IMG/VR virus record: IMGVR_UViG_3300028676_000003
Location: 248,001 to 312,000 of that record
Direction: 5' to 3' (one strand)
DNA length: 64,000 nt
Part shown: positions 1 to 64,000 of the stretch, one piece after another
Position numbering within the stretch: the first letter of the stretch is position 1
How the letters are laid out: every line of letters starts with the position of its first letter
Made by a program: the position numbers and the translations under genes
Notes under the pieces: model-generated
Told to the model about the DNA's origin: nothing
What the model saw: the letters and a program-made list of their open reading frames with translations, nothing else
The model's database searches: none

Positions 1-331
1 GCTTATCAGAGCAGAAAAGAGTCCAATGTCAGCCAAAGCCGTAATGAATGAAAATCAGGAACATATCAAGGTTAAGAAACACGGACCTAAAGATGTTATG
101 AATATGAAAATGTGTTTAATGTTGAAATTGAATCAACATCAAGAGCTTATCAAAGAACTAATAGATACTGGCGATGCAATGATAGTAGAAGATGTTACCA
201 AGAGAGGTAATATCGGTGGTAATCTATTTTGGGGTGCTATGCTAGTTGATGGAGAATGGGTAGGAGAAAATAAGTTAGGTCAACTATGGATGGACCTACG
301 AGAAGTTTATAAACAAAAAAATACCTTATGA
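1..331 (+). CDS. NADAR (YbiA-like) family protein, 5'-truncated by window edge
   Basis: Frame is open from base 2. KLNQH..L...LIDTGD..IVE...FWG....GENKLG.LWM.LR is the NADAR C-terminal signature. Confidence 0.85.
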   Translation, partial: LIRAEKSPMSAKAVMNENQEHIKVKKHGPKDVMNMKMCLMLKLNQHQELIKELIDTGDAMIVEDVTKRGNIGGNLFWGAMLVDGEWVGENKLGQLWMDLREVYKQKNTL

Positions 332-684
332 TGAATAACAAGGTCAGAAAATTAGACTTAAGTGTAAAGTTTTTACAAATGGGTCAAGCGTTACAGCAAG
401 AAGGTGAAGAAATTGAGGATGATGAAATAGCAATGTTAGGTACACTGCTTATTTTTGTAGGGTCCTTAGCATTAAATGATAAAGATTTGAATCAATTTGC
501 TGATATAGTAGAAATGTTTACCGCAAAAAAGACATTTGATAACTTAGCAAGAACACAACCTCAAATTATGGCACTCATTAACGGTGTAGCCGATGGTTAT
601 TCCTATGATGATTTAATAAATCGCCTTAAAAATAATAAAAAAAGAGAAGAAAACAACGAAGACGAAGAAAATATTGACGAATAA
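328..684 (+). CDS. hypothetical protein
   Basis: ORF overlaps the previous stop; codon usage fits its neighbours. Confidence 0.6.
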   Translation: MMNNKVRKLDLSVKFLQMGQALQQEGEEIEDDEIAMLGTLLIFVGSLALNDKDLNQFADIVEMFTAKKTFDNLARTQPQIMALINGVADGYSYDDLINRLKNNKKREENNEDEENIDE

Positions 685-736
685 TTTGCGTATTCCAATA
701 TAATGTTTTACCTTTGTCAAATAAAACAAAGAAATT

Positions 737-1861
737 ATGTTAGCAATACAAGAATATATCAAAAAACACGGAATAAATAAGGCAATTTCAGACTTTAATC
801 TAAAATCTAGAGAGTATGAAAACAAAATCTTATTGAAATACGACCAATTATCATCACCAACAATGATGGCAATGGCTGAAATGCAAGATTCTCGTGGTAT
901 TATCCTTGAAAAAGGAACTTGGAAGGTCTTATCACTTGCATTTAGAAAGTTCTTCAACTCAGAAGAAGGAAATGCACATAAAATTGATTGGAATACTGCC
1001 CGTGTACTAGAGAAACTAGATGGTACCCTTATACAATTGTATTGGGATGCACATAAAGGTAAGTGGTTTGCAGGTACTACAGGTACAGCAGAAGGTGAGG
1101 GTGAAGTGAATAATAAAAATGGTACTACATTTAATGACCTTTTTTTCCAAACAGTTGCTGAAAAATACAACTTGGATTTAAACAGACTTGATAAAAAATA
1201 CTGTTTTGTGTTCGAATTAACAACACCTTATAATATAGTAGTGAAGCCACACGGTGAATCATCTGCTACGTTATTAACTATTAGAAACCTTGAGACACTT
1301 GAAGAAGTTTGTTATGAAGAATTACTAAACCACGGTTCAGTATTAGGACTTCCAGTAGTTAAATCATTTGACCTTAATGCTAAGAACGTTGGAGCTTTGC
1401 TTCGTACATTCGAAAACATGCCATGGTCAGAAGAAGGTTATGTTGTTGTTGATGGAAACAATGATAGAATCAAGTGTAAAAACCCAGCTTATGTTGCGGT
1501 TCACCACTTAAAAGGTAAGTCAGCAGAACACAATATCATCACGATTGTTAAATCAAACGAGATTGAAGAATTTGGTTCTACTTTCCCTGAAAGAAAAGAA
1601 GAATTGTACAAGCTTAAGGCTAACTACGATATCCTTTTAGAAAAATTACTTGTAACTTGGGAAGAATTGAAATTACGTAAACCTAAGAATATCATGCCAG
1701 CCGAAAAGAAAAAATATGCGGCCGCTGTATTCGAAGTTTGCGAGAAACATGACTTAAAGCCATTTACAGGTTTATTCTTTGGACTAAACGATGGAAAGGT
1801 AGAAAGTGTTGAAAGCTTCCTTATGAACTACGACGATAAACTCTTATACAAGATGTTATGA
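737..1861 (+). CDS. RNA ligase, T4 Rnl1-like
   Basis: Motifs KFFN, EKLDGTLI (motif I), FELTTPYN.IV, EGYVV and RIKCKNPAY; preceded by a TACCTTTGT promoter at 709. Confidence 0.85.
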   Translation: MLAIQEYIKKHGINKAISDFNLKSREYENKILLKYDQLSSPTMMAMAEMQDSRGIILEKGTWKVLSLAFRKFFNSEEGNAHKIDWNTARVLEKLDGTLIQLYWDAHKGKWFAGTTGTAEGEGEVNNKNGTTFNDLFFQTVAEKYNLDLNRLDKKYCFVFELTTPYNIVVKPHGESSATLLTIRNLETLEEVCYEELLNHGSVLGLPVVKSFDLNAKNVGALLRTFENMPWSEEGYVVVDGNNDRIKCKNPAYVAVHHLKGKSAEHNIITIVKSNEIEEFGSTFPERKEELYKLKANYDILLEKLLVTWEELKLRKPKNIMPAEKKKYAAAVFEVCEKHDLKPFTGLFFGLNDGKVESVESFLMNYDDKLLYKML

Positions 1862-2033
1862 TTGAGCAAAAACACTTAGAAGCTGTGATTAAATCAATTA
1901 GAGAAAAACACTCTGATTTTGTGATAGTCACAGCTACTCAACCACCAAGACCTGAATCATCAATTCCACCTAGAAGACTAGGACGAGGTGATGAACTCGA
2001 CATAGTAATTATTGACTATATATCCTTAATAAA

Positions 2034-2285
2034 ATGAGAGAAAATATAACGGCAGAATGGGCCAAAGAAACAGCAACAAATATCTTAAATCAAAAGATTA
2101 AAACTCAAATCACAAAGTGTTTAGATTCAATTGAATCAGCAGTAAAAGAGAATAGGTTTAATTGTACTTATTACGGTGATTTAGACCAATTTGCAATCGC
2201 TGAAATTAAAAAACGTGGATTCGGTATTGACCAAGATGGAAATTGGAATCAACAAGACGGAACCTCATATACAATAACTTGGTAA
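2034..2285 (+). CDS. hypothetical protein
   Basis: ORF within an operon. Confidence 0.6.
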   Translation: MRENITAEWAKETATNILNQKIKTQITKCLDSIESAVKENRFNCTYYGDLDQFAIAEIKKRGFGIDQDGNWNQQDGTSYTITW

Positions 2286-2297
2286 AACAAAGAAATC

Positions 2298-2798
2298 ATG
2301 ACATATACAGAAAAAACATACCGTGAAGCAAGAATGGTAGGAGTAAAAGCCCATTCAAATCAATCATATGATGAAATATTTCCATATGAAAAACACTTAG
2401 ATGATGTTGTTGATGTTCTTAAAAGATTTGGTTTCTCAGGAAAATTTATCGTTGCAGGATATCTTCATGATTCAATTGAAGATGATGGTATCAGTTATAA
2501 CGATATCAACAAACACTTTGGTAGAGAAATTGCTGAAATGGTTTATTGTGTAAGTGATGAGTCAGGTCGTAATCGTGCTGAGAAAAAAGCTAAAACTCTT
2601 CCTAAAACTGCAAGCAACCCTGATGCTATTATCTTGAAGTTAGCTGATAGAATTGCCAATGTTGAACATGCTGGTAAAATTGGTATGTATTCTAAAGAAT
2701 ATGGAGAATTTAAAGAAGCTTTATTTGGTAGTTCAAAAGATGAAGCAAAAGCAATGTGGGAACATTTAGATAATTTATTACTAAAAGAGTTGGTTTAA
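2298..2798 (+). CDS. HD-domain small alarmone ((p)ppGpp) hydrolase, MESH1/SAH-like
   Basis: AH..Q....PY..H...V, LHD.IED, FG.EIA..V..VSD and ILKLADRIAN are typical of SpoT-type HD domains. Confidence 0.85.
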   Translation: MTYTEKTYREARMVGVKAHSNQSYDEIFPYEKHLDDVVDVLKRFGFSGKFIVAGYLHDSIEDDGISYNDINKHFGREIAEMVYCVSDESGRNRAEKKAKTLPKTASNPDAIILKLADRIANVEHAGKIGMYSKEYGEFKEALFGSSKDEAKAMWEHLDNLLLKELV

Positions 2799-3004
2799 TC
2801 AAATATTAGTTGTACATTTGTACTCTAATTTAAAAACAAGTATTATGGCAGGTGAAATAATCGGAGAAATATTAGTTGGTGCAATTGAACTAGCGGCAGA
2901 AATCGCAATAGATGAAAAGAAGCCAGGATGTGGATGCGCAATTATCATTGCCTTGCTATTAATACTAGGTTTTGGAATTTATTACTTTAACTAAAAACAA
3001 AAAT

Positions 3005-4429
3005 ATGAAAATTAAACAAATTCTTGATGAAATCGCTGGTTTCAGTGGTAAATTGGATAAAGCGAAAGCCTTAACCAAATATAAAGACAATCAATTATTA
3101 AAAGATGTGATTTATCTTGCGCATTCGCCTAGGATTAAATTCTTTATTAAACAAATACCTGAGTATCAGTTCATCGAAGCAACAACTTCACTTGAAGACG
3201 CTTTAAATGACTTAAAACAAATCTCCGACAGATTTTACACAGGTGCGGCCGCTACAGAATTCCTTTTAGGTTTACTATCTTATACGGACCCTGATGATGC
3301 TTACGTAATTGAACGTATCATTGATAAAAATCTTAAGATAGGAATGGACACAGGTATCAATAAGGTAATCCCTAAATTGATTGAAGAAACTCCTTATCAA
3401 GGTGCTACATCATTCTCAGAGAAGGGTGCATCTAAGTTATTAGATAGAAAATCTAGAACTGATAAAAATGGAGTTACAAGTCATGTGATTTCACAGATTA
3501 AAGCTGATGGTTCTTACCGTAATGCAATCATAATTGATGGAAAGGTAGAACTCTTATCAAGACAAGGAGAAGTTTCAACTCTTACAGGTGCCAAGTTCTT
3601 AGATGAACTAGCTCAAATGCCTGACTGTGTTCTAAATGGTGAACTTACTGTTGATGGAATAGAAAACCGTGCAATTGCAAACGGAGTTGTTTCTAGCATC
3701 ATGGATATCACTCAGAAAGCAGAAGAAAGAGGTGAAGTAGAAACAGCTAAGAAAATCAAAGCCTTTACTGAAAAACACGGTGATATGGCAGAAATGATTA
3801 ATAGGTTACGCTTCACGGTTTGGGATATGATTAGTGTAGATGAATACTTAAAAGCAAGTTCAGATTTTCCATATTTGAACCGTTTTACTGGTCTTCAAAC
3901 ACTTTTGATTGAAAAAGCTTTCACAAATATTGAATTGATTGAAACTCTTTTTATTGACTCTTATGAAGAAGCAATGAATCATTTCTTAGACGCTCAAAAA
4001 AGAGGTCTTGAAGGAACAATCATCAAATCAAGTACTGCTGGTTGGAAAGATGGGAAACCAACTTACCAAATCAAAATGAAACTTGAAATGGATATGGACT
4101 TAAGAATCATCGGATTCAACTATGGTACCAAAGGTACTAAGAATGAGCATGTTATTAGTGTTCTACAGTTGGAAAGTGAAGATGGGTTATTGAAGACTAA
4201 TCCTGGTGGAATGACTGAGGCTATGATGGCTGATATCACTGAAAGACAAGATGAACTAATGGGAACAATCGTTCAAATTAGATGTTGCGGGTTATCTCAA
4301 ACAGATAAAGGTTGGTCAACACAACACCCAAGTATTGTTGAACTAAGAACAGATAAAGACTCTTGTGACACACTTGAATCTTGTATCGCTATTGAGAATA
4401 TGGCAAAAACACTAAACGTAAAAAAATAA
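3005..4429 (+). CDS. ATP-dependent DNA ligase (T4 gp30-like)
   Basis: QIKADG (motif I), LNGEL, FTVWD, EGTIIK and IKMK, with a C-terminal OB fold ending HP....R.DK. ATG at 3005 chosen over the upstream TTG. Confidence 0.9.
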   Translation: MKIKQILDEIAGFSGKLDKAKALTKYKDNQLLKDVIYLAHSPRIKFFIKQIPEYQFIEATTSLEDALNDLKQISDRFYTGAAATEFLLGLLSYTDPDDAYVIERIIDKNLKIGMDTGINKVIPKLIEETPYQGATSFSEKGASKLLDRKSRTDKNGVTSHVISQIKADGSYRNAIIIDGKVELLSRQGEVSTLTGAKFLDELAQMPDCVLNGELTVDGIENRAIANGVVSSIMDITQKAEERGEVETAKKIKAFTEKHGDMAEMINRLRFTVWDMISVDEYLKASSDFPYLNRFTGLQTLLIEKAFTNIELIETLFIDSYEEAMNHFLDAQKRGLEGTIIKSSTAGWKDGKPTYQIKMKLEMDMDLRIIGFNYGTKGTKNEHVISVLQLESEDGLLKTNPGGMTEAMMADITERQDELMGTIVQIRCCGLSQTDKGWSTQHPSIVELRTDKDSCDTLESCIAIENMAKTLNVKK

Positions 4430-4611
4430 TGGAAACAATCGGTATCATCATAGGAGTAATAGTAGCTGTTATTCTTGTAGCAGGGTTAATTACCTATGCA
4501 GTAGTAGCTTATAGTATTTGGAAAGTTAAAAAAAGAGCTGAGAAGTTCATATCTGAAAAAGGTGTAGAGACTGCTGTTAAAATAACTCAAAAGTTATTAG
4601 ATAAAAAATAG
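4429..4611 (+). CDS. small membrane protein
   Basis: N-terminal hydrophobic helix and basic tail. Confidence 0.55.
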   Translation: METIGIIIGVIVAVILVAGLITYAVVAYSIWKVKKRAEKFISEKGVETAVKITQKLLDKK

Positions 4612-4661
4612 GATATTAGTTTTAATAATGATACCTTTGTATTCAAATATTAAAACAATAT

Positions 4662-4922
4662 ATGAAGAAATACTTTATCATTGCCTTATCAGCTTTTTGT
4701 TTGGAATTGGTTACTACAATGTACATCAATGGTGTTGCTGACAAAAACACTCTCCAAACACTCTTTTTCGCCTTTGTTAGTCCTTTTATGTCACTACCAT
4801 TTGTAATGTATGTAATTGAAGCTAAAGGCTTAAACGATAGAATAAAAATGGCATTCTGTTCGGGTACTGGTTACGCAATCGGAGTGTTAGTATGTATGAA
4901 TTTTTTAATGAAACACATTTAA
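4662..4922 (+). CDS. small multi-pass membrane protein
   Basis: Three hydrophobic segments; promoter at 4632. Confidence 0.6.
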   Translation: MKKYFIIALSAFCLELVTTMYINGVADKNTLQTLFFAFVSPFMSLPFVMYVIEAKGLNDRIKMAFCSGTGYAIGVLVCMNFLMKHI

Positions 4923-4924
4923 TT

Positions 4925-5173
4925 ATGAAAAAACTATTATTAATATTACTAGCTGTATTAGCTATATCTTGTAACCCTGATATTGAACAGGTAAAAAAGG
5001 TTAAGGTGGGAATATCTACCAATGAATTAAAGTATCTATTGGGTGAACCATTTGATATTGAGGTCCATAATGGATATGAAGAATGGTATTTTATGTACAG
5101 TGTAAATGGTCATAATGATGGTTTTAAGGTTACAGTAGAAAATTCAAAAGTCGCAGATTTTTATAGTTATTAA
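4925..5173 (+). CDS. lipoprotein, SmpA/BamE-like domain
   Basis: MKK + hydrophobic stretch + LAISC lipobox; VKVG.S..E...LLGEP.......EEW.Y pattern. Confidence 0.55.
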   Translation: MKKLLLILLAVLAISCNPDIEQVKKVKVGISTNELKYLLGEPFDIEVHNGYEEWYFMYSVNGHNDGFKVTVENSKVADFYSY

Positions 5174-5192
5174 TCAAAATTCAAAAACAAAT

Positions 5193-5747
5193 ATGAAAAA
5201 ATTAATTTTATTCGCTATCCTATTGGTTAGTTCGTTAACATTCGCTCAAAAGAAACATGCACCACACGGTGTTGCCGTAAAAACAAACACAGCTGAAGCA
5301 ACCGACTCAACTTCAACTGAAAAACCTAAATGGAAAAACTATATTGCCGTTGGAATATCAGTTTCAAGTGGAAACACTTATGATACTAATGAAAATAAGT
5401 ATACATTTAGTGAATCAGCTTATCCAAGTGTTGAATTTGGATTCTCAAAAGGAAATCTTGCCGCTGGTTTAGCAGTAGGACGTGGTTCTTTTAAAGGATT
5501 AGGTGCAAAAGAAGACCAATTAGGTAATTATTACGCTGAAATTAGAATTACACCATCATTTCCGTTAGGAATCATAGATGCGAATGTAGTTTTTGGTGCG
5601 GGTTCATACCTAGTATCATCAAAAGGAACCTTTATTGAGTATGGTTCAGGTATTTCTTATACCGTTGGTAACTATACATATGGTATCGGTTACTCAAATT
5701 GGGATGGGGTAGATTATATCTCTCCAAGCCTTAGTTACAGTTTCTAA
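5193..5747 (+). CDS. secreted/outer-membrane beta-barrel-like protein
   Basis: Bacteroidota-type signal peptide (FAQ), alternating beta strands and a C-terminal Phe (SYSF). Confidence 0.55.
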   Translation: MKKLILFAILLVSSLTFAQKKHAPHGVAVKTNTAEATDSTSTEKPKWKNYIAVGISVSSGNTYDTNENKYTFSESAYPSVEFGFSKGNLAAGLAVGRGSFKGLGAKEDQLGNYYAEIRITPSFPLGIIDANVVFGAGSYLVSSKGTFIEYGSGISYTVGNYTYGIGYSNWDGVDYISPSLSYSF

Positions 5748-5825
5748 GAAACAAAAATATAATAATAACTTTGGTTGGTAGAAATACCATCTGAATGGAG
5801 CAAAGCAAAAAAATTATAAGATTAA

Positions 5826-6872
5826 ATGAAGAAAATGATTAAATTTCCGTCTATCGAGCAGTTTCGTACAATTAACGCAACTATCCTTAGACAATTCAAT
5901 TTCGTCGGTTTAGACGAAACGGGAGAAGCTATCTACGATACAAACCTCCCAAAACCAAAGCTTTGGTTCAAAGGTAGTGTAAAATTACATGGTACAAATG
6001 CCGCTGTTTGTTACAATACCGCAGGTGGTTTATGGGCACAATCACGTGAAAGCATAATCACAGTTGAAAATGATAATGCAGGGTTCGCATTCTTTGTGGA
6101 AAGTAACAAAGACGCATTCAACCAATTATTCCGTAAAATTCAAGACGAAACAAGTGTTAGTTTTGAACATAATACGGTAAGTATCTATGGTGAGTGGTGC
6201 GGTGGAAACATCCAAAAAGGTGTTGCGATTACAAACTTGCCTAAGTCATTTTTCATCTTTGGTGTGAAAATCTCACCAATTCGTACAAAAGAGCAAGAAG
6301 AAGATAACAAAGAAGTATCATTTTGGGTAGAGTCAAACTATTTAGAGGTTCCTGAAAATAGAATCTACAATGTTGACAGTTTCCAAACATATGCTATTGA
6401 AATCGACTTCAATAACCCTCAATTAGTACAAGACAAATTAACTGAATTAACACTTGCTGTAGAAGCAGAGTGTCCGATTGGAAAAGCTTTCGGATTCTCA
6501 GGTGTTGGTGAAGGTATTGTTTGGAAAACGGAATTGGATGGAGAGGTCCATAGATTCAAAGTTAAGGGTGATAAACACTCTAGTTCTAAGAGCGAGAAGA
6601 TTGTTAGTATTGACGTTGAAAAATTGGAATCAATCCAAAAATTCATCGAATATGCTGTAACAGAAAGTCGCTTCAAACAAGGTCTTGAAAATGTATTCCC
6701 AAATGAAGAACCTATCGAAATCAAAAAGATGGGTGAACTTATCAAATGGGTAGTTAATGACGTTATCAAAGAAGAGACCGACACAATGGTAGCTAACAAT
6801 ATCGAACCAAAAGAGGTTAATAAATACATCTCTACAAGGGTACGTGAAATGTTCATGGCACTAAGTGTTTAA
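5826..6872 (+). CDS. RNA ligase, Rnl2 family
   Basis: Motifs KFPSIEQF, VKLHGTNA, IYGEWCG, GEGIVW and FKVKG. Confidence 0.85.
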   Translation: MKKMIKFPSIEQFRTINATILRQFNFVGLDETGEAIYDTNLPKPKLWFKGSVKLHGTNAAVCYNTAGGLWAQSRESIITVENDNAGFAFFVESNKDAFNQLFRKIQDETSVSFEHNTVSIYGEWCGGNIQKGVAITNLPKSFFIFGVKISPIRTKEQEEDNKEVSFWVESNYLEVPENRIYNVDSFQTYAIEIDFNNPQLVQDKLTELTLAVEAECPIGKAFGFSGVGEGIVWKTELDGEVHRFKVKGDKHSSSKSEKIVSIDVEKLESIQKFIEYAVTESRFKQGLENVFPNEEPIEIKKMGELIKWVVNDVIKEETDTMVANNIEPKEVNKYISTRVREMFMALSV

Positions 6873-6939
6873 TCCAAAGATAGAGGGGTAAAACCCTTTA
6901 TTTTTGCTAAAAAAGTAGTATCTTTAATAAAAGAAAATT

Positions 6940-8292
6940 ATGAATTCAAAATTATTTATTGCCGACAAAATTAAGGTCGGATTTAACCCAAGACCTGATA
7001 CTTATACTGGTTTACTAGGGTATGTTATAGGGTTTGATGGTAAGAAATGGCGTAAAGAACCTTCGTGGGAAGGTTGGCGATATAAATATGTAACTGACGA
7101 AGATTATGAATCTCAGAAGTTGGATGAATATAATAGAGCTACAGCCAATGCTACTCAAAGCTATAACCACATTTTAGCGCAAAAGGCGATTGACTATAAG
7201 GGTTGTTCACAATGGAGCATTGACCAATACAAGAAAGATGCCGCATTAACTCTAGAACAATACATTCTTCAACGTATTGGTACTTATGATGAGTATGAAA
7301 AGAGCTTTAAGAATATTTCATCAAATAGAAAAAATTCTATGGATGAAAACATCAAACCAAAAGAATTTGAAAACGTTCCAACAGAAGGTTTCGTTCTTAA
7401 CAAAAAGGTTGGTGGTTATTCTAATGGTTGGGACCACAGGTCAACTTATTGTAGAGTTTATGACCCTCGTGGGTTCGAATTCGAGATAAATGTACCAAAT
7501 CTTCTTTATATCCTTGAGCAATGTAACTCTATGAAAGGTAAAGGACTTGAAGGTGAATTTGTTTACGCTTGGGATGGGAAAGACTTGGTATTATTACCAA
7601 CTTCTAGTCAAGAGTACGTTTCATCAGCTAAGTTTACCAAGTTACAATCAGGTAAGGTATCTTCAAAAGAATTGGTTGCTGGTAATACTTACAAGACAAA
7701 ATCAATGGATGATTATATCTATTTAGGTAGATTTAACCACTTCAACAACAAAAGACACTATTGGAGAGACAAGTCTAAGGATTGTAAAAAATCTCACGTA
7801 TTTGTAAGCGTTGATAACCCTAAGAATTTCTATGCGGTTACTTCTTTGACTAATTTTGTTCAAATTGTAAGTGATGTTCCAATTTCAAATTATGCTGAGT
7901 TATATGATAACTTCATTGCATCTGATGAATACTACGATATTGAAACTCGTTTTGAAACAGAAATGGAAATTGAAACAAACCCTGATAAAGCAGGTCATTT
8001 CGGTGATTTCTATGTTAAGATTAGCGATAATCAATACAAGATGTACGAAGGTGGAGCGAATGTTGATTGGGTAGGTGGTTCAACTTACTATACAAGAGAC
8101 AGAAAACGAACAATTACTGGGTATTACACTCAATATAAGGGTATATTAACCTTTAAAGGTAATGGTGAATTTACTATTAAAAAAGTAAGTGAAGACATGA
8201 AAAATAAATTGACTCTTGGTGATGTAAAAGCACTAAATCCACTTTATTTAGAGGTTAAAACAAATAACGGAAATCAAAAAATAAATTTTTAA
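6940..8292 (+). CDS. hypothetical phage protein
   Basis: 450-aa ORF with no motif I recognise. Confidence 0.7.
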   Translation: MNSKLFIADKIKVGFNPRPDTYTGLLGYVIGFDGKKWRKEPSWEGWRYKYVTDEDYESQKLDEYNRATANATQSYNHILAQKAIDYKGCSQWSIDQYKKDAALTLEQYILQRIGTYDEYEKSFKNISSNRKNSMDENIKPKEFENVPTEGFVLNKKVGGYSNGWDHRSTYCRVYDPRGFEFEINVPNLLYILEQCNSMKGKGLEGEFVYAWDGKDLVLLPTSSQEYVSSAKFTKLQSGKVSSKELVAGNTYKTKSMDDYIYLGRFNHFNNKRHYWRDKSKDCKKSHVFVSVDNPKNFYAVTSLTNFVQIVSDVPISNYAELYDNFIASDEYYDIETRFETEMEIETNPDKAGHFGDFYVKISDNQYKMYEGGANVDWVGGSTYYTRDRKRTITGYYTQYKGILTFKGNGEFTIKKVSEDMKNKLTLGDVKALNPLYLEVKTNNGNQKINF

Positions 8293-8293
8293 G

Positions 8294-8734
8294 ATGGCTA
8301 TAGAAAAAGATAAAATTATCCAAGGATTATACAATTTAATCGAAGATAAAAAGAAAGAAATCGCAAAAGCTGAAAAGCCAAGTTGGGAAACCAATTGCGT
8401 TTTCAAATATAATAAAGAATCTCAAACAGGTACAAATCTACAAGTTTGTTCAAGTGTTGAGGAATTGGTTCACATGTTAGGTTTCTTAATCGAGAAACAG
8501 ACGGCATTTGATGCGGCTCAAAAGATTCTTGGAACTAGCGTTAAGTTTAAATGGTTAGGATTTTCATTCAAAGATTGGCAATCAGACATTCAAACTAGAG
8601 TTGCTAAGCTTGAAATTACAGCTAAGAAAAGAGAAATAGAAGTTCTTGAAGGAAAACTTAATGGTCTTGATTTAAGTAAAGAAGTAAGAGAATTAATGGA
8701 ATTAGAGAATATCAAAAAACTTCTTGGACAATAA
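8294..8734 (+). CDS. hypothetical protein (coiled-coil)
   Basis: Translationally coupled to the previous ORF. Confidence 0.65.
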   Translation: MAIEKDKIIQGLYNLIEDKKKEIAKAEKPSWETNCVFKYNKESQTGTNLQVCSSVEELVHMLGFLIEKQTAFDAAQKILGTSVKFKWLGFSFKDWQSDIQTRVAKLEITAKKREIEVLEGKLNGLDLSKEVRELMELENIKKLLGQ

Positions 8735-8943
8735 TGGCTAGTATTAAAAACGAAGTCTACAGACTAAAGAAACATGCTGTAATAGCAAAAGATGTTGAAA
8801 TGCCAGCAGGTCAAGTAGTTGAAATAGTAATGGATGTTGTTTACGTTAACGGGTATATGGTTGCGCCACCTGCGCAACCATTATTCTATAAATGGATAGT
8901 CGATAATCCAAGTCTATTCGACATTATTACAAAAAAGTATTAA
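8734..8943 (+). CDS. hypothetical protein
   Basis: TAATG overlap with the previous stop. Confidence 0.6.
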   Translation: MASIKNEVYRLKKHAVIAKDVEMPAGQVVEIVMDVVYVNGYMVAPPAQPLFYKWIVDNPSLFDIITKKY

Positions 8944-8997
8944 AAAAATTTGTGTAGGTAAAAAGATTATATTACCTTTGTAAAAAATAACGATAAT

Positions 8998-10284
8998 ATG
9001 ATAACAAACGAGAATGGTTTAAGATATGCTAAATTGATGCACGTTTCAGTTGATAACGGTCATACAGATAATAGCAATAAAGTTTATATCATGGAAGAAC
9101 TTTCCAATGGTACAATCAAATGTGAATACGGTAGAGTCGGTAATTCGATGGCCGTAGATATCAAACCCGCAAGCAAATGGGATGCAACCTATAAGCAGAA
9201 AACAAGCAAAACGAAGGGTTACACTGATGTAACTGAGTTTATGGCTGAACCTGTTGTAGATGCCGCTAAACCTTCAGGTAACAACCTGATTGATGATATT
9301 CCTGATGCTCTTGTTAAAGAACTTATTAAACGTTTAAGCGACTTCGCAAACAAATCGATTCAACAAAACTATAAGGTAACTCAAGATGCAGTATCTGAGG
9401 CCCAAGTAGTTGCGGCTCAAGCTTTATTAACTAGAATTACAACAACAGTTGCAGTTGGAGTTAGTAAAAATGACTTGAATGAAATGCTTATGCAATTATA
9501 TACGATAATCCCTCGTAACATGAGAAATGTTAAGGATTATTTGTTAGATGAAATCAAAACTGCCGATGATGTAAATCAAGCATTAGAGTTCTTGAATAAA
9601 GAACAAGCTACTCTTGATACAATGGCTGGTCAAGTTGATTTAATAAAGAAACAGAAGCCTGTAGTTGATACTGAAACCAAAGAAGTGAAACCATCAACAT
9701 ATACTATTCTTGACCAAATGGGTATTACAGCTGAGGTTGTAAATGATGCTCCAACTATCAAGATGGTAAGAGATATGCTTGAAGGACATGGTAGAAAACT
9801 TCACAGAGTCTACGCAATTACCAATAAGAAATCACAACCGCTTTACGATACCAAATTGGATTCAAGCAAAAACAAATTGGTTGAACACTTGTTCCACGGT
9901 TCAAGAAATGCCAATTGGTTTAACATTCTTCAAACTGGTCTTATGATTAGACCTTCGGGAGCTGGTTATAATGGTTCTATGTTTGATGATGGTATCTACT
10001 TCGCTAACGATGCAGATAAATCAATGGGTTACACCGATGGTGGTCGTTGGGCAGGTGGTGGAAACGCAAGTTACACTTACTTAGGTGTATTTAGCGTTCA
10101 CTTAGGAAACCAATTACACGTTCATAGACATGATTCTTCATGTTACAAAATTGGAACCAAGTGTAGAAACGAGGGTTATGATTCGGTTTATGCTCACAAA
10201 GGAGCTTCACTTAGAAAAGATGAGTTAATTATTTATAATTCTGCTCAGTGTACTGTTAAATATTTAGTAGAACTTAAAAATTAA
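8998..10284 (+). CDS. PARP-family ADP-ribosyltransferase (WGR + regulatory + catalytic domains)
   Basis: N-terminal NKVY...EYGRVG...KGY (WGR), LYTIIP (regulatory), then LFHGSR..N...IL..GL, GSMFDDGIYFA....KS.GY and DELIIY (H-Y-E triad). Confidence 0.9.
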   Translation: MITNENGLRYAKLMHVSVDNGHTDNSNKVYIMEELSNGTIKCEYGRVGNSMAVDIKPASKWDATYKQKTSKTKGYTDVTEFMAEPVVDAAKPSGNNLIDDIPDALVKELIKRLSDFANKSIQQNYKVTQDAVSEAQVVAAQALLTRITTTVAVGVSKNDLNEMLMQLYTIIPRNMRNVKDYLLDEIKTADDVNQALEFLNKEQATLDTMAGQVDLIKKQKPVVDTETKEVKPSTYTILDQMGITAEVVNDAPTIKMVRDMLEGHGRKLHRVYAITNKKSQPLYDTKLDSSKNKLVEHLFHGSRNANWFNILQTGLMIRPSGAGYNGSMFDDGIYFANDADKSMGYTDGGRWAGGGNASYTYLGVFSVHLGNQLHVHRHDSSCYKIGTKCRNEGYDSVYAHKGASLRKDELIIYNSAQCTVKYLVELKN

Positions 10285-10287
10285 GAA

Positions 10288-11340
10288 ATGGGTTATTTAA
10301 GAAATAAATTCATCCAAGTAGGTGATACATTCAAGGCTGAACAAGAAACATTTCATTTTCATAGAGGCATGACTTATACTGTAAGTCATGTTTTCAATGA
10401 TAATGGTAACTTCCGTTTTTTCATTACAGATAAACATGGATTAGATATTGAATATCGTGAATACTACTTTGCACCAACTGCTAAAACAGCTACTGCATCG
10501 CATGAACGTCAAAAGAAAGCTAGACTTGATTTCTTTTGGGATAATTGTCAAACATCTTTTGTTTTGAATAAATCCTATCATTATAACTTCGAAACAACTG
10601 AGTTTTTCGACTTCGAAAACAGAGCAGTATTTGGTGGTCAAGGAATGGAAGGTGTAAAAGCAAGAATTTCAAGATACAAAAAACAAATGGTTGATGAAAG
10701 ATGGAGACACCATAAAGTTGAAGGTACAGAAGCAAACTTTTATAATAAAGAAGATTTTTATAAATATTTCAAAAATATTGATGTTGTTGATGATTTGAGA
10801 ATAAATGGATTATATTCTGACCCGCAATCGGCTATAGATATGAATTATTTTATGCTTAGTGTTCCACATTTCGATGAAACGTTACTTACTAGACCCCAAA
10901 CTCTTGAAATGACAGAAATCAATCAATATGTTCATAGAACACCTATGGAACTTGATGGTTTTATTGACCTTGTTGCTGATGTTATCTTCGATGAAGAAGT
11001 ACTTTCTGATGAAAATAAGCTGATAGTAAGCAACGTAATGGAAGCTTTCGAGCTTTTACCTAAATCTTATGGGCCAACAGCGGCCTCTAAGTTGCTTATG
11101 GGTAAAGAGAAGAAAGAAAACAAGACTGTTAAGCATTTATCAGGAACTTGTACAACTCTTAAACAACCGCAAATATTCACATTATGTGATATGGTTGAGT
11201 CTTACTTATACGTTAATGGTATCTTTGTAACAAAAGATGAATACAGCAACGGTGTAGAGTGGAGAGGTGACTATGAGTTCATTGGTTCTAAGATGGTTAA
11301 CTTTGAAAAATTAACAATTCTTAAAAGCATGTTAAGATGA
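10288..11340 (+). CDS. hypothetical protein
   Basis: 350-aa ORF. Confidence 0.65.
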   Translation: MGYLRNKFIQVGDTFKAEQETFHFHRGMTYTVSHVFNDNGNFRFFITDKHGLDIEYREYYFAPTAKTATASHERQKKARLDFFWDNCQTSFVLNKSYHYNFETTEFFDFENRAVFGGQGMEGVKARISRYKKQMVDERWRHHKVEGTEANFYNKEDFYKYFKNIDVVDDLRINGLYSDPQSAIDMNYFMLSVPHFDETLLTRPQTLEMTEINQYVHRTPMELDGFIDLVADVIFDEEVLSDENKLIVSNVMEAFELLPKSYGPTAASKLLMGKEKKENKTVKHLSGTCTTLKQPQIFTLCDMVESYLYVNGIFVTKDEYSNGVEWRGDYEFIGSKMVNFEKLTILKSMLR

Positions 11341-11525
11341 AATTCGAATTAAACGAAAAAGAGGTTCAAAATCTTGAAGAACTTAAGTCAGCTGTAAAAT
11401 TAATACATGATGATACTGGAACTATTACTTACTCATTTGTAGAAGGTGCGATAGGAACAACAGTTAAGGTTACCTTCGAAAAACATAATATAACCAAGGA
11501 TATAACTGATTATAACTCTTGGTAA
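11337..11525 (+). CDS. small hypothetical phage protein
   Basis: ATGA overlap; TYSF...IG..V.V......DITDY.SW pattern. Confidence 0.6.
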   Translation: MKFELNEKEVQNLEELKSAVKLIHDDTGTITYSFVEGAIGTTVKVTFEKHNITKDITDYNSW

Positions 11526-11540
11526 ACAAAGAAAATAAAA

Positions 11541-12260
11541 ATGAAAAAAACAGGATATGATTGGTGTGTAGATGCCAATCTTCGAATACTTGATTTAATC
11601 AATTGGGACACAGAAATGGCTGATTGTGATGAATCATACTTTACAGAACTTATCGATGTACAAGAATTTTATCGTCGTTTAGCTCTTTGCAGAGTTAAGG
11701 CTAATTCTATGCCTCGTAAGACAGATTTATTCTTGGAATATAGAATGTATGGGTTTACACCTTATCAGTTACTTGGGATTCAAAAAGGAATTCAATTTGG
11801 TCACGCAGTTGTTGATTATGGACGTATGGTTGAGAAATCAGGTGATAAGAAAGCCAAGGCAATCTATGATAAATTTGCTGATTCAGACAAAACATTTATC
11901 GTTTTGGACGGTGGTTCAACAAATACCAATCCTGAAAGACTTGGAACCCTAAATCAATTGATGAATGAAGCCTTAGAGAATGATGTTCTATTACAAGCAT
12001 TTTATGAGCCTGATTTAGGAGACCAATTAACTGGTTTTGTATTCTTGGTTGATGAAAGAGCATACGATAAAAAGAAATATCCAAGCTTTGTAGGGACTCC
12101 ATTTCCATGGCCTTTGAATAAGAAGCCATCGGAGAAAGAATACTCTAAATGGGAAGCTGAAAACGCTAAAAACTATGCTTCTTGGGAAGAAAAGATTGGT
12201 GGTCCAAAGAACGCCTTTTTAAGAACATTTCTAGAAGGAAAAAGACTAGCTATGGGTTAA
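11541..12260 (+). CDS. peptidyl-tRNA hydrolase type 2 (PTH2)-like protein
   Basis: GIQ.GHA ... KT.IVL.G ... F.EPDLGDQLT matches the PTH2-like pattern. Confidence 0.55.
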   Translation: MKKTGYDWCVDANLRILDLINWDTEMADCDESYFTELIDVQEFYRRLALCRVKANSMPRKTDLFLEYRMYGFTPYQLLGIQKGIQFGHAVVDYGRMVEKSGDKKAKAIYDKFADSDKTFIVLDGGSTNTNPERLGTLNQLMNEALENDVLLQAFYEPDLGDQLTGFVFLVDERAYDKKKYPSFVGTPFPWPLNKKPSEKEYSKWEAENAKNYASWEEKIGGPKNAFLRTFLEGKRLAMG

Positions 12261-12297
12261 AATATTGACTTTTATATCATTTTTCGTATATTTGTGT

Positions 12298-12927
12298 ATG
12301 GAAAATGATATAAATTTTAATTTAATAGTGTTTTATCTTGATAGATATTATGACATTATAAACAACACAATCTATAACAAATTATTTGATAAAGATGAAT
12401 GGGGTTATGAAACGATAGAAGAACTTACACAAGTTCTTAGTATCGATGAAGCCTTAGTTAAAGAAGTTGTTGAATCTTGGGTTTTATCGAAGGGTTTACC
12501 TTTAGATAAATGGGAAAGTGCATATGAACCTAAGATGCTTAAAACTATATTCAACCCTCAAAGAAGACTTGAATTAGAAAGAATTATCGGTAAAAGTGCT
12601 GAGGCTCAGGTAACAGCTATGTTAGCTCAAGCGATAGCTGATGAAATCGATAGTGAAATTCTTAGAATGCTTAAAAAAAAAGTGAAGACAGCGGAATTAT
12701 TATCGGAATTGCTTAAGTGTTTAGGTTATACATTTGGACCAGTATACTATGACCCGATTACCTACGCACAAAACAGGAAGATACTAACATCCACAGAATA
12801 TAGAATGATTCATGAACAACAAAATAACCCTTACTGGCAAGATTGGTTTCGAGCCCGAAGACAAGACGAAGAAACACAAAAATCAAGCCTCTTGGAAGAG
12901 AATGGCGATGATTTACTTAGATGGTGA
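12298..12927 (+). CDS. hypothetical protein containing a T4-gp23 major-capsid-like segment
   Basis: KMLKT.F.P....EL....G.SAEA....ML...IA.EID.EILR resembles the conserved gp23 segment; the rest is unrelated and far too short for a capsid protein. Confidence 0.5.
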   Translation: MENDINFNLIVFYLDRYYDIINNTIYNKLFDKDEWGYETIEELTQVLSIDEALVKEVVESWVLSKGLPLDKWESAYEPKMLKTIFNPQRRLELERIIGKSAEAQVTAMLAQAIADEIDSEILRMLKKKVKTAELLSELLKCLGYTFGPVYYDPITYAQNRKILTSTEYRMIHEQQNNPYWQDWFRARRQDEETQKSSLLEENGDDLLRW

Positions 12928-13333
12928 TATTACAGACTACTATGCTTGGTTTATTAAACAAAGATACGGTATTACTCTAAATAAACCGCTACGTGGTGCT
13001 CATATTTCATTCATTAACGACAGCATAAGAGACTTAACTCTTAATGGTAAAAGAACCCAAGAAGAAGCTGATTGTATTTGGAATAAGGTTAAAAAGAAGT
13101 ATCACGGTAAAAAAATTGAAGTCGTTTTGGACTTAGACCCTAAGACAGACGACAGAACGTGGTGGTTAAACATACCACACGAAGACAGAGCAGATATTCA
13201 AGCAATTAGAGATGAACTTGGCTTAGGTAGACCATTTTTCGGACTACACATGAGCGTAGGTTACGCTAATGAAAGAAATATCGAACAAAGTATGTACATA
13301 CACGAATTAATCAAAAAAGGTTTTATAAAATGA
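12812..13333 (+). CDS. 2H phosphoesterase-like protein
   Basis: Two HxS motifs (GAHISF, GLHMSV) about 80 aa apart. Confidence 0.6.
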   Translation: MNNKITLTGKIGFEPEDKTKKHKNQASWKRMAMIYLDGDITDYYAWFIKQRYGITLNKPLRGAHISFINDSIRDLTLNGKRTQEEADCIWNKVKKKYHGKKIEVVLDLDPKTDDRTWWLNIPHEDRADIQAIRDELGLGRPFFGLHMSVGYANERNIEQSMYIHELIKKGFIK

Positions 13334-14595
13334 AAAAGAAAGTAGTAATTATCGGTGGTGGAACATTTTCACATGTAAGAACTCACTTGGCGTTGGCAAC
13401 TCCTGCTTGGGGTACAACAGCAAGAGCTCTTTATGAGAAATGTCAAGCAAAATTTACGCATATGGATGTTGAGCTTATCCTTACAAAGATGGCTGATTAC
13501 AAATCCGATATCGTAACAAACGAGGATGTTTCTGAATTAATAGATAAACTAATTCAAGACAATACAGTAAAAGCAATCTTCTTCAATGTCGCAATGTGTG
13601 ATTTTGACGGACAAATCGGATTAACTCAATCAGGTAAGTACGAACCAAGGCTTGAATCACGTGAAAAACCAGGTCACGGTTACAAAATTTGGCTACATCC
13701 AGCAGACAAGGTTATCAATAAGATTAGAAAACATCGTAAAGACATTTTCCTTGTTGGTTTCAAAACAACATCAAACGGAACACAAGACGAGCAATTCAAC
13801 AAGGGTCTTAACCTAATGAAGAAAAGTTCAGCAAATCTTGTTCTTGCAAATGACGTTGTAACACGTAAAAACTTTATCATTACTCCCGAAGAAGGTGTTT
13901 ACGGTAAAGATATGACTCGTGATGAGTGTCTTGAGGAGTTGGTTGATATTGCTTATCACAGAACACATTTAAGCTTCACAAACTCTACTGTTATTGCTGG
14001 GAATCCAGTGCCATGGTCTGACGAAAGAGTTCCATCAACACTTAGAAGTGTAGTTGATTGGTGCATCGAAAAGAATGCTTATAAAGAGTTCAATGGAGCA
14101 ACAACAGGTCACTTTGCGGCCAAGTTAGGGGATAACAAATTCCTTACATCTATTCGTAAGACCAACTTCAATGACATTGGAAGCAATGGAATGGTACTGG
14201 TTGAAACAGATGGTGATGATTCAGTTATTGCTTATGGTGTTAAGCCAAGTGTTGGTGGACAATCACAAAGAATTATCTTTGATAAATTCAAAGAAACTGA
14301 TTGTATCGTGCATTTCCACTGTCCATTAAAAGAAAACCATTTAGATAACATTCCAGTCGTTTCTCAAAGAGAATATGAGTGCGGTAGCCACGAGTGTGGT
14401 GAGAATACTGCTAGAGGACTTGGAGTCTTTGGTAATCTTTTATGTGTAATGCTTGATAATCACGGTCCAAATATCGTGTTTAACAATAGCATTGACCCTC
14501 AAGAGGTTATTACCTTTATTGAGAATAACTTCGATTTATCAAGTTCAACATCAGGATTTCAAAAGGTAACTCTAGGAATCCCTCAATTGGTGTAA
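13330..14595 (+). CDS. fusion of a CoaB/phosphopantothenate-cysteine-ligase-like domain and a class II aldolase/adducin-like domain
   Basis: N-term V.I.GGGT, VAMCDF, KVI..IRK....FLVGFK.T, ANLVLAND. C-term GHFA......FLTS, KPS, IVHFH, LDNHG. Confidence 0.75.
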   Translation: MKKKVVIIGGGTFSHVRTHLALATPAWGTTARALYEKCQAKFTHMDVELILTKMADYKSDIVTNEDVSELIDKLIQDNTVKAIFFNVAMCDFDGQIGLTQSGKYEPRLESREKPGHGYKIWLHPADKVINKIRKHRKDIFLVGFKTTSNGTQDEQFNKGLNLMKKSSANLVLANDVVTRKNFIITPEEGVYGKDMTRDECLEELVDIAYHRTHLSFTNSTVIAGNPVPWSDERVPSTLRSVVDWCIEKNAYKEFNGATTGHFAAKLGDNKFLTSIRKTNFNDIGSNGMVLVETDGDDSVIAYGVKPSVGGQSQRIIFDKFKETDCIVHFHCPLKENHLDNIPVVSQREYECGSHECGENTARGLGVFGNLLCVMLDNHGPNIVFNNSIDPQEVITFIENNFDLSSSTSGFQKVTLGIPQLV

Positions 14596-14596
14596 G

Positions 14597-15139
14597 ATGA
14601 TAGATTACAAACTACTAGATGATTCAATCCTTTATTATGAAGCTCACGGCTTTAAAAGGATTGAATCGCCTTGGTTAGTGACTGATGCAGTTGATTCAAT
14701 CACAAGACCACCTAATGTTGAGCCATATGTCGTTGGAGCTAAGAAGAAAAACCTTATAGCTTCAGGAGAACAAGCCTTTTTGTATCTTTATCTTAAAGAA
14801 TACTTACCAATGGGTAAGTTTCAAACAACAACACCTTGTTTCAGAAACGATTCATTCGATTTTACACATACAAAATACTTCATGAAAAATGAACTTATTC
14901 AAACTGATATTACTACAAAAAGTCAGTTGGATGAAGTAGTTGAAATAGCACTTGGGTTCTTCGAGAAACACTTTGATAACTTAAGGATAGAATATACTGG
15001 CGATGGTTACGATATCATGAAAGATAACTACGAGCTTGGAAGCTACGGAATCAGAGAGTGTGAATTCCTTAAATGGATATACGCTACTGGCTGTGCAGAA
15101 CCAAGAACGTCAAAATTAATAAAATTATACAATGGATAA
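14597..15139 (+). CDS. stand-alone class II aminoacyl-tRNA-synthetase-like catalytic domain
   Basis: Motif 1 GFKRIESPW, motif 2 TPCFRND....H..YFMKNEL, ELGSYG and motif 3 ATGCAEPR. No anticodon-binding domain. Confidence 0.75.
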   Translation: MIDYKLLDDSILYYEAHGFKRIESPWLVTDAVDSITRPPNVEPYVVGAKKKNLIASGEQAFLYLYLKEYLPMGKFQTTTPCFRNDSFDFTHTKYFMKNELIQTDITTKSQLDEVVEIALGFFEKHFDNLRIEYTGDGYDIMKDNYELGSYGIRECEFLKWIYATGCAEPRTSKLIKLYNG

Positions 15140-15698
15140 AGCACAATTGCTTGATATCGATTTCCTTAAGGCTAATCATACAAGAATCTATTACTTTGGA
15201 CTTGGATTTATTCAAGTTGTACTAAATCAATACGAACGAGTTCATTTCTATTCGGATGAACTAGCTAAAATTGCTGTAGACGAAGGTTTTCATAACCATC
15301 GATACAATTTCACATCAATAATCCTTAAAGGTGAATTCTTGCAAGGTAGATACCAATTAATTCCAGGAGATTCTCACATTCTTTCTAACGTTAACTGTAG
15401 TAAAGACAAGGAGTTAACCTATGGTAGTGAAATTCCTGTAGGTTTAAAAAGAATTGAACGTTCAGAACGTGACGTAGCTGAAGTCTACTATGAAGGTGAT
15501 ATCTATGACATTATGTATAATGAGTTTCATAAGGTAGCTTCAAGTGGAAATACCATTACTTATTTAAAGCGAAGTGACTATATCATGGAGTTTGCACAAG
15601 TTATTCGTCAAAAAGATAAAGAATTGGTTTGTCCATTTTCAATTAGTTTCACAGAAGATGAGTTATGGGCCAAGATTGAAGAAATAATCAAAAATTAA
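15132..15698 (+). CDS. cupin-fold protein
   Basis: HNHRYNFTS.IL.G ... FHKV cupin metal motifs. Confidence 0.65.
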   Translation: MDKAQLLDIDFLKANHTRIYYFGLGFIQVVLNQYERVHFYSDELAKIAVDEGFHNHRYNFTSIILKGEFLQGRYQLIPGDSHILSNVNCSKDKELTYGSEIPVGLKRIERSERDVAEVYYEGDIYDIMYNEFHKVASSGNTITYLKRSDYIMEFAQVIRQKDKELVCPFSISFTEDELWAKIEEIIKN

Positions 15699-15699
15699 G

Positions 15700-15942
15700 A
15701 TGGGATATCACACAAGAGACATAGAAAAGGGTGTTTTAGGACAATTTTCTAAGATTAAAGAAGAATTTCAAGAAGCTGAAGATGCTTTCATTCAAAATGA
15801 TGATATTCTTATGATTGTTGAATTGGCTGATATGGTTGGAGCAATTGAAGAATATGTGAAAAAATGGAACTTGGATTTACTAAGCTTGAAACAGTTCTCA
15901 GACAAGACAAAATCGGCTTTTAGAGACGGAACAAGAAAATAA
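15700..15942 (+). CDS. MazG-like nucleotide pyrophosphohydrolase
   Basis: KI.EE..E..DA........ELAD..GAI. Confidence 0.7.
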   Translation: MGYHTRDIEKGVLGQFSKIKEEFQEAEDAFIQNDDILMIVELADMVGAIEEYVKKWNLDLLSLKQFSDKTKSAFRDGTRK

Positions 15943-16009
15943 TGTTAAAAATATTTGGTAGTTTGGATTATTATGTATACCTTTGCTCTGTAATCTAAAA
16001 ACAAATAAA

Positions 16010-16459
16010 ATGAAAAAATTAATATTAGTATTATTCTTATTACCAATGTTGTCATTTGCTCAAAATCAAGTTGACGCTTTGGTTGGTTATAAAGCAGTGG
16101 AAGTAAACTTTTCAGTTAGAACGGAAACTCTTAATTACGGAATCGGTGTATCAGCAGTTGATGCTCAATTAGCAGAAAAACGTGCAAATGACAACGATAT
16201 GTTCTATAATCACCGATTTACTCAGTCTTATGTTCCAGCGGTCTTCGGATTACTTGGTGGACAATTTGATGAGTTTCAAATGGTTGGAAAAATTGGAACC
16301 GCTTATGTTAAACAAAATATAAACGACAAAAAAGATGATAAACATTTCTTTTTTGCTGTTGGGGTTGAATTTGGTTATGATATCAACGATACTATCGGTA
16401 TAAAGGCAAGTTTCGACAACGTAAACAGTTTCATGGGTGGTTTAATTGTTAAAATATAA
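16010..16459 (+). CDS. secreted/outer-membrane protein
   Basis: Signal peptide ending FAQ; beta-rich; promoter at 15978. Confidence 0.55.
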   Translation: MKKLILVLFLLPMLSFAQNQVDALVGYKAVEVNFSVRTETLNYGIGVSAVDAQLAEKRANDNDMFYNHRFTQSYVPAVFGLLGGQFDEFQMVGKIGTAYVKQNINDKKDDKHFFFAVGVEFGYDINDTIGIKASFDNVNSFMGGLIVKI

Positions 16460-16461
16460 AC

Positions 16462-16782
16462 ATGAGTAAACTAAAAGTAATTGGAGCTATTACTCCAAAA
16501 GAGATTCTAGATAACCTAGATAAAATCATTCCACAAGTAGTATTTGATGCGGTTAATCAAATATTAGCGGAACAATATCGTGGAAGTCAGATTAGCATCA
16601 AACAAAAGGAAATAATCACAAGGATTCAACGCTTAGATAAAAAACTAACCGATAAGGTAATCTATGATAACAAATACATGGATTTTGAAAAGGTATATCG
16701 AGAAAGCGGTTGGGTTGTTGGATATGATAAACCTGGGTATAATGAGTCGTATGATGCTTATTTTACCTTTAAAGCAAAATAA
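16462..16782 (+). CDS. hypothetical phage protein
   Basis: ORF ending GW.V.YDKPGYNESY.AYF.F. Confidence 0.65.
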   Translation: MSKLKVIGAITPKEILDNLDKIIPQVVFDAVNQILAEQYRGSQISIKQKEIITRIQRLDKKLTDKVIYDNKYMDFEKVYRESGWVVGYDKPGYNESYDAYFTFKAK

Positions 16783-16784
16783 AA

Positions 16785-17135
16785 ATGAGTAAAATCACCA
16801 AACTAGAAGGAAAAGCGATATTAGCTAATACAACACCAGTTGAGAATTTTTCTGATGTTTTAGCCTTTATTTGTAAAGACACACAGCGAAGTATAAGACT
16901 AACATCTTATATGAGAGATGGTTTAACTGAGTTATTCGGAAAGCACAATCAACGCTTTAAAGGAAACCACTATTATTATGTTTGGGTTTTAGAATTCAAT
17001 GGTAATGTTTTTCATCTTTATACACATAAAGATAGAGGAACAGATATTGAAATTATTCATGAACATGAAAATAAAACTGAGATTTGTCTTTCATTTCTAA
17101 CTGAGTTGGATAAATTATTAAAAGAAAATGAGTAA
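16785..17135 (+). CDS. hypothetical protein
   Basis: ORF within an operon. Confidence 0.6.
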   Translation: MSKITKLEGKAILANTTPVENFSDVLAFICKDTQRSIRLTSYMRDGLTELFGKHNQRFKGNHYYYVWVLEFNGNVFHLYTHKDRGTDIEIIHEHENKTEICLSFLTELDKLLKENE

Positions 17136-17484
17136 ACAAACATACGATAATAAAGCAATTAGAGATTATATCAGAGATAATAGACATTATACTGATGAAA
17201 TGGTAGCAGATAAATTTGGAGTTTCTACTGGAGTTGTAAGTGCAAATAAAGCTCATATTACTATGGGTACAGATACCGATAATCCACAAAAAAGAGCAGA
17301 ACCTAAATTTGCAAAAACCTATCTTAAACAGTTAATTCTTATAAAAACTAGTGCTTATCATTTAATTATTGATGAGAATGGTGGTTATATGAGACTAGAT
17401 TTAAAGAATCGTAAACTTTCAAAATTAACTGATGAACAAGCTAAAGCTATTATGCTAAATAGACTACATGAAACATATAATTAA
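17128..17484 (+). CDS. hypothetical protein, possible N-terminal HTH
   Basis: TDEMVADKFGVSTGVV resembles an HTH. Confidence 0.5.
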   Translation: MSKQTYDNKAIRDYIRDNRHYTDEMVADKFGVSTGVVSANKAHITMGTDTDNPQKRAEPKFAKTYLKQLILIKTSAYHLIIDENGGYMRLDLKNRKLSKLTDEQAKAIMLNRLHETYN

Positions 17485-18412
17485 AGACATATTGTTTGGA
17501 CTTGCTGTTGGAGACGCTTTAGGTGTTCCAGTTGAGTTTCTATCAAGAGAAGAAATTGCAAGTAATCCAGTAACTGACATGCGTGAGTTCGGAACACACC
17601 ACCAACCCAAGGGAACTTGGTCTGATGATGCTTCACTAGCGTTTTGCTTGGCTGAATCACTTACCAAGGGTTATGATATCCAAGACATTGCGAATAACTT
17701 CGTTAAATGGAAGTATGCAAACCTATGGACTGCAAGAGATGTTGTATTTGATATCGGAATTGCTACAAGTGCCGCAATTGACAGAGTTTATCGAAAAACA
17801 AATCCTATTGAATGCGGTGGTGCTGATATTTCATCAAATGGTAATGGTTCTTTAATGAGAATCCTACCACTTTTGCCTGAATTAAAAAATCTAAGTATTG
17901 AAGATTCATTCAAAAAGGTAAGTGATGTTTCGTCTATTACACATAGACACCCAATTTCACTTATTTCATGTTTTTATTACATGGAATATGCTAATTTTTT
18001 AGCAACAGGAAATGATAGATTTGAATCATATCATTTGTTACGAAGACACTTCAGAACAATGGCCGAAGGAATGGGATTTGATGAAGAAACGATAAATAAA
18101 TTGAGCCGTTTGACTGATGAAAATATATTTGACATTCCAATGGACAAGATTCATAGTAGTGGATATGTGATTCATAGTCTTGAAGCAAGCATTTATAATA
18201 TTTTAACAACAAATTCTTATTCAGAAGCTGTTTTACAAGCCGTGAATATGGGTCAAGATACAGATACAACGGCCGCTATTACTGGTGGACTTGCTGGAAT
18301 GATATATGGATTTGATTCAATCCCAAAAGAATGGATAAATGAATTGGCTAGAAAAGAGGATATCTTGGACTTGGCCGATAGATACGAAAAAAAATTAAAA
18401 GAAAATGAGTAA
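17468..18412 (+). CDS. ADP-ribosylglycohydrolase (DraG/ARH family)
   Basis: GLAVGDALGVPVEF, GTWSDD, GNGSLMRI.P, SSITH and N.G.DTDTTAAITGGLAG. Confidence 0.95.
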   Translation: MKHIIKDILFGLAVGDALGVPVEFLSREEIASNPVTDMREFGTHHQPKGTWSDDASLAFCLAESLTKGYDIQDIANNFVKWKYANLWTARDVVFDIGIATSAAIDRVYRKTNPIECGGADISSNGNGSLMRILPLLPELKNLSIEDSFKKVSDVSSITHRHPISLISCFYYMEYANFLATGNDRFESYHLLRRHFRTMAEGMGFDEETINKLSRLTDENIFDIPMDKIHSSGYVIHSLEASIYNILTTNSYSEAVLQAVNMGQDTDTTAAITGGLAGMIYGFDSIPKEWINELARKEDILDLADRYEKKLKENE

Positions 18413-19637
18413 ACAAATCACACACGAATTCCTAGTAGAGAATGGACTGATATTATTCGAAACCATTATTGGTTCACAAGCATACGGTACTCAAACACCT
18501 GCAAGTGATATTGATAAGAAATTCGTGTATATCCTTCCTGAAGACTACATCTTAGGAACTGGTTATGTTGAACAAATCAACGTAAACAAAGATTACACAG
18601 GATGGGAGATTAGGCGTTTCTTATAACTTATGGGTTCAAACAATCCAACAGTACTAGAGCTTTTAAATAGCCCTGCTGACTGTATTATCTCAAAGCATCC
18701 TCTTTTTGACCTTATTCTTGAAAATAAAGACAAGTTTATCACCAAAATCTGTAAAGATTCGTTTGGTGGTTATGCAAGACAACAAATCAAGAAAGCAAAG
18801 GGCCTAAACAAGAAACAAAATTGGGAACACGATAAGGTAGTGAGAAAAGACCTATTAGATTTCTGTTATGTTATTGAAGGAGATAAATCAATTCCTTGGA
18901 GAAAATGGAACAACGGAAAATATGATGAAAAATTCATTGGTGCCGTAAATCTTCCAAACGCAAGAGACGTTTATGCTTTACACTACGATACAGTTGGTGA
19001 ATTGACTCATTCTGAGATTCATCCTGTTAAAGACAGAGAATACAGAAAAATTATTCTTAAAGAAGCTGGTAAACCAATGGGATTAGGATATAAAGGACTT
19101 ATCAACACTGGACAAGAAGACTCAGAAGGTAAGATTAACTATGGTATTTCAAACCAATTACGTCTATCTAGTATTCCAAAAGATGAAAAGGTTATTTGTA
19201 ACATAGTTTACAACAAAGATGGTTATTCAGAACACTGTAAAGATTTCAAAGAGTATGAAGAATGGTTGGAAAATCGTAATGAAGCTCGTTATGTTGAAAC
19301 ACAAGAACACGGTCAAAGAATTGATGGTAAGAATATGATGCATTGTATGCGACTTATCAAAATGTCTCAAGAAATCGGAGAAGGTAAAGGTATCATCGTT
19401 AGAAGACCTGATGCTCAAGAACTTCTTAAAATTAGACGTGGTGAGGTTGATTTAGAAACACTTATTGCGCTTGCCGATGAAGAGATTGAAAAGATGGATA
19501 AAATCTTTGATAATTCAAACCTTCCATCAAGCGTTGACAAGAAACTTGTTAACCAACTATTAATAAAAATCCGTAAAGGGTTCTATAAAAAAGAAAAAAA
19601 ATCATGGATATCTACTCTGCTCCAAAAGATACGATAA
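18405..19637 (+). pseudogene. DNA-pol-beta-superfamily nucleotidyltransferase (RlaP/YcgL-like) interrupted by an in-frame TAA at 18624-18626
   Basis: GSQAYG..TP.SD.D lies in the first ORF and continues in the same frame as WEIRRFL*LMGSNNP.VLELL; C-term DGKNMMHC.RL. Confidence 0.75.
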
Positions 19638-20158
19638 GAACAAATTCAGGGTTATTCATCAACGTGTTTGAGACTGACCCTGATACTATCATAATCGAAG
19701 ATGTTGCTCACGCACTAGCACACATGCCAAGATTTGGTGCTCACTTGGATGAATTTTATTCAGTTGCGCAACATAGCGTATATTGCTTTAATCTTGCAAT
19801 AATGCATGGACTTGAATACGGCCTAGCCGCTCTTCTTCACGATGCAAGTGAAGCATATATTCTAGATATGCCAACACCAATCAAGAGACACTTACCTGAT
19901 TATCAGGCGGTGGAACACAAGTTGATGATGGCTATTGCAAAGAAATTTGGTTTCGAGTTTCCATTGAATCCTGTTATTAAAGAAGTTGATAAAGAAGCAT
20001 TGGATTATGAGTATAAGAATATGGTAAACGAAGATACTAAGGGTCTTGACCCTAATTTCGTTATCATGACACCAAAAGAGGCTAAAGCTGAATTCCTAGC
20101 AATGTTTCAATTGATTCAAAAATATCTTGCAAAACAAGAGGTACACGAGGTTGATTAA
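19604..20158 (+). CDS. HD-domain 5'-deoxynucleotidase (YfbR-like)
   Basis: I.DVAHALA..PRF.AH...FYSVAQHS ... LLHDASEAY..D.PTP.K. Confidence 0.85.
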   Translation: MDIYSAPKDTIRTNSGLFINVFETDPDTIIIEDVAHALAHMPRFGAHLDEFYSVAQHSVYCFNLAIMHGLEYGLAALLHDASEAYILDMPTPIKRHLPDYQAVEHKLMMAIAKKFGFEFPLNPVIKEVDKEALDYEYKNMVNEDTKGLDPNFVIMTPKEAKAEFLAMFQLIQKYLAKQEVHEVD

Positions 20159-20481
20159 TCAACAAAAGGATTATGTTTTTGTAGAAATTTGATGTTATCA
20201 TCAGCAATTTCACAATCACCAATAAAAGCAAATACTTCTTCATCTGATAACTTACGCCATTCGTTTTTGGCTTCAGTTTTAGATGAAAAGTGCTTACGGT
20301 GCATCCAACGTTCTACTTTAAGGTAGTTGTTAGATTCGTAGAATTTAAGTAAGACGATTTTATCAGGATTACCTGTTTGAAGCTGTTTTACCCTCTTTTT
20401 CGGGTCGTTCTTGGTAATTCCAATTTTGTGTTTTTCGACACCATCTGTGTCGGTGCATAATAGTAAGTAGACATATCCCAT
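20155..20481 (-). CDS. GIY-YIG nuclease family protein (T5orf172/Mug113-like)
   Basis: GYVYL.......KIGIT.....R..QLQTGNP ... E...H ... EW. Confidence 0.8.
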   Translation of the reverse strand: MGYVYLLLCTDTDGVEKHKIGITKNDPKKRVKQLQTGNPDKIVLLKFYESNNYLKVERWMHRKHFSSKTEAKNEWRKLSDEEVFAFIGDCEIADDNIKFLQKHNPFVD

Positions 20482-20558
20482 AATACAAAGATACGAAGAA
20501 ATACCTGGTAGGTCAAGTAGTATCGAATAAAAAATTTAAAAAATAATTACAAAAAAGC

Positions 20559-20590
20559 TTGACTTATAAGAAAAAAGTTAGTACCTTTGT
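20559..20590 (+). promoter_or_regulatory. Bacteroidota sigma70-type promoter (TTG-N20-TACCTTTG) driving tRNA array 1
   Basis: TTG at 20559 and TACCTTTGT at 20582. The same 23-nt offset recurs at 29464/29487, 49350/49373 and 50543/50566, and about 25 TAcctTTGt copies precede genes across the window. Confidence 0.8.
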
Positions 20591-20642
20591 ATAACATTTA
20601 GAAATAAGTGTATATTTATAAACAAACAATAAACTAAAAATT

Positions 20643-20717
20643 ATGAAAACTTTAGCAAGCTTATTAGTCATTTTATTATGTTCACTAGTCGTGAACAGGG
20701 TGGGTTATGCCTGTTAA
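20643..20717 (+). CDS. leader peptide 1 (MKTLASLLVILLCSLVVNRVGYAC), Leu/Val/Cys-rich attenuator
   Basis: 24-aa ORF between promoter and terminator; 12 of 24 residues are L, V or C. Confidence 0.8.
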   Translation: MKTLASLLVILLCSLVVNRVGYAC

Positions 20718-20744
20718 GTAGAGTTATTTTTACTTAAACAATAT

Positions 20745-20781
20745 AATCCCATCTATTAAAATTAGATGGGATTTTTTTTTT
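20745..20781 (+). terminator. intrinsic terminator/attenuator of array 1
   Basis: AATCCCATCTA-loop-TAGATGGGATT plus T-run. Leader segment GGGTGGGTTAT (20698-20708) can pair with the 5' arm. Confidence 0.85.
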
Positions 20782-20789
20782 ACATATAT

Positions 20790-20872
20790 GCCGTGGTACC
20801 AAAGTGGTTGAATGGGGTGGTCTGCAAAACCATTAGCGAAAGCTCTCGTCGGTTCGAATCCGACCCACGGTT
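20790..20872 (+). tRNA. tRNA-Cys(GCA) with a long variable arm
   Basis: Cloverleaf, loop CTGCAAA, variable hairpin AGCGAAAGCT, T-loop TTCGAAT. Confidence 0.85.
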
Positions 20873-20886
20873 CAAAAAAGAGTATT

Positions 20887-21261
20887 ATGAATGAAATAGA
20901 AATCAAAAAAGACTTATATAAGTCTAAAGCAATGGCTAAATTTAGTCATTACAAAGCTGGTGAATTGTTTTACAATGTTGAACTGATAGACGGAATATAT
21001 CAATTCCCAATCTCAACAGTAGAAGATAAAGAAACTGAAGTGCTTTACGAAGTTAAGGTTGTTTCAAATAACATAGATGGTGAAAAGGCTTCTAAACAAG
21101 CAGAGCCTATCAAGATTATTGTTAATGAGAAACAATTATCAGAAGACTTAGGAGAAACTGAATTTGCTAATGAAATTAAGGGTTCTGAGTTGATTAGATG
21201 GATATTCAAAGCTATCAAGGCTGAAAAGATAAGAAAAATTGGTACCAAGCCAGTTCGTTAA
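20887..21261 (+). CDS. hypothetical protein
   Basis: Start reassigned to ATG 20887 because the track start lies inside tRNA-Cys. Confidence 0.6.
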   Translation: MNEIEIKKDLYKSKAMAKFSHYKAGELFYNVELIDGIYQFPISTVEDKETEVLYEVKVVSNNIDGEKASKQAEPIKIIVNEKQLSEDLGETEFANEIKGSELIRWIFKAIKAEKIRKIGTKPVR

Positions 21262-21315
21262 AACGGAGAAATAATTGGGTATCAAGGATAAAATAGGTAA
21301 CTCAGGTTACCATTT

Positions 21316-21387
21316 GGGAGTGTAGCTCAGAGGAAGAGCGGTTGTGTTACATACAACAGGTCGGGATTTCAAAATTCCCCGTTCCCA
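21316..21387 (+). tRNA. tRNA-Val(TAC)
   Basis: Stem GTTGT/ACAAC, loop GTTACAT. Confidence 0.85.
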
Positions 21388-21565
21388 CAAAAATAACGTA
21401 AACTAAAAAATACTGAATATGGATTTTAATTGTGTATATTGCAAAAAGTCTCACGGGGTTATGACAATAGTTGACGGAAATATGGTTCATCTATCCTGCT
21501 TGAAAGATTATATTGCTGAAAATGAGTATGATAGTGAAGTAGAAGAAATTCTTGAAGAATAAATC

Positions 21566-21639
21566 GTCGAGGTGGTGAAATTGGTAAACACGGTAAGTTC
21601 AAACCTTACATGCTGAGGGTTCGAGTCCCTTCTTCGATA
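21566..21639 (+). tRNA. tRNA-Leu(CAA), short variable loop
   Basis: GTAAG-TTCAAAC-CTTAC, Leu-type D arm, variable region only ATGCT. Confidence 0.85.
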
Positions 21640-21748
21640 CTGTTCTTGCACAAAGTGTAAGGGACTTGGGTGGGTGACTAGAGTCAATATGTTCACTGCA
21701 ATCGCAATCCCTAAAGTTGCGCTCCCCATCTACGGGATGGGGTATTTT

Positions 21749-21822
21749 GGCCCTGTAGCCCAATTGGTAGAGGCATCAGATTTAAATCCTGTATAGTGTG
21801 GGTTCGAATCCCATCGGGGCTA
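21749..21822 (+). tRNA. tRNA-Leu(TAA), short variable loop, weak anticodon stem
   Basis: TCAGA-TTTAAAT-CCTGT, canonical T arm. Confidence 0.7.
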
Positions 21823-21879
21823 CTACATCTCCCTAGGGAGAAGGTGCTGGTTGATGAGCTGACCTTATAGCTCATATTT

Positions 21880-21959
21880 GTCGGGGTGATGAAATTGGTA
21901 GACATGAGGTCCTTAAACGGCCTTGCTTAAGCATACGGGTTCGAGTCCCGTTCCCGATA
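21880..21959 (+). tRNA. tRNA-Leu(TAA)
   Basis: AGGTC-CTTAAAC-GGCCT, variable arm TGCTTAAGCA. Confidence 0.9.
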
Positions 21960-21974
21960 CTAAAAAGAAATAAA

Positions 21975-22190
21975 ATGGGAAAAATATTAGAAATAACAGA
22001 AAAGGTACCACAGGTTGCAAAGCTTCCTGATGGAGTTTACAACGGAACTTGGGGTGGTTATGTAATTGAACTTGTTTATCAAGGTAAAACATTTCAACTT
22101 AAAACAGAAGAAGGTGTCAGAGGTATGGGATTCAAGGTAGTTGTATTTGTAAAGGACGGAGTAGCAACCTATGAAGAAATAAATAACTAA
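21975..22190 (+). CDS. hypothetical protein
   Basis: ORF between tRNAs. Confidence 0.6.
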   Translation: MGKILEITEKVPQVAKLPDGVYNGTWGGYVIELVYQGKTFQLKTEEGVRGMGFKVVVFVKDGVATYEEINN

Positions 22191-22196
22191 AATAAT

Positions 22197-22270
22197 GCAC
22201 GTGTAGCCCAATTGGAAGAGGCGATGGTCTTAGAAGCCATACAGTGTGGGTTCGAATCCCATCATGTGTA
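22197..22270 (+). tRNA. tRNA-Leu(TAG), short variable loop
   Basis: ATGGT-CTTAGAA-GCCAT. Confidence 0.85.
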
Positions 22271-22539
22271 CAAAAACAAAGAAAATGGGAATATTAAAAA
22301 TTCATAATGCAGGATTAACAGGGTATTATTTGGAGCAAACTCTTGGTGGTAAACCTCTTATAGATTCAGGACTTATAATTAGTCAAGAAGACGATGATTC
22401 AGATGAACCATCAACAATTGAGCTTCATTATACTGATGAAAAGGACCTAGAAGCTAAGGTATCAATAATTATTGAAATGTTAACTGATAAATAATAGGAA
22501 ATGTCATTTATTTGTTATACCTTTGTAAAAAATTAAGCT

Positions 22540-22950
22540 ATGGATAATGTAATACTACTAGATTTAGACGGAGTTCTGATAACAACGAAGCCTTGGGAAT
22601 CAGATGTAATTATTGAAGACGGATTTGCCCAATTCAACGAAAAATCAGTTGCAAAGCTAAACGAATACTTGGAATCAACAGGCTACGATATAGTATTAAC
22701 TTCATCAAGACGTTATACGACTGAAATAGACCAAATGAACGAGTTTTTCAAGGCAAGAGGTATCAAAGGACAGATAATTCAATATCTTCCGTTATATGAC
22801 CTAGATTTGCGTTATTCAAGATATGATGAGGTAATGAGATTCATTATGAAGCATAGGCCTGAGAATTATTTGGTAATTGATGATGATAAGTCTCTTGCGA
22901 AGTTAGGTAACAACAAATGGATTAAAACTGACCCAATGATTGGTTTATGA
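22540..22950 (+). CDS. HAD-family phosphatase (HAD_SAK-like)
   Basis: LLDLDGVL, IVLTSSRR, R..E, YLVIDDD, TDP..GL. Confidence 0.8.
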   Translation: MDNVILLDLDGVLITTKPWESDVIIEDGFAQFNEKSVAKLNEYLESTGYDIVLTSSRRYTTEIDQMNEFFKARGIKGQIIQYLPLYDLDLRYSRYDEVMRFIMKHRPENYLVIDDDKSLAKLGNNKWIKTDPMIGL

Positions 22951-23183
22951 TAAGATATTTTTGCGATAACAAAAGACATATTGTATGTTTACCTTATTCC
23001 GTTGAAAATCTTCATAAGATGGCTGAGGACTTGGGTTTAAACAGAAGATGGTTTCATAAAGGGAAAAATAACAATTCTCATTATGATATGCCGATAAAAG
23101 AAATAGCAGTTATTACTGCAAAGTGTGAATTAGTAACCAGTGAAGAAATAGTTGATATTATACGTGGAAGATTTACAAAATAA
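22947..23183 (+). CDS. DUF4031-like protein
   Basis: LH.MA..LGL.RRWFH.......HYD.P. Confidence 0.6.
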   Translation: MIRYFCDNKRHIVCLPYSVENLHKMAEDLGLNRRWFHKGKNNNSHYDMPIKEIAVITAKCELVTSEEIVDIIRGRFTK

Positions 23184-23348
23184 GTTAGAAATACTAAATA
23201 GCAATTATTGGGAACATTTCAAGTTTGCTAAGGACTTGGCAGGGTTTTTAGCCCATGACCATCCTAGAAGACGAAGAATAGAAGAGAAGTTAAACGAAAT
23301 GGTTGATGAAATTCAAGAATTGAATCGACTATTACAAAATAAAAACAA

Positions 23349-23424
23349 GGGAGTATAGCTCAGTTGGTTCAGCAGCGTCTCGTTTACACCGAGAAGGTCG
23401 GGGGTTCGAATCCCTCTACTCCTA
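23349..23424 (+). tRNA. tRNA-Val(TAC)
   Basis: TCTCG-TTTACAC-CGAGA. Confidence 0.9.
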
Positions 23425-23428
23425 CTAA

Positions 23429-23507
23429 AAGATAGTTTCAGCAAGCAAACGGTTAAAAATTTGTCTCATAAACAAACTGAGTGGTTCAATCCCACAAAAC
23501 TATCTTG
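23429..23507 (+). ncRNA. CAGCAA-stem element (skipping-rope-like) enclosing a Met(CAT) anticodon arm and a T arm
   Basis: AAGATAGTT.CAGCAA ... TTTGT-CTCATAA-ACAAA, GTGG-TTCAATC-CCAC ... AACTATCTT-G. Confidence 0.6.
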
Positions 23508-23512
23508 AATTT

Positions 23513-23595
23513 GGCCGAGTGGTGGAATTGGTAGACACGCTAGTTTAAGAAGCTAGTGCTGTAATGGCATGCGGGTTCGAGTCCCGCCTTGGTCA
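23513..23595 (+). tRNA. tRNA-Leu(AAG), A34
   Basis: CTAGT-TTAAGAA-GCTAG, Leu D arm, long variable arm. Confidence 0.85.
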
Positions 23596-23617
23596 CAAAC
23601 GTTTTAAATAAATTATT

Positions 23618-24886
23618 ATGGAAAATACAGAATATGTCTGTGTAATGTTCCCTTATCCTTCAGGAGATGGATTACATGTTGGGCATGTCTATAACTACGC
23701 AATCGTCGATAGTTATTGCCGATGGAAACGTTACAATAAAATTCCAGTCTTTCAACCATTTGGATATGATTCATTTGGATTGCCAGCGGAAAACTACGCA
23801 AAAAAGGTCGGTAGAGACCCAAAAGAAGTCACTTACGAAAATATCGCAAAGTTCCGTAAACAAATGGAACGAATGAACACTCAATATGAAGAATTATTAG
23901 TTACATCTGATGAATCTTACTATGTATGGAGTCAAAGATTATTTACTGAATTACATAGCAGAGGGTTAGCCTACCAAAAGATGGGTCCTGTAAATCATTG
24001 TTCAAGCTGTGAAACAGTCTTGGCTAATGAACAAGTTAAGGACGACCATTGTGAAAGATGTGGTACAAGAGTAGAAATCAAAGATTTAAACCAATGGTAT
24101 TTCAAAATTACTGACTATAAGCAACGATTAATTGATAACTTGGATAAGATTGATTATCCTGAGAAAACAAAGAAACAGCAATTGCATTGGTTAGAGAACT
24201 TAAATGATTGGTGTGTTTCAAGACAGCGAAAATGGGGAACTCCAATACCGTTGATTGATTCAGAAGACACCTTAGATACATTCGTTGATAGTTCATTCTA
24301 TTTTTTAAGATACTTGGACCCAAATAACTTAGAAGAATTGGTTGATATCAATAAAGCTAAGCAAGTTGACTTATATGTTGGTGGAAACGAACATGCTTGT
24401 ATGCACTTGATTTATGCTAGGTTTATCACGATGTTCTTACATGATTGTGGTTATATCCCTTTTGATGAGCCTTTTAAGAAGGTAATTCACCAAGGAATGA
24501 TTACTCATAATGGAGAAAAAATGTCCAAGTCAAAAGGCAACGTAATAAATCCTGATGATTATGACCCTGATGAATTGAGGTTATATTCAATGTTTATCGG
24601 CCATTATTTTGACGGTGGAGATTGGGATGATTCAAAGATTAGCGGAATTAGACGTTTTATTGGAAGATTTGGTAAATGGACAAATGAATCTACTCAAGAA
24701 GGTGAAACTATTGACTTAACAGCATTTAAAGAGACTATTAATGGTTATGTAATATCGTTTAAGTTCAATAAGGTTGTTAGTACATTCATGGAGTTTTACA
24801 ACAAGAATAAGAACAAAACATTAAGTGTATCAACAGCTAACGATTTGATTGAAATCTTACGTGTGTTTGCACCGAGTTTTAAATAA
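23618..24886 (+). CDS. leuS: minimal leucyl-tRNA synthetase (no CP1 editing domain, truncated C-terminus)
   Basis: MFPYPSG.GLHVGH, GYDSFGLPAEN, Zn knuckle, DWCVSRQR.WGTPIP, DTFVDSS.YFLRY, GG.EHA.MHL.YARF and KMSKS; only 422 aa. Confidence 0.9.
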   Translation: MENTEYVCVMFPYPSGDGLHVGHVYNYAIVDSYCRWKRYNKIPVFQPFGYDSFGLPAENYAKKVGRDPKEVTYENIAKFRKQMERMNTQYEELLVTSDESYYVWSQRLFTELHSRGLAYQKMGPVNHCSSCETVLANEQVKDDHCERCGTRVEIKDLNQWYFKITDYKQRLIDNLDKIDYPEKTKKQQLHWLENLNDWCVSRQRKWGTPIPLIDSEDTLDTFVDSSFYFLRYLDPNNLEELVDINKAKQVDLYVGGNEHACMHLIYARFITMFLHDCGYIPFDEPFKKVIHQGMITHNGEKMSKSKGNVINPDDYDPDELRLYSMFIGHYFDGGDWDDSKISGIRRFIGRFGKWTNESTQEGETIDLTAFKETINGYVISFKFNKVVSTFMEFYNKNKNKTLSVSTANDLIEILRVFAPSFK

Positions 24887-24892
24887 AATAAT

Positions 24893-25747
24893 ATGAAAAA
24901 AGTATTGGTTACTGGCGCAAATAGTCAGTTAGCATCTGAAATCAAGGAACTAGAGCTTAATTATCCTAGACTTGAATTCATCTTTGCTGATAAGACAGAA
25001 TTTCCGCTGGACAAGAAAGAAGACATAATTACTAACTTTAAGAAGATAAAGCCCGATGTTGTAATCAATTGTGCGGCTTATACCGCAGTTGATAAGGCAG
25101 AAGACGATACAATGACAGCAGACGCTGTAAATCGTTTAGGTGTAGGTATTCTTGCCAAGTTATGTCATGAATCTGACACACAACTAATCCACATTTCAAC
25201 AGACTACGTATTTGATGGTGAATCTCCGATTCCTTATAAAGAAGACGATATTCCAAATCCAAAAAATGCTTATGGTCTTACGAAACTAGCGGGTGAAATG
25301 GTTTGTCAAGAGAATTGTCCTAATAGTGTCGTAATCAGAACATCTTGGTTGTATTCCATCTTTGGAAACAATTTCGTGAAGACAATGCTTAGACTAATGA
25401 GTGAAAGAGATACCTTCGGTGTTGTAAATGACCAAATTGGTTCTCCAACATATGCTGGCGACTTGGCTCAAGCTATCATGGATATCATAGAGTTTAAGAC
25501 TTGGATTGGTGGAATATATCACTATTCAAATGAAGGTAATATTTCATGGTTTGAATTTGCACTAGCAATCAAAGAAATAGCTGAAGAGACTTGTAATATC
25601 AAGCCAATTGATTCATCAAGTTATCCAACACCAGCAAAGCGACCCAATTATTCGTTACTAGATAATACCAAGATACAAGAAGTCTATGGAATACAAACCA
25701 TTGATTATCTGATAAGTCTGAGAAGGATGATGGAAAAACTAGGTTAA
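24893..25747 (+). CDS. rfbD: dTDP-4-dehydrorhamnose reductase
   Basis: LVTGA..QL, NCAAYTAVDKAE, HISTDYVFDG, YG.TKL.GE, DQIGSPTY, PAKRP.YS.L. Confidence 0.95.
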   Translation: MKKVLVTGANSQLASEIKELELNYPRLEFIFADKTEFPLDKKEDIITNFKKIKPDVVINCAAYTAVDKAEDDTMTADAVNRLGVGILAKLCHESDTQLIHISTDYVFDGESPIPYKEDDIPNPKNAYGLTKLAGEMVCQENCPNSVVIRTSWLYSIFGNNFVKTMLRLMSERDTFGVVNDQIGSPTYAGDLAQAIMDIIEFKTWIGGIYHYSNEGNISWFEFALAIKEIAEETCNIKPIDSSSYPTPAKRPNYSLLDNTKIQEVYGIQTIDYLISLRRMMEKLG

Positions 25748-25785
25748 GTAGCTTCATTTTTATATGTTATTGGATATTTATTAGT

Positions 25786-26130
25786 ATGGAAACAAAATCA
25801 CTAATAAAAAAACTACTACATGAAAATCTTTTAAAAGAGGAATTCAATTATGAAATAGAACACCTAGATAGCTACAATGGACAAGATAATTACGAATTGG
25901 GGTTATATCAAGACGGTGAAATCATTGGACTTGTTCAATATACAATTTATAACGATATCTTAAAGGTTAGCGATATTCTTGTTAGACCTGAATATCGTAG
26001 GCAAGGAATGGGTTCAAGAATGATGCAATACATTAAAACCAAGCATCCAACAGCTAAATATGAACCATCAATGATGACTGATTTAGGAGCCCAATTTAAA
26101 CATAAGGAAATACAAGATTTAAATAAATAA
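25786..26130 (+). CDS. GNAT-family acetyltransferase
   Basis: I.VRPEYRRQGMGS motif A. Confidence 0.75.
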   Translation: METKSLIKKLLHENLLKEEFNYEIEHLDSYNGQDNYELGLYQDGEIIGLVQYTIYNDILKVSDILVRPEYRRQGMGSRMMQYIKTKHPTAKYEPSMMTDLGAQFKHKEIQDLNK

Positions 26131-26195
26131 AAAAAATAAGCTAATGATTAGGTTCGTTAGCTTTTTTTATTTACCTTTGTTAAAAATTAAACGAT

Positions 26196-26753
26196 ATGGA
26201 AACAACATTTAAGATTTCAAAAGCAGGTAAGTATATCGATATCAAGTATATCGTAGGAATTCAATTACCAATGTCAGTATATGACAATGTACTTGTTAGC
26301 TCAGCTAAAGAAGGACGAAAGTTGATTCAACTAATTCGTGATTTTGAGAAAGGTGTTAAGGAAGAGCTTGTTAAACAAGGTATTGACTTGGATTACCGAA
26401 TGATTATGATTAGACATTTACAAGTAATTGATTCTATTGCCAGTGGCCTAGATATCAGAAGCAAAATGTCGGTTGCAGAATTATCAGATAGATTTGTATT
26501 CGGATATAAAAGAATGTACGATACAATGATTGATGAAGTTGAAGAAACTCTCAAATATTTCAATGAAGTTAAAGCTGAGAGTTCTTATGTGAAGGATTGG
26601 AGACGCTTTGATAAGTACAATGAATATATTAGAGATTACTCATTGAATTATCCAAAGATTAGTTCAGATGATTTTGGAAAGGACCCATTAAAAAATATGC
26701 AAGCACTAGCAAATGAAATGCTTGAAACATTAATTAAAGACAGAAAAAAATGA
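26196..26753 (+). CDS. hypothetical protein
   Basis: ORF after promoter at 26172. Confidence 0.6.
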   Translation: METTFKISKAGKYIDIKYIVGIQLPMSVYDNVLVSSAKEGRKLIQLIRDFEKGVKEELVKQGIDLDYRMIMIRHLQVIDSIASGLDIRSKMSVAELSDRFVFGYKRMYDTMIDEVEETLKYFNEVKAESSYVKDWRRFDKYNEYIRDYSLNYPKISSDDFGKDPLKNMQALANEMLETLIKDRKK

Positions 26754-27433
26754 AAAATATAGTTTTTGTTGCTGATATTGCAGATGATATCGACGACTTA
26801 ATAGCAATCGAATACTTAGCCGTAAATGGTTATTTAAAATGCTTGGTATTAGACGGTAAAAGCAACGATGAATCAAGAGAAAAATATCTATCAGATTTAG
26901 GTGTTACCGTAACAAGTGAAATTCCAACAGATACAAAGATTATCTTCTGTGGTGGAGCACTAACTAAGATTGCTGATTTTGTTAAAACTAATGAAATCGA
27001 CTTATTGGTTGCAAACGGTGGATTTGCTGGTAGTAATGTAGTAGCAGAACCACTTGAGAAGTTTAGAGGAAAGAATAAAATCAGAACCTACAACTTCAAT
27101 ATGGATATTCTAGCAACACTTGAAGTAATCAACTCACCAAATATTAATGAAACGATACTAGTTTCAAAAAATGTGTGTCACAGCGCAGAAAATGTAATTG
27201 GTAAGATACACACTGATGAATTTTTAAAGAATCACGAATTGAGTGATACCAAGCGTTTACACGATTTATTGATGGTTAAAGAAGGTGTTAATTACTTGAA
27301 TAACAACGAAATGATTTGTGAATACTTAAATGTAAACCCAATCATTGAGCCGAGATATCCTGACAATATGTCTTTATGGGGTTCAGAGCCGAATCCAACA
27401 TCAAAAATAAAAATAAGTATAAAATACAAATAA
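26750..27433 (+). CDS. nucleoside-hydrolase-like (IUNH) protein
   Basis: ADI..DIDD..A, GG.LT, GG, .NFN.D, LHD. Confidence 0.6.
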   Translation: MKNIVFVADIADDIDDLIAIEYLAVNGYLKCLVLDGKSNDESREKYLSDLGVTVTSEIPTDTKIIFCGGALTKIADFVKTNEIDLLVANGGFAGSNVVAEPLEKFRGKNKIRTYNFNMDILATLEVINSPNINETILVSKNVCHSAENVIGKIHTDEFLKNHELSDTKRLHDLLMVKEGVNYLNNNEMICEYLNVNPIIEPRYPDNMSLWGSEPNPTSKIKISIKYK

Positions 27434-27434
27434 A

Positions 27435-27965
27435 ATGAAAACACTAGTAATACATCCGAAAGACGCATCCACAGATTTCTTGAAAAAGATATATGATGGA
27501 AGAGGTTGGACTGAAGTTAACTCTAGAATACCTAAGCGTGACATGAAAACTCTTATAAAAGAGCACGACAGGGTTATCATACTTGGACATGGTACTGAAA
27601 AGGGGTTATTTGACCCTGAAACGTACCTGCCACTTATAGATAGCAACTACGTTTATTTACTTAGAGAGAAACAAGTCATAGCCATATGGTGTAACGCTGA
27701 CGTTTTCTTCTTGAAATATGGTCTTAAAGGACTATACACTGGAATGATAATATCTGAGTATGGTGAAGCACTGCTTGAATGTGTTACAACAACTTACCAA
27801 GAAATAGACGAATCTAACTTATTGTTTGGAAGAGCTATGCAAGAGGGAATAACACAAGATGGTTTTGATTTAGAGAAGATACTTGAGGTTTATACTAGTG
27901 ATGGTCTAAACAGACCAATGGATTTCAACAAAACCAAGATATACAAGACAAGTATCGATGAATAA
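27435..27965 (+). CDS. hypothetical protein (caspase/CHAT-like HG...C dyad possible)
   Basis: ILGHGT ... AIWCNAD. Confidence 0.5.
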   Translation: MKTLVIHPKDASTDFLKKIYDGRGWTEVNSRIPKRDMKTLIKEHDRVIILGHGTEKGLFDPETYLPLIDSNYVYLLREKQVIAIWCNADVFFLKYGLKGLYTGMIISEYGEALLECVTTTYQEIDESNLLFGRAMQEGITQDGFDLEKILEVYTSDGLNRPMDFNKTKIYKTSIDE

Positions 27966-28302
27966 GGTTGTTAACCTTAAAAAGGAGTCTTATGATGTGT
28001 TTATTGGTCGAGGTAGCAAGTGGGGTAATCCTTTTACACATATAAAGGATAAAAAGACCCTTGCAGATTTTGTTGTTGAAACACGAGAAGAAGCAATCGA
28101 GAGTTATAGAGAGTATCTAGCAGGAAATCAAGAACTGTTAGATTCTTTAGATGAATTGGAAGGAAAAACTCTAGGATGTTATTGTAAGCCTGAATCATGT
28201 CATGGCGATATCATCTTAGAGTTCCTAACAAAGAGAAAAATGGTTAAATTTTTAAAAAATAAAGATGAAAACAAGGGAAGGCAGAATAATAACGCTTTAT
28301 AA
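27958..28302 (+). CDS. DUF4326 family protein
   Basis: YDVFIGR.SKWGNPF ... L.GK.LGCYCKP..CHGD. Confidence 0.85.
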   Translation: MNKVVNLKKESYDVFIGRGSKWGNPFTHIKDKKTLADFVVETREEAIESYREYLAGNQELLDSLDELEGKTLGCYCKPESCHGDIILEFLTKRKMVKFLKNKDENKGRQNNNAL

Positions 28303-28900
28303 TGCGAATAATAACGATACTTCATGGACCCACAAGTTTATGATTGTTGATGTTAGAACATATAAACACTTGGCAACACCATTTACTATACCTGATGATT
28401 TTGAAAAGAATTTCAATAGTCTTCATGTACTTGTTGAAGTTGATAATAACGACTTACCTATTCTAGATGAAAATGGCAAGTGTAAGCTACATAAAAAGAC
28501 AATGAATATCAGAGAGTACTTAAGCTTTTTTGGTCCTTCTAAAGAGATTAAACAGCGTATGAGTAACGGTCAGATAAAGATAAACAATAAGGTTGTTAAA
28601 AGCTTTGATGTTGAGTGTGCATTTGACTATGATGCTGAAGATGTTGCAATAGTTGAATTGGCTGATTTCCTTATGGATTGTGGACTTGATTTAAAACAAT
28701 TAAATCTTTTGAAGTCCTACGCAGGATTGAATATCATGGATTTCTTCGGAACGCCTACAATTCAAGAAGGTCCAACAAATATCCATAAGTTCAAGTTCTT
28801 AGAAAAATATATCCTGATTTCAGTATCAAAGAGAGAACACTATGTTGTTTTAAATGATGAATATCCAAGCAGGGTTCCTTATCAATTATTATGGGCCTGA
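28265..28900 (+). CDS. hypothetical protein with an S4-like segment
   Basis: S.EIKQ....GQIKIN.K.V resembles an S4 RNA-binding motif. Confidence 0.5.
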   Translation: MKTREGRIITLYNANNNDTSWTHKFMIVDVRTYKHLATPFTIPDDFEKNFNSLHVLVEVDNNDLPILDENGKCKLHKKTMNIREYLSFFGPSKEIKQRMSNGQIKINNKVVKSFDVECAFDYDAEDVAIVELADFLMDCGLDLKQLNLLKSYAGLNIMDFFGTPTIQEGPTNIHKFKFLEKYILISVSKREHYVVLNDEYPSRVPYQLLWA

Positions 28901-28949
28901 TACTTGTATCTAAATGAATAAAATAGTATCTTTGTTAAAAGACAAAAAT

Positions 28950-29435
28950 ATGACAAAAAAGAAAACACTTTATTTAGACATGGATGGTGTAATAGCCAAC
29001 TTTGATAAGATGATTCACGATTTACACCCTGAATTACTTGAAATTACGGATTACGACGAAAGGTCAGATATGATTGACAAGGTAGCGATGGAAAACCCAA
29101 ATTTATTTTGTGAATTGGAACCAATCGAAGGAGCAATCGAAGCTGTAAACAAATTATTCGAAATATTCGATGTTTATTTCTTATCTACTCCAATGTACGA
29201 AATCCCTGAGAGTTATATGGGTAAAAGAATTTGGCTTGAAAAGCACTTCGGTGAAAAAGCTAAAAAGAGACTAACGCTAACACATAGAAAGGACCTTTCA
29301 ATAGGTGAGTTCTTGGTTGATGATAGAATCAAAAATGGAGCTGGTGAGTTTACAGGTAAACATATTCACTTTGCAACACCTGAATTCCCAAATTGGGAAA
29401 CAACACTTAAATACTTAGAAGACAATGTTTTATAA
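28950..29435 (+). CDS. 5'(3')-deoxyribonucleotidase (NT5C, HAD)
   Basis: LYLDMDGVIANF, K..WL..HF, LVDDR..N...F.G..IHF. Confidence 0.85.
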   Translation: MTKKKTLYLDMDGVIANFDKMIHDLHPELLEITDYDERSDMIDKVAMENPNLFCELEPIEGAIEAVNKLFEIFDVYFLSTPMYEIPESYMGKRIWLEKHFGEKAKKRLTLTHRKDLSIGEFLVDDRIKNGAGEFTGKHIHFATPEFPNWETTLKYLEDNVL

Positions 29436-29463
29436 AATAATTTAAAAATAATCATTAAAAAAC

Positions 29464-29495
29464 TTGACTTATGTACTAACTTTTAGTACCTTTGT
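29464..29495 (+). promoter_or_regulatory. promoter upstream of leader 2
   Basis: TTGACT ... TACCTTTGT, followed by ATATTTAT at 29498. Confidence 0.8.
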
Positions 29496-29530
29496 ATATA
29501 TTTATTAAACAAACGAATAAACACAATATT

Positions 29531-29614
29531 ATGAGAACACTTACAAACATATTTGATTTTGCATTTACAGCAGCCGAAGAGGATTACTCTTGGGAAGGTC
29601 AACTAGTGTCGTAA
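29531..29614 (+). CDS. leader peptide 2 (MRTLTNIFDFAFTAAEEDYSWEGQLVS), Phe/Asp/Ala/Glu-rich attenuator
   Basis: 27-aa ORF; codons 8-18 (FDFAFTAAEED) are 10/11 F, D, A or E. Confidence 0.8.
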   Translation: MRTLTNIFDFAFTAAEEDYSWEGQLVS

Positions 29615-29640
29615 GTTAAGTAATATTAACAATACAATCA

Positions 29641-29674
29641 AGAGTCTGACCATAAAACGTCAGACTTTTTTTTT
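29641..29674 (+). terminator. intrinsic terminator/attenuator of array 2
   Basis: AGTCTGAC-loop-GTCAGACT plus T-run. Leader segment GGTCAACT (29597-29604) can pair with the 5' arm. Confidence 0.8.
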
Positions 29675-29749
29675 GGAAAAAATGTTCTTTAAAATTTTGA
29701 AATTAAGAAAATAAGTATTACCTTTGTATCATCAAAAAATATAAGGATT

Positions 29750-30205
29750 ATGAAAAAGTTTTTACAATATTTAACGCTTAGGGATTTTAATGATGAATTT
29801 TTATTTCCATCACCAATTGGACATATTGTTTTTGTGATATTATTTGTAATATTCGTAGGAACATGTAGTCATAAAAGACAAAATGAAGAACCAAAGGTAA
29901 ACCATATCATAATGGAAGATGCTGTACAAGTTGGTGATTCAATCGAAGCTCCATGGGCTGAGAAAACAGATTCAACGGAAGTCGAGTTTAGTGTTCCAAA
30001 AGGAACATATTGGTCAAGCGAAGAAACAAAGTTACCAAGAGGTATTGTTAAAGTAACTGACCACGCTCATGGTAGTAATGGTAAAAGTGATAACAAAAGT
30101 GATAATTATGTTACTATAAAGGGAACCGATGGTCAGTTAACTATTGTTAGAGATGTTGAGATTGATTTATATTTGAATCTTCAAGTTGGAGATACAATTA
30201 AATAA
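29750..30205 (+). CDS. membrane-anchored hypothetical protein
   Basis: One hydrophobic helix; own promoter at about 29719. Confidence 0.6.
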   Translation: MKKFLQYLTLRDFNDEFLFPSPIGHIVFVILFVIFVGTCSHKRQNEEPKVNHIIMEDAVQVGDSIEAPWAEKTDSTEVEFSVPKGTYWSSEETKLPRGIVKVTDHAHGSNGKSDNKSDNYVTIKGTDGQLTIVRDVEIDLYLNLQVGDTIK

Positions 30206-30277
30206 AAAAAATATCAAAAAACATTAGGTTATTAAATTTAAAAGTTATACCTTTGTACTATCAAAATAACGAAAGAT

Positions 30278-30562
30278 ATGATAAGAATACTAGTAGAATT
30301 TGAGTTTATTCCTGAGCATACAGAAGAAGCTAAAAAGCTTATAAAAGAGTTAGCAATCAAATCAGCTCAAGAAAAAGGATGTGTGATGTATCATGCACTT
30401 GAAAGTCTTAATGATGAAAATTCAGTGATACTTTATGAAAGTTTCGCAGATAAAGAAGCACAAGACTTCCATAAAACGACAAGTCATTACAAGGAAATCT
30501 TGCAAGAGAAATTACCAAGCTTGATTAAAGAACGTAAGGTTCGTTTCTTGGAAATATTATAA
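30278..30562 (+). CDS. antibiotic biosynthesis monooxygenase (ABM/YgiN-like) protein
   Basis: S..E.GC..Y ... LYE.F.D.EA...H..T.HY. Confidence 0.85.
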   Translation: MIRILVEFEFIPEHTEEAKKLIKELAIKSAQEKGCVMYHALESLNDENSVILYESFADKEAQDFHKTTSHYKEILQEKLPSLIKERKVRFLEIL

Positions 30563-30567
30563 TAATT

Positions 30568-30640
30568 GGTACCTTAGCTCAGTTGGTAGAGCACCGCACT
30601 GAAGATGCGGGTGTCGCTGGTTCGAATCCAGCAGGTACCA
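30568..30640 (+). tRNA. tRNA-Phe(GAA)
   Basis: CCGCA-CTGAAGA-TGCGG. Confidence 0.9.
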
Positions 30641-30700
30641 CAAATGTGACTGAGTTTTTCTATGGCTCACAAAGGGATGCATCCCTACATAGAAGCAATT

Positions 30701-30773
30701 GGTACTGTAGCTCAATTGGTAGAGCACTCGTCTGAAGAGCGGGGTGTTGTGGGTTCGAGTCCCACTGGTACCA
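30701..30773 (+). tRNA. tRNA-Phe(GAA)
   Basis: CTCGT-CTGAAGA-GCGGG. Confidence 0.9.
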
Positions 30774-30836
30774 CAAACTCATTAATGCCGTTGATGGTGT
30801 GCTCAAGAGTATAAAAACCGCAGTAACCATCATTTT

Positions 30837-30909
30837 GGTCTATTCGTCTAGTCGGTCAGGACGTGCCCCTTTCACGGGTAAAACACGGGTTCGAATCCCG
30901 TATAGACTA
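30837..30909 (+). tRNA. tRNA-Glu(TTC)
   Basis: TGCCC-CTTTCAC-GGGTA. Confidence 0.9.
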
Positions 30910-30911
30910 CT

Positions 30912-31059
30912 GGGAATGTACGTTCAGCGGTCCGATTGGCTCTTAGGAGATGGTTTAAAACAATTGGGAAGTGTGTCAAGAAATTGATTGGGTAAAAACA
31001 CTATCAGAACGACTCCCGTGAAGGGGAGAAAGTCGCAGGTTCGAATCCTGTCGTTCCTA
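30912..31059 (+). ncRNA. tRNA-like RNA with an ~80-nt D-loop and a 6-nt anticodon loop
   Basis: GGGAATG/CGTTCCT acceptor, CGTTC/GAACG D stem, CTCCC-GTGAAG-GGGAG, T arm TTCGAAT. Confidence 0.6.
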
Positions 31060-31129
31060 CTATGAAGTACCTACGGCAATAGGTATAACAGAGCCAACGA
31101 ATTTGAATTGCCGTTTGAAGGTGTTGGTA

Positions 31130-31200
31130 GAAGCGTTCGTCTAGTGGACCAGGACACAGCCAATGGGGCTGAAACACAGGTTCGAGTCCTGTACGCTTTG
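31130..31200 (+). ncRNA. Glu-type tRNA body with a 5-nt anticodon loop
   Basis: GAAGCGT/ACGCTTT, D arm GTCTAGTGGACCAGGAC, CAGCC-AATGG-GGCTG. Confidence 0.65.
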
Positions 31201-31290
31201 CAATTAAGAGCACGTGGAAGTACGATAGCCCCCACAGTATAGAAAAAAACTAAGGTATCGTTGACTTCATGGTGGAAAGAAACCATATTT

Positions 31291-31362
31291 GGTCCTATCG
31301 TCTAGGGGTCAGGACACTAGGTTTTCAGCCTATAAACGAGGGTTCGATTCCCTCTAGGACTA
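31291..31362 (+). tRNA. tRNA-Glu(TTC)
   Basis: CTAGG-TTTTCAG-CCTAT. Confidence 0.85.
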
Positions 31363-31364
31363 CA

Positions 31365-31420
31365 AGAGACTGTTACTAATTTATAGGACTCCGAGTGAGG
31401 GGAAGCGTAGAATTAGAATT
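31365..31420 (+). repeat. inter-tRNA motif, copy 1 (AGACTGTT..TAATTYATAG...GCGTAGAATTA)
   Basis: Further copies at 52482-52545 and 52826-52881. Confidence 0.75.
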
Positions 31421-31423
31421 TTT

Positions 31424-31496
31424 GGAGCAGAGGTGTTGATGGTAACATACTCCCCTGTCACGGGATAGATTGAGGGTTCGACTCCCTTGTGCTCCG
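31424..31496 (+). tRNA. tRNA-Asp(GTC)
   Basis: CTCCC-CTGTCAC-GGGAT. Confidence 0.85.
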
Positions 31497-31652
31497 CAAG
31501 TCTATTAGGGTCGGCTGGAGACAAAGAGACTAAAATCATAAGGGTTCTAGTAGGGGTTGTGAACCGTATAATGACACATGACGTTGGGAAGTATAGCCAA
31601 AATGACACTCGGAAAGACGAAGGTTTGATGTTGAACCATATCAACATAATTC

Positions 31653-31725
31653 GGATGTGAGGTCAAATGGTTAAGATATCACCCTGTCACGGTGTTTGGA
31701 GCGGGTTCGAATCCCGTCACATCCG
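31653..31725 (+). tRNA. tRNA-Asp(GTC)
   Basis: Loop CTGTCAC, acceptor GGATGTG/CACATCC. Confidence 0.85.
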
Positions 31726-31731
31726 CAAATT

Positions 31732-31862
31732 GGAAATGTTACCCCAAAGCATGAGATTAATCAGAATGCGAGTCTATCAATGATAACGAAACCTTGATAG
31801 ATTTAGGAATAAGGGTACCTCTAATGGGATTTCGTTTGCAGGTTCGAGTCCTGCCATTTCCG
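31732..31862 (+). ncRNA. tRNA-like RNA with an expanded interior
   Basis: Perfect acceptor GGAAATG/CATTTCC and T arm GCAGG-TTCGAGT-CCTGC, with about 100 nt between and no clean anticodon arm. Confidence 0.55.
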
Positions 31863-31944
31863 CAATAATGTAACAAAAAAAATTGAGTTATGAAAACAAT
31901 GCGTAAATTCAGTCTCTTCTAAGGTCAAATCCTTACAAGAGAAA

Positions 31945-32646
31945 ATGAGTAAAAACACAAAAAAAGAAAGTTATAAGCCTTTTATTAAGCTTATTAACGA
32001 AAGAGCTAAAATTTGGAAGCTTATCGATGATTTAGGTTACATCGAGTTAGAAGAACCTATTCATCACGGTTACGATTCGTTTTTCGTATTAAGAGACGAT
32101 ATTTCAAGAAGAAAAGATGCTCCTTTATTAGAAGATTTGTTAAAGAATTATACTAGTGTTGCATGGTGTAGAAATAAAGACTTCATTGTCAAAAGAAGAG
32201 GTAAGAAAGAAAAAATTGAACCTAGTCTTGTTCACGTAAGTGTAGCGGCATATTTGTTATTTTCACCAAAGAAACAAGAGTTCTTTACCAAGCACTTCAT
32301 TAGAGGTTGGCATAGTGTTCGAGAAGTATATTGTCTTAATTTACCAAGACACTATTACGTAATCAAAAAGAAAAAAAGTTACATTACACATAGAAAGGTA
32401 ATGGATGCTCAATTGCAAAGTGACTTGGACTTGGTTTATGACCAAATCAACGAAATCACAGAAGTTTCAAACCCTTATAACAATCCTTGTGGTTGGGATG
32501 TAAGATTTTGGAACAAGGCTTCAAGAAGAAAAGATAATGTTATAACTAGCAATATCAAAAACCACTTCGATGGAGAACTTGATAGTGATTTATTAGAATA
32601 TGGTCTTTCTGAGAAAGCAAGACATGGAGCAAATTGGTATCGATAA
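31945..32646 (+). CDS. basic hypothetical protein
   Basis: 233-aa K/R-rich ORF. Confidence 0.65.
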   Translation: MSKNTKKESYKPFIKLINERAKIWKLIDDLGYIELEEPIHHGYDSFFVLRDDISRRKDAPLLEDLLKNYTSVAWCRNKDFIVKRRGKKEKIEPSLVHVSVAAYLLFSPKKQEFFTKHFIRGWHSVREVYCLNLPRHYYVIKKKKSYITHRKVMDAQLQSDLDLVYDQINEITEVSNPYNNPCGWDVRFWNKASRRKDNVITSNIKNHFDGELDSDLLEYGLSEKARHGANWYR

Positions 32647-32863
32647 AATACAGAAATGGTTAACGATGTGACCTCTATTTATAAGTCATGTTGTTGCCAT
32701 ATGTAACAAAATTTAGATAATAACTCGGAGACGAGCATGCGAAAGGTACCCACAGAGGGTCTAAGTCCGATTGATACGATACATAAGAACAGTTTCATAG
32801 GTTCCCAGCTGAATAAGGTAAGAGGGTATAAAATCATATCGTTCAAAATCTAAATTTTTTAAT

Positions 32864-32935
32864 GGCCCGTTCGTCTAGGGGTTAGGACGACTGGTTTTCG
32901 ACCAGTAAACAGGGGTTCGATTCCCCTACGGGCTG
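32864..32935 (+). tRNA. tRNA-Glu(TTC)
   Basis: ACTGG-TTTTCGA-CCAGT. Confidence 0.9.
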
Positions 32936-33034
32936 CAATAATTGGTTGACGAAAATACTCTTGCTGGAACAAGGGTAGAAGTAGTTGGATATTATATATT
33001 TGAAGCAAGGATTCCAGTCTGAGCGGAGAGTATC

Positions 33035-33105
33035 TTGGTACTAGTTTAATTGGAAAAAACGGGTGCGCTGAGCATTTAATATGGGTTCGAGTCCCATGTA
33101 TCGAA
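33035..33105 (+). ncRNA. tRNA-like RNA with a 5-nt anticodon loop
   Basis: TTGGTAC/GTATCGA, D stem GTTT/AAAC, GGTGC-GCTGA-GCATT, T arm ATGGG-TTCGAGT-CCCAT. Confidence 0.6.
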
Positions 33106-33334
33106 CTAATTTCAACTGAAGATAAATGTAAGTATCGTGCTTAATAACCACGGAAACCTTGGTGAGGGGTCCATAGTCATCACTTATATCATTGCTAAGA
33201 ATGAGTATTTATTGTAAGATATTTAAAACATCATTTATTCGGCCAATGTGGTTGATTTATAAGTGATTAAATAGGGTGTAGAGACGTTTGATGCTCTACT
33301 AGGTATTCCACTTAGAAATGGATTGAAATTTTAA

Positions 33335-33408
33335 GGGGTCTTAGCTCAGCTGGCTAGAGCATCTGCCTTGCACGTAGAAGGTCGTGGGTTCGACTCCCAC
33401 AGGCTCCA
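33335..33408 (+). tRNA. tRNA-Ala(TGC)
   Basis: TCTGC-CTTGCAC-GTAGA, G3:U70. Confidence 0.9.
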
Positions 33409-33533
33409 CAAAGTTAACAAATACAAAAGTTCCCGAACGGTAGTAGGGCTTAGGTGAAGCGGAGTTCGAAACTCCAAATGAATCTGTTCGACTCAGGCTC
33501 GTGCTTGGTGTGCAAGAAACTAAGTTTGTTAAT

Positions 33534-33618
33534 GGGAGTGTAGCTCAGTTGGTAGAGCAGGATGTATAGGAATGCATACTTTAAATCTGTGTCAATGGTT
33601 CGATTCCATTCACTCTTA
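33534..33618 (+). ncRNA. tRNA-like RNA with an enlarged anticodon arm
   Basis: Canonical D arm (AGCTCAGTTGGTAGAGC) and T arm; about 20 nt in the anticodon-loop position. Confidence 0.6.
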
Positions 33619-33627
33619 CAAAATATT

Positions 33628-33700
33628 GGGGAAGTAGCTCAACTGGCTGAGCGTTACCTTTGCAAGGTAAAGGATGCGGGTTCGAATCCCGTCTTCTCCA
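33628..33700 (+). tRNA. tRNA-Ala(TGC)
   Basis: TTACC-TTTGCAA-GGTAA, G3:U70. Confidence 0.9.
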
Positions 33701-34104
33701 CTAAAAGTTTTAAAGATGGCAAAAACCGTTATAGATAAAGCGAAAGAGCTTATCGAAGAAGTAGGAAAAGAAAAAGCAATTGAGTATTTTCAGAAAAGAA
33801 TCAGTGATATCGGAGAACCTAAATCATTTGAGGATATTTGTATGATAACGGGTAACAAAACGGCCATAGCCTATATTAATGGCGAAATTAAATCAAAAAA
33901 GAAATAAAATGTTAGGAGTAGTAATTGAAGTTGTTGAAGGACCATTGAAACATACTAATGGTTATTCTGTTAAGGTTAAGGCAATGAATCCTGATGGAAA
34001 GGTATTTGATTACCAATTCATTAAGAATCATAAAGCTGATGCAGAGATTATAATTCCTGGTTGGAGTTGGGAAATGAAGTTTAAACGTAAAAATTGGATA
34101 TAAG

Positions 34105-34902
34105 ATGAGAACAAGAGTAGCACCGTCACCAACTGGAATTTTCCATTTGGGAACACTTAGAACAGCATTATTAAACTATTTACTGGCTAAGGCAAACGGT
34201 GGTGATTTCATTCTCCGTATTGATGATACCGATGTAGTTAGAAATGATGATAAATACATAGATTATATCTATGACCAAATGAAACACTTTGGCCTTAATC
34301 ATGACCTAACGTTTAAACAGTCAGATAGACTAGCACGATATGCAGAAGTTGCCAATAAGATTGGTTTTGCTTCACCTGATGGAATAAAGTTGAATATGGG
34401 TGACTATGATATGGTTATTCTTAGAACAAATGGATATCCAACATATAACTTTGCAAGTATTCTTGATGATTATGACTACGATATCACTGATTTTGTCAGA
34501 GGTGTAGACCACATCAACAATCTAGATAAACAAAAACATATTTGGGACTTGATTGCAAGTGTTTATGGTGATAAGCCTTTTCCAAATGTAATTCATGCTG
34601 GATTGTTATTTGATGGGAAGAGTAAGTTATCGAAAAGAAGCGGAAACGGAACGACAGCTGACTATGTTGACTTTGATAAGGATGCATTATTAAATTGGTT
34701 GTTTAAGATGGGTTGGTCTCATAAGGACCCGAATTTCGATAGAGATTTTCCTTTTTTACTGATGATTCAAATGATTGCTTTCTTTAATGATGGTAATATC
34801 ACGAAATCTAACTGTAAGATTGATAGACCAAAGCTTGATTTTTTGAATAAAAAACATAAAAACTTTAAGAAATTCAAAGAAAGTTTTGGTGAATTCAAAT
34901 AA
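34105..34902 (+). CDS. glutamyl-tRNA-synthetase-family catalytic domain only (GluRS/GluQ-like)
   Basis: RTRVAPSPTG.FHLGTLR, LRIDDTD, PTYNFA..DD..ITD.VRG.DH, KLSKR. 265 aa with no anticodon-binding domain. Confidence 0.85.
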   Translation: MRTRVAPSPTGIFHLGTLRTALLNYLLAKANGGDFILRIDDTDVVRNDDKYIDYIYDQMKHFGLNHDLTFKQSDRLARYAEVANKIGFASPDGIKLNMGDYDMVILRTNGYPTYNFASILDDYDYDITDFVRGVDHINNLDKQKHIWDLIASVYGDKPFPNVIHAGLLFDGKSKLSKRSGNGTTADYVDFDKDALLNWLFKMGWSHKDPNFDRDFPFLLMIQMIAFFNDGNITKSNCKIDRPKLDFLNKKHKNFKKFKESFGEFK

Positions 34903-34941
34903 AAGTTATACCTTTGTCCTCTAATCTTAAAACATAAGAAA

Positions 34942-35472
34942 ATGGCAAAAGTTGAAATAAATGCAGTTTTTTACGATTCTCCTGAAGGAGCATATGTATA
35001 TTGTGTCTTAGACCCAAGTATTGATGGTGAAGAATATGTTAAAAATTTAAATGAAAGAGCCGCTGAATATAATAAAGATGTTGAAAAATATCAAGAATTG
35101 ATTCAAGAGCTAAAAACCAAACATAAATGGTTTGCTTCATTTAAAGAAGTTACTGGTGCGGATATGTTAAATGCTCGTGAACCAAAATTTCCAGCCAATA
35201 TGCCAAAAGGTGTAAAGAATGCTGAAGAAGCATATCCTGAAATTGCCCTTGAAAGACAAAGAAGACGTGAAATAAATGCTGTAAATATTGAAATTAACAA
35301 TAAATACGGTAATGAAGTTAGGGAAAAAGTTGAACTAGAATCGAAAGATTTAAAGGATGAAATTAAATCAAAATGGGGTGAATTTACTGGCTTTGATAGT
35401 CATTTTCATTCATTTGAAAAGATTTACTATAAATTCTTTTTATCACCATGTGATTATATAACAAAAGACTAA
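34942..35472 (+). CDS. hypothetical protein
   Basis: ORF after promoter at 34909. Confidence 0.6.
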   Translation: MAKVEINAVFYDSPEGAYVYCVLDPSIDGEEYVKNLNERAAEYNKDVEKYQELIQELKTKHKWFASFKEVTGADMLNAREPKFPANMPKGVKNAEEAYPEIALERQRRREINAVNIEINNKYGNEVREKVELESKDLKDEIKSKWGEFTGFDSHFHSFEKIYYKFFLSPCDYITKD

Positions 35473-35976
35473 TGAGATGTAGTATTCGTAGGTTAATCGG
35501 ACTTAATTTCATGTCAGAATCAATTGACATGAAAAATAAGAAGAAGTTACAAAGACAATTTAAGATTCTTTTTGAGCATACAGGGTTATTAGACCCAAAT
35601 ACAAAGCTTACAAAAGAAGAAGATAAAGCAACTGGAGCAATCCTAAAGATACTCATTCAAATGGGTCATACTAATTGGTATGCAAAGTTTGATGTGTTGG
35701 TATTGTATGAGACTCTTGTACAATTTCTAAAAGACATTTGGACAGACAAAAAAATAATAAATAAGGATGGTGTAGAAGAAGACTTGAACGATAAAGCTGT
35801 TTTAGCTTTTATTAGCATCCATTTTAAAGGAATAAAAAGACAATGAAAAATTTACAATTAGGGGGTGACGGCTTGGGAGCCATCTAACCAAACAACAACG
35901 TATTGATTTACGAAAACAAGAAATCGGAAGTAAGCATGACAGAAAGCTTACCAAATACTCAGACAGTTTTAACGAA

Positions 35977-36357
35977 ATGTTTACCTTTTTCCTACAATCA
36001 TATAGGAAAGGACTCTTGACCTTTTGTGGGTCCATTGTCAAGGTAGAATTCGATATCAACTCAACAGAAGCTAAGAACACCTTTAGGAAATTCGACAACG
36101 GAGACTATAAGATGAAAGATATTGTTTCAAAGCATCCTAATATGGTCAAGGCTGTAATCATAGGTAAAAAAGCTTGGGGACTTTGGGTAGGCCAATGGAC
36201 TGATGGTATAGTTGAAGGAACCTTCACACCGATGGAAATACTTCAAGAATTTGAGGATAAGGGTATTGTGATACCTAAGCCTTTATTGAATGAATTTAAC
36301 AAGATGATTGTAAAAAAATTCAAAAAAAAGTACCCCGAAAGTTTTGTTATTAAATAA
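35977..36357 (+). CDS. hypothetical protein (frame open from about 35869; true start uncertain)
   Basis: A protein-like open frame extends upstream of the ATG. Confidence 0.5.
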   Translation: MFTFFLQSYRKGLLTFCGSIVKVEFDINSTEAKNTFRKFDNGDYKMKDIVSKHPNMVKAVIIGKKAWGLWVGQWTDGIVEGTFTPMEILQEFEDKGIVIPKPLLNEFNKMIVKKFKKKYPESFVIK

Positions 36358-36847
36358 ATTAGTTGTACCTTTGTAATGTAATAAAAATTAAACTATGAGA
36401 AATTTAAAAAAGCGATTTTTTCAATATTTGGCCGATTATATAATCGAGAGGTTACGATTCGAGTTGAATAGTCAATTCTATAATGAGAAGGTTTTTTACT
36501 TCTATTTAGAAATGGGAATATGTTTAGATTTTTATTGTACGGAGTATTTTAACGTAGAATTAGACTAAAAAAAAAATAAGTTTTAGTTGCAAGTTAAAAA
36601 AACGTTTCGTACCTTTGTTAAAGAAAAAGAAATTAGGTTAGGTTAGGTTAATAAATTTTGGTTTTTGGTTTTGAATTGCGTTTGTCACAAGTAAATGTTA
36701 ATTGATTTCGGTAAGATTAGCATTCGTCATGCTTGTGACGTTTTTAGATTGAATTAGGTTAAACTCGTTAGTTCTATTAGGGCCTGTCGTCATGGCAGAT
36801 AATCATAGGGAATTACGTCAGAACGTCCTACAGACGTAACTAACACT

Positions 36848-36919
36848 GGAGATGTAGCTCAGTTGGTAGAGCGGCCCCTCAAACGGGGTGTGTCGCAGGT
36901 TCGAACCCTGCCGTCTCCA
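36848..36919 (+). ncRNA. tRNA with a 6-nt anticodon loop
   Basis: Canonical body, GCCCC-TCAAAC-GGGGT. Confidence 0.7.
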
Positions 36920-37077
36920 CTTCTTCGATGAAAGGTGGTGCCTTCCTTTAAATCTCGGCATAGATTTTTGTTAGTTCAGCCTAGGTTCCAAGACCAAAAA
37001 ATGAATTGGTGTTTATTACTTTAAACCAAGTTAAAGAAAAGTATTCGGGTAACAACTTGGAAATTGTTACTCATCAG

Positions 37078-37150
37078 GGTGGGATAGCTCAGTTGGTAGA
37101 GCACTAGCCTGAAGAGCTAGGTGTCGTTGGTTCGAATCCAACTCTCACCA
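37078..37150 (+). tRNA. tRNA-Phe(GAA)
   Basis: CTAGC-CTGAAGA-GCTAG. Confidence 0.9.
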
Positions 37151-37463
37151 CATGGTTAAAATATATCAGGACCTAGGAAGCCTTATATGTGGATACCTTG
37201 AGTGGTTCACTACTCCCAATGTGAAGTTGGTGTCGTACTTTAACCGACACGGGTTTATGTCTTTTTAACCCTGTCTTCCAAGAGAAAAACAAAAGATTGG
37301 TTACATGACATGACCAAGAAGCGTTCAAAAAATGTCATCGAGTAGTAACTTGGAATTACTACTCAATTTTCGGGAATGACGTTAGGGCTAACAGGTTGCA
37401 AGACTGAATACTAGTAGTTGAGGAGTTCGACTCTCCTCTTCCCGTCAAAAATTAAAATTAAGT

Positions 37464-37637
37464 ATGGCAACGATTGCAAAAAAGTCTAGACAAGCTAGAG
37501 CGTTAAATGTTCTTGAACAACAACTGAAAAATGGTGTAAAAACCCAAAAGAAAACAACAAACACAAAGATTCCTTTGACTGACGCTGATGTTAAGCGTAT
37601 CAACAAAGAAATCGAAGTTCTAAAAACACGAGTGTAA
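37464..37637 (+). CDS. small basic protein (57 aa)
   Basis: MATIAKKSRQARALNVLEQQLK...; below the ORF track cut-off. Confidence 0.55.
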   Translation: MATIAKKSRQARALNVLEQQLKNGVKTQKKTTNTKIPLTDADVKRINKEIEVLKTRV

Positions 37638-37643
37638 TAACAC

Positions 37644-37688
37644 GTTGCTTTGTCAGCCCACGTATAGGTTCAAGTCCTGTAAGCAACA
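37644..37688 (+). ncRNA. tRNA minihelix (acceptor stem + T arm only)
   Basis: GTTGCTT/AAGCAAC-A with ATAGG-TTCAAGT-CCTGT, joined by 13 nt. Confidence 0.55.
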
Positions 37689-37893
37689 CTAGGAAGATGG
37701 ATATTTCATCCTTCTAATACACTGGGTATTAGAGCATTAAAAAGTTCGTTAATTTATTGGGAATCAAGAAGTTACAAACAAAAATAAATGAAAATAATTC
37801 GTTTATTCACTTGACTTTTGATGTTAATTATAGTATCTTTGTATTATAAATTAGTATAATATAATAACATAAATAAACACACAAAAAGAAAGA

Positions 37894-38529
37894 ATGGCAG
37901 TAACAAAACCAACAGCGAAAAAAGGAAGCGTAGCTACAGAGCAAATCGTAGGGCAAGCGGCTCAACAAATCACTAAAGCAGTAGCAGAATTAGCAGGAGC
38001 TACAAAAACTATCGAAACACTTGTTTCTCAATCTGAGGAATTAACACTTTTGGTAGCTAACAAAGAAGAACAAATTAAAGATTTAGATGTTCAATTCGCA
38101 GAAAAAGAGCGTCAATTAAACGTTAACTTGGATTTAAGTTTCAAAGCTAACGCTGAGAAAATGGTAAGCGAAAATTTATCTGCAAATGGTAAAGTAGCTA
38201 TCTCTTCTACAGAATTGAAAGAATTACGTTCTGAGTTAGAAACTGTAAAATCAGGTACAGAAGCATTAGTGAAAAAAGAGACTGCAATCATTGCGTCTAC
38301 GTTGAAATCTCAACACGAGAATGAAATCAAATTGATTCACTCTGAAAACAAAGCTATTGCCGCTGAAAACGCTGCTAAGTTAGGTTCGTTAACAAAACAA
38401 AACGAGTTCTTAGAAGAGCAAGTAACTAAATTGTACTTACAATTAGACGCTGAAAGAGCGGCTGGTACAGAAAGAGCAAAAGCTGGTTCAATCGGGAACA
38501 TCACTGTTGGAGAAACAGGTCGTAAGTAA
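37894..38529 (+). CDS. coiled-coil hypothetical protein
   Basis: A/E/K/L-rich helical protein; promoter at 37833. Confidence 0.7.
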   Translation: MAVTKPTAKKGSVATEQIVGQAAQQITKAVAELAGATKTIETLVSQSEELTLLVANKEEQIKDLDVQFAEKERQLNVNLDLSFKANAEKMVSENLSANGKVAISSTELKELRSELETVKSGTEALVKKETAIIASTLKSQHENEIKLIHSENKAIAAENAAKLGSLTKQNEFLEEQVTKLYLQLDAERAAGTERAKAGSIGNITVGETGRK

Positions 38530-38589
38530 TCGTTGACAAAAAGAAAGGTCGTCTAAATCGTAATTGGTTTAGACACCACAAGGTATAAA

Positions 38590-38722
38590 AAAATTCGTTC
38601 AGCATAAAAAGCAATTCCAAACTTCGGGTCGTAGGTTCGAGTCCTACCCTCTCCACTAGGGTTATAATCGGAGAGGTAGCTCGGTCGGATTAGAGCAGAA
38701 GTCAGCAAAAAAAGCAATTTTG
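38590..38722 (+). ncRNA. circularly permuted tRNA (3' half precedes 5' half) flanked by 18-nt direct repeats
   Basis: 3' half ACTTC-GGGTC-GTAGG-TTCGAGT-CCTAC-CCTCTCC-A (38621-38655), 14-nt linker, 5' half GGAGAGG-TA-GCTC...GAGC-A-GAAGT (38670-38702). Confidence 0.75.
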
Positions 38723-38731
38723 ATACCCCAT

Positions 38732-38850
38732 ATAGTAGTCGTCTAGTGGACAAAGACACCGCCCCTGTATTCGTGTATGAGGTTCGACTCCTCTTTAGCA
38801 GTGGTGGTATGACGTAGGTGGAAACATTGGTTCAAATCCAATCTGCTGTA
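38732..38850 (+). ncRNA. Glu/Asp-type tRNA body with an ~50-nt insertion in the anticodon loop
   Basis: ATAGTAG/CTGCTGT, D arm GTCTAGTGGACAAAGAC; the CCGCC/GGTGG stem encloses a second T-arm (GAGG-TTCGACT-CCTC). Confidence 0.6.
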
Positions 38851-38884
38851 CAAAAGGTTCCTCTTGCCTTACAAGAGAATAAAA

Positions 38885-39013
38885 AAGATTATTTCAGCAA
38901 TCAAACAAAAAAAATCTATTTGAAAGAGAGCGGAGGGGTTCGACTCCCCATTTGTCTATAAGAGGTATGACAATTTGTTGTAACGGTAGCACTAATAAAA
39001 AAAATTAATCTTG
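38885..39013 (+). ncRNA. CAGCAA-stem element enclosing a permuted Gln(TTG)-like tRNA
   Basis: AAGATTA...CAGCAA, anticodon arm, GGGG-TTCGACT-CCCC, TTGTC-linker-GACAA, D arm TTGTAACGGTAGCA, closing TAATCTT-G. Confidence 0.6.
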
Positions 39014-39023
39014 ATTCTCACAT

Positions 39024-39094
39024 ACTTCTGTCGTCTAAGTGTTAGGATGCCCTCGTTGTAGAGGGTGATAGTGGTTCAAATCCATTCGGAAGTG
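39024..39094 (+). ncRNA. Glu-type tRNA body with a 6-nt anticodon loop
   Basis: ACTTCTG/CGGAAGT, CCCTC-GTTGTA-GAGGG. Confidence 0.65.
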
Positions 39095-39240
39095 CAAATA
39101 CTGACCTCCACTTCAGTAATTATTTCGTTTTTTAGAGGTGGCTCCCTTTCCACAATTGTGGATATAACCAAAAATTGCTGTGGCAGACCACGGGCATCTG
39201 ATAGGTCAACTATCTATACAGGGGGCGAAACTAAATGTTT

Positions 39241-39292
39241 TAAAATAACTCATCATTTATTTGGTGGGTTATTTTTTTTTACGTACCTTTGT
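39241..39292 (+). terminator. terminator-promoter cassette closing array 2 (duplicated at 55357-55409)
   Basis: AATAACTCATCA-TTTATT-TGGTGGGTTATT, T-run, then TACCTTTGT. Confidence 0.75.
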
Positions 39293-39410
39293 TATATAGA
39301 AATAAGGACTTAAAAAAGTTTTAAAAATATTTTACAAAAAGCTTGTTTATATGAAAATAAAGTAATACCTTTGTTCTCGATATAAATGTTAATTTTAAAA
39401 CAATCTAATT

Positions 39411-40187
39411 ATGGCGTTTAAAAATTTATTTATCAAAAGCGATGAGAGTCCTGATGATAAACCAGTAGAAAAACAAATAGTGAAAAAACAAACAGAACAA
39501 CCAATCAAGTTCCCGACAGCATCAAGGAATGAAGAAGTAGAAACACCTTCATTTGCAAGACCTGCCGCAGGATTTGGATTCGGAGATGCACCTGCAACAC
39601 CTAGTGCGCCAGTAACTCCAAGCTTTGCCCCATCATTTTCAACTCAACCAACAAGTTCAGGTGAAGTGACGCAAGAGCAAGTTGAAAATGCTTATAAGAT
39701 ATACGAAAAAGGTTTCGAATCACTTAACCAACCAGGTTATGACTTCTTCGAATACTTCAAAGCAGTAAGTGCTGGTGGTGTGAATAACCCGCCAATTTAT
39801 GAGATGGCTCTTGCCATGGCTCATAGTACTGACCCAAGCGTTACCAAAGAGAAATTACTTTCTCAGTCAGAATTCTATATCACAGAAATCAACAAGGTTT
39901 TTGAAGATTTTTCTGCCAAGGGTAATGGTAAAAAACAAGAAATTATCAATCAGAAGTCTTATGAAAACCAAGCATTGGTAAATGAGGTAAGTAACATTAG
40001 AGAACAAATTGATGCTCTTACAGTTACCCTTAAAGACAGAGAGTCTAAGCTTAATCGTATTGATGCAACATATGCTGATAAGATTAACGACATTGATGGT
40101 AAGATAAATGCCAACGTTCTTGCAAAAGACAAAATTATCGGAGCAATTCAAACCGTTAAAAACGGAATATCAATTAATATTAAATAA
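39411..40187 (+). CDS. hypothetical protein (Pro-rich linker, coiled-coil C-terminus), first gene of the ABC/OmpA operon
   Basis: PGYDFFEY motif and coiled-coil. Confidence 0.7.
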   Translation: MAFKNLFIKSDESPDDKPVEKQIVKKQTEQPIKFPTASRNEEVETPSFARPAAGFGFGDAPATPSAPVTPSFAPSFSTQPTSSGEVTQEQVENAYKIYEKGFESLNQPGYDFFEYFKAVSAGGVNNPPIYEMALAMAHSTDPSVTKEKLLSQSEFYITEINKVFEDFSAKGNGKKQEIINQKSYENQALVNEVSNIREQIDALTVTLKDRESKLNRIDATYADKINDIDGKINANVLAKDKIIGAIQTVKNGISINIK

Positions 40188-40194
40188 CTAAAAA

Positions 40195-41310
40195 ATGAGT
40201 ACAACACCGACATTTAATGCGAAGTTTATGGACTTGCCTATCGTAAAATCTTTAGGACAAGAACAATTAGTTACCAAAGTGGATAACTTTAGAAAAGGAG
40301 AAAAAGGATTATATAATGTGTTAAGAATTGGTACATATGGTGCCATTGGTTATGGGATTTGGACATACGTTCTGCCAATAGCTTTCGTAGCATTAGGACA
40401 GCTTATAGCATTAGCTATTACAGCGGCTCTTGCATTATTCTTATTCTTTGCGGCCCCTGCAATCTTCTCTTGGATTAGAATTGCGGCTAGAGCACTACAC
40501 AAAAGTGCTATCAAATACGACCCTTTCAAGCAATTGGAAATCGAAAAACAGAAGTTGATTGCGAATCAAACAACATTTCGTGTTGCTAAGCAAAACATCA
40601 AATCACTTCAATCTGATATGGGTAGTTCTGCTGAAAGAATGAAAAAAGAAGCTGAAACAGCTAATGAAAACATTTTCAGACTTGAAGGTAAAGCTGAATC
40701 TCTTAGAACAAAAATGAAAGAGATGGTTGAAAGATTGGGTGTTGATGCAAAACAAGAAGATGAGTATGTAGGATATGCCTCTCAACTTAATAAGGTTCTT
40801 GGTGATGCACAACGTGTTATCAATAAAGAAAAACAATCTAAAGACTTTATGGATAAATACCAAGCTCGTGAGCAAGTAATGAGAAAAATGTCACAAAAGT
40901 TGGTAATGGTTGAAAGTGTAATGGAAAACAAAATTGCCGATTTTGATGCAACAGTTGAGTTCTTGAAAAATGACTACGAATTCGCACAAAAATCAAATGC
41001 CGCTACATATGCCGCTAAGAGTGCAATTGGATTTAGTGGTGGTTGGGAACGTGACTATGCATTAGAAGTAATTGCTGAGTCTATCTCTAACGATACTGCT
41101 ATGACAGCGGGTAACTTAAGAGACATTGAAAGTCTTACATCTAACTACGATTTAAATTCTGACGATTTGTTCCTTAAATTGGACCAAGCGGCTGATAGAT
41201 TGAGAGTTGATGATGGACTAGGAGACTTCAACAAGTACAAAAATCCTGATTACGTAATGACTGAGAAAGATAAAAGAAACTCAGGTGGATTTGACGATAT
41301 GTTCAACTAA
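40195..41310 (+). CDS. membrane-anchored coiled-coil protein (PspA-like architecture)
   Basis: Two TM helices followed by a long coiled-coil. Confidence 0.65.
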   Translation: MSTTPTFNAKFMDLPIVKSLGQEQLVTKVDNFRKGEKGLYNVLRIGTYGAIGYGIWTYVLPIAFVALGQLIALAITAALALFLFFAAPAIFSWIRIAARALHKSAIKYDPFKQLEIEKQKLIANQTTFRVAKQNIKSLQSDMGSSAERMKKEAETANENIFRLEGKAESLRTKMKEMVERLGVDAKQEDEYVGYASQLNKVLGDAQRVINKEKQSKDFMDKYQAREQVMRKMSQKLVMVESVMENKIADFDATVEFLKNDYEFAQKSNAATYAAKSAIGFSGGWERDYALEVIAESISNDTAMTAGNLRDIESLTSNYDLNSDDLFLKLDQAADRLRVDDGLGDFNKYKNPDYVMTEKDKRNSGGFDDMFN

Positions 41311-41575
41311 GAACATCGAAAATATAAAAACTGTTCGATTAGCAGTTCGTGACTTATCATCCGAATGTGAAGTGGTGGACAATATAAAGTGGACGGCCGA
41401 GCCAAATTGAGTAAGTAGGAAGTTGCTGTGTTTTAGAGGGATAAGCTAAGTTTTTAACAGACAACGAAAAAAATTATTAAAAACTTTACAAAAAGTTTGG
41501 TAGTGTCAAAAATAATACATACCTTTGTAGAGTTAAAATTAATAAGTAAAACAATAACGTAAAAATTAAAACAAC

Positions 41576-43390
41576 ATGGAAAAAAAATCATTTTGGTCAA
41601 GTTTGACTAATTTAGCTAAGGGTGGAATTATCGTCGTAGCTACAGCATTAATCGTAGGAGTGGTTGCATTTGTATCACCTGGGTTGAGAGTTGCAGTGTC
41701 ACAGACACTAGAGTTTAAAGCAATCAATAGCGACAACTTAAACAACGTAACAGCAGGTGCAAAATTACCTTTACCTTCGGAATCAGTATCTTCAAAATTT
41801 GCTGACAAAGGTTTAATCAGAATTGCAGAATATGCATGGAATGGTAACTCAGCGATGATTGCCGCAAATGGTGGACCTCGTACCACAGAAGGAAGTCTTA
41901 TGGAAGCTTCGGGTGTAAACCTTGAAATTGTAAGACAAGATATGGTTGGTGGACTTAGAGATATGCAGTTAAAGTTCATTGAAGAATTGGACAAAGGTGC
42001 TACATATCCACAATCAGATAAATCAGCAGTAGCTGTTAGTATCATGGGTGACGGTGTACCGTTCTATATCACGACAACACAAAAAGCGATTGACGACAAA
42101 TTCGGTAAAGATAAGTATCACGTACAAGTAATTGGTGCATACGGTTTATCTTACGGTGAAGATAAGTTAATCGGGCCTAAAAAATGGAGAGATAACCCAC
42201 AAACTATGAAAGGTGCTCTTGTATCAAGTGTAATTGGTGATGGGGATTGGGTTGTAGCTTGTAACTTTGCTTTCGCAAACAAAATCAAGGTAAATCCTGA
42301 CCCAACAACTTACGATGCTGAAGCGTTAAACTTCGTTCCTTCACAAGATGATGATTATATCAACTCTGTTAAAGAATTAATCAAATCACAAAAAAGTGGG
42401 TTTAAGATTCCTTTAGACGTGGTTAAAGATGGTAAACGTACTGGTGAGAAAATCAACAAAGCTATTGATGGTGCTACTACTTGGACTCCTGGGGATAAGT
42501 TAGCATTTGACAACTTAGACGGTTTCACTGACGTTGCTTCAACAAAAGATTTCGTTAACCAAATGGCTACGACTCTTGTAATTGTTAAAGAATGGGCTAT
42601 CGCTCACGAAAAAGAAGTTGTAGGTTTGTTAAAATCAACTTATGTTGCCGCTAATCAAATCAAACAATACGACGAATGGGCTGTTAAAGCTTCTGAAGCT
42701 GTAGCTAAAACTTATGACTTAGAAACTCCAAAATATTGGTATGACTTATTTAAAGGTCAAAAAGGTTCTAAAGGTGGTGTTGATTTCAATGTAGGTGGTA
42801 CAAGAGTATTCAACTATGCTGATGCTGTTCAATACTACGGTATTACTGACGGAAAAAACAGATACGAAGCAGTTTATAACCAAGTATCTAGCTATTTAAC
42901 TGACTTGAACCCAATGGGATTCAATGAAAGTAATAAAGATGGTGTTGTAAAATACGAAGATGCAGTTAACTTGTACTTCTTGAAAAGCATTACAAATATC
43001 GATGCAGGTAAGATTGAGAAAATCTCTTATACAGCTGAGAAAACTAATGTATTGGCAAGTGGACAATGGAATATCAATTTCCAAACTGGTAGCTCAAATA
43101 TCGCAGGTTCTGACAAGGATTTAGAGACAATCTATAACTTACTTGTTCAATCTGAAGAGTCTAAATTGAAAATCGTAGGATTTACTGATAATGTTGGTAA
43201 CTCTGAAAGCAACGTAGCCTTGTCTAAAGGTCGTGCTAACTCAGTAGTTCAATACTTAACAAATAGAGGTATCGATTCTGAAAGATTCCAATTGGTTGAC
43301 GGTAAAGGTGATGCAAATCCAGTAGCTGACAACTCAACTGCACAAGGAAAAGCCAAAAATAGACGTGTGGAAATCACTCTATTAAACTAA
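41576..43390 (+). CDS. ABC substrate-binding (SsuA/THI5-like) protein fused to an OmpA peptidoglycan-binding domain
   Basis: N-terminal TM. C-terminal INFQTGS ... VGFTDNVG...N..LS..RA.SV..YL...GI ... KNRRVEI. Confidence 0.85.
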   Translation: MEKKSFWSSLTNLAKGGIIVVATALIVGVVAFVSPGLRVAVSQTLEFKAINSDNLNNVTAGAKLPLPSESVSSKFADKGLIRIAEYAWNGNSAMIAANGGPRTTEGSLMEASGVNLEIVRQDMVGGLRDMQLKFIEELDKGATYPQSDKSAVAVSIMGDGVPFYITTTQKAIDDKFGKDKYHVQVIGAYGLSYGEDKLIGPKKWRDNPQTMKGALVSSVIGDGDWVVACNFAFANKIKVNPDPTTYDAEALNFVPSQDDDYINSVKELIKSQKSGFKIPLDVVKDGKRTGEKINKAIDGATTWTPGDKLAFDNLDGFTDVASTKDFVNQMATTLVIVKEWAIAHEKEVVGLLKSTYVAANQIKQYDEWAVKASEAVAKTYDLETPKYWYDLFKGQKGSKGGVDFNVGGTRVFNYADAVQYYGITDGKNRYEAVYNQVSSYLTDLNPMGFNESNKDGVVKYEDAVNLYFLKSITNIDAGKIEKISYTAEKTNVLASGQWNINFQTGSSNIAGSDKDLETIYNLLVQSEESKLKIVGFTDNVGNSESNVALSKGRANSVVQYLTNRGIDSERFQLVDGKGDANPVADNSTAQGKAKNRRVEITLLN

Positions 43391-43430
43391 TACGTTCTCT
43401 TCTTCAGAACGTCTCAATTTTTAAAGTTAA

Positions 43431-43458
43431 AAACCCTAGAGAAATCTAGGGTTTTTTT
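43431..43458 (+). terminator. intrinsic terminator
   Basis: AAACCCTAGA-GAAA-TCTAGGGTTT plus T-run. Confidence 0.8.
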
Positions 43459-43538
43459 ATTAAAAATACTTGCATATATGAAATAAGTTTCATACCTTTG
43501 TAAGGTAATAAGAATAACACAAAATTAAATACAATAAA

Positions 43539-43901
43539 ATGGAAGTAGTCGGAAAGATTAAAGAAGTAAATGCAGAACAACAAGTTAGTGCCGCATTTAA
43601 AAAAAGAGAATTAGTTGTTACAACTGATGAGCAATATCCTCAACACATTTTGATTGAGTTCAATCAAGATAAATGCGATTTGTTAAGCTCATACAAAAAA
43701 GGTGAAGCTGTTAAGGTTTCTATCAACTTAAGAGGAAGAGAATGGGTTAACCCACAAGGTGAAACTCGTTATTTCAACTCAATCCAAGGATGGAGAATTG
43801 AAAGAGTAGGTTCTGAAACACCTGCAACGCCTCAAGCAACTCCTGCTCAAGCATTTGAACCAGCTGTTAGCGGTGATGAGCCTGATGATTTGCCTTTCTA
43901 A
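43539..43901 (+). CDS. DUF3127 family (Bacteroidota SSB-like OB-fold) protein
   Basis: F.KRELVVTT.EQYPQ.I.IEF.QDK, INLRGREW, YFNSIQGWRIE, acidic DDLPF tail. Confidence 0.9.
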   Translation: MEVVGKIKEVNAEQQVSAAFKKRELVVTTDEQYPQHILIEFNQDKCDLLSSYKKGEAVKVSINLRGREWVNPQGETRYFNSIQGWRIERVGSETPATPQATPAQAFEPAVSGDEPDDLPF

Positions 43902-43982
43902 TCATCGAAACAATGGATAATCATCGGTAACTCGATTGGTTATCCACAAGAATACAAAGTAAAAACCATTAAAAATTAAAAA

Positions 43983-44756
43983 ATGAAAAAATTCTTTAAA
44001 CCTTTCGAAGGTATTAGCGATACAAACCGAAGCTCAATAATTGGTGGTTGGTTAGTATGTTTACTCTTATTTTGGGTTGCTTGCGCAAGCATTGGTACAA
44101 CTCACTTATTTCCAACACCTTCACAAGTAGGTAATGGATTTGTTAGCCTTTGGAAAGATGGACTTATTGTTCATATTGGAAGCTCTATTTGGTTATGTGC
44201 CAAGGCAGTTTTCTTTTCAGTAGCAATTGCATTAGCTTTTGCATATTCTTCAACAATTTCAGCTTTTAAGCCAATTGCTTTATTCGTATCTAAGCTTAGA
44301 TTCTTACCTTTAACAGGTATCGCTTTCTACTTATCATTACTATTTAATGATGCTAGAAACTTACAAGTTGCTGTATTGGTTGTTTTCATGACAACATTCT
44401 TAACAACAAGTCTTATGCAGATGATTAAGGATATCGCACCTGAAGAGTTTGACCACGCAAGAACGCTTGGTTGTTCAAGATGGGAAATGCTTTGGGAAGT
44501 TGTAATAAAGGGTCGTATTGACTATGTTTTTGAGTTGGTTAGACAAAACTTAGCTATCGTATGGATGATGCTTGTAACAGTTGAATCTATCCTTGTAGCG
44601 GCTGGTGGTCTTGGTTTCCTTATCAAGAATAACGATAAATTGGGTGATGCAGGTAAGGTTATTGCATTACAAATCATAATCGTTCTTGTAGGATTACTTT
44701 TAGACTTCGTTATCACTAAGATACGTAAAACAGTCTTCCGTTACTCAAACTACTAA
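43983..44756 (+). CDS. ABC transporter permease (SsuC/TauC-like)
   Basis: FPTP, about 6 TM helices, EAA loop (DHARTLGCS), GGLG. Confidence 0.85.
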   Translation: MKKFFKPFEGISDTNRSSIIGGWLVCLLLFWVACASIGTTHLFPTPSQVGNGFVSLWKDGLIVHIGSSIWLCAKAVFFSVAIALAFAYSSTISAFKPIALFVSKLRFLPLTGIAFYLSLLFNDARNLQVAVLVVFMTTFLTTSLMQMIKDIAPEEFDHARTLGCSRWEMLWEVVIKGRIDYVFELVRQNLAIVWMMLVTVESILVAAGGLGFLIKNNDKLGDAGKVIALQIIIVLVGLLLDFVITKIRKTVFRYSNY

Positions 44757-44850
44757 TGAGTTATTTTATCTCATTCATTTCAGGTATGTTCGGGTATATT
44801 ATCGGAGCTTATTTGATGGATATTTTTTTAAAACGTAAAAACAAAAACAA

Positions 44851-45675
44851 ATGAAACAATATAGTCAAGAAGAAGTAATTCTTAACCTTTCAGACGTAAG
44901 TCTTGGATATGGTGGAAAACCAATCCTTAAACACGTTAATCTTACTGAGTTTAACGTCACTAGAGAAGGTCATGATTCAACAGGACAAATCATTGCATTT
45001 ATCGGTCGTTCAGGTAGAGGTAAATCAACACTTTTTAAAGGTCTTACTGGTCTATTACAACCAATTGAAGGACAAATCCTTATTACAAACGCAAACACAG
45101 AAGACAAAGATGATGCAAAGATTCTTTCTGAAGGTGATGTTGGATTTGTAGACCAAAAATACACGCTTTTTAGACACAAAACCATCACGGAAATCTGTCA
45201 ATATGCATTAAGAAAATCTAACGCTCCAAAGGCAGAAAAAGATGCTCTAATCACCGATTACTTAACTCAATGGGGTCTATTAGAACACAAGAACAAATAC
45301 TCTTGTGAGTTATCAGGTGGACAGAGACAAAGAACTGCTATCATTGAGCAAATGCTTACATCTAAGCACTTTATGATTCTTGATGAACCATTCTCAGGAC
45401 TTGACGTTGGAAACATCGAAAAGGTAAAAGAGAATTTCCAAAGAATTAGTGATGCAGATGAATTGAATACAATTATTTTCTCTACTCACGATATCCGTTT
45501 AGCAGTTGAATTAGCTGACAGTATCTACATCATTGGTTTCCCTGAAGGTGAAACCGAGTTTAGTACAGTTGTTGGTCACTATGACTTGAAAAAAATGGGT
45601 CTTGCTTGGGAAGAATACGGAAGCGGTCATGTCGCTCTTGAAAGAGATATCAAAGAACTATTATTGAAATCATAA
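44851..45675 (+). CDS. ABC transporter ATPase (SsuB/TauB-like)
   Basis: GRSGRGKST, LSGGQRQR, ILDEPFSGLD, STHD. Confidence 0.95.
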   Translation: MKQYSQEEVILNLSDVSLGYGGKPILKHVNLTEFNVTREGHDSTGQIIAFIGRSGRGKSTLFKGLTGLLQPIEGQILITNANTEDKDDAKILSEGDVGFVDQKYTLFRHKTITEICQYALRKSNAPKAEKDALITDYLTQWGLLEHKNKYSCELSGGQRQRTAIIEQMLTSKHFMILDEPFSGLDVGNIEKVKENFQRISDADELNTIIFSTHDIRLAVELADSIYIIGFPEGETEFSTVVGHYDLKKMGLAWEEYGSGHVALERDIKELLLKS

Positions 45676-46055
45676 TGGCTGAACAAGTAAATTTTTGGAA
45701 ATCAGAGGATGGAAGTCTTCATAAGACTGAAGCCGAAGCAGTAGAAGCAGATATCGCACATTTAGGTGGTGATGGTGAATTCTATAATTTGATAGTTGAA
45801 AAGCTTGAGAAGTGTAATGAATCAATTAGTTTCAGACATGATGCGATTCCACCAAGAATTGCGTATCGTTTGATGTATTCAGGCTATATTGGTCAATTAT
45901 ATACATGGCACAGCAACGCTGATTCAGCTGACCAATATCAAATCATATTCTATAAGAAAGGTGTAAAACCAACAACTCAATTGAATATGGTGATTCAACA
46001 TGAAAAAACTGAAAAGTATAAACACTTTAAAGAGTTATATGCTAATAGTCAGTGA
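45675..46055 (+). CDS. hypothetical protein
   Basis: Translationally coupled ORF. Confidence 0.55.
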   Translation: MAEQVNFWKSEDGSLHKTEAEAVEADIAHLGGDGEFYNLIVEKLEKCNESISFRHDAIPPRIAYRLMYSGYIGQLYTWHSNADSADQYQIIFYKKGVKPTTQLNMVIQHEKTEKYKHFKELYANSQ

Positions 46056-46404
46056 TAGAGCCATTTGGTTCTTTGAGTTGATACTTGGTAAAGGAATAAG
46101 GGGCCTAGCATTTTGGCCCTTTATCTTTGTACCATCGACAACAGTCGTTGATGAGGTTCTGCTAAATCACGAACGTATTCATTTAAAGCAACAACTCGAA
46201 ATGCTGATTATACCGTTTTATATATGGTATTTGATTGCATTAAGGCGAAAGGGTTATATGGGTATTAGCTTTGAAAAAGAAGCATACGCCAATGAGAGAG
46301 ACTTAGGTTATTTAACCAAAAGAAAGAATTATTCATTTTTAAAATATCAAAATGAAAATAGAAATAAACAAAATAAAAACAGTACCAAAGGGTTTAGGTT
46401 TTAA
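46039..46404 (+). CDS. HExxH-motif protein
   Basis: LNHERIHLKQQ ... ISFEKEAY. Confidence 0.65.
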   Translation: MLIVSDRAIWFFELILGKGIRGLAFWPFIFVPSTTVVDEVLLNHERIHLKQQLEMLIIPFYIWYLIALRRKGYMGISFEKEAYANERDLGYLTKRKNYSFLKYQNENRNKQNKNSTKGFRF

Positions 46405-47527
46405 TTTCTGCGTTTACGGTGAACCATCTGAAGAAATTCAAAAATGGTGTAAGTATTGGGATTTTAAAACAGAACCATCAGGTCCATATACCAATATTAT
46501 CCTTACAGATGATGTTGACATTAAAAATATCTTTGTTGGTCCTAAGAAATACCATTATATTGATGGTTTTAGCCCAAATCTTAACAAGAACCTACATGTA
46601 GGTCACTTATCAAATCTTGTATTAGCAAATGCGTTCCAACACTTGGGTCTTGGAGATGAATTTATCTCGATATTTGGTGATACGCTAAATGGTGAGGTTA
46701 CCAAAGATGAGGCTTATTACAATTTCCTTAAAATGACCAAGTTTTTTGGTTATAAGGTTGATAAAGAGTATTTTGCTTCTGAAATGAAGCTTGATGAAAA
46801 GCTTTTAAAAGACGGCCAAGGTGACTATGAAGGTTCAAAGGTATTTGACTTAGAAGATGAACAAATCGTAGGTATTAAATCCAGCGGAGCAACAACATAC
46901 TTCTATCAAGACGTAGCACTAGCTAATGAATTGAGTGCTTCTACCTTGTATCTAACTGGCTTGGAGCAAGAAAATCATTTTAATTCGCTTAAGAAGTTAT
47001 TTCCAAATAACAATCATATCGGTCTTGGACTTGTTTATCTTGATGGTAAAAAGATGTCTAGCAGTGAAGGAAATATCATTTATATGAATGAGTTCATTCA
47101 TGGACTTATGGAAAAGTTTAATCATGATGCTGGTGTTGTAGCTAATATTATTATTGGACAAATCCTTAAATCTGAGCCAAAGTCAAAGAAAACAATTGAT
47201 TCTAGTCTTATAGATAATCCAAGATTATCATTAGGATTATACTTGAGCTACACGTTAGCACATGTTAAGAGTTGTGGTGTCACAACCAAGCAGATTTATA
47301 AGTATCAATCTAAAAAGTTACAATTTGCTGAATTAAGAGCTAAAACAAACTTATCACCAAATGTCTTATTTGATGAATTGGTGAGCCATTGTAAACATAT
47401 CAACGCTTTATATGAGACTCATTATATCAAGGGGAATGAAGAGAACATTGAGTTGTTTTCTAATTTGATTTCTGACTTGGAGTTGGGTATGTTGAGAGTG
47501 GGTATGTATTCAGTAGAAAAAGTTTAA
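46352..47527 (+). CDS. argS: arginyl-tRNA synthetase (compact)
   Basis: FSPNLNK.LHVGH, KS.G.TTY..QD, EQ..HF, KMSSSEG, YL.Y..A; C-term LGM...G. Confidence 0.85.
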   Translation: MKIEINKIKTVPKGLGFNFCVYGEPSEEIQKWCKYWDFKTEPSGPYTNIILTDDVDIKNIFVGPKKYHYIDGFSPNLNKNLHVGHLSNLVLANAFQHLGLGDEFISIFGDTLNGEVTKDEAYYNFLKMTKFFGYKVDKEYFASEMKLDEKLLKDGQGDYEGSKVFDLEDEQIVGIKSSGATTYFYQDVALANELSASTLYLTGLEQENHFNSLKKLFPNNNHIGLGLVYLDGKKMSSSEGNIIYMNEFIHGLMEKFNHDAGVVANIIIGQILKSEPKSKKTIDSSLIDNPRLSLGLYLSYTLAHVKSCGVTTKQIYKYQSKKLQFAELRAKTNLSPNVLFDELVSHCKHINALYETHYIKGNEENIELFSNLISDLELGMLRVGMYSVEKV

Positions 47528-47685
47528 AAATATTTCAAAAAAGGCTTGTTTTTTAATTAAAAATGATGTACCTTTGCTCTAACGAAACACATTTATTCTT
47601 TTAGTTGATATTTATAGTAAAATAAAATTACAGTTTTAAAGAAAATACAAGATTGTAGTTATACTTAAATACCAAAACATGGATA

Positions 47686-48141
47686 GTGAAGAAAAGAGTG
47701 ACACGAAAAATGATGGCGACTATCAGTCTAATGATAGCGACCTTCCTAAACCCTTTTGGGTTCGACATATTGGTTTACAAACTGACAGAGTTGACAAACG
47801 ATTATTGGACTACAATGTATGTTCTATATTCATTGGCCTTTCTATCATTTTGCTTAGCTTATCCATTTTTTAGATATGGAAAAAGGCTAATTGGAAATTT
47901 ACTTATTACACTAGCGTTATTCCTTAACCCGCTGGGCTACGATATTATCGTTTATGGAATTACACTGTTAACTAAGAGCTATTGGATAACAATGAGTATT
48001 ATGTATGCTTTGGCTGTCATTTTCTTTGGATTATTTGTTCACTTGAGTGATATGGATTTGAAAAAGAAACTAAGAGTCAACACAAAGATAATAATTCGAA
48101 ACATTAAAAACAAACTTAAAAGCTATGAACAAGTTCAATAA
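47686..48141 (+). CDS. membrane protein with an internal duplication
   Basis: The unit FLNP.G.DI.VY..T.LT..YW.TM...Y.LA occurs twice. Confidence 0.65.
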   Translation: MKKRVTRKMMATISLMIATFLNPFGFDILVYKLTELTNDYWTTMYVLYSLAFLSFCLAYPFFRYGKRLIGNLLITLALFLNPLGYDIIVYGITLLTKSYWITMSIMYALAVIFFGLFVHLSDMDLKKKLRVNTKIIIRNIKNKLKSYEQVQ

Positions 48142-48544
48142 TTTTTTTAACAAGTTTTTCGGAAAAAAAACCGAACAACCTAAAAAACCGATTAATCAAC
48201 TACCACAACCTGATGATGCATTTATCGAAAGCATTATGGGTTCATTAAAGCTAATGAAGGAGCTGAGTGAAAACAACGGAGACCCAAGTGTTTCTTTAGG
48301 ACCACCTGACAGAATTGACTATTCTGAAAGAGATGGATTGTATTTCAGAGACCTTGTATGGATTCAAAATGGTGGTAAAGGAGAAATCCACAGCCAAGAA
48401 ATGTCAGATGTTCCATTTGACAGAGAAGAATTAAAGGTAAAAGAAAATAAGCCTGAAACTCTTGAAGACCGTTTAGCTGACGCATTGAAAAATGAAGATT
48501 ACGAGGCGGCCGCTAGTCTAAGAGACGAAATGAATAAAAAGTAA
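48125..48544 (+). CDS. UVR-domain protein
   Basis: C-terminal L..AL.NEDYE.AA.LRDE. Confidence 0.7.
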   Translation: MNKFNNFFNKFFGKKTEQPKKPINQLPQPDDAFIESIMGSLKLMKELSENNGDPSVSLGPPDRIDYSERDGLYFRDLVWIQNGGKGEIHSQEMSDVPFDREELKVKENKPETLEDRLADALKNEDYEAAASLRDEMNKK

Positions 48545-48627
48545 AAAAAAAAGTTAAAATAAATTTGGTAGTTTAAAATAATATTTGTACCTTTGTAATG
48601 TAAAAATATTAACAAATAAATTAAACT

Positions 48628-49035
48628 ATGAAAAAATTTTTATTAATTGGATTATTCTTAATCTTTAGTTTACCTTCGTTTTCACAGGCATTAGCAAATG
48701 GCTATTACTACAAATCGGATATCAAAGTATATTCAAGTGGTACATCAAACACTTATACATATCACTTCTATGTGAATGCAAGTGGTGAGATTAGACAAAT
48801 TGATTTTGCTAAAAACCAATACATGTCATTCAAGACATATGGTACTGTATCTAACGCTCAATCAAGTGCTTATACTTGGGCCAATGATGGTGGTATTTGG
48901 TCAGAAACACAAACATTTGTGTTTACCAAAGACAAATCAACTGGTGACCTTAGTGTCTTCTTGATGAGAGTAGTACAAAATGAGGGTCAAGACCCTTGGC
49001 AAAGCTACGGTGTTGGAGTTGTTGAAAAACTCTGA
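48628..49035 (+). CDS. secreted hypothetical protein
   Basis: Signal peptide ending FSQ. Confidence 0.6.
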   Translation: MKKFLLIGLFLIFSLPSFSQALANGYYYKSDIKVYSSGTSNTYTYHFYVNASGEIRQIDFAKNQYMSFKTYGTVSNAQSSAYTWANDGGIWSETQTFVFTKDKSTGDLSVFLMRVVQNEGQDPWQSYGVGVVEKL

Positions 49036-49098
49036 GGGAGCTTAGTATTAAGAAAAATATAGTTGGTTATCAATTCTTACTTAGTAGAATTGAAACAA

Positions 49099-49315
49099 GG
49101 GGAATCGTTGTAAGGTAAGCATGTACTGTGGAGAACGGTATGCAATCAAGACGAGTATCAATAATAGGTGAGGATGGTGTACAACAGAGCCATTAACGAT
49201 TGATACTGGTGGAGATAGTTCAGAAGATACCTAAGAAATCACTGGTTAGCGCAATCAGAATGAACTAAGGGATGATATGGGTGAAAGCTTGGGGGTTCGA
49301 GTCCTTCATTCCCTA
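49099..49315 (+). ncRNA. ~215-nt RNA with a tRNA-like acceptor and T arm
   Basis: GGGGAAT/ATTCCCT-A and GGGGG-TTCGAGT-CCTTC, with a multi-hairpin interior. Confidence 0.55.
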
Positions 49316-49387
49316 CTAGAAAAAAAATAAAAAATAATTGGTAAAACACTTGACTTGTAAAGAAAATTGTCGTACCTTTGTAGTATA

Positions 49388-50195
49388 TTAATAAGATGTT
49401 GGTTCGCCCATGCTTTTTAACATAAGGCCGCTTATGGTCTTCAGGATAAACATAGTGATATGTAGAAAGCGATTTAGCGGAAGCAAGATTGCGTTGGGAA
49501 TTTATTACCAATCCGAGTAAGCGATGATAAACGCAGTGTTTATGTAAAGGCAACAAGAGACAAAATCTGTTGGAGTTGGAAGTAAACATTATAGCCCAAA
49601 TTTTGATTCATGGGTTATTGAGTACGAAAGTATAATAGAGGTTTATCAGGATTTGGTGAATAACTGTAAAAGGGGAATAAGCTGGGTCCAGTATTTAGAT
49701 TATGGTGTAGCTGAAAGGTGATATTAATCGAAGGTACCATGTTCGAGAGAGCATATCGGGGTGTCGTTAGCTGGGCTACTCAAAAGGTAGTACGTTAGCA
49801 AATCTGAGGACACATCCTGAACTGAAATGAATCGATGCAATTTATTTAGGTTTTTAACCTGAAATATCTTTTAAGAAAAGGAAATTTTATAAAAAGCAAA
49901 AGTTCCTCAGAACATGATTTGAAAAATGAGTTATACTGTTGTAAAATACAGTTGTTGCTAGGCCGCAAGCCAAAGTGACAAAATAAAGTAAGTAGTTCTA
50001 AGCTAATAGCCCGCAAGCTATGCAGACTCGCAAGGTCAGTCGGATGAAAATGGAGTTTATATAGAATCATGTAGTGATTGCAGAATCGTATATCTGTCTC
50101 ATTGTTGACTATTCCTGTAGCAATATAGGTGTGTGTAACAAACCGAAAGGTTTCAAAACGTCAACAGTATAGCTGAACACTCAGGCGACTACAAA
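49388..50195 (+). ncRNA. large structured ncRNA, GOLLD-like
   Basis: About 800 nt with no plausible + ORF and its own promoter (49350-49381). Many GNRA-capped hairpins (GCAA, GAAA) and a CTCAAAAGG element, next to tRNAs. Family assignment is from memory only. Confidence 0.55.
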
Positions 50196-50253
50196 ATTTT
50201 GGGGATAACCTTTAATCGGTTCATAAGGCGTAAAACCTTATATCCCCACACAT

Positions 50254-50326
50254 TCCGTGTTAGAGCAGTCAGGTAGCTCGCTCCCGTGTGAGGGAGAGGT
50301 CAGGGGTTCGAATCCTTTACACGGTA
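50254..50326 (+). ncRNA. initiator-like tRNA body with a 6-nt anticodon loop
   Basis: 1:72 mismatch, D stem GAGC/GCTC, CTCCC-GTGTGA-GGGAG. Confidence 0.65.
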
Positions 50327-50542
50327 CTAATTTTTACTAGACATATTAATTAAATTCGGGAGCAATACATATAGTATTGAATAGGTGGAAACCCTTATGC
50401 TCCCACTAGGCTTCGTAATTAGGAAATATGGATGCGGTTAAAAGAAACGACCAAAGATAAGGTTTCACGGCAAAAGGCTCTATTCGTTAACCAGCGAGCT
50501 TTTACTTATCTTTGGAAATTTCAAAAAAAAATGACAAAAGGC

Positions 50543-50574
50543 TTGCTTTTTACAAAAATAGTTAGTACCTTTGT
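50543..50574 (+). promoter_or_regulatory. promoter upstream of leader 3
   Basis: TTG ... TACCTTTGT; ATATTTAT at 50625. Confidence 0.8.
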
Positions 50575-50665
50575 ATAAGAAATAAAAAAATAAACAGAAA
50601 AACAAAACTTTTGCTAAAAGCAATATATTTATAATAAACGTAGAAATACACAACAAACAGAAATT

Positions 50666-50773
50666 ATGACAACAAGTACCACATATCAAACGCAAAAACA
50701 ACAACCTAAAGGCGGGAAGCCTTATGGCTTGGCTGGGTGTGTCAACAACTTGTTTGACTTAGTTACAATATAA
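50666..50773 (+). CDS. leader peptide 3 (MTTSTTYQTQKQQPKGGKPYGLAGCVNNLFDLVTI), Thr/Tyr/Gln/Lys/Pro/Gly-rich attenuator
   Basis: 35-aa ORF; codons 2-21 are 19/20 T, Y, Q, K, P or G. Confidence 0.85.
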   Translation: MTTSTTYQTQKQQPKGGKPYGLAGCVNNLFDLVTI

Positions 50774-50797
50774 TTAGTAGTAATACTGATTTTGTAG

Positions 50798-50832
50798 ACC
50801 CAGCTTAATGTAAAAATTAGGCTGGGTTTTTT
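50798..50832 (+). terminator. intrinsic terminator/attenuator of array 3
   Basis: ACCCAGCTTAAT-loop-ATTAGGCTGGGT plus T-run. The leader carries an identical GGCTGGGT at 50731-50738. Confidence 0.85.
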
Positions 50833-50837
50833 CATTT

Positions 50838-50910
50838 CGGGGGATAGCTTATATGGTAAAGCACTGACCGTTGGGGTCAGGAGAATGAGGTTCGAGTACT
50901 CATCTACCGA
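50838..50910 (+). tRNA. Pro-type tRNA body with an atypical anticodon loop (CGTTGGG)
   Basis: C1:G72, A73; CTGAC-CGTTGGG-GTCAG lacks U33. Confidence 0.6.
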
Positions 50911-51024
50911 CAAACACAAAACGGGTTAACCTCTGCGAACAGAAAGTACGAGGATGGAACAATTGGAAAGATATCGCTAGTTGCAAAGGGTTCGATTCCC
51001 TATAACCTGACAAAAGAATTAATC

Positions 51025-51315
51025 ATGAGTAAAGGAAATTGTGAATTATGTGAACGAGAGAAGGAATTGACCTTTCATCACCTAATACCTCAAATCAACC
51101 ACTCGAAGAATGCCTTTCAAAGGTTATTCAGTAAAGAGGATATGAAAACAAGAGGTCTTATGTTATGTAGAGAGTGTCATTCAATGATTCATCGAACGCT
51201 AGACAACAAAACACTCGGATTAGAGTACAATACAAAAGAATTATTACTCGGACATGAAGGAATCTTCAAGTTTGTAGAATGGGTTAAAAAACAAAACAAA
51301 AAAGTAAAAAAATAG
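51025..51315 (+). CDS. HNH-family protein
   Basis: CELC, TFHHLIP, LCRECHSMIH. Confidence 0.75.
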   Translation: MSKGNCELCEREKELTFHHLIPQINHSKNAFQRLFSKEDMKTRGLMLCRECHSMIHRTLDNKTLGLEYNTKELLLGHEGIFKFVEWVKKQNKKVKK

Positions 51316-51387
51316 AACAAATGAAAAATATTAAACGTATAAAGAATAAACAGTAACCACCTTCAAATCATGAGGGTGATATGATAT

Positions 51388-51458
51388 GCCCTCTAAGCTT
51401 TAAGGTGAAGCACGATACTTTTAATATCGGGAAAATGGTCCAATACCATTAGGGGGTA
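51388..51458 (+). tRNA. tRNA-Lys(TTT)
   Basis: CGATA-CTTTTAA-TATCG; divergent T loop. Confidence 0.75.
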
Positions 51459-51477
51459 CAAGTTTTAATAAACGAAT

Positions 51478-51550
51478 GCCCTCGAAACATTGCTGGCGAT
51501 GTACTCCGCTTTTAACGGAGGAATAATTGGTTCGATTCCAATCGGGGGTA
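51478..51550 (+). tRNA. tRNA-Lys(TTT)
   Basis: CTCCG-CTTTTAA-CGGAG. Confidence 0.85.
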
Positions 51551-51569
51551 CAAGACGAAAGTCGAATAC

Positions 51570-51644
51570 TCTCCTATGGCTGACTGGGTAAAGCACCATA
51601 CTTTTAATATGGCATCAATGTCGGTTCGAACCCGACTGGGAGAA
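51570..51644 (+). tRNA. tRNA-Lys(TTT)
   Basis: CCATA-CTTTTAA-TATGG. Confidence 0.85.
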
Positions 51645-51706
51645 CAAATTAAGTTTTTAACCTTTACTTTTGTTTAAAAGCGCATATTATTGTAATAAAA
51701 TTTATT

Positions 51707-52147
51707 ATGAAAATATGTGGAACATGTAAAGTACCGAAATCCGAAGAAGATTTCAACAAGAATAAAAGCAAACCAGATGGTTTAAATAGCATTTGTAGAG
51801 AATGTAGTAACAAACGGTCTAAACGATATTATACTGAGAATAAAGAACATCATATTGGTGTTATTAAAGATAGGAAGGTTAAAACATTAATCGATACTAG
51901 AACAAAAATTTTTGAGTATTTTAAAGAAAACCCGTGTATTGATTGTGGTGAAACAGACCCAATAGTACTAGAATTTGACCATCGAGACGATGTTATCAAA
52001 GAGAGAAATATTGCTGATTTAGTCGGAAATAGTTGTTCTTGGACGATGATTAAGAAAGAGATTGACAAGTGTGATGTAAGGTGTGCAAATTGCCACAGAA
52101 GAAGAACAGCAATCCAACAAGGTTGGTATAAAGGAGTTATATTATGA
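51707..52147 (+). CDS. HNH homing-endonuclease-like protein
   Basis: N-term CxxC Zn finger, CIDCG....LEFDH, KC...CANCHR. Confidence 0.8.
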   Translation: MKICGTCKVPKSEEDFNKNKSKPDGLNSICRECSNKRSKRYYTENKEHHIGVIKDRKVKTLIDTRTKIFEYFKENPCIDCGETDPIVLEFDHRDDVIKERNIADLVGNSCSWTMIKKEIDKCDVRCANCHRRRTAIQQGWYKGVIL

Positions 52148-52400
52148 CAGAACAAGAAAAGCACATAGCAGATAGTATGACATTATTTGCCGCTAACATA
52201 GCAGATTTTGAAGTAGGTGATTTAGTAAAAGAGGCGAATGGTATCGTGTCCAAGATAACGAACAAAACCATCAACTCTATTGAAGTGGAAATTGACAAGC
52301 TACCACTTAAAAAAAATGCGTCAAAAGAAAATATCGGGATTAAAGCAAGACAATGGTTTACCATGGAAAATTTTAATCGTAGATTTAAAAAGTAATTATT

Positions 52401-52476
52401 CGGGTGGTATAGGAGCCAGGTTTATCTAGTCGCACTTGGACTGCGAATCACGTGGGTTCGAATCCCACTCACCCGA
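52401..52476 (+). tRNA. tRNA-Pro(TGG)
   Basis: TCGCA-CTTGGAC-TGCGA. Confidence 0.85.
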
Positions 52477-52481
52477 CGAGA

Positions 52482-52545
52482 AGAGACTGTTATTAATTCA
52501 TAGAACACCATACTTAGTAAGTACTGGAAGCGTAGAATTAAAAAT
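52482..52545 (+). repeat. inter-tRNA motif, copy 2
   Basis: AGAGACTGTTATTAATTCATAG...GAAGCGTAGAATTAA. Confidence 0.75.
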
Positions 52546-52547
52546 TA

Positions 52548-52623
52548 CGAGATGTGGACTAATTGGCTAAGTCGCTTGCTTTGGGAGCAAGACATCGTGC
52601 AGGTTCGAGTCCTGTCATCTCGA
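52548..52623 (+). tRNA. tRNA-Pro(TGG)
   Basis: CTTGC-TTTGGGA-GCAAG. Confidence 0.9.
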
Positions 52624-52745
52624 CATACTGGGTTTTGATACCGATTTACCGTTAGGAAACGGAGCGTGAAGGGGTTCGTCAAACAAACTCTGCTCCCGAA
52701 ACAGAATTGAAGTGGGGTATGACGGATGCAGAGAGAGGCATATAT

Positions 52746-52817
52746 GCGGGAGTAGCTCAATGGTAGAGTTCCTGATTTCCAATCAGGTTGTTGCGAGTTC
52801 GAGCCTCGTCTTCCGCT
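52746..52817 (+). tRNA. tRNA-Gly(TCC)
   Basis: CCTGA-TTTCCAA-TCAGG. Confidence 0.9.
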
Positions 52818-52825
52818 CGAAGATA

Positions 52826-52881
52826 AGACTGTTGCTAATTCATAGGGTACCAAGGTAAAAACTGCGTAGAATTAGAAAATT
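52826..52881 (+). repeat. inter-tRNA motif, copy 3
   Basis: AAGACTGTTGCTAATTCATAG...TGCGTAGAATTAG. Confidence 0.75.
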
Positions 52882-52955
52882 GCGACCATCGCCTAGTTGG
52901 TATGGCATCTGACTTCCAATCAGAAATAGGGCGGGTTCGAGACCCGCTGGTCGCT
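52882..52955 (+). tRNA. tRNA-Gly(TCC)
   Basis: TCTGA-CTTCCAA-TCAGA. Confidence 0.9.
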
Positions 52956-52963
52956 CAAAATAT

Positions 52964-53038
52964 TGGCCTATGGTGTAATTGGCAACACTACTGTTTTTGG
53001 TGCAGTCATTCAAGGTTCGAGTCCTTGTGGGCCAACCA
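52964..53038 (+). tRNA. tRNA-Gln(TTG)
   Basis: ACTGT-TTTTGGT-GCAGT, encoded CCA. Confidence 0.9.
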
Positions 53039-53042
53039 ATAT

Positions 53043-53113
53043 TGGGGATTGATGTAATGGTAGCATACTTGGTTTTGAGCCAAACTGTATAAGTTCGACC
53101 CTTATATCCCTAA
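53043..53113 (+). tRNA. tRNA-Gln(TTG)
   Basis: CTTGG-TTTTGAG-CCAAA. Confidence 0.8.
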
Positions 53114-53116
53114 CTA

Positions 53117-53188
53117 TGTCAAGTAGTTTAATTGAGAAAACTCCCTGCGTTGGGCGGGGCGATTTGGGTTTGAATCCCGATTTGACAG
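53117..53188 (+). tRNA. Gln-like tRNA with an atypical anticodon loop (CGTTGGG)
   Basis: TGTCAAG/TTTGACA-G; CCCTG-CGTTGGG-CGGGG. Confidence 0.55.
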
Positions 53189-53197
53189 CAAAGATAA

Positions 53198-53257
53198 AAA
53201 ATGATTTCAGCAAATATTATCATCAAACTTTTAATTTGAAACAGATATATCATTTTG
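53198..53257 (+). ncRNA. CAGCAA-stem element enclosing a Lys(TTT) anticodon arm
   Basis: AAAATGAT..CAGCAA ... TCAAA-CTTTTAA-TTTGA ... ATCATTTT-G. Confidence 0.6.
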
Positions 53258-53265
53258 TTCTTTTT

Positions 53266-53344
53266 GGGTCTATGGCAGAGCGGTCGATTGCGACAGACTG
53301 TAAATCTGTTATTCCACACCGTGGTTCGAATCCACGTGGGCCCA
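53266..53344 (+). tRNA. tRNA-Tyr(GTA)
   Basis: ACAGA-CTGTAAA-TCTGT. Confidence 0.9.
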
Positions 53345-53404
53345 CTGGCGAGTATGTTGTTTTATGATTTTCAGGAAAAGGCGTTAGAGAAAAAAATCAA
53401 ATTT

Positions 53405-53486
53405 GGGGTATCGCCAAAGTAGGAGAGTTGGGACGGTCTGTAACACCGTTGCGAAAGCTGAGTAGGTTCGATTCCTACATGCCTCA
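53405..53486 (+). tRNA. tRNA-Tyr(GTA)
   Basis: ACGGT-CTGTAAC-ACCGT with a variable arm. Confidence 0.85.
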
Positions 53487-53549
53487 CTGAGCAGTTGTGG
53501 TCTGCTTGCAATTAAATTCCACCGTTTGATTCACGTAACGAATCACTAT

Positions 53550-53622
53550 GCTTCCGTAGCTCAATTGGTGGAGCATCTCATTTGTAACGAGAAGGTCGCA
53601 GGTTCGAAGCCTGTCGGGAGCT
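53550..53622 (+). tRNA. tRNA-Thr(TGT)
   Basis: TCTCA-TTTGTAA-CGAGA. Confidence 0.85.
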
Positions 53623-53773
53623 CAATAAGCAGGATATCGTAAGAAACGTCCACATAGGTTAATTACCTGTTGAAGAAAGGATAAAGACAGGGGCTCCTTT
53701 TAAGTCCTGCTGACGTTATTAAAAATCGTTGCACGTAGCGAACCAACCTAGTTATACGATTCTAGGTAAAATT

Positions 53774-53846
53774 GCCGATGTAGCTCAGTAGGTAGAGTAC
53801 CTGTTTTGTAAACAGATTGTCGCAGGTTCGATTCCTGTCATCGGCT
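53774..53846 (+). tRNA. tRNA-Thr(TGT)
   Basis: CCTGT-TTTGTAA-ACAGA. Confidence 0.9.
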
Positions 53847-54451
53847 CAAACATAAAAAAAAATTGATATGAAAGGACTTAAATTTATTCCACTAGTAGAA
53901 GTAAGTGAGGAAACCAAGGCTAAATTGGACCTTATGATGAAGAAAAGAGATGAGCGAATTCAATCAATGATTGATGATTATCGAAATGGTAGATTTGCAG
54001 AAGAAATGAAAAACCTGCCAAAAAATTAGGTTATTAAAAAGTTTATTTGTACCTTTGTAAGGTAATAATTAAACCGAACAAAATGACAAGAGAAGATTTT
54101 AGAATTGTACAAAAGTATTATGCAACTAGTAGCCTAGTTATGATTTTTTATGGTAGTGTTATCATTGAAAGTGTTGAAATCTATAAGAATTATTCAACGT
54201 TTGAAGATGAAGCAGACAAAGCGGCTAGACTAGCTGAGATGGGTAAAGAAGGTGGTAAAAAAGCTAAGCCAAAACCAATCAAGATGAAGTCTAAAAAAGA
54301 CGACCGTACCAAAGATGAAATTAGTGCTGAATGTGAGAGCAAAATCAAAAAATACATTGCGGCTAATAGCCAAAAATAAAAAACCGCTGGCGAAAGCCGA
54401 AGTGGCGTAATGATATCAGTCACGAGATGGTAAGCGGTGCCATCTCAAAAT

Positions 54452-54524
54452 GCGAGTGTAGCTCAGTTGGCAGAGCACCTGATTACCAATTAGGTTGTCG
54501 TGGGTTCGAATCCCATCACTCGCT
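54452..54524 (+). tRNA. tRNA-Gly(ACC), A34
   Basis: GCG-start, U73 Gly body; CCTGA-TTACCAA-TTAGG. Confidence 0.85.
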
Positions 54525-54562
54525 CTCTTGACTTTTTGGTACCATCTAGTATATTTATATAC

Positions 54563-55219
54563 ATGGGAAGAAAAGTAAAAAATATACATTACATTTATAA
54601 AATAACGTGTAATGTGACAGGAAGGTATTATGTAGGAATGCGTAGTACTTGTAAAGAAGATGATAATTACATGGGTTCAGGAAAAGTTCTCAGATATTCA
54701 ATACGAAAGTATGGTGTTGAAAACCATACAAAAGAAATTCTGAGTTATCATGAAACACGTGAGTTATTAGTTGAAGCTGAGATATTAGCTATTACTGCTG
54801 ATATGATTACAGATAAGAACTGTATGAATATTAGATTAGGTGGTTCAGGTGGTTTCACAAGTGAAGAAGCGAAAAAAGGTAGACTAGCGACAGATAAGAT
54901 TTTATTTGAAAAATTTGGTGATGATTTTAGAATAATAATAAACCAAAATTATCATAATAATATGTCTGAAACTGAAAAAATTGCTTTTAGTAATAAAGTA
55001 AAAGTTGGTCAACAAAGTAATGGCTATAATAATATAACTTTCAAGAATAAAAGGCATTCAGATAAAACAAAACAATTAATGTCTAAACCAAAAAATATTG
55101 GTGAAACAAATTCACAATTCGGAACTTGTTGGATAACTAAGGAAGGCATTAATAAGAAGATTAAGAAAGAAGACCTTGATACATTTATCACTGATGGATG
55201 GGTTCAAGGAAGAAAATAA
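54563..55219 (+). CDS. GIY-YIG homing endonuclease (Seg-like, NUMOD3-type tail)
   Basis: YIYKIT..VTGRYYVG, YMGSG, E, N.R.GG.GG, KRHSDKTK.LMS, WV.GR. Confidence 0.85.
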   Translation: MGRKVKNIHYIYKITCNVTGRYYVGMRSTCKEDDNYMGSGKVLRYSIRKYGVENHTKEILSYHETRELLVEAEILAITADMITDKNCMNIRLGGSGGFTSEEAKKGRLATDKILFEKFGDDFRIIINQNYHNNMSETEKIAFSNKVKVGQQSNGYNNITFKNKRHSDKTKQLMSKPKNIGETNSQFGTCWITKEGINKKIKKEDLDTFITDGWVQGRK

Positions 55220-55224
55220 CATAA

Positions 55225-55345
55225 GGGGGTATTAAAATATTGGCAAACGGCATTCTGCAATTTAAAAAAGAATGATTACTGCAAAATTCAAAAAAACAAT
55301 CTGTAACATTGAAATTAATACGTGGTTCGATTCCCGTTGCCCCCA
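55225..55345 (+). ncRNA. Tyr(GTA)-like tRNA interrupted between the D and anticodon arms by a CTGCAA-stem element with its arms in reversed order
   Basis: GGGGGTA/TGCCCCC-A acceptor; insert CATTCTG...AGAATG.TTACTGCAA; CAAT-CTGTAAC-ATTG; T loop TTCGATT. Confidence 0.6.
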
Positions 55346-55356
55346 CAAAACTTTTT

Positions 55357-55409
55357 TAAAAATAACTCATCATTTATTTGGTGGGTTATTTTTTTTTGCA
55401 TACCTTTGT
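55357..55409 (+). terminator. terminator-promoter cassette closing array 3
   Basis: Near-identical to 39241-39292. Confidence 0.75.
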
Positions 55410-56161
55410 AATCTAAATATAAGACAATTATCCCTAGTTTAAAATATACAGCATTTCAAATTCTATCATATGTTAAAAGTAATACATTTGATACCAAAGA
55501 ACGTTTATCTCAACACATTGAGTATTCACTAGAATCTATCAATGAACATACTAAGAGACCACAAAAAAAAGATTTTCTCTTAAACCAAGCGAGAGAAAGT
55601 GGTAGGACCCATTTTAAATTAATAGGTAAGGTCAACGATGGTGGTCTTCAATTGATGGAGTGGTGTGACGAAGCTTTCAACTTTGACGGTATGTGTTCGG
55701 ATATTGAAATTATCAAAACACATAAAGATGGTGAATATATGAAGAGAACATATACTATTGATGAATTACCTGAAGTAATAGATAGAGCCTTGAGTTGGTT
55801 CAATTCAATGAGAGCAAGAGAAGATTTTTGGGATGAATATTTACACATTTTAGCTATATGATAGAACCTACAAAATTAAATAAAGGAATATTTACGTTTT
55901 TCGTAAAGAATGGCTTAGACCATTCAGAAATGCATAGAATCTTAAAGTTTTATGCCAAGGAACATCTTGATAGAACCCTACCTACTAGAAGACACCTTAA
56001 ATGGTATGCTAGTGTTAGCGAAAAAGCTGGTGCGGACTTCGAGAATTTCAAAAAATGTTTTAATAAACACAAGCGAAGAAACAGAAGAAGAGCACAAACT
56101 TACGATGAGTGGTTTGTTGAATCTAGCCTTGATGGAACTTTCGCTTATAACGGCTCAGCAG

Positions 56162-56764
56162 ATGATTTGTAGTGTAGAAGAAGAATTATTCAACGAAATA
56201 AAGGATAAGCGTAACGGCAAGGAATCCAATTACTTAGAGAATCTATTACAAGAGATTTACGAAGCCGATTGCTACGACTTAAAGAAAGTTGAGAAGAAGT
56301 ATCATTGTAGTATCGATAGAAGCATTGATAAAGTACATCAACTTCAATCAAACTTTTATTACACGATTACTTCACCATGGATTAATGCTGAATTGAACCT
56401 AGAAGTTGAAAGTGGAATTAATAACGGAACTCAAATGAATTCTTATTCATTTGAAGGTGATGTAAGACCTGAAACCAAAACTGTTGAAGTCTTGAAGGAT
56501 GTTATTTTGAATGTTGAGAAATATAAAACATTCGAAGCTGAACGACAAGGTTTTACACTAGAAAAAGGTCAGCGGTTATTGAATGAACATAAAGCTAATA
56601 TTTTGAAGCTTCATAGTAACCAAAGCTACGACAATTATGTTACTGGCGGTGGAACAAATGTTACTGATAAACACTACGCTAACGAAGTTGAAAAACTAAG
56701 GAACTTAGGTCTTTATTGGGAATATGTCTATGAAGAAATCGAAATTCCAATTTATTACAAATAA
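56162..56764 (+). CDS. hypothetical protein
   Basis: Likely start is ATG 56162; the upstream part of the track ORF overlaps 55858-56172. Confidence 0.55.
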   Translation: MICSVEEELFNEIKDKRNGKESNYLENLLQEIYEADCYDLKKVEKKYHCSIDRSIDKVHQLQSNFYYTITSPWINAELNLEVESGINNGTQMNSYSFEGDVRPETKTVEVLKDVILNVEKYKTFEAERQGFTLEKGQRLLNEHKANILKLHSNQSYDNYVTGGGTNVTDKHYANEVEKLRNLGLYWEYVYEEIEIPIYYK

Positions 56765-57139
56765 GATGAAAGAAGAACATAAAGTTAAATTGGTAGATAT
56801 GCTTGGTGAGGAAAAAGCCAATCTAATCTTCAAGCAAGTAGAAGACCAAGCAAAGTTAAATGAAATTCACGAAAAGGCTAAAAAAGATGAAGAAGCAAGA
56901 ATGGTTAATGCCATGATTGATAAGGGTTATCTTATAAGTGGTGAATACTATTCGGGCCACAGGTTCCGTGGGAAGCACGTAGCAATGTGGGATGGTCAAG
57001 ATAATTGTTTTAGAACAATCAATTTCAAAATGGGAAGTTTTTTTGTTGAAAAGTTACCTTATTTTGGAGACGTTGCAGATACAAATCAAGATGGTTTTAT
57101 ACCATTTGATAGGATTGAAAAAAGAAAAATCTAGAAATT

Positions 57140-57514
57140 ATGAAATATACGTGGTTAGTTAAAAGAGTTAAAGCTGTTCAAGCCGTTAGAGATTATCTAG
57201 GTGTTGGTTATATTGAAGCAGTTTCAAAATACAATGAAATAATTGAGTTTTTAGATGGAACCAAAAATTTGGAGAACGAGCATAATCTACATAATTCATC
57301 ATTGGGTAGTATTGCTTTTGGTTTACGATATCGAGGAATCATTTCGTTTGAAACACAAGATGATGTCGAGGATAAAAAAGAACAAGAAAGACAGACGATT
57401 ATTTCTCATGAAAACAAAAAAGCTAAAGAATGGTTTGATAAACAAACTGAGTTTGACCAAGAAATGATTAATCGTTTAATTAGAATGAATCAAGTAGGCC
57501 CAGCAATGGGGTAA
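57140..57514 (+). CDS. paralog 1 of a tandem family with a ribosomal L7/L12-CTD-like motif
   Basis: AVQAVRDYLGVGYIEA; C-term A.EWF......QEMI..L. Confidence 0.55.
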   Translation: MKYTWLVKRVKAVQAVRDYLGVGYIEAVSKYNEIIEFLDGTKNLENEHNLHNSSLGSIAFGLRYRGIISFETQDDVEDKKEQERQTIISHENKKAKEWFDKQTEFDQEMINRLIRMNQVGPAMG

Positions 57515-57531
57515 AAAGAAAAATAATTAGT

Positions 57532-57915
57532 ATGGGACCAAAAGTAGATTTAAGAGATTTTAAATGGGTTTTAGAAAGAACAAAAGCAATTGTTGCTATT
57601 GGTAAAGAAGAAGGCATGGGTCTTACGGTTGCCAAAAACACCTATGAGAAGATAAATGCGATTGTTGCTGATGGAATTTATTCAGTAGATTCTAACACAC
57701 CTTTTGAGGACAGAAATTATATTTGTTTTTTGGAAAGACTAAAATATAGGGGTGTTTTGTCATATACTGAATGGGACTATCATAGGGAAGAACAAGCAGA
57801 ACGTTATCGACTTGAAGAAGAAACACATGCCAAGGCTGTTAAGTGGATGAAATCACTAAGCAAAGAGGAACAAGAAATGGTACAAACACTAATGAATGGA
57901 ATGATTCTTAGATAA
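57532..57915 (+). CDS. paralog 2 of the tandem family
   Basis: AIVAIGKEEGMGLTVAK; C-term A.KWM.SL..EEQEMVQTL. Confidence 0.55.
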   Translation: MGPKVDLRDFKWVLERTKAIVAIGKEEGMGLTVAKNTYEKINAIVADGIYSVDSNTPFEDRNYICFLERLKYRGVLSYTEWDYHREEQAERYRLEEETHAKAVKWMKSLSKEEQEMVQTLMNGMILR

Positions 57916-57926
57916 AAACAAAAATT

Positions 57927-58310
57927 ATGGTAGCAATATTAATAACATACAATAAATGGCTTACAGAGTCTAAGTTATTTGTAGTAAAAGAAGTGAAGAT
58001 GTTCGCAGGAATTGGACTTAAAGAGGCCAAGGATTTTGTGGACGAAATTGATAATAACATCCGTTTGGGTAAAACTATTTCTATTGGAAAAGGGAGTGAA
58101 ACACACGAAATACTAAAATTCTTAAAAGAGAAAGACTTACTTTCATTTGTGGAAGCTCATAAGACTGGGCTAAAGAAAGAAAATCATCGTGTGGTTGCTA
58201 AGCGTAGCAAGGAATATGATATAGCTAGGTCTTGGTTCGATTCTTTGCACCCAAAGAAACAAGCTATGATTCAAACGCTAATAAACGAAGAAAATGGCAT
58301 TTCAGGATAA
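57927..58310 (+). CDS. paralog 3, ribosomal L7/L12-CTD-like
   Basis: KL.VVKEVK.FAGIGLKEAKDFVD. Confidence 0.65.
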   Translation: MVAILITYNKWLTESKLFVVKEVKMFAGIGLKEAKDFVDEIDNNIRLGKTISIGKGSETHEILKFLKEKDLLSFVEAHKTGLKKENHRVVAKRSKEYDIARSWFDSLHPKKQAMIQTLINEENGISG

Positions 58311-58992
58311 ATACGGAAGAACCCTACATTTTGATTTTAGTCCTGGAACTACATCGGATGATAGAATAAATACAGAATGGAGAGAGCAGGTACAGAAGTT
58401 TCCTAAGCTGATTCATACTGAGAAACTAGACGGAGAAAACTCTTGTCTATCTCAATATGGTGTCTTTGCTAGGTCACATGCGGCACCTACACTACATCCA
58501 TGGGCTAACCACTTGAAAGAGAAGCAATCAGTAATTCAACATGACCTAAAAAGCATGGATTTTGAAATATTTGGTGAAAACCTATATGCTTTACACTCAA
58601 TCATTTACCCTGAACTTACAGCACATTTCTATGTGTTTGGAATTAGGGTCCTTGATAAGTGGCTTTCATGGGAAGAAACCAAGCAATGGGCTGGATTCTT
58701 TGATTTTCAAGTGGTTCCCGAATTGGGAATTCAAGATACAACTGAACCTGAACTAATAAAATCAAGGGTACTAGAATTAGGTAGTCAGCCAAGCGTATTT
58801 GGTTCACAACAAAATAATACTGACCCGCTTATTGATTGTACACGTGAAGGTATTGTAAGTAGGAATATAGACGAATACACAGTTGAAGGTTTCAAAGAGA
58901 ATATCTTCAAATATGTGAGAAAAGACCACGTTCAAACGGACGTTCATTGGAGTAAAACAATAACAAGAGCAAGACTAATACACGAATACTAA
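58294..58992 (+). CDS. RNA ligase family protein
   Basis: KY.RT.H..FSPG..SDD, TEKLDGEN, GENLYA.HSI.Y, REGIV, FKYVR..HVQTD.HW. Confidence 0.85.
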   Translation: MAFQDKYGRTLHFDFSPGTTSDDRINTEWREQVQKFPKLIHTEKLDGENSCLSQYGVFARSHAAPTLHPWANHLKEKQSVIQHDLKSMDFEIFGENLYALHSIIYPELTAHFYVFGIRVLDKWLSWEETKQWAGFFDFQVVPELGIQDTTEPELIKSRVLELGSQPSVFGSQQNNTDPLIDCTREGIVSRNIDEYTVEGFKENIFKYVRKDHVQTDVHWSKTITRARLIHEY

Positions 58993-59403
58993 TGTTAGAA
59001 ATATTTTTAACCATTTATATGGTATTGATTTGTGGAATACTTTTAAATATCTTAGCTGGAACAGCATTTGATAGTTATTATGATAGAAGCAAAAAAGGTT
59101 TTTTATTAGGATGTTCATTGCTAATAATAAGTTGGTTTATACATGGATTATTAATTCTATGGGGACATGGGAATTAGAAATCTAATTGGAGCGATTGCCT
59201 CAGCCCATCAACGAAATAAGACCAAACCAAGAGGTAAAGAGGAAAAAGAGGTTTTAGAGCCTGACCATACTGGTTTTGTCCCTTATACAAAAGGATGGAA
59301 AGAGAAGCACTTAGAATGGGCCAATGCTGGCTTATGTGGTGAGTGTGGTGAACCATCGGGTGATGAATTAGGTATTTGTAATGAATGCCGTTGGAGTTAA
59401 ATC

Positions 59404-59730
59404 ATGGGAAAGAAAGAAATTCGTAGAGACTTCAGAAATGACGTTTTTACAAGAGATAAAAATACCTGTAAAGTATGTGGTGAAGTCCGAGAGTTAAGTC
59501 TTTTGGATGCTCACCACATTACTGATAGAGGGGAGATGCCTAATGGTGGTTACGTCAAAGAAAATGGTATTACCGTTTGTAAGGAAGACTGCCATTTGAA
59601 GGTTGAATGGTTCCATATCACTGAAGGTAAAGAATGGGAAGAAGGACTTCACCCTGACGACTTGTATAAGATGATTGGTTCATCTAAGGAGTTGGCTATT
59701 CAAAAAAGTGAGAGATTGCTTGCGAGATAA
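59404..59730 (+). CDS. HNH endonuclease
   Basis: VF.RD..TCKVCG, LDAHHI, NGITVC..DCH. Confidence 0.8.
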   Translation: MGKKEIRRDFRNDVFTRDKNTCKVCGEVRELSLLDAHHITDRGEMPNGGYVKENGITVCKEDCHLKVEWFHITEGKEWEEGLHPDDLYKMIGSSKELAIQKSERLLAR

Positions 59731-59754
59731 CTTAATAATTTGTACCTTTGTAAT

Positions 59755-60471
59755 ATGGAATTTAAAAAGAAAGAAATAATCGGAATGATTCACTTGGCTG
59801 GCCCTGATGTGGTTGAAAAAGCTATGGAAGAAATCAAAATATATGAGGAAGAAGGTCTTTCAGGTATCATCATTGAAAATTATCACGGTAATACCAGTGA
59901 AGTTTTGAAGGTATTATCTCGATTAGAGCATCAACCAACTAGTCTTAGTGTAGGTATTAATATTCTACCTAATGAGTTCGAATTTGCTTTTAAGCTTTGT
60001 GATGATTATGAGTTTATTGATTTCATTCAATTAGACTATATCGCTGGTGCTTATGCTATTGGAGACAAGGTAATTAAGCTTGATGCAGATAAATTTATTG
60101 AGTTATCGATGAACCACAGCAAGGTTGAGGTTTACGGTGGCGTTTGGCCTAAATATTATAAACCATTGAAAGATAGTGTTCTTAGCGTTGATTTATTTGA
60201 TGCTGTTTTCCTTGGAAGTGCCGTTGTTGTAACTGGTGAAGGTACTGGTTATGAAACACCTCTTGATAAGGTGAAAGAATTTGCTACCCTAATTGATGGT
60301 AAGGCTCCGCTAATTGTTGGAGCAGGACTTACAGCTGAAAATGTTAAAGAGCAACTTGAATTTGCTCAAGGTGGTATTGTTGGTAGTGCTTTTAAACCTA
60401 ACGGTCGAACTCAGCAAATGGTTGATAGAGACTTGGTTAAAGCTTTTATGGACGAAGTAAAAAAACTATGA
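59755..60471 (+). CDS. BtpA/SgcQ-family TIM-barrel protein
   Basis: IGMIHL, IIENY, VGINIL.N, AVVVTG.GTG, IVG.G.T.EN, IVGSAFK. Confidence 0.85.
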   Translation: MEFKKKEIIGMIHLAGPDVVEKAMEEIKIYEEEGLSGIIIENYHGNTSEVLKVLSRLEHQPTSLSVGINILPNEFEFAFKLCDDYEFIDFIQLDYIAGAYAIGDKVIKLDADKFIELSMNHSKVEVYGGVWPKYYKPLKDSVLSVDLFDAVFLGSAVVVTGEGTGYETPLDKVKEFATLIDGKAPLIVGAGLTAENVKEQLEFAQGGIVGSAFKPNGRTQQMVDRDLVKAFMDEVKKL

Positions 60472-60472
60472 T

Positions 60473-60973
60473 ATGGAATGTAAAACTATTAAGTTCGTTA
60501 AAAAAAATGGTGAAGCAGTAATAGTAAATAAAGTAAAATATCCTAATTTTTTTGAAGCTGAAGCTCAAGCAAATGGAATAAATACACAATCTAAGGTATT
60601 CACTAAAAGAATGGCTTATCATTGTAGTATTTGTGGTCATTATCACGTTGGAACTTCGATTGAAGCACTAAAGAAACCGAAACCCAAAGATAAAAAAATA
60701 AAGCTTATTGGTGGTATCAAGATGCCGAAGGTAGTTGGTAGTATTGATTTACGATTGTTTAATAATCCACAACCAAGAGTCAAAAAAGTGATGAATAGCG
60801 TTTATGTTAATCGAAAAATTTATCATTATATGATAAAGATTAAGATTGTTGAAGTAATCTGCCCTGATGGAAAGAAAAAAAGACCTAAAATTGATAAAAT
60901 TCTTGGACAACAAAAAAAGCTTAACCAAAAAAAGATAATTGAATACATCTCTAAAGAGATAGCAAAAAAATAG
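60473..60973 (+). CDS. Zn-ribbon hypothetical protein
   Basis: AYHCSICGHYHVG; paralog of 62099-62374. Confidence 0.6.
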   Translation: MECKTIKFVKKNGEAVIVNKVKYPNFFEAEAQANGINTQSKVFTKRMAYHCSICGHYHVGTSIEALKKPKPKDKKIKLIGGIKMPKVVGSIDLRLFNNPQPRVKKVMNSVYVNRKIYHYMIKIKIVEVICPDGKKKRPKIDKILGQQKKLNQKKIIEYISKEIAKK

Positions 60974-60978
60974 AAATC

Positions 60979-62091
60979 ATGTGGAAGTTTAAGTATTACG
61001 ATATAGAGAAGGGTCCTGATTGGACAGCAATTGAAAGGAATTGCGAGTGGTTTCGTGATATGAAAGACGTTCCACAAGACAAGATATGGCATGCCGAAGG
61101 TGATGTTCAAATCCATACAAAAATGGTTTGTGAAGCACTTATCCAATTGTCTGAATTTCAAGAACTTAGTGAAGAAAAGAAACACATTATGTTTACAGGT
61201 GCGCTTATGCACGACATAGAGAAACGTTCTACAACTACAACTGAGTTCAAGAATGACAGAGAGTGTATTATTGCTCCTAAGCATGCTGAAAGAGGTGAGA
61301 AAACAGCAAGAGAAATTCTTTATATGGATTTTGATTGTCCTTATCATTCTAGAGAACAAATCTGTAAGATTGTTAAGTGGCACGGGAAGCCTCTACACGA
61401 TGCATCTAATAAGACACTTGCTAGACTAGCAACACAAGTTCAATTACCATTTCTAGCAATGATTGCAAAGGCCGATATTCTTGGCCGTATTTGTACTGAT
61501 GCTGAAGAACACTTGGAAAGAATTGAATTTTTCCAAATGCAAGCAGAAGACATTGGTTGTTGGGGTCGTACAATGTACTTTCAAAATCAATTGATTGAAT
61601 ATGAAGCTTTAAAAACGGGTAATTTATATTCACATCGTTTTGATGATACGAAGTTTGAGGTAATGATGATGTCCGCAATCCCAGGTTCAGGCAAAGACCA
61701 CTACGTTAAGAATAACCTTCAAGGGTGGCCTGTAATCAGTCTTGACGATATTAGAGCTGAGCTTAAGGTTAAGCCTTTAGATAAAAAGGGTAACGGACAA
61801 GTGATTCAACTAGCTAAAAAGAGAGCTAAGGAACTAATGGCTAAGCATACAAATTTTGTATGGAATGCCACAAATATAACTCAACAAATGAGAGGTCAGT
61901 TGATTGAGTTATTTGAAGAATATGGTGGAAAGGTAACAATTGTTTATATTGAGGTCCCTTATAAGACTCTTATCAAGCAAAATAACGATAGAGAAGCGAT
62001 AGTTCCTCAAAGTGTTATTGAAAAGATGATTAGAAAATGGGAACCACCTATTCGTGAAGAAGCATATAGAATATTAACTTTTACAAATTAA
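60979..62091 (+). CDS. HD phosphohydrolase + P-loop (AAA_33) kinase fusion, RNA end-healing type
   Basis: PQD..WHAEGDV..HT, LMHDIEK, AD..GR; then IPGSGKD, ISLDDIR, VWNATN.....R. Confidence 0.85.
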   Translation: MWKFKYYDIEKGPDWTAIERNCEWFRDMKDVPQDKIWHAEGDVQIHTKMVCEALIQLSEFQELSEEKKHIMFTGALMHDIEKRSTTTTEFKNDRECIIAPKHAERGEKTAREILYMDFDCPYHSREQICKIVKWHGKPLHDASNKTLARLATQVQLPFLAMIAKADILGRICTDAEEHLERIEFFQMQAEDIGCWGRTMYFQNQLIEYEALKTGNLYSHRFDDTKFEVMMMSAIPGSGKDHYVKNNLQGWPVISLDDIRAELKVKPLDKKGNGQVIQLAKKRAKELMAKHTNFVWNATNITQQMRGQLIELFEEYGGKVTIVYIEVPYKTLIKQNNDREAIVPQSVIEKMIRKWEPPIREEAYRILTFTN

Positions 62092-62098
62092 ATATGAT

Positions 62099-62374
62099 AT
62101 GGAATGCACAACCAAACACATCAACCCTGTTAGTGGGTTAGAAGAAGATAAACCTAAGAAACCGTTCAACACAAATGAACAAGCAATTTCACATGCTAAG
62201 TATGTAAATGGACTACCTGACAGAACCTACAAGGTTGTTGCCTATAAGTGCCCTGTTTGCTTCAAGTTTCATGTTGGACGTAATGGTAAACCACTCACCA
62301 AGAAGTATGTGGATAAAATAACAAAACCAAAGACATTCCAAGGGTTTAAAATTATTGGAAAAATTGAATTATGA
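62099..62374 (+). CDS. Zn-ribbon hypothetical protein
   Basis: AYKCPVCFKFHVG. Confidence 0.6.
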   Translation: MECTTKHINPVSGLEEDKPKKPFNTNEQAISHAKYVNGLPDRTYKVVAYKCPVCFKFHVGRNGKPLTKKYVDKITKPKTFQGFKIIGKIEL

Positions 62375-62796
62375 TTGAAAAATTTAGAATTATATTTGTA
62401 ACAGTTCTGTTAGTAGGACTATTTGCATATTCTATAAATGCTATACATTTCTTTATAAAGAATGACACATTTATTCATTATCAAGATTGTGGTAAGGTAG
62501 TAGGAAGTTCAAGTGAAGACAGACCAGTAAAACATGGAAGTGAAACTGAGTTTTATTTATTGATGCAATACGAAAAACAAGGCTTCAAAACTCAAGATGT
62601 TGGCGTTACAACCTATTACCAATACAAGGATGCTATCGGTAAGAAGCTATGTTTTGAACAATCAGAACCAAATCCAGCGATATCAACGATATCCGACCAC
62701 ATTAAACATTTCCTAGGAGTTTTCTTTATAGTTGTTTACGTTATAGTTTTTTTGGTTATATTTATAGGATGGTGCGCAGGCGACCTGAAAATATAA
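62371..62796 (+). CDS. membrane protein
   Basis: TM helices at both ends. Confidence 0.6.
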   Translation: MIEKFRIIFVTVLLVGLFAYSINAIHFFIKNDTFIHYQDCGKVVGSSSEDRPVKHGSETEFYLLMQYEKQGFKTQDVGVTTYYQYKDAIGKKLCFEQSEPNPAISTISDHIKHFLGVFFIVVYVIVFLVIFIGWCAGDLKI

Positions 62797-62821
62797 TAAC
62801 GAAAAGATTTATAACATATGA

Positions 62822-63394
62822 ATGAATATTAAACAAAGACTTAGAGAGGTTTTATTAGAAGCCGAAAAAAAGGACCACAAACGAGAGTATGGTTGCCTTA
62901 TGGTTTTCTTAGATGTTGACAAGAAAGCTTGGAAAGAATTACAAGATATGATTGACAAGGACGACTTGTATACAGAAAAAGACGATGATGGTTATGGTCT
63001 AGAAGATAAACCACACGTTACAGTACTTTACGGACTTCATGGAGAGATTGAAGATAAGGAATTAGAGGTTGAAATCAATAAGATTACAGAACCTAAGATT
63101 TCTTTTAAGAATATTTCAACATTTGAGGCCGATAAGTATGATGTATTGAAATTTGATGTATCGAGTAGCGACTTGGTTAAACTTAACAAGAAATTCAAGG
63201 AATTTCCACATACTAGTACGTTCCCTAATTATCATCCTCATTGTACAATTGCTTATCTGAAAAAGGGTGTTGCTGAAAAGTACATCAAAAAGGCTAAGGA
63301 TTTGGTTAAGATGGATATGGAACCTGAAAAGGTTGTTTATTCTAAGGTTGATGGAACTGAGAAGAATTATAAAATAAATAAAAAAGAGGCTTAA
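62822..63394 (+). CDS. 2H phosphoesterase, T4 gp57B/Acb1-like
   Basis: PHVTVLYG and YHPHCTIAY (two HxT motifs), with YDVLK between them. Confidence 0.75.
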   Translation: MNIKQRLREVLLEAEKKDHKREYGCLMVFLDVDKKAWKELQDMIDKDDLYTEKDDDGYGLEDKPHVTVLYGLHGEIEDKELEVEINKITEPKISFKNISTFEADKYDVLKFDVSSSDLVKLNKKFKEFPHTSTFPNYHPHCTIAYLKKGVAEKYIKKAKDLVKMDMEPEKVVYSKVDGTEKNYKINKKEA

Positions 63395-63406
63395 CACCTC
63401 TTTTTT

Positions 63407-63553
63407 TTATTTACCTTGACCTTTGTTTTTCTTAAGATAGTTCTTAGAACCTTTAAGTTTTGAGGCTTTTGATTTTGAGTGAACGCCTGGACGTTTCTTT
63501 CTTGTTTTGTGTACTTTTACACTTGTTGTAGTCCCTTTTGCTTTTGTTGCCAT
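63407..63553 (-). CDS. small very basic protein (48 aa)
   Basis: MATKAKG...KNKGQGK; TATTTATA motif upstream on the minus strand. Confidence 0.6.
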   Translation of the reverse strand: MATKAKGTTTSVKVHKTRKKRPGVHSKSKASKLKGSKNYLKKNKGQGK

Positions 63554-63625
63554 AGTATGTGTTTTTCTTATAAATACTTGCATACTTGGAAAAAAAATAG
63601 TACTTTTGTAAAAATAATTTAAAAT

Positions 63626-63946
63626 ATGAAAAATACAATTTACATTGACATTGACACAGACAGAGAACAAGTAATCCTTTTAGGAAAAGGAGCTGATTCT
63701 CCACCACCAACATCACCTGAAGAAGCCAAAGAAATGGTATTAAATGATGTTGAATGTATGACAGAAGCGTTGATATCACTGATGCATTTAGCACATGAAA
63801 ATAAGTTTGGAGACAAAGAAGTTTTATTTGATGGTGTGATGAAAAAATTCTTCGATTATCGTAAAACATTCAATGTTGAAGTAGACATTGACCAACCAAC
63901 AGAGCCTTCTGAAACAGAAGATAATACGAACGAAACTAATGAATAA
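63626..63946 (+). CDS. hypothetical protein
   Basis: ORF after the TTG...TACTTTTGT promoter. Confidence 0.6.
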   Translation: MKNTIYIDIDTDREQVILLGKGADSPPPTSPEEAKEMVLNDVECMTEALISLMHLAHENKFGDKEVLFDGVMKKFFDYRKTFNVEVDIDQPTEPSETEDNTNETNE

Positions 63947-64000
63947 TGGACGAATCAAGAAAGAAAGTGATTGCAACCATAAATTCATGCACGCAATTAC

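What the first reader, a model, noticed from the sequence alone, without database searches (positions are those of the whole stretch)
38885..39013. Second permuted tRNA (Gln-like) inside a CAGCAA-stem element
The order is stem 5' arm + CAGCAA, anticodon arm, T arm, acceptor 3' strand (TTGTC), linker, acceptor 5' strand (GACAA), Gln-type D arm (TTGTAACGGTAGCA), stem 3' arm + G. It shares the permuted layout of 38590 with an unrelated sequence, so the permutation recurs. The pairing is more degenerate here.
Basis: partly seen in the sequence, partly recalled or inferred. Interest (0 to 1): 0.75.

Follow-up and report, generated by a model that had tools for sequence, protein, structure and literature searches.

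The report
Phage tRNA mimic in conserved clamp
The flagged 129 bases are a real, conserved small RNA of a giant phage: a circularly rearranged tRNA look-alike held in a conserved stem. It belongs to a widespread family embedded in phage tRNA arrays that I could not find described, and it is most likely a tRNA mimic rather than a working tRNA gene.

Summary
Window 38885-39013 (+) has a 7-bp terminal stem (AAGAUUA/UAAUCUU), an invariant UUUCAGCAA, an anticodon-type hairpin, a T arm, an acceptor helix closed by a linker, a D arm and a terminal G.

The re-permuted sequence scores 98.6 in ARAGORN, against at most 85 in 100 shuffles.
- **Independent model.** A covariance model built only from six homologues in other phages finds the element at 87 bits (E about 1e-18).
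- **Family structure.** Across 32 distinct model matches, 94.5% of cells pair and 25 of 27 pairs show compensatory changes.
- **Same clamp, different cargo.** It encloses permuted tRNA bodies, normal-order bodies without an acceptor, an anticodon arm plus T arm, or an anticodon arm alone. Copies sit inside phage tRNA arrays on the tRNA strand.

The acceptor end is never free, and the anticodon differs between orthologues. The phage has no splicing endonuclease, RtcB, Ro/Rsr or reverse transcriptase, though it has three RNA ligases and a CCA enzyme. The best reading is a trans-acting tRNA/anticodon-arm mimic with YrlA-like topology, not a decoding tRNA that matures through a circle. Its function (decoy or tether in tRNA-centred phage-host conflict) is inferred.

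The parts
38856..38877 (+). Upstream hairpin GGUUCCUCUUG-CCUUA-CAAGAG. Its 5' strand CCUCUU (38860-38865) is also complementary to AAGAGG in the acceptor linker (38960-38965).
   Evidence: Present upstream of all 7 type B copies. The variable base covaries in the 5' strand and the linker in all 7 (G-C, A-U, U-A); the hairpin 3' strand follows in 6 of 7, with a G.U in L148. Coordinates.
38885..38891 (+). Clamp 5' arm AAGAUUA, pairing with 39006-39012.
   Evidence: Helix 1 in A3 is 97.7% paired, and all 7 pairs show changes on both sides. Arms differ completely between copies, e.g. AAGAUAG/CUAUCUU, AAAAUGA/UCAUUUU, AGGGUGG/CCACCCU.
38892..38900 (+). Single-stranded motif UUUCAGCAA at the inner end of the clamp. 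The first U residues can extend the stem against the A-run.
   Evidence: UUCAGCA is conserved in every true family member of A3 and was required in every metagenome copy.
38901..38914 (+). A-rich spacer, variable in length and sequence.
   Evidence: Alignment A1; a near variant has an AA insertion at 38906.
38915..38927 (+). Anticodon-type hairpin UCU-AUUUGAA-AGA. The 7-nt loop has U at position 33, UUG at 34-36 (38920-38922) and AA at 37-38.
   Evidence: Homologues have 4-5 bp stems with 7-nt loops and covarying stems.
38928..38934 (+). Variable-loop-like joiner.
   Evidence: Alignment A1.
38935..38949 (+). T arm GGGG-UUCGACU-CCCC.
   Evidence: A U-A to G-C compensatory change relative to homologues.
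38950..38956 (+). Acceptor 3' strand AUUUGUC.
   Evidence: Pairs with 38969-38975 at 6 of 7 positions, with one U.U. The sequence is entirely different from the homologues' CAUGUCC/GGGCGUG but still paired.
38957..38968 (+). Linker UAUAAGAGGUAU closing the acceptor helix.
   Evidence: AGAGGU is conserved in all type B copies.
38969..38977 (+). Acceptor 5' strand GACAAUU, followed by UG at positions 8 and 9.
38978..38992 (+). D arm UUGU-AACGGUA-GCAC, with A14, A15, G18, G19 and A21 in place.
   Evidence: Resembles the D arms of the phage's tRNA-Gln genes.
38993..39005 (+). A-rich spacer.
39006..39013 (+). Clamp 3' arm UAAUCUU plus the invariant G.
   Evidence: G is present in 30 of 31 A3 rows that have a letter in that column, and in every true member.
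38587..38725 (+). Paralogue ('element 1'): the same clamp around a permuted tRNA-Gly(UCC)-like body, broken at the 5' side of the anticodon loop.
   Evidence: ARAGORN scores 114.5 on the duplicated sequence. R1 gives 40.7 bits. Rfam YrlA gives a partial hit of 29.3 bits.
23426..23510 (+). Family copy with only an anticodon arm (CUCAUAA loop) and a 4-bp T arm. It fills the spacer between tRNA-Val and tRNA-Leu.
   Evidence: 33.4 bits. Orthologues in G001, G003 and G004.
53195..53260 (+). Minimal family copy: clamp, UUCAGCAA and a tRNA-Lys-type anticodon arm UCAAA-CUUUUAA-UUUGA. It lies between tRNA-Gln and tRNA-Tyr.
   Evidence: 21.6 bits. Orthologues have wholly different but still complementary arms.

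Best explanation
Window 38885-39013 encodes one copy of a conserved phage small-RNA family.

Architecture (shown):
- A 7-bp terminal clamp, extendable to about 10 bp. Its outer pairs tend to be A-U, R-Y and G-C.
- An invariant single-stranded UUUCAGCAA follows the 5' arm, and an invariant G follows the 3' arm.
- The clamp holds a tRNA-derived cargo through flexible A-rich linkers.
- In this copy the cargo is a complete cloverleaf in circularly permuted order: anticodon arm, variable loop, T arm, acceptor helix closed by a 12-nt linker, D arm. The chain is open between positions 26 and 27.
- The RNA therefore folds as an L-shaped tRNA look-alike whose acceptor end is closed. This is the topology of the tRNA-like module of bacterial Y RNAs (YrlA), with a true 7-nt anticodon-type loop added.

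Release (inferred from position): the elements lie within tRNA arrays, often 0-25 nt from the next tRNA on the same strand. They are probably released from the polycistronic precursor by the RNase P and 3'-end cuts that free the neighbouring tRNAs.

Function (inferred, not shown): the RNA acts in trans as a tRNA/anticodon-arm mimic.
- The anticodon arm is the only cargo part common to all forms, and it differs between close homologues. It would be the specificity end.
- The clamp with UUUCAGCAA would be a constant handle for an unknown protein.
- The most likely role is a decoy, or a re-sealable pseudo-substrate, for anticodon-directed host nucleases or other anticodon-loop-binding enzymes. 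It would work alongside this phage's 62 tRNA genes, its Rnl1- and Rnl2-type RNA ligases and its CCA-adding enzyme.

It is not a gene for a decoding tRNA.
For: - **Structure and homology.** R1, built without the window, hits the element at 87.1 bits, and hits three more window copies.
- **Covariation.** On 32 distinct matches, 94.5% of cells are paired, 25 of 27 pairs have compensatory changes, 0 of 500 shuffles reach this, and slid controls pair at 47% or less.
- **tRNA likeness.** Re-permuted homologues score 110-126 in ARAGORN. The window copy scores 98.6, against at most 85 for shuffles.
- **Invariant features.** UUCAGCA and the 3' G are conserved in all true members, while the arms change completely.
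- **Cargo variety with the same clamp.** Permuted bodies, normal-order D-anticodon-T bodies without an acceptor, anticodon arm plus T arm, and anticodon arm only.
- **Closed acceptor.** Helices are 6-11 bp with loops of 3-18 nt.
- **Anticodon variation.** The triplet varies among close homologues sharing the same anticodon stem: GUA, GCA, GAA, GUG. The type A orthologues vary likewise: GUU, CUU, CCU, UUU.
- **Context.** In the 37 metagenome copies, every tRNA found in the same locus is on the element's strand, and 22 copies lie within 300 nt of a tRNA.
- **Phage toolkit.** Rnl1-like, two Rnl2-like ligases and a CCA-adding enzyme, plus many tRNAs with odd anticodon loops.
[quoted passage not shown] Type A relatives give sub-threshold YrlA hits of 41 bits.
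Against: - There is no expression or end-mapping data for the element. The RNA libraries gave only contigs from the upstream ORF.
- No partner protein was identified.
- The window copy is the most degenerate of its type and could be losing function.
- Predicted folding energy is no better than shuffles.
- The decoy idea rests on context and analogy only.
- The anticodon-arm stems are A/U-rich and do not copy the phage's own tRNA anticodon stems.
- A3 was fitted to the model and includes three non-family matches (tandem tRNAs), so its pair counts lean towards the structure.
Confidence: 0.6

Rival explanations
1. It is a genuine permuted or split tRNA gene. Two routes are possible. In the first, the flanks are removed and the ends joined by a phage RNA ligase into a circle, which RNase P and 3' processing then open. 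In the second, RNase P and CCA addition open the acceptor loop to give a two-piece tRNA, held together by the clamp, that decodes.
For: - Re-permuted homologues are excellent tRNAs by ARAGORN, scoring 110-126, and element 1 scores 114.5.
- Many copies have a 7-bp acceptor helix with U at position -1.
- The phage encodes Rnl1-like and Rnl2-like ligases and a CCA-adding enzyme.
- M. smegmatis YrlA, which has a 7-bp acceptor, is cut by RNase P and receives CCA in vivo (PMC4201824).
- The extra stem leaves the body near position 26, close to where long variable arms of class II tRNAs emerge (my inference).
Against: - Members with only an anticodon arm, or without any acceptor, are conserved with compensatory changes in their arms.
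- Several acceptor helices are 9-11 bp and capped by tri- or tetraloops.
- The break point differs between types (26/27, 28/29, 31/32), and about 13 nt of variable spacer separates the clamp from the body, so no precise excision signal is visible.
- There is no bulge-helix-bulge motif, no EndA and no RtcB.
- Discriminator bases do not fit the anticodons: type A copies with GUU have U or C where the phage's own tRNA-Asn genes have G.
- The phage already has canonical tRNAs for every one of these anticodons.
Confidence: 0.13
2. It is a Y RNA of the YrlA type that binds the host's Ro60 orthologue (Rsr) and tethers it to another factor.
For: - The topology is the same: a terminal stem, then T arm, closed acceptor and D arm.
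- Type A relatives hit Rfam YrlA at 41 bits over the whole model.
- Bona fide Bacteroidota YrlA-like RNAs next to rsr score only 33-47 bits too.
- 22 phages with YrlA-related sequences are on record (PMC4201824).
Against: - There is no TROVE/Rsr gene in this phage or in four relatives.
- Only 20 of 401 sampled Bacteroidota genomes have one.
- The Rsr-linked motif is absent from the phage RNAs, which carry UUUCAGCAA instead. That motif is GNCGAAN0-1G in PMC4201824 and GGUGYCGUAGA...UACUUCG in the Bacteroidota loci.
- The finding itself gives no YrlA hit at E up to 10.
- YrlA lacks an anticodon loop.
Confidence: 0.08
3. It is a cis-acting spacer element of the tRNA array. As a pseudo-tRNA/stem module, it organises folding or RNase P / 3'-end processing of the polycistronic precursor, and it has no function of its own after release.
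For: Copies exactly fill gaps between tRNAs (23426-23510 and 53195-53260), and many metagenome copies abut the next tRNA by 0-25 nt.
Against: - An invariant 9-nt single-stranded motif, a conserved anticodon-type loop signature (U33, A37, A38) and full tertiary-contact nucleotides are more than a spacer needs.
- Most tRNA gaps in the same genome lack such elements.
- The type A and type B pair sits after a protein gene, not between canonical tRNAs.
Confidence: 0.12
4. It is debris: the junction of two tandem tRNA pseudogenes (a 3' part, a spacer, then a 5' part) with no present function.
For: - Tandem tRNAs with short spacers are common here, and they give weak hits to both the YrlA model and R1.
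- The window copy has several mismatches.
- The hairpin upstream of type B looks like a relic of a preceding T-loop, acceptor end and trailer. That fits an origin by tandem duplication.
Against: - The element is conserved at the syntenic site in phages whose flanking protein is only 63-69% identical.
- There are compensatory changes in every helix.
- The acceptor sequence is wholly replaced yet still paired in the window copy.
- No D arm lies upstream and no anticodon arm lies downstream. The flanks are the clamp.
Confidence: 0.03

Closest known systems
YrlA, the tRNA-like bacterial Y RNA (Rfam RF02553; Chen et al. 2014, PMC4201824; Wang et al. 2018, bioRxiv 10.1101/312249)
   Same: - A terminal stem formed by the 5' and 3' ends.
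- T arm, loop-closed acceptor helix of variable length, then D arm, in that permuted order.
- tRNA tertiary-contact nucleotides are kept.
- Sub-threshold CM hits for the type A homologues and for element 1.
   Different: - No Rsr gene nearby or anywhere in the phage.
- The conserved single-stranded motif is UUUCAGCAA, not GNCGAAN0-1G or the Bacteroidota GUGYCGUAGA...UACUUCG.
- It carries a 7-nt anticodon-type loop, which YrlA lacks.
- It is embedded in tRNA arrays.
- The cargo can shrink to an anticodon arm alone.
Circularly permuted tRNA genes of Cyanidioschyzon merolae and other algae, and of Thermofilum pendens (as summarised)
   Same: The 3' half lies upstream of the 5' half, joined through a linker across the acceptor ends, and the re-permuted sequence folds as a cloverleaf.
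   Different: - No bulge-helix-bulge motif at the junction.
- No splicing endonuclease or RtcB.
- Variable spacers between the closing stem and the body.
- Conserved family members exist that cannot form a tRNA.
- Phage of bacteria, not eukaryote or archaeon.
Two-piece (permuted) tmRNA genes (Rfam RF04321, RF01850)
   Same: The T arm and acceptor 3' strand are encoded upstream of the acceptor 5' strand. There are weak partial CM hits of 14-17 bits.
   Different: No mRNA-like reading frame, no pseudoknots and no G.U alanine identity pair. The RNA is only about 130 nt.
Engineered circularly permuted 'nicked tRNA' used as an RtcR ligand (Hughes et al. 2023, PMC10159003)
   Same: The acceptor is closed by a loop and the chain is open at or near the anticodon arm. 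Element 1 (38587-38725) has nearly this design.
   Different: That RNA is an artificial construct with a 2',3'-cyclic phosphate end and no clamp. No RtcR or RtcB link is shown here.
Phage tRNAs that evade or replace targets of anticodon nucleases (PMC10264068; PMC11555353)
   Same: They lie in the same arrays, the focus is on anticodon-loop variation, and the phage carries an RNA repair toolkit.
   Different: Those are canonical, chargeable tRNAs. The present RNAs have no free acceptor end.

Membership tests
YrlA / bacterial Y RNA | tRNA-like module in the order T arm, closed acceptor stem, D arm, enclosed by a stem made of the RNA's two ends | tested here: met
   YrlA CM aligns element 1 and the type A homologues over this module.
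YrlA / bacterial Y RNA | Rsr/Ro60-binding motif near the 5' end (GNCGAAN0-1G, PMC4201824) | tested here: not met
   The phage RNAs have UUUCAGCAA. The Bacteroidota rsr-linked RNAs have GGUGYCGUAGA...UACUUCG.
YrlA / bacterial Y RNA | Encoded within about 4 kb of rsr (TROVE protein) on the same strand | tested here: not met
   No TROVE match in this phage or in four relatives. The positive control in Bacteroidota works.
YrlA / bacterial Y RNA | Rfam RF02553 gathering score (69 bits) | tested here: not met
   The finding has no hit at E up to 10. Element 1 scores 29.3 bits and type A relatives 41 bits. Rsr-linked Bacteroidota RNAs also score only 33-47 bits, so this criterion is weak for this phylum.
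Permuted tRNA gene (C. merolae type) | The 3' half precedes the 5' half, and the re-permuted sequence is a canonical cloverleaf | tested here: met
   Homologues score 110-126. The window copy scores 98.6, just under ARAGORN's default threshold but above all 100 shuffles.
Permuted tRNA gene (C. merolae type) | Bulge-helix-bulge motif formed by leader and trailer at the junction | tested here: not met
   By inspection of A1 and A3, the closing stem is separated from the body by unpaired spacers of 13-14 nt in the window copy, of variable length and sequence across copies.
Permuted tRNA gene (C. merolae type) | Splicing endonuclease and a 3'-P ligase available | tested here: not met
   No PF01974 and no PF01139 in the phage. 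Bacterial hosts are not known to have EndA. ATP-dependent ligases are present.
Permuted tRNA gene (C. merolae type) | Circular RNA intermediate and a mature linear tRNA | not testable with these tools
   Only Logan contigs were available. No joint was seen at the element, which is uninformative.
Canonical tRNA | Contiguous cloverleaf with free 5' and 3' acceptor ends | tested here: not met
   ARAGORN and Rfam tRNA find nothing at 38885-39013 in the native order. The acceptor is closed by a linker.
Permuted tmRNA | Tag reading frame, pseudoknots and a family-level CM score | tested here: not met
   Only 14-17-bit partial matches to the tRNA-like part, in element 1 and in L015. ARAGORN reports no tmRNA.
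Retron ncRNA (considered because of stem + AGC + G) | Cognate reverse transcriptase | tested here: not met
   No RVT_1 in the phage.

The most novel reading that the evidence does not exclude
The family is a programmable set of acceptor-less tRNA / anticodon-arm mimics that giant phages encode inside their tRNA arrays. The clamp with UUUCAGCAA is a constant handle. The anticodon triplet is a fast-changing specificity module.

The RNAs would neutralise anticodon-directed host defences as decoys or re-sealable pseudo-substrates for the phage's Rnl1-type ligase. Alternatively, they would occupy specific codons or anticodon-binding enzymes.

A more radical variant is that some copies, those with 7-bp acceptors such as element 1, are opened by RNase P and act as two-piece tRNAs.
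Probability: 0.3. Interest if true: 0.85.

Novelty: new variant of a known kind. Interest (0 to 1): 0.72.

Why it matters
Circularly permuted tRNA look-alikes are known in bacteria only as the effector module of Y RNAs bound by Ro/Rsr. This is a second, apparently independent family.

- **Distribution.** It is found in phage contigs and in metagenome contigs from many samples, and its copies sit inside tRNA arrays.
- **A distinct handle.** It has its own invariant handle and keeps a real anticodon loop.
- **Modular cargo.** The cargo ranges from a whole permuted tRNA down to an anticodon arm alone.
- **A testable object.** It bears on why giant phages carry dozens of odd tRNAs together with RNA repair enzymes.
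- **Annotation blind spot.** tRNA finders and Rfam miss these RNAs, and tandem tRNAs produce look-alike hits.
- **Side result.** The rsr-linked Y RNAs of Bacteroidota fall below Rfam's YrlA threshold and carry their own motif.

Tried and rejected
- **Rfam.** Searches at gathering and at E up to 10 give no family for the finding; only chance-level hits such as PK1-TEV and CrcZ.
- **Folding energy.** Not different from shuffles, z = -0.36, so it is no use as evidence here.
- **Cultured-phage collection.** Only one match, and it is to a different downstream motif in LR756500.1.
- **Bacterial genome scan with the strict pattern.** 77 hits, all chance. A Chryseobacterium coding-region match dominates, and none has a tRNA-like cargo.
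- **RNA-seq.** Only contigs were available. They cover the upstream ORF (X5, X17) or are colinear over the element (X18, probably DNA). There are no circle joints, but absence means nothing here.
- **Retron idea** (stem, AGC, G): dropped because there is no reverse transcriptase.
- **Rsr/Y RNA idea:** tested and not supported.
- **Splicing-type maturation:** no EndA, no RtcB, no bulge-helix-bulge motif.
- **Syntenic upstream ORF 37894-38529** (phrog_9325, unknown, coiled-coil-like): gave no functional lead.
- **Clamp outer pairs plus G** resemble the A1-U72 / G3-C70 / G73 signature of tRNA-Trp. I kept this only as a lead.
- **Anticodon hypervariability:** seen, but other positions vary too, so I make no statistical claim.

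Full report
**Setting.** The window is bases 248001-312000 of a 368.5-kb virus record assembled from a peat metagenome, estimated complete.
- All long ORFs run on the + strand, and G+C is about 34%.
- The window holds 40 ARAGORN tRNAs and the genome 62. They cover all amino acids and include an amber suppressor, 6- and 8-nt anticodon loops, A34 anticodons and tRNA-Gln genes with G at position 33.
- TAnnTTTG-type -7 boxes (for example at about 39283) suggest a Bacteroidota host. That is my inference from the sequence.

**The observation.**
- clamp 5' arm AAGAUUA 38885-38891
- UUUCAGCAA 38892-38900
- anticodon-type hairpin UCU-AUUUGAA-AGA 38915-38927
- T arm 38935-38949
- acceptor 3' strand 38950-38956
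- linker 38957-38968
- acceptor 5' strand 38969-38975
- D arm 38978-38992
- clamp 3' arm 39006-39012 and G 39013

In the native order neither ARAGORN nor Rfam sees a tRNA here. I re-permuted the sequence over all reasonable cut points. The best ARAGORN score was 98.6. The same procedure on 100 dinucleotide shuffles gave at most 85.0. Folding energy alone is unremarkable (z = -0.36), although the minimum-energy fold recovers the clamp, the T arm and the acceptor hairpin.

**Homologues.** The ORF just upstream (37894-38529) has relatives at 63-69% identity in other IMG/VR contigs, and the DNA downstream of each carries the same kind of element.
- Pattern scans of viral contigs gave 14 distinct 'type A' and 7 distinct 'type B' sequences. 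The finding is type B.
- Re-permuted homologues score 110-126 in ARAGORN.
- I built covariance model R1 from the six non-window type B sequences, using the structure I proposed. It finds 38882-39016 at 87.1 bits (E 8.8e-19; E-values are rough) over its full length.
- R1 also finds 38587-38725 (40.7 bits), 23426-23510 (33.4 bits) and 53195-53260 (21.6 bits).
- Compared with its homologues, the window copy has replaced the whole acceptor sequence (GACAA/UUGUC for GGGCG/UGUCC) and one T-stem pair in a compensatory way. It has also acquired an A.A, a U.C and a U.U mismatch. It is the most degenerate copy but still under structural constraint.

**The family.** I aligned 35 R1 matches from the window and 24 loci, 32 of them distinct.
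- 94.5% of cells are paired, against 71% for shuffles and 47% or less when the partners are slid.
- 25 of 27 pairs show changes on both sides, and none of 500 shuffles reaches any of the five measures.
- Caveats: the alignment is fitted to the model, and three rows are not family members (tandem tRNAs).
- The clamp arms change completely between copies (AAGAUUA/UAAUCUU, AAGAUUG/CAAUCUU, AAGAUAG/CUAUCUU, AAAAUGA/UCAUUUU, AGGGUGG/CCACCCU, AGGUUCU/AGAACCU and others). UUCAGCA after the 5' arm and G after the 3' arm are invariant.
- Each related large phage has 3-6 copies.
- One metagenome scan gave 37 more distinct clamp-bearing copies. Every tRNA found in those loci is on the element's strand, and 22 copies lie within 300 nt of a tRNA, several within 0-25 nt.
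- The strict pattern found only chance matches in 185,579 species' genomes.

**Cargo.** The same clamp encloses five kinds of cargo:
1. Permuted bodies opened at 26/27 (type B, the finding).
2. Permuted bodies opened inside the anticodon stem at 28/29 (type A). Two pairs of the stem come from the strand after the D arm.
3. A body opened at the 5' side of the anticodon loop (element 1). On the duplicated sequence it is a perfect tRNA-Gly(UCC), scoring 114.5.
4. Normal-order D arm, anticodon arm and T arm with no acceptor at all (for example L314 and L412).
5. Anticodon arm plus a 4-bp T arm (23426-23510), or an anticodon arm alone (53195-53260, loop CUUUUAA). Orthologues of these two have unrelated but still complementary arms.

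The anticodon arm is the only part of the cargo common to all forms.
- Its loop keeps U33 and A37/A38 in most copies.
- The triplet differs between orthologues: GUU, CUU, CCU and UUU in type A, and GUA, GCA, GAA and GUG on one identical stem in a close subgroup.
- Acceptor helices are 6-11 bp and closed by 3-18 nt, several by tri- or tetraloops.

**What it is not.**
- *Not a decoding tRNA of the permuted-gene kind.* There is no bulge-helix-bulge motif. The spacers between clamp and body are variable. No EndA or RtcB is encoded. Some conserved members cannot form tRNAs. Discriminator bases do not fit the anticodons. Canonical tRNAs for the same anticodons are present.
- *Not a YrlA in the strict sense.* No TROVE/Rsr gene is in this phage or in four relatives. 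As a positive control, I found rsr in 20 of 401 Bacteroidota genomes. In most of those 20, the best YrlA hit (33-47 bits) lies just downstream of rsr on the same strand. Those RNAs carry GGUGYCGUAGA...UACUUCG, a form of the published GNCGAAN0-1G motif (PMC4201824), not UUUCAGCAA.
- *Not a retron.* There is no reverse transcriptase.
- *Not debris.* See the covariation above.

**What it most likely is.** It is a trans-acting tRNA/anticodon-arm mimic. [quoted passage not shown]
- Release by the RNase P and 3'-end cuts of neighbouring tRNAs is inferred from position.
- The phage encodes a T4 Rnl1-like ligase (737-1861), two Rnl2-like ligases (5826-6872, 58294-58992) and a CCA-adding enzyme. Its tRNA set looks shaped by anticodon-loop conflict (compare PMC10264068 and PMC11555353).
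- I therefore favour a role as a decoy or re-sealable pseudo-substrate for anticodon-directed nucleases or other anticodon-loop binders. UUUCAGCAA would be a protein handle. This step is inference; nothing here shows it.
[quoted passage not shown] That shows such topologies can be read by proteins.

**Expression.** Public runs gave only assembled contigs. A soil metatranscriptome holds a 437-nt contig inside the upstream ORF. A wastewater library, probably DNA, holds a colinear 246-nt contig across the element with an AA insertion in the A-run. No joints were reported at the element. This neither supports nor excludes circles.

**Novelty.** Rfam 15 has no model that reaches threshold. Full-text searches found permuted tRNAs only in algae and archaea, and YrlA as the bacterial analogue. 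Three newly described bacterial tRNA-mimic families are different motifs. A 2023 catalogue of about 8,500 anonymous IMG/VR candidate RNAs may contain this family, but I could not check that. I rate it a new variant of a known kind.

Noticed in passing
window 38732-38850 (+): A tRNA by Rfam (36.7 bits) with a 51-nt insertion after the anticodon-stem 5' strand. The insertion holds a second T-arm-like hairpin (GAGG-UUCGACU-CCUC). Similar insertion-bearing tRNAs occur in relatives: L013 4556-4672 (52.4 bits), L012 1155-1269 and L015 3266-3390.
   Followed up: partly
window 39133-39236 (+), then terminator 39242-39275: A conserved unassigned RNA-like motif (GGUGGCUCCCUUUCC...GCUGUGGCAGACCACGGGCAUCU-hairpin-AUACAGGGGGCGAA). 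It is 85% identical to part of the 462-kb uncultured phage LR756500.1 and is present in L013, L014 and L016. There is no Rfam hit. In L016 it is fused directly to the 5' part of a type A element.
   Followed up: partly
window 39024-39095 (+): A tRNA-like gene with a 6-nt anticodon loop (ARAGORN 'tRNA-???', score 101.1), 10 nt after the finding.
   Followed up: no
window 38856-38877 versus 38957-38968: The 5' strand of the hairpin upstream of type B elements (CCUCUN) can pair either with its own 3' strand or with NAGAGG in the acceptor linker. In seven phages the linker tracks the 5' strand in all 7, and the hairpin 3' strand tracks it in 6 of 7. This is either a possible alternative pairing or a relic of a tandem tRNA duplication.
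   Followed up: partly
window 737-1861, 5826-6872, 58294-58992, 2972-4429; genome 230731-231099: RNA repair and processing toolkit: a T4 Rnl1-like ligase, two Rnl2-family RNA ligases, an ATP-dependent DNA ligase and a CCA-adding enzyme.
   Followed up: partly
window 34105-34902 (+): A 265-aa ORF holding only a class I Glu/Gln-tRNA synthetase catalytic domain (E 5e-45). ORF 46352-47527 has a weak ArgRS-like match.
   Followed up: no
window 33035-33106, 50838-50911, 52964-53189 and genome-wide: Paralogous phage tRNAs with non-standard anticodon loops: G33 in tRNA-Gln copies, A34 in His/Gly/Leu, an 8-nt loop at 33534-33619, and a CUA suppressor at genome 228804. This fits selection on anticodon loops.
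   Followed up: partly
loci L282-L300 (Bacteroidota chromosomes, downstream of rsr): In most of the 20 rsr-positive Bacteroidota genomes sampled, a YrlA-like RNA lies just downstream of rsr. It scores only 33-47 bits, below Rfam's 69-bit cut-off, and carries the motif GGUGYCGUAGA...UACUUCG. Rfam's model under-detects Y RNAs in this phylum.
   Followed up: partly
window 52960-53087; 30591-30748: Tandem canonical tRNAs with short spacers give weak full-length hits to both the YrlA model and R1. A T arm, two acceptor strands and the next D arm imitate the permuted layout. This is a source of false positives for any permuted-tRNA scan.
   Followed up: yes
family-wide: The outer clamp pairs plus the 3' G (A-U, R-Y, G-C, then G) resemble the A1-U72 / G3-C70 / G73 acceptor signature of tRNA-Trp, including this phage's own tRNA-Trp (ACGGCUA...UAGCCGU-G). 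The significance is unknown.
   Followed up: no
genome 225244-225311 (outside the window): A further clamp-bearing copy (AGAAUAG...CUAUUCU-G, with UUACAGCAA) directly after tRNA-Met.
   Followed up: no

What the first reader, a model, noticed from the sequence alone, without database searches (positions are those of the whole stretch)
50666..50832. Attenuator 3: a leader that lists six isotypes (T,Y,Q,K,P,G)
Codons 2-21 (TTSTTYQTQKQQPKGGKPYG) are 19/20 drawn from the six isotypes encoded from 50838 to 55345. Right after this block, GGCTGGGT exactly duplicates the terminator 3' arm, and the first tRNA starts a few bases after the T-run. This is the clearest of the three cases.
Basis: partly seen in the sequence, partly recalled or inferred. 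Interest (0 to 1): 0.88.

Follow-up and report, generated by a model that had tools for sequence, protein, structure and literature searches.

The report
Leader-peptide attenuators controlling phage tRNA arrays
A giant phage from peat puts a short "test" reading frame and a switchable stop signal in front of each block of its tRNA genes, and the test frame is spelled with the same amino acids whose tRNAs lie downstream. The phage can probably sense a shortage of those tRNAs and make more of them, a kind of control not described before for tRNA genes.

Summary
The ORF 50666-50773 encodes MTTSTTYQTQKQQPKGGKPYG…, and 19 of codons 2-21 use only T, Y, Q, K, P or G. These are exactly the six isotypes of the 16 tRNA genes at 50838-54525. 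GGCTGGGT (50731-50738) repeats the terminator 3' arm (50820-50827). The T-run ends 5 nt before the first tRNA.

Chance is excluded. This is the only one of 248,202 stop-free 20-residue windows in the 368.5-kb phage genome to reach 19/20.

The genome has four such units, three of them in the window. Relatives with differently partitioned arrays carry matching leaders, for example QQQQQQQ before three tRNA-Gln genes and SKHSKSFKSFWSH before a Lys/Phe/Ser/Trp/His array. Ten of 11 leader types fit their own array best, and 0 of 200,000 permutations reach the observed fit.

The enrichment is specific to the reading frame and confined to codons 8-18. It ends where a stalled ribosome would begin to cover the antiterminator. 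Both the antiterminator and the terminator helices show compensatory changes across 15 orthologues.

Best reading: a trp-type, ribosome-mediated transcription attenuator, multivalent, that controls tRNA genes. No description was found in the searchable literature. Function has not been shown experimentally.

The parts
50542..50574 (+). Strong promoter of Bacteroidota type for unit I: -33 CTTGCTTT (50542-50549), 15-nt spacer, GTACCTTTGT containing the -7 motif TAnnTTTG (50566-50573)
   Evidence: The variant CTTGACTT-N15-GTACCTTTGT occurs six times in the genome. Four copies precede leader units. The other two precede a GOLLD-like RNA and an uncharacterised RNA stretch followed by a small Met/Pro/Met tRNA cluster. 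That TAnnTTTG is the Bacteroidota sigma-A -7 element is from general knowledge.
50625..50634 (+). ATATTTATAA, a second promoter-like motif 32 nt upstream of the leader ATG
   Evidence: ATATTTATWA occurs 36 times on the + strand. It lies 25-45 nt upstream of all four leader ATGs and of many phage genes, often just after a T-run. Its function is inferred.
50666..50773 (+). Leader ORF of 35 codons plus TAA: MTTSTTYQTQKQQPKGGKPYGLAGCVNNLFDLVTI
   Evidence: An ORF of 30-35 codons with an ATG start is kept in all 15 I-type orthologues, and indels in the listing block are multiples of three.
50669..50728 (+). Listing block, codons 2-21: 19 of 20 are T, Y, Q, K, P or G. This is the proposed sensing window.
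   Evidence: Over 42 distinct leaders, about 0.9 of residues at codons 8-18 belong to the array's isotypes. From region 2 onward the fraction is 0.28, which is background.
50671..50687 (+). Region 1: AACAAGT (50671-50677) and ACATATC (50681-50687). It pairs with region 2 and its 3' flank before region 3 is made.
   Evidence: ACATATC is invariant in 15 of 15 orthologues, and its partner GGTRTGT is present in 13 of 15. Because the segment is invariant, covariation could not be tested.
50731..50754 (+). Region 2: GGCTGGGT (50731-50738) is the antiterminator strand and pairs with 50798-50805. GGTGTGT (50736-50742) and ACTTGTT (50748-50754) pair with region 1.
   Evidence: in constrained folds the 5' arm pairs here unless a ribosome A site sits at about codons 19-29; duplex energy -15.1 against -9.2±2.1 for shuffles; 92.5% of cells paired, 4 of 8 pairs compensatory, 0 of 500 shuffles as high.
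50796..50809 (+). Region 3: 5' arm of the terminator hairpin, shared by the antiterminator and the terminator
50816..50832 (+). Region 4: 3' arm of the terminator (50816-50829) and the T-run (50827-50832)
   Evidence: 14 bp, loop of 6. (-19.9 kcal/mol). (95.8% of cells paired, 6 of 8 pairs compensatory).
50838..54525 (+). Regulated tRNA array: Gln, Lys x3, Pro x2, Gly x2, Gln x3, Tyr x2, Thr x2, Gly(ACC). HNH-like and other small ORFs are interspersed.
55358..55397 (+). Terminator-like hairpin plus T-run that probably ends the unit, after the GIY-YIG-like ORF 54500-55219
20558..20781 (+). Paralogous unit F: promoter 20558-20590, leader 20643-20717 (MKTLASLLVILLCSLVVNRVGYAC), region 2 at 20698-20706, terminator 20745-20781. 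It precedes the Cys/Val/Leu array 20790-23596.
   Evidence: (11/20, p = 4.8e-5)
29463..29674 (+). Paralogous unit G: promoter 29463-29495, leader 29531-29614 (MRTLTNIFDFAFTAAEEDYSWEGQLVS), region 2 at about 29598-29604, terminator 29642-29674. It lies upstream of two ORFs and the Phe/Glu/His/Asp/Gln/Ala array 30568-33701.
   Evidence: (10/20, p = 0.038). In relatives the terminator directly abuts tRNA-Phe. The antiterminator is weak in most G-type copies.

Best explanation
The finding is a ribosome-mediated (leader-peptide) transcription attenuator that gates a phage tRNA operon.

Transcription starts at a strong Bacteroidota-type promoter. A 35-codon leader is translated while RNA polymerase moves on.

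When supply is adequate: aminoacyl-tRNAs for Thr, Tyr, Gln, Lys, Pro and Gly are plentiful, and the ribosome runs through the listing block. Region 2 (GGCUGGGU and its flank) is then either covered by ribosomes or re-captured by region 1. Region 3 is left free to pair with region 4, and the hairpin plus U-run stops transcription 5 nt before the first tRNA.

When supply is short: if any listed aminoacyl-tRNA is scarce, the ribosome stalls with its A site somewhere in codons 2-18. This keeps region 1 away from region 2 without covering region 2. Region 2 pairs with region 3 as soon as region 3 emerges, the terminator cannot form, and polymerase reads into the 16 tRNA genes that supply exactly those isotypes.

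The product therefore feeds back on its own synthesis, a demand-driven tRNA homeostat. The genome has one unit for each block of isotypes.

What is shown: all sequence parts, their conservation, the match between leader and array, and the covariation of both helices.

What is inferred: that the leader is translated, the direction of the response, how a fast ribosome prevents 2:3 pairing, and the physiological trigger. Candidate triggers are loss of host tRNA during infection, tRNA-cleaving defences, and a codon-usage mismatch.
For: 1. Composition. 19/20, p = 4.8e-9, and unique among 248,202 genomic windows.

2. Four paralogous units with a strongly diagonal leader-by-array matrix: I 19/20, D 18/20, F 11/20, G 10/20.

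3. Co-variation across phages. The 38 related loci and the larger relatives G003-G006 carry the module. New array partitions have new leaders:
- QQQQQQQ or QQQQQ before Gln x3
- NLLHLLNLLL before Leu x6
- SKHSKSFKSFWSH before Lys/Phe/Ser/Trp/His
- NRNYIYNECNEDMNEEIYIIDDN before Met/Glu/Asp/Asn/Tyr/Cys/Ile…
- STNIWSSRWSRS before Ser/Arg/Trp
- SVHIIHIWEHLLEEV before His/Glu/Val/Trp/Leu; this leader is also in GenBank LR756500.1 at 118911-118985 on the minus strand

Ten of 11 leader types fit their own array best. The diagonal z-sum is 53.1 against 4.4±7.2 for permutations, and 0 of 200,000 permutations reach it.

4. Reading frame. The in-set fraction at codons 7-17 is 0.87 in frame, 0.19 in the other two frames and 0.30 after nucleotide shuffling.

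5. Position. The enrichment (about 0.9) spans codons 8-18 and falls to background (0.28) from region 2 onward. On average 95% of an array's isotypes are represented in its leader. An A site at codon 18 puts the ribosome's leading edge at about nt 65 of the ORF, and region 2 starts at nt 66.

6. Structure.
- Intrinsic terminators are present in all units.
- In the nascent RNA the 5' arm pairs with codons ~20-25 of the leader unless a ribosome sits there.
- The duplexes beat dinucleotide shuffles in the I, D and F types and in several new types.
- The three segments change together: GGCTGGGT/ACCCAGCT/GGCTGGGT against GACTGGGT/ACCCAGTT/GACTGGGT against TATCGGGT/ACCCGATT/CATCGGGT.
- Helix 2:3 has 4 of 8 compensatory pairs and helix 3:4 has 6 of 8. 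For both, 0 of 500 shuffles reach the observed covariation score.
- Before region 3 exists the minimum-energy fold is 1:2. With region 3 present, 2:3 (-33.9) beats 1:2 (-29.4). For the full transcript, terminator plus 1:2 (-49.3) beats the fold with 2:3 enforced (-38.7).

7. Orthologous leaders keep the composition while the sequence changes. Most substitutions stay within the set.
Against: - There is no experimental or transcript evidence. The only RNA-library data are two 151-nt contigs inside the array and one contig from a relative that spans the terminator. These cannot be told apart from contaminating DNA.
- Equilibrium folding of the untranslated RNA truncated before region 4 favours 2:3. 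The off state therefore depends on kinetics or on ribosome occupancy, which was not modelled.
- In I- and D-type leaders the stop codon lies 9-11 codons beyond region 2, so a ribosome waiting at the stop does not itself cover region 2.
- The 1:2 helix rests on invariance, not on covariation.
- G-type antiterminators are weak in most copies.
- Recently added tRNAs are not listed in the leaders: His in L031/L032, Ala in L033.
- Whether transcription and translation are coupled in the presumed Bacteroidota host is not known here.
- Stalling reports aminoacyl-tRNA. A shortage of tRNA cannot be told from a shortage of amino acid.
Confidence: 0.82

Rival explanations
1. The parts are the same but the variable sensed is amino-acid supply or charging, as in classical biosynthetic attenuators. 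On this reading the tRNA arrays, and the aaRS-like genes behind some of them, are switched on as a general starvation response. They would not be reporting loss of tRNA molecules.
For: The mechanism reads aminoacyl-tRNA, so it cannot tell the two causes apart. aaRS-like ORFs follow the F and G arrays. This recalls the leader-controlled pheST operon (general knowledge).
Against: Making more tRNA does not relieve a lack of amino acid. The regulated product is the tRNA of exactly the listed isotypes, down to isoacceptor codons: AGA and CGT with Arg(TCT) and Arg(ACG), and TCG and AGC/AGT with Ser(TGA) and Ser(GCT) in unit D. That precision fits feedback on tRNA supply better.
Confidence: 0.12
2. 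The sign is opposite. The default state is read-through through 2:3 pairing. A ribosome stalled over region 2 causes termination, so shortage would lower tRNA transcription or abundance would raise it.
For: In the RNA truncated before region 4, the untranslated minimum-energy fold already has 2:3. Ribosomes with the A site at codons ~19-29 abolish 2:3 in the constrained folds.
Against: The isotype-specific codons sit at positions 8-18, where a stalled ribosome leaves region 2 free. Codons 19-30, where a stall would cover region 2, are at background composition. Before region 3 is made, region 2 is held by region 1, as in trp-type attenuators. Shutting off the tRNA supply when it is short also makes little functional sense.
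Confidence: 0.04
3. The small ORFs encode functional peptides or are not translated at all. The hairpin plus T-run would then be an ordinary terminator or insulator in front of the tRNA genes, and the composition match would be incidental or a by-product of nucleotide bias.
For: F-type leaders look like hydrophobic signal or transmembrane peptides. The region is A-rich, which favours K/N/T/Q codons. All leaders share an N-terminal M-K/R-T/N prefix, which suggests common descent.
Against: The match is frame-specific, 0.87 against 0.19 out of frame and 0.30 after shuffling. It holds for 10 of 11 unrelated compositions, including acidic, aromatic, hydrophobic and poly-Q leaders. Peptide sequence drifts while composition is kept. 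A coding segment co-varies with the terminator arms.
Confidence: 0.02

Closest known systems
Classical leader-peptide transcription attenuators of amino-acid operons (trp, his, leu, pheA; the multivalent thr and ilvGMEDA leaders) in Enterobacteria
   Same: A short translated leader rich in regulatory codons. Four RNA segments form mutually exclusive 1:2, 2:3 and 3:4 helices. An intrinsic terminator lies just upstream of the regulated genes. A stalled ribosome frees region 2. Multivalent listing has precedents: Thr+Ile in thr and Ile+Leu+Val in ilv (general knowledge).
   Different: The regulated genes are tRNAs, not biosynthetic enzymes, so the sensed molecule is itself the product. Leaders list from one isotype up to 6-9, covering on average 95% of the array. 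The element is carried by a phage. The promoter type points to a Bacteroidota host. Several units partition the whole genetic code within one genome. In I- and D-type leaders the stop codon lies well beyond region 2.
pheST (phenylalanyl-tRNA synthetase) attenuator of E. coli
   Same: A leader-peptide attenuator that controls a component of the translation apparatus rather than a biosynthetic pathway (general knowledge). Here too, aaRS-like ORFs lie behind two of the arrays.
   Different: pheST has a single isotype and regulates a protein-coding operon. It contains no tRNA genes.
T-box riboswitches
   Same: They are transcription antitermination switches that respond to the state of a specific tRNA, and they regulate translation-related genes.
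   Different: T-boxes bind uncharged tRNA directly through a specifier codon and the T-box sequence, and no ribosome or ORF is involved. No T-box model matched here. One T-box reads one isotype.
Long tRNA arrays of bacteria, plasmids and phages (for example the Anabaena trn operon)
   Same: These are supernumerary tRNA gene arrays on mobile DNA that are induced when translation is impaired (PMC8421152).
   Different: The Anabaena operon is controlled by the protein repressor TrcR (PMC10272220). No leader-peptide attenuator was found for tRNA arrays in the literature searches.
Drug-sensing leader peptides (ermC/ermK, cat, bmrCD, msrD)
   Same: A ribosome stalled on a short leader remodels downstream RNA, in some cases a transcription terminator.
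   Different: In those systems the stall is caused by an antibiotic together with the nascent peptide sequence. Here composition, not sequence, is conserved, and it tracks the downstream tRNA set.

Membership tests
Ribosome-mediated (leader-peptide) transcription attenuator | A short ORF with start and stop codons in the 5' leader of the regulated transcript | tested here: met
   ORF 50666-50773 lies about 85 nt downstream of the promoter. The ORF is kept in all 15 I-type orthologues and in 42 distinct leaders overall.
Ribosome-mediated (leader-peptide) transcription attenuator | Regulatory codons for the cognate amino acid(s) are concentrated in the leader | tested here: met
   19/20. Position-specific at codons 8-18. 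Frame-specific. Tracks array content across 11 leader types.
Ribosome-mediated (leader-peptide) transcription attenuator | A factor-independent terminator between the leader and the regulated genes | tested here: met
   A 14-bp hairpin at 50796-50829 followed by T6. The helix shows covariation.
Ribosome-mediated (leader-peptide) transcription attenuator | An antiterminator helix that excludes the terminator and uses a leader segment reachable by the ribosome | tested here: met
   50731-50738 pairs with 50798-50805. Across orthologues 92.5% of cells are paired, 4 of 8 pairs are compensatory and 0 of 500 shuffles score as high.
Ribosome-mediated (leader-peptide) transcription attenuator | An anti-antiterminator or pause helix (1:2) that holds region 2 when no ribosome is stalled | tested here: inconclusive
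   It is the minimum-energy fold before region 3 exists in all four units. ACATATC is invariant and GGTRTGT is present in 13 of 15 orthologues. No covariation test is possible, and 2:3 is 4.5 kcal/mol more stable at equilibrium.
Ribosome-mediated (leader-peptide) transcription attenuator | The leader is translated, and read-through rises when the cognate aminoacyl-tRNA is limiting | not testable with these tools
   Only contig-level RNA data were available, and they are not informative.
Ribosome-mediated (leader-peptide) transcription attenuator | The regulated genes are amino-acid biosynthesis or aaRS genes (the classical scope) | tested here: not met
   The downstream genes are 16 tRNAs plus homing-endonuclease-like ORFs. 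This is the point of novelty rather than a failure of the mechanism.
T-box riboswitch | A match to the T-box leader model (specifier loop, conserved T-box sequence) | tested here: not met
   RF00230 gave no hit at gathering threshold in the window, nor at E ≤ 1 in 49300-51050.

The most novel reading that the evidence does not exclude
These units are the first leader-peptide attenuators known to govern tRNA genes. Each acts as a multi-isotype decoding-speed sensor: its leader is written in the codons served by the tRNAs downstream. A giant phage can then restore, block by block, whichever tRNAs run short during infection, whether through host shut-off, anticodon nucleases or codon mismatch. 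This regulatory logic may also be what sorts the phage's tRNA genes into isotype blocks that co-evolve with their leaders.
Probability: 0.6. Interest if true: 0.93.

Novelty: new variant of a known kind. Interest (0 to 1): 0.9.

Why it matters
Why phages carry tRNAs, and how these are controlled, has been debated for decades. tRNA genes are normally thought to be regulated at promoters (growth-rate and stringent control) or, in one case, by a repressor.

A translated leader that enumerates the downstream isotypes would show three things:
- Phage tRNA supply is regulated by demand.
- The regulation is separate for each isotype group.
- The ribosome itself is the sensor.

It would also extend attenuation to an RNA product that feeds back directly on its own synthesis. 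It would point to transcription-translation coupling in Bacteroidota-type hosts. And it would explain the isotype-sorted layout of arrays in this clade of giant phages, which includes the published genome LR756500.1.

The leaders are also natural, compact and re-programmable sensors of the availability of specific tRNAs.

Tried and rejected
- Search of GenBank phages by DNA gave no match.
- Six literature searches, plus a text search of the huge-phage paper, found no prior description. Subscription-only papers are not covered.
- RNA evidence: two run searches and one read-laying run gave only a few contigs from metatranscriptomes, with no usable 3' ends.
- The leader is too short (35 aa) for the protein homology search.
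- The 42-kb region of LR756500.1 around the anchor protein has no tRNAs. Its arrays lie elsewhere, and one leader was then found.
- TAG or TGA recoding was considered because of a tRNA(CTA). It was rejected because coding density barely changes.
- Nucleotide-composition bias was rejected as the cause of the match by the frame and shuffle controls.
- A T-box or any other known riboswitch was rejected.
- Defining an array strictly as "up to the next attenuator" makes two nested leaders (L069 2209, L062 17339) fit worse than defining it as the whole downstream cluster. Those leaders list the whole cluster, so they are read as tandem, nested attenuators.

Full report
CONTEXT. The window is positions 248001-312000 of a 368,549-bp IMG/VR virus record. 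CheckV rates it 100% complete, and its GC content is 33.6%. It comes from peat metagenomes. Nearly all ORFs are on the + strand. ARAGORN finds 62 tRNA genes in the genome, 40 of them in the window. They are arranged in blocks sorted by isotype. Promoters have the form TTG-N19-21-TAnnTTTG (GTACCTTTGT occurs 34 times on the + strand). From general knowledge this is the Bacteroidota sigma-A type, so the host is probably a member of Bacteroidota. A related published genome is the 462-kb "huge phage" LR756500.1, whose 604-aa anchor protein is 69% identical.

THE OBSERVATION. All stated features are present at the stated coordinates.
- The ORF is 50666-50773 and encodes MTTSTTYQTQKQQPKGGKPYGLAGCVNNLFDLVTI.
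- 19 of codons 2-21 belong to {T,Y,Q,K,P,G}.
- The 16 tRNA genes from 50838 to 54525 encode exactly those six isotypes.
- GGCTGGGT lies at 50731-50738 and again at 50820-50827 in the 3' arm of a 14-bp hairpin (50796-50829), which is followed by T6 ending at 50832.
- The first tRNA starts at 50838.

The match is not chance. The binomial tail is 4.8e-9. Among 2,434 ATG-ORFs in six frames the runner-up scores 12/20. Among 248,202 stop-free 20-residue windows only this one reaches 19. Nineteen of the 20 codons can be read by anticodons present in the array, 16 of them under strict wobble rules.

PARALOGUES IN THE SAME GENOME. A variant of the strong promoter, CTTGACTT-N15-GTACCTTTGT, precedes four units of identical layout.
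- Unit D lies at genome 234285-234386, outside the window. Its leader is MNTINIHMISISNWRRNSHR…, and it precedes a Ser/Trp/Asn/His/Ile/Met/Arg array. The score is 18/20, p = 2e-8. Both Arg codon families (AGA, CGT) and both Ser families (TCG, AGC/AGT) match the two Arg and two Ser anticodon types in the array.
- Unit F lies at window 20643-20717. Its leader is MKTLASLLVILLCSLVV…, and it precedes a Cys/Val/Leu array. The score is 11/20, p = 4.8e-5.
- Unit G lies at window 29531-29614. Its leader contains …FDFAFTAAEED…, and it precedes a Phe/Glu/His/Asp/Gln/Ala array. The score is 10/20, p = 0.038.
- Unit I is the finding itself.

The leader-by-array matrix is strongly diagonal. Together the four arrays cover all 20 amino acids.

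RELATIVES. I used a 604-aa protein about 7 kb upstream as an anchor. This retrieved 38 loci from related giant-phage contigs, at 58-78% protein identity. A script then located hairpin-plus-T-run terminators with a short ATG-ORF ending 0-90 nt upstream and tRNAs downstream.

I-type leaders precede Pro/Gln/Tyr/Thr/Gly/Lys arrays in about 25 loci. Their peptide sequences drift but their composition is conserved. Examples are MKTTATYQTKQYQPKGGTPQG…, MKTTVTTYQPKQTQGGKPS… and MKKTTTYQYTGKPQGQGKQGP…. A DNA pattern built from the invariant part of the leader finds 18 IMG/VR stretches, six of them on contigs not seen before.

More distant relatives have different array partitions and correspondingly different leaders. 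These are G003 (501 kb), G004 (429 kb, which appears to be the same phage as LR756500.1: same tRNA tally and an identical leader), G005 and G006.

| Leader block | Downstream tRNA array |
|---|---|
| SKHSKSFKSFWSH | Lys, Phe, Ser, Trp, His |
| NRNYIYNECNEDMNEEIYIIDDN, then a second leader NCMNICNYCNINIINDDERMDY | Met, Met, then Glu, Asp, Asn, Tyr, Cys, Met, Ile… |
| QQQQQQQ and QQQQQ | three tRNA-Gln genes |
| NLLHLLNLLL | six tRNA-Leu genes |
| STNIWSSRWSRS | Ser, Arg, Trp |
| SVHIIHIWEHLLEEV | His, Glu, Val, Trp, Leu |
| SQRQLSLEQLIL | Leu, Arg, Glu, Ile, followed by a nested poly-Gln unit |

Taking one representative of each of 11 leader types, 10 fit their own array best. The diagonal z-sum is 53.1 against 4.4±7.2 for permuted assignments, and 0 of 200,000 permutations reach it.

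CONTROLS FOR TRANSLATION AND POSITION. These use 42 distinct leaders.
- The fraction of residues belonging to the downstream isotype set is 0.71 before region 2, against 0.27 expected. From region 2 onward it is 0.28, against 0.28 expected.
- By codon position, the fraction rises to about 0.9 at codons 8-18 and then falls.
- On average 95% of the isotypes in an array appear in its leader.
- For the same nucleotides, the fraction is 0.87 in frame, 0.19 in each of the other two frames and 0.30 after shuffling.

The signal is therefore a property of codons read in that frame, not of base composition.

RNA SWITCH. All four units of this genome end in canonical intrinsic terminators. I folded the nascent RNA without the 3' arm and masked a 28-nt ribosome footprint at successive codons. 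The terminator 5' arm then pairs with the leader segment just after the listing block (I 50731-50738, F 20698-20706, G 29598-29604, D genome 234345-234353). This pairing is lost when the A site is at about codon 19-27.

The best duplex between the 5' arm and the leader falls at codons ~20-25 in almost every unit. It beats dinucleotide shuffles in the I, D and F types and in several new types. G-type duplexes are weak.

In an alignment of 15 I-type elements the three segments change together:
- GGCTGGGT / ACCCAGCT / GGCTGGGT
- GACTGGGT / ACCCAGTT / GACTGGGT
- TATCGGGT / ACCCGATT / CATCGGGT
- GACTGGGC / GCCCAGTT / GACTGGGT

Helix 2:3 has 92.5% of cells paired and 4 of 8 pairs with changes on both sides. 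No shuffle (0 of 500) reaches the observed covariation score, and pairing collapses when the partner columns are slid. Helix 3:4 has 95.8% paired and 6 of 8 compensatory pairs.

A region 1 also exists. ACATATC (50681-50687) is invariant in all 15 orthologues although it encodes Thr-Tyr-Gln, which have synonymous alternatives. It can pair with GGTRTGT, which overlaps region 2. Before region 3 is transcribed, the minimum-energy fold of all four units closes the listing block in a long-range 1:2 helix.

For unit I the energies are:
- With region 3 present: 2:3 at -33.9 and 1:2 at -29.4 kcal/mol.
- Full transcript: terminator plus 1:2 at -49.3, and 2:3 enforced at -38.7 kcal/mol.

MECHANISM. This is the trp-type four-segment logic. 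A ribosome stalled with its A site in codons 2-18 keeps region 1 from region 2. It does so either by covering region 1 or by sitting inside the loop. It does not cover region 2: an A site at codon 18 puts the leading edge at about nt 65 of the ORF, and region 2 starts at nt 66. Region 2 then captures region 3, and polymerase reads into the array. A ribosome that is not delayed passes over region 2. Behind it region 2 is covered by trailing ribosomes or re-paired with region 1, so helix 3:4 forms and transcription ends 5 nt before the first tRNA.

The sensing window ends exactly where a stalled ribosome would begin to occlude region 2. This argues for stall meaning read-through, and against the opposite sign.

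The steps that are inferred rather than shown are translation of the leader, the direction of the response, the way the off state is reached, and the trigger. The off state is least clear in I- and D-type leaders, whose stop codon lies 9-11 codons beyond region 2. In F- and G-type leaders a ribosome at the stop codon covers region 2 directly. Because the ribosome reads aminoacyl-tRNA, lack of tRNA and lack of charging cannot be told apart from sequence alone. I favour tRNA supply, because the regulated products are exactly the listed tRNAs.

COMPARISON WITH KNOWN SYSTEMS. In mechanism the unit meets every sequence-level criterion of a leader-peptide attenuator (see the membership table). It differs in four ways:
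- Its target is tRNA genes.
- It lists many isotypes: six here, up to nine in relatives.
- It is carried by a phage.
- It occurs several times per genome, dividing the code among the units.

It is not a T-box. The one tRNA array whose regulation has been studied, in Anabaena, uses the repressor TrcR (PMC8421152, PMC10272220). Six full-text searches found no report of a leader-peptide attenuator upstream of tRNA genes, in phages or elsewhere. The huge-phage paper mentions neither attenuators nor leaders. I therefore rate this a new variant of a known kind, with high interest.

LIMITS. All evidence is computational. The RNA-library data are too thin to use. The literature library omits most subscription journals. 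The host is inferred from the promoter type only. The survey covers one phage clade.

Noticed in passing
window 49756-50187 (+); promoter 49349-49381; tRNA-like 50254-50327: A GOLLD-like giant RNA lies just upstream of the finding. The Rfam match to RF02032 is 95.6 bits, E = 2.8e-25, and covers the full model 1-416, but it is below the gathering score of 150. It is driven by the same strong promoter class as the tRNA units and is followed by a tRNA-like gene.
   Followed up: partly
window 23618-24886 and 34105-34902 (+): aaRS-like ORFs sit directly behind arrays of matching isotypes. A class-I Ile/Leu/Met/Val-type catalytic domain follows the Cys/Val/Leu array. A 265-aa Glu/Gln-type catalytic domain, about the size of GluQRS, follows the Phe/Glu/Asp/Gln/Ala array. 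The attenuators may therefore also control these ORFs.
   Followed up: partly
window 50625-50634, 20612-20621, 29498-29507; genome-wide: The motif ATATTTATWA lies 25-45 nt upstream of every leader ATG and of about 30 other phage genes, often right after a T-run. It is probably a second, phage-specific promoter class, which would give the tRNA units dual promoters.
   Followed up: partly
genome 223383-223757 (L004 311-685), outside the window: The phage encodes a tmRNA (RF00023, 66 bits, E = 8e-25).
   Followed up: no
window 33534-33619, 38732-38850, 39024-39095, 50254-50327; genome 228804-228879: Several tRNAs are unusual. Some have 8-nt anticodon loops (ARAGORN reports 'agga'; relatives have 'agac', 'ttcg', 'ttta' at the same array position). 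One is a 119-nt tRNA that looks intron-containing. One is a tRNA(CTA) suppressor, although reading TAG as sense barely raises coding density.
   Followed up: partly
window 51025-51315, 54500-55219, 22540-22950: HNH-like and GIY-YIG (SegE-like) homing-endonuclease ORFs lie inside the I array. A HAD domain of the 'Swiss army knife' RNA-repair proteins lies inside the F array.
   Followed up: no
window 36609-36850: This may be a degenerate fifth unit. There is a promoter (GTACCTTTGT at 36609) and a hairpin plus T-run, but only a TTG-start ORF (TTG GTT TTT GGT TTT GAA TTG CGT TTG…). It is rich in the codons read by the Leu(CAA) and Phe(GAA) tRNAs at 36848 and 37078.
   Followed up: no
window 50912-51020: The sequence after the first tRNA-Gln ends in a T-arm and acceptor-like GGTTCGATTCCC…ACCTGA, but no tool called it a tRNA. 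It may be a decayed or interrupted tRNA gene.
   Followed up: no
L069 2209-2325 and 2811-2903; L062 17339-17437 and 18747-18821: Two relatives have tandem or nested attenuators. A first leader lists every isotype of the downstream cluster. A second leader inside the cluster lists only the remainder, for example poly-Gln before the last three tRNA-Gln genes.
   Followed up: partly

What the first reader, a model, noticed from the sequence alone, without database searches (positions are those of the whole stretch)
53198..53257. CAGCAA-stem element displaying only a Lys(TTT) anticodon arm
The loop CTTTTAA is identical to that of the three real tRNA-Lys genes, on a perfect 5-bp stem. tRNA-Lys(UUU) is the established target of PrrC and of PARIS AriB, so a stand-alone arm is a plausible decoy (inference).
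Basis: partly seen in the sequence, partly recalled or inferred. Interest (0 to 1): 0.6.

Follow-up and report, generated by a model that had tools for sequence, protein, structure and literature searches.

The report
Phage mini-RNA displaying a lysine anticodon arm
The flagged 60 bases are a real, conserved small-RNA gene in a giant phage's tRNA array; it shows only the lysine tRNA anticodon arm on a fixed scaffold and belongs to a widespread, apparently undescribed phage RNA family that may mimic tRNAs to blunt host tRNA-cutting defences.

Summary
Positions 53223-53239 form a perfect 5-bp stem with loop CTTTTAA, identical to the loops of the three real tRNA-Lys genes. This arm sits inside an 8-bp outer stem (53198-53205 with 53249-53256).

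It is not a canonical tRNA: the Rfam tRNA model and ARAGORN in bacterial mode both miss it. Its fold is no more stable than shuffled sequence. Comparative evidence shows it is not chance:
- Relatives whose tail sheath is about 71% identical carry it in the same slot, between tRNA-Gln and tRNA-Tyr.
- Seven of the eight outer-stem pairs show compensatory changes.
- TTCAGCAA and the UUU loop are retained.

It belongs to a family built from an outer stem, CAGCAA, an A-rich linker and a cargo. The family is found in well over 100 uncultured viral contigs. It is also present, unannotated, in cultured phages (GAP32, CBB, XaC1, XbC2, Kaldavass, fHe-Yen9-04, KVP40). It is essentially absent from 185,579 prokaryote genomes.

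Cargo is usually a 5-bp stem with a canonical 7-nt anticodon loop. Lys is commonest, followed by Thr and Arg. Larger relatives carry a T arm or a permuted, YrlA-like tRNA domain.

The decoy function is plausible but untested. The phage encodes two RNA ligases and three tRNA-Lys genes, and Lys and Thr are the prime targets of the PARIS nuclease AriB.

The parts
53117..53189 (+). Upstream neighbour: tRNA-Gln(UUG), third of three tandem copies. The element starts 8 nt after it.
   Evidence: ARAGORN. Not listed among the 37 Rfam gathering-threshold matches.
53198..53205 (+). Outer stem, 5' strand (AAAATGAT), in an acceptor-like position
   Evidence: Pairs with 53249-53256. In alignment A1, 7 of 8 pairs show compensatory double changes and 97.8% of cells are paired.
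53206..53213 (+). Invariant TTCAGCAA motif (core CAGCAA at 53208-53213), the family's 'handle'
   Evidence: The motif was fixed by the retrieval patterns for A1 and most of A2, so its invariance there is not independent. In members recovered by similarity search and the covariance model (cultured phages) the CAGCAA core is kept while the two preceding bases vary. The motif is also shared with the window's siblings at 23437 and 38893.
53214..53222 (+). 5' linker (A/U/C-rich, G-poor); occupies the place of a D arm
   Evidence: Length is 8-14 nt across the family. G is rare: 21 of 578 linker bases.
53223..53239 (+). Anticodon-arm mimic: 5-bp stem TCAAA/TTTGA and 7-nt loop CTTTTAA. The anticodon-like TTT lies at 53230-53232.
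   Evidence: In the wider family 4 of 5 stem pairs covary with the loop kept.
53240..53248 (+). 3' linker (A-rich); replaces the variable region and T arm
   Evidence: Length is 5-13 nt across the family.
53249..53256 (+). Outer stem, 3' strand (ATCATTTT)
53257..53257 (+). Conserved G immediately after the outer stem, followed by a U-rich trailer
   Evidence: G is the first base after the stem in 54 of 55 distinct members.
53266..53345 (+). Downstream neighbour: tRNA-Tyr(GUA), 8 nt after the element
   Evidence: In most of the close relatives the element lies 6-9 nt upstream of tRNA-Tyr.
23429..23507 (+). Sibling in the Val to Leu(AAG) spacer: 10-bp outer stem, TTCAGCAA, arm TTTGT-CTCATAA-ACAAA (Met-type loop) and a T arm (GTGG-TTCAATC-CCAC); no D stem
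   Evidence: Scores 34.8 bits with model R1 and 17 bits with Rfam tRNA. Orthologues carry other anticodon loops (CTTAAAA, CTGCAAA) and covaried T stems.
38586..38730 (+). Sibling with a related 5' module (outer stem plus TCAGCA) enclosing a circularly permuted tRNA-like domain (T arm, closed acceptor, D arm)
   Evidence: Rfam YrlA 29.3 bits against a gathering score of 69. Sequence. The same architecture occurs at L099:10417-10553.
38884..39018 (+). Second larger sibling (AAGATTA stem, TTCAGCAA, TCAAA-13 nt-TTTGA, T-arm-like hairpin); boundaries approximate
   Evidence: Scores only 15.9 bits with R1.
51388..51645 (+). Context: three tandem, diverged full-length tRNA-Lys(UUU) genes with the same loop
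737..1861 (+). Context: T4 Rnl1-type RNA ligase gene
   Evidence: PF09511, 49.6-50.3 bits, above the cut-off
5826..6872 (+). Context: Rnl2-type RNA ligase gene
   Evidence: PF09414, 49.8 bits

Best explanation
Positions 53198-53257 are a gene for a tRNA-like mini-RNA of about 60 nt. It is embedded, like a tRNA, in the phage's polycistronic tRNA array. It has three parts: an acceptor-like 7-8-bp stem, the invariant single-stranded motif UUCAGCAA with A-rich linkers in place of the D and T arms, and a canonical tRNA-Lys(UUU) anticodon stem-loop.

It belongs to a phage-specific modular family in which the same handle (stem plus CAGCAA) carries different tRNA parts. That this is a conserved structured RNA is shown; I put it at about 0.95.

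The proposed mechanism is inferred; I put it at about 0.35-0.4. The RNA would be cut out of the array transcript with the tRNAs. It cannot serve in translation because it lacks an elbow. It would act as a molecular mimic of the tRNA-Lys anticodon arm, occupying a host factor that recognises that arm. The most plausible target is an anticodon nuclease of an anti-phage defence (PrrC/RloC-type, PARIS AriB-type or similar). This would spare the full-length tRNA-Lys pool, working alongside the phage's own three tRNA-Lys genes and its RNA ligases.
For: Structure and conservation:
- The orthologue in relative G002 lies in the same Gln to Tyr spacer, with a completely different but complementary outer stem and the same motif, arm stem and UUU loop.
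- 17 distinct sequences give 97.8% pairing and 7 of 8 outer-stem pairs with double changes. No shuffle out of 500 reaches the covariation score.
- The outer stem was not part of the retrieval pattern.
- 38 further distinct members show all 8 outer pairs and 4 of 5 arm pairs covarying.
- U-G wobble pairs occur only on the tRNA strand.

tRNA-like placement:
- Members sit 3-7 nt after one tRNA and 6-13 nt before the next.

Loops:
- Loops are canonical anticodon loops (Y-U-NNN-R-N) of many identities on a constant scaffold.
- In the loop-agnostic scan 37 of about 63 true members are Lys or Thr.
- In the cargo-agnostic handle scan Lys is the commonest loop, 11 of 46.

Distribution:
- Phage-specific: one true hit in 185,579 prokaryote species.
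- Also present in cultured phages.

Expression:
- A peat metatranscriptome contig matches 53186-53409 with no differences.

Arms-race context:
- Rnl1- and Rnl2-type ligases and three tRNA-Lys(UUU) genes.
- AriB's prime targets are Lys(UUU) and Thr(UGU). Its U36AAU39 motif is present here, without the C40/A41 cleavage pair.
Against: - There is no evidence of binding to or inhibition of any nuclease, and the host and its defences are unknown.
- The arm stem (UCAAA/UUUGA) is a scaffold feature shared by Lys, Thr and Arg members and does not copy any known host tRNA-Lys stem. AriB also needs D-loop contacts, which this RNA lacks.
- A stoichiometric decoy would need to be very abundant, and abundance is unknown.
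- The same handle carries YrlA-like cargo with no anticodon arm, so the handle's partner may define the function instead.
- The RNA-library contig has low depth and DNA carry-over is not excluded.
- The fold is not thermodynamically special.
Confidence: 0.4

Rival explanations
1. Y-RNA-like adaptor. The stem plus CAGCAA handle binds a dedicated protein, as the 5' motif of YrlA is thought to bind Rsr/Ro60. The tRNA-like cargo, here an anticodon arm, tethers that protein to tRNA-recognising enzymes or to tRNA-processing or repair machinery. The RNA would then be a scaffold or regulator rather than a competitive decoy.
For: The same handle encloses circularly permuted tRNA-like domains that hit Rfam YrlA at 29-32 bits. 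CAGCAA occupies the place of YrlA's 5' Rsr-binding motif, and D. radiodurans Yrn1 has an anticodon-like arm (PMC4201824). The CAGCAA core and the 3' G are the most conserved positions.
Against: The genome has no TROVE/Ro60 gene. The motif differs from GNCGAAN0-1G. The YrlA scores are far below the gathering score, and the element itself has no YrlA hit. No candidate handle-binding protein was identified.
Confidence: 0.2
2. Processing or folding element of the polycistronic tRNA precursor. A tRNA-shaped spacer would give RNase P, RNase Z or RNase E defined entry sites, or insulate the folding of neighbouring tRNAs (notably tRNA-Tyr), with no function after excision.
For: The element occupies a tRNA slot with tRNA-like short spacers, and in most of the close relatives it lies 6-9 nt upstream of tRNA-Tyr. 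tRNA genes here lack encoded CCA, and the phage encodes a CCA-adding-type enzyme. A second conserved spacer family exists in the same arrays.
Against: A punctuation role does not explain why the inner loop is held to canonical 7-nt anticodon loops with U33 and a purine at 37 while its stem covaries. It also does not explain the near-invariant CAGCAA. In other phages the element precedes many different tRNAs or none.
Confidence: 0.15
3. Mimic that titrates a housekeeping factor binding the anticodon arm (LysRS anticodon-binding domain, t6A37 or mnm5s2U34 modification enzymes, or the ribosomal decoding site). This would re-programme host translation rather than counter a defence nuclease.
For: Canonical anticodon-loop geometry is conserved. 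Many displayed anticodons (Lys UUU, Thr UGU, Arg UCU, Ile GAU, Asn, Met) read ANN codons and carry the U36-A37 context of t6A substrates. The link to t6A is my own knowledge.
Against: Loops for Glu, Ser(UGA), Tyr, Phe and Leu also occur. There is no evidence of modification or aminoacylation. The phage's own tRNA-Lys would be affected as well.
Confidence: 0.1
4. Extremely reduced but functional tRNA-Lys (armless, like nematode mitochondrial tRNAs) that is CCA-tailed, charged and used in translation or in a non-ribosomal aminoacyl transfer.
For: It has an acceptor-like stem of 7-8 bp, one conserved base after the stem and a canonical anticodon arm. ARAGORN in mitochondrial mode calls it mtRNA-Lys(ttt) at 53193-53260. 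The phage encodes a CCA-adding-type enzyme.
Against: ARAGORN's mitochondrial mode makes about 100 extra calls in this genome. Bacterial EF-Tu and ribosomes need the T arm and elbow (established knowledge). The arm stem is the same for different anticodons, so it carries no identity elements. Three normal tRNA-Lys genes are present.
Confidence: 0.05
5. Decayed tRNA-Lys pseudogene or chance hairpin in an AT-rich spacer, with no function.
For: The spacer is 76 nt, the length of a tRNA. The fold z-score is -0.95. About 0.3 such hairpins are expected by chance genome-wide. tRNA fragments do occur in these arrays.
Against: Compensatory changes occur in 7-8 of 8 outer pairs. The motif is invariant and the loop retained across phages whose sheath proteins are only about 70% identical, and in unrelated cultured phages.
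Confidence: 0.02

Closest known systems
YrlA / bacterial Y RNA-like tRNA mimics (Rfam RF02553; Chen et al. 2014, PMC4201824)
   Same: Both are small RNAs whose 5' and 3' ends form a stem, followed on the 5' side by a short conserved single-stranded motif. Both have a body built from tRNA parts, and both are found in phages. Larger siblings with the same handle hit the YrlA model over its tRNA-like domain.
   Different: The element has no T or D arm, only an anticodon arm, which YrlA lacks. The motif is CAGCAA, not GNCGAAN0-1G. There is no adjacent or genomic Ro60/TROVE gene. Scores are far below the gathering threshold, and the element itself has no hit.
Armless or truncated mitochondrial tRNAs of nematodes and mites (e.g. 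Romanomermis culicivorax; PMC6158502, seen only in a title list)
   Same: Both have an acceptor stem and anticodon arm joined by two single-stranded connectors, with no D or T arm. ARAGORN's mitochondrial mode calls the element mtRNA-Lys.
   Different: Those are bona fide adaptors with a co-evolved mitochondrial translation machinery. Here the connectors are longer and carry an invariant motif, the arm stem is shared among different anticodons, and full-length tRNAs of the same anticodon usually sit in the same array.
Stable RNAs of unknown function in phage tRNA clusters: T4 rnaC/rnaD (species 1 and 2), T5 RNA I/III
   Same: They are non-tRNA small RNAs encoded inside phage tRNA gene clusters and released with the tRNAs (annotations).
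   Different: Model R1 finds no family member in T4 or T5 (best E about 0.3). Those RNAs are 106-139 nt and are not known to display an anticodon arm.
Phage tRNAs as counter-defence (T5 tRNA-Lys/Thr/Asn against PARIS AriB; phage tRNA-Tyr against retron effectors; anticodon-loop variants in mycobacteriophages: PMC11464382, PMC12409363, PMC11555353, PMC10264068)
   Same: Both are phage-encoded RNAs from tRNA arrays that concern the same tRNA species (Lys, Thr and others) attacked by host nucleases.
   Different: Those are full-length, nuclease-resistant tRNAs that replace the cleaved host tRNA in translation. This RNA cannot plausibly decode and would have to act by mimicry or titration.

Membership tests
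Canonical tRNA (RF00005) | Cloverleaf with D arm and T arm (GTTCRANNC loop) scoring above the covariance-model threshold | tested here: not met
   No tRNA hit on the spacer even at E<=10 in a 151-nt search. ARAGORN in bacterial mode makes no call even with lowered thresholds. No T-loop motif or D stem is present in 53198-53257.
Canonical tRNA (RF00005) | 7-bp acceptor stem and 5-bp anticodon stem with a 7-nt loop (U33, purine 37) | tested here: met
   Outer stem of 8 bp, and arm TCAAA-CTTTTAA-TTTGA.
Armless or truncated (mitochondrial-type) tRNA | Acceptor stem and anticodon arm joined by replacement loops | tested here: met
   ARAGORN -mt calls mtRNA-Lys(ttt) at 53193-53260. The same mode gives about 100 additional calls in this genome, so the call alone is weak.
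Armless or truncated (mitochondrial-type) tRNA | CCA addition, aminoacylation and use in translation | not testable with these tools
   Needs RNA end mapping and charging assays.
YrlA / Y RNA-like (RF02553) | tRNA-like domain with T and D arms and a closed acceptor-like stem | tested here: not met
   Absent from 53198-53257. Present in siblings at 38586-38730 and L099:10417-10553, at 29-32 bits against a gathering score of 69.
YrlA / Y RNA-like (RF02553) | 5' Rsr-binding motif GNCGAAN0-1G and a Ro60/TROVE gene nearby | tested here: not met
   The motif here is UUCAGCAA. The 368,549-bp genome has no PF05731 match. A host-encoded Ro60 cannot be checked because the host is unknown.
CAGCAA-handle mini-RNA family (defined here, model R1) | Covarying 7-8-bp outer stem, NNCAGCAA, G-poor linker, inner 5-bp stem with a 7-nt loop, A-rich linker, then G after the stem; located in a phage tRNA array on the tRNA strand | tested here: met
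   76 bits with R1, although the window sequence is one of the 17 the model was built from. Independent members score 37-65 bits. Structure counts are, and context.
Anticodon-nuclease decoy (functional class) | Binds or is cleaved by a tRNA-Lys-directed nuclease and protects cellular tRNA-Lys | not testable with these tools
   Only circumstantial: the U36AAU39 motif is present, and the phage encodes RNA ligases.

The most novel reading that the evidence does not exclude
Large tailed phages carry a modular RNA platform. A constant protein- or enzyme-binding handle (stem plus CAGCAA) presents interchangeable tRNA parts. The mini members are RNA anti-defence decoys, each displaying the anticodon arm of the tRNA species that a host anticodon nuclease attacks (Lys, Thr, Arg, Tyr and others). 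This would be a non-coding counterpart of protein anti-defence sponges, evolving by swapping 7-nt loops.
Probability: 0.3. Interest if true: 0.9.

Novelty: new variant of a known kind. Interest (0 to 1): 0.8.

Why it matters
Phage tRNA arrays are now seen as counter-measures to tRNA-cleaving immunity, but only full-length tRNAs have been considered. This work shows that the "spacers" of such arrays hold a conserved, structured and apparently undescribed RNA family, in uncultured giant phages and in cultured ones (GAP32, CBB, fHe-Yen9-04, XaC1, XbC2, Kaldavass, KVP40). The family presents bare anticodon arms on a fixed scaffold.

If these RNAs are decoys or adaptors, they add an RNA-based layer to the tRNA arms race. 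They would give a sequence-readable indicator, the displayed anticodon, of which tRNAs are under attack in a given host. Because members exist in culturable systems, the question can be tested directly. The family also links mini tRNA mimics to Y-RNA-like molecules through a shared handle.

Tried and rejected
- Rfam at gathering score over the whole window and at E<=10 over 53150-53300 gave only chance snoRNA-type matches.
- ARAGORN in bacterial mode with lowered thresholds made no call.
- Thermodynamic stability is not significant: z = -0.95. RNAalifold recovers only the outer stem because the A-U arm is weak.
- The promoter and terminator scan found nothing at the element.
- Megablast and blastn of the array against isolated phages found only generic tRNA similarity.
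- Neighbour-gene searches returned the same phage (L001-L003, 100% identical) and a 43%-identical relative without any tRNAs.
- A possible third helix between the two linkers is weak. The best helix is 3.2 bp against 2.5 bp in shuffles, so I do not claim it.
- The highly expressed ncRNAs of phage PA5oct (PMC7318152) are not family members.
- T4, T5 and RaK2 have no member.
- The genome has no TROVE/Ro60 gene and no RtcB.
- A full-length tRNA of the same anticodon co-occurs in 30 of 42 larger loci, but I had no proper control, so this is not used as evidence.
- Five literature searches found no description of the family. Absence from this library does not prove that it is unpublished.

Full report
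**Setting**

The window is bases 248001-312000 of a 368,549-bp virus record with 34% G+C and genes almost all on one strand. A 100%-identical IMG/VR contig exists, and public peat metagenomes hold the sequence. ARAGORN finds 62 tRNA genes in the genome and 40 in the window, arranged in arrays interrupted by HNH and GIY-YIG homing-endonuclease genes. The tail sheath is only 31-40% identical to any isolated phage, so this is an uncultured jumbo myovirus lineage.

**Observation**

The finding lies in the 76-nt spacer between the third tRNA-Gln(UUG) (53117-53189) and the first tRNA-Tyr (53266-53345).
- The sequence shows TCAAA-CTTTTAA-TTTGA at 53223-53239, a perfect 5-bp stem.
- Its 7-nt loop is identical to the anticodon loops of all three tRNA-Lys(UUU) genes at 51388-51645.
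- TTCAGCAA (53206-53213) follows the outer stem's 5' strand. CAGCAA is therefore beside the stem, not in it.

**Is it more than chance?**

Within this genome alone, only weakly.
- CTTTTAA occurs 208 times. Five copies have perfect 5-bp flanks: the three tRNAs, this element, and one on the minus strand.
- From base composition I expect about 0.3 chance cases.
- The predicted fold is no more stable than shuffles (z = -0.95).
- The Rfam tRNA model does not see it even at E<=10, and ARAGORN in bacterial mode does not call it.
- ARAGORN's mitochondrial mode calls an mtRNA-Lys, but that mode makes about 100 extra calls in this genome.

A first hint of non-randomness came from a broader count. Six perfect hairpins outside tRNAs on the plus strand carry a loop identical to some real tRNA loop. 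Three of them lie in the roughly 7 kb of array spacers. Three spacer elements also share the 9-mer TTTCAGCAA after an AAAGAT-type start.

**Conservation**

A relative whose tail sheath is 71% identical (IMGVR_UViG_3300032268_000832) has syntenic arrays. In the same Gln to Tyr spacer it carries an element with these features:
- the same TTCAGCAA;
- the same arm stem;
- a UUU loop (TTTTTAC);
- an outer stem of entirely different but complementary sequence.

A pattern that fixed only the motif and the arm found 27 viral stretches, giving 17 distinct sequences. In their alignment (A1) the outer stem was not part of the pattern. It is 97.8% paired, and 7 of its 8 pairs show changes on both sides. 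None of 500 shuffles reaches the covariation score, and sliding the partner strand collapses pairing to 35-47%. U-G wobbles are frequent on the tRNA strand, which points to an RNA read in the tRNA direction. In most of these phages the element sits 6-9 nt upstream of tRNA-Tyr, and in several only 3 nt after tRNA-Gln. That is the spacing of a tRNA gene in the array.

**A family**

A covariance model (R1) and two further scans show that this is one member of a large family.
- Loop-agnostic scan. The motif and arm stem were fixed and the loop left free. It gave 71 hits with an outer stem, about 63 after removing obvious chance matches. The loops are canonical anticodon loops: Lys-type 25, CTTGTAA (Thr) 12, CTTCTAC (Arg UCU) 7, CTGATAA (Ile) 4, Glu 3, Ser 3, Tyr 2, and others.
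- R1 search. On those loci R1 recovered 59 members, 38 of them distinct. The arm stem also covaries (UUUGA/UCAAA, UUCAA/UUGAA, ACAAA/UUUGU) while the loop is kept. All 8 outer pairs and 4 of 5 arm pairs show double changes (this alignment is fitted to the model).
- Handle-only scan. Of these, 98 have a closing strand followed by G. Cargo lengths fall into three classes: 64 short (50 nt or less), 21 medium and 13 long. Twelve of the medium class contain a GTTCRA T-loop motif. Several medium and long cargos have D-arm-like motifs, and some are permuted tRNA-like domains. Among short cargos with a detectable hairpin, CTTTTAA is the commonest loop (11 of 46), on at least five different stems.

**Distribution**

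The family is unannotated but present in cultured phages:
- Xanthomonas phage XaC1: two tandem Lys-type copies and a third scaffold.
- Cronobacter phage GAP32: loop CUUUUAC.
- Pectobacterium phage CBB: same scaffold, loop changed to CCUAACC.
- Xanthomonas phage XbC2.
- Erwinia phage Kaldavass.
- Yersinia phage fHe-Yen9-04: loop CUUUUAA.
- Vibrio phage KVP40: scaffold kept, with a U-rich non-canonical loop.

R1 finds none in T4, T5, RaK2 or PA5oct. A scan of one genome from each of 185,579 prokaryote species found three matches. Only one has the scaffold, and it lies on a 641-nt MAG contig beside three tRNAs. The family is therefore phage-specific.

**Anatomy (consensus)**

- 5' flank, A- or U-rich.
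- 7-8-bp outer stem, usually starting A-G-G/A.
- NNCAGCAA, with the CAGCAA core nearly invariant.
- 8-14-nt linker with almost no G.
- 5-bp stem with a 7-nt loop, U at position 33 and A at position 37 in nearly all.
- 5-13-nt A-rich linker.
- Outer stem 3' strand.
- G, in 54 of 55 distinct members, then U-rich sequence.

**Siblings in this window**

- 23429-23507 has the handle, a Met-type arm and a T arm but no D stem. Its orthologues keep the T arm through compensatory changes but display other anticodon loops.
- 38586-38730 and about 38884-39018 have the handle around a circularly permuted tRNA-like domain. The first hits Rfam YrlA at 29.3 bits, below the gathering score of 69. A clearer example is L099:10417-10553.
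- The genome has no Ro60/TROVE gene.

**Expression**

One peat metatranscriptome run holds a 227-nt contig identical to 53186-53409. That span covers the mini-RNA, tRNA-Tyr and the next spacer. It is the only exact piece of the 2.3-kb stretch found in that run. This fits a processing intermediate, but the depth is low and DNA carry-over cannot be excluded.

**How it most likely works**

Shown: this is a conserved, structured, tRNA-strand element occupying a tRNA slot and displaying a canonical tRNA-Lys anticodon arm.

Inferred:
- It is transcribed and excised with the tRNAs.
- It cannot act on the ribosome via EF-Tu because it lacks a T arm and elbow (established knowledge).
- It works by mimicry of the anticodon arm.

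I favour titration or inhibition of an anticodon nuclease, for four reasons:
1. The loop is held to anticodon-loop rules while both stems drift.
2. Lys and Thr dominate. [quoted passage not shown] The element has U36AAU39 followed by U40U41, so the motif is retained and the cleavage dinucleotide is not.
3. The phage encodes Rnl1- and Rnl2-type RNA ligases. T4 Rnl1 is the classic repair enzyme for PrrC-cut tRNA-Lys (my own knowledge).
4. The phage keeps three diverged tRNA-Lys(UUU) genes.

Against this:
- No nuclease or host is known here.
- AriB also reads the D loop.
- The arm stem is a scaffold, not a host copy.
- The handle also carries cargo without an anticodon.

The rivals are a Y-RNA-like adaptor, a processing element, titration of housekeeping enzymes, a minimal functional tRNA, and a pseudogene. 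They are scored in the Rival explanations section.

**Comparison and novelty**

The element works like a tRNA mimic. It fails the membership tests for a canonical tRNA and for YrlA. It resembles armless mitochondrial tRNAs only in outline. It is unrelated by model R1 to the T4 and T5 stable RNAs. No Rfam family matches it, and none of five full-text searches turned up a description. I rate it a new variant of a known kind (tRNA-like non-coding RNA). It has a realistic chance of representing a new functional class.

Noticed in passing
window 31364-31423, 52478-52547, 52819-52881: A second conserved spacer-RNA family. The copies share GAGACTGTT..TAATTCATAG and GCGTAGAATTAGAA around a variable apical hairpin. 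The same motif occurs in relatives (L090:14709, L095:1255, L100:480). Function unknown.
   Followed up: partly
window 38586-38730 and about 38884-39018: Y-RNA-like (YrlA-type) circularly permuted tRNA-like modules with the same CAGCA(A) handle. The first scores 29.3 bits with Rfam YrlA and also gives weak permuted-tmRNA hits. The genome has no Ro60/TROVE gene.
   Followed up: partly
window 38732-38850: A tRNA covariance-model hit (36.7 bits) with a 51-nt insertion at the anticodon-loop position. It could be an intron-containing or composite tRNA.
   Followed up: no
window 20790-54525 (all arrays): Isoacceptors occur as tandem, sequence-diverged duplicates or triplicates: Lys x3, Gln x3 plus 1, Tyr x2, Thr x2, Pro x2, Gly x2, Phe x3, Glu x3. 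Several have unusual anticodon loops (6- or 8-nt loops, CGTTGGG, CGTGGAG) or A34 anticodons (AAG, ACC, ATG). This recalls the anticodon-loop variants described as a way of evading nucleases.
   Followed up: no
window 737-1861, 2298-2798, 2972-4429, 5826-6872, 8998-10284: A cluster of nucleic-acid repair-type genes: Rnl1-type RNA ligase, HD-domain protein, ATP-dependent DNA ligase, Rnl2-type RNA ligase and a PARP-like ADP-ribosyltransferase. Homologues of 6940-8292 are annotated as RNase Z or metal-dependent hydrolase in Bacillus phages.
   Followed up: partly
window 53488-53549: The Tyr to Thr spacer holds two perfect hairpins: AGCAG-TTGTGGT-CTGCT, whose loop is identical to that of a tRNA-His of this genome, and TGATTC-ACGTAAC-GAATCA. 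Neither has a CAGCAA handle.
   Followed up: no
window 55265-55350: A weak family-like hit (23.7 bits) with TACTGCAA, arm CAAT-CTGTAAC-ATTG (Tyr-type loop) and a degenerate T arm. It sits inside a possible 119-nt tRNA-like unit just after the GIY-YIG gene.
   Followed up: partly
genome G000:225233-225301 (outside the window; L008:1233-1301): Another family member (43.4 bits), immediately after a tRNA-Met. Its motif is TACAGCAA, and its inner hairpin is not a canonical anticodon loop.
   Followed up: partly
genome G000:228804-228879 (outside the window); L090:2866-2941 in the relative: A tRNA with a CUA (amber-reading) anticodon in this phage, and a tRNA with a UCA anticodon in the relative. 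I did not test for stop-codon reassignment and assumed no alternative code.
   Followed up: no
Pectobacterium phage CBB (L217:619-688) compared with Cronobacter phage GAP32 (L214:1488-1557): The two elements are 88.5% identical overall, yet four of the seven loop bases differ (CUUUUAC against CCUAACC) while the stems and handle are kept. Change is concentrated in the displayed loop.
   Followed up: no
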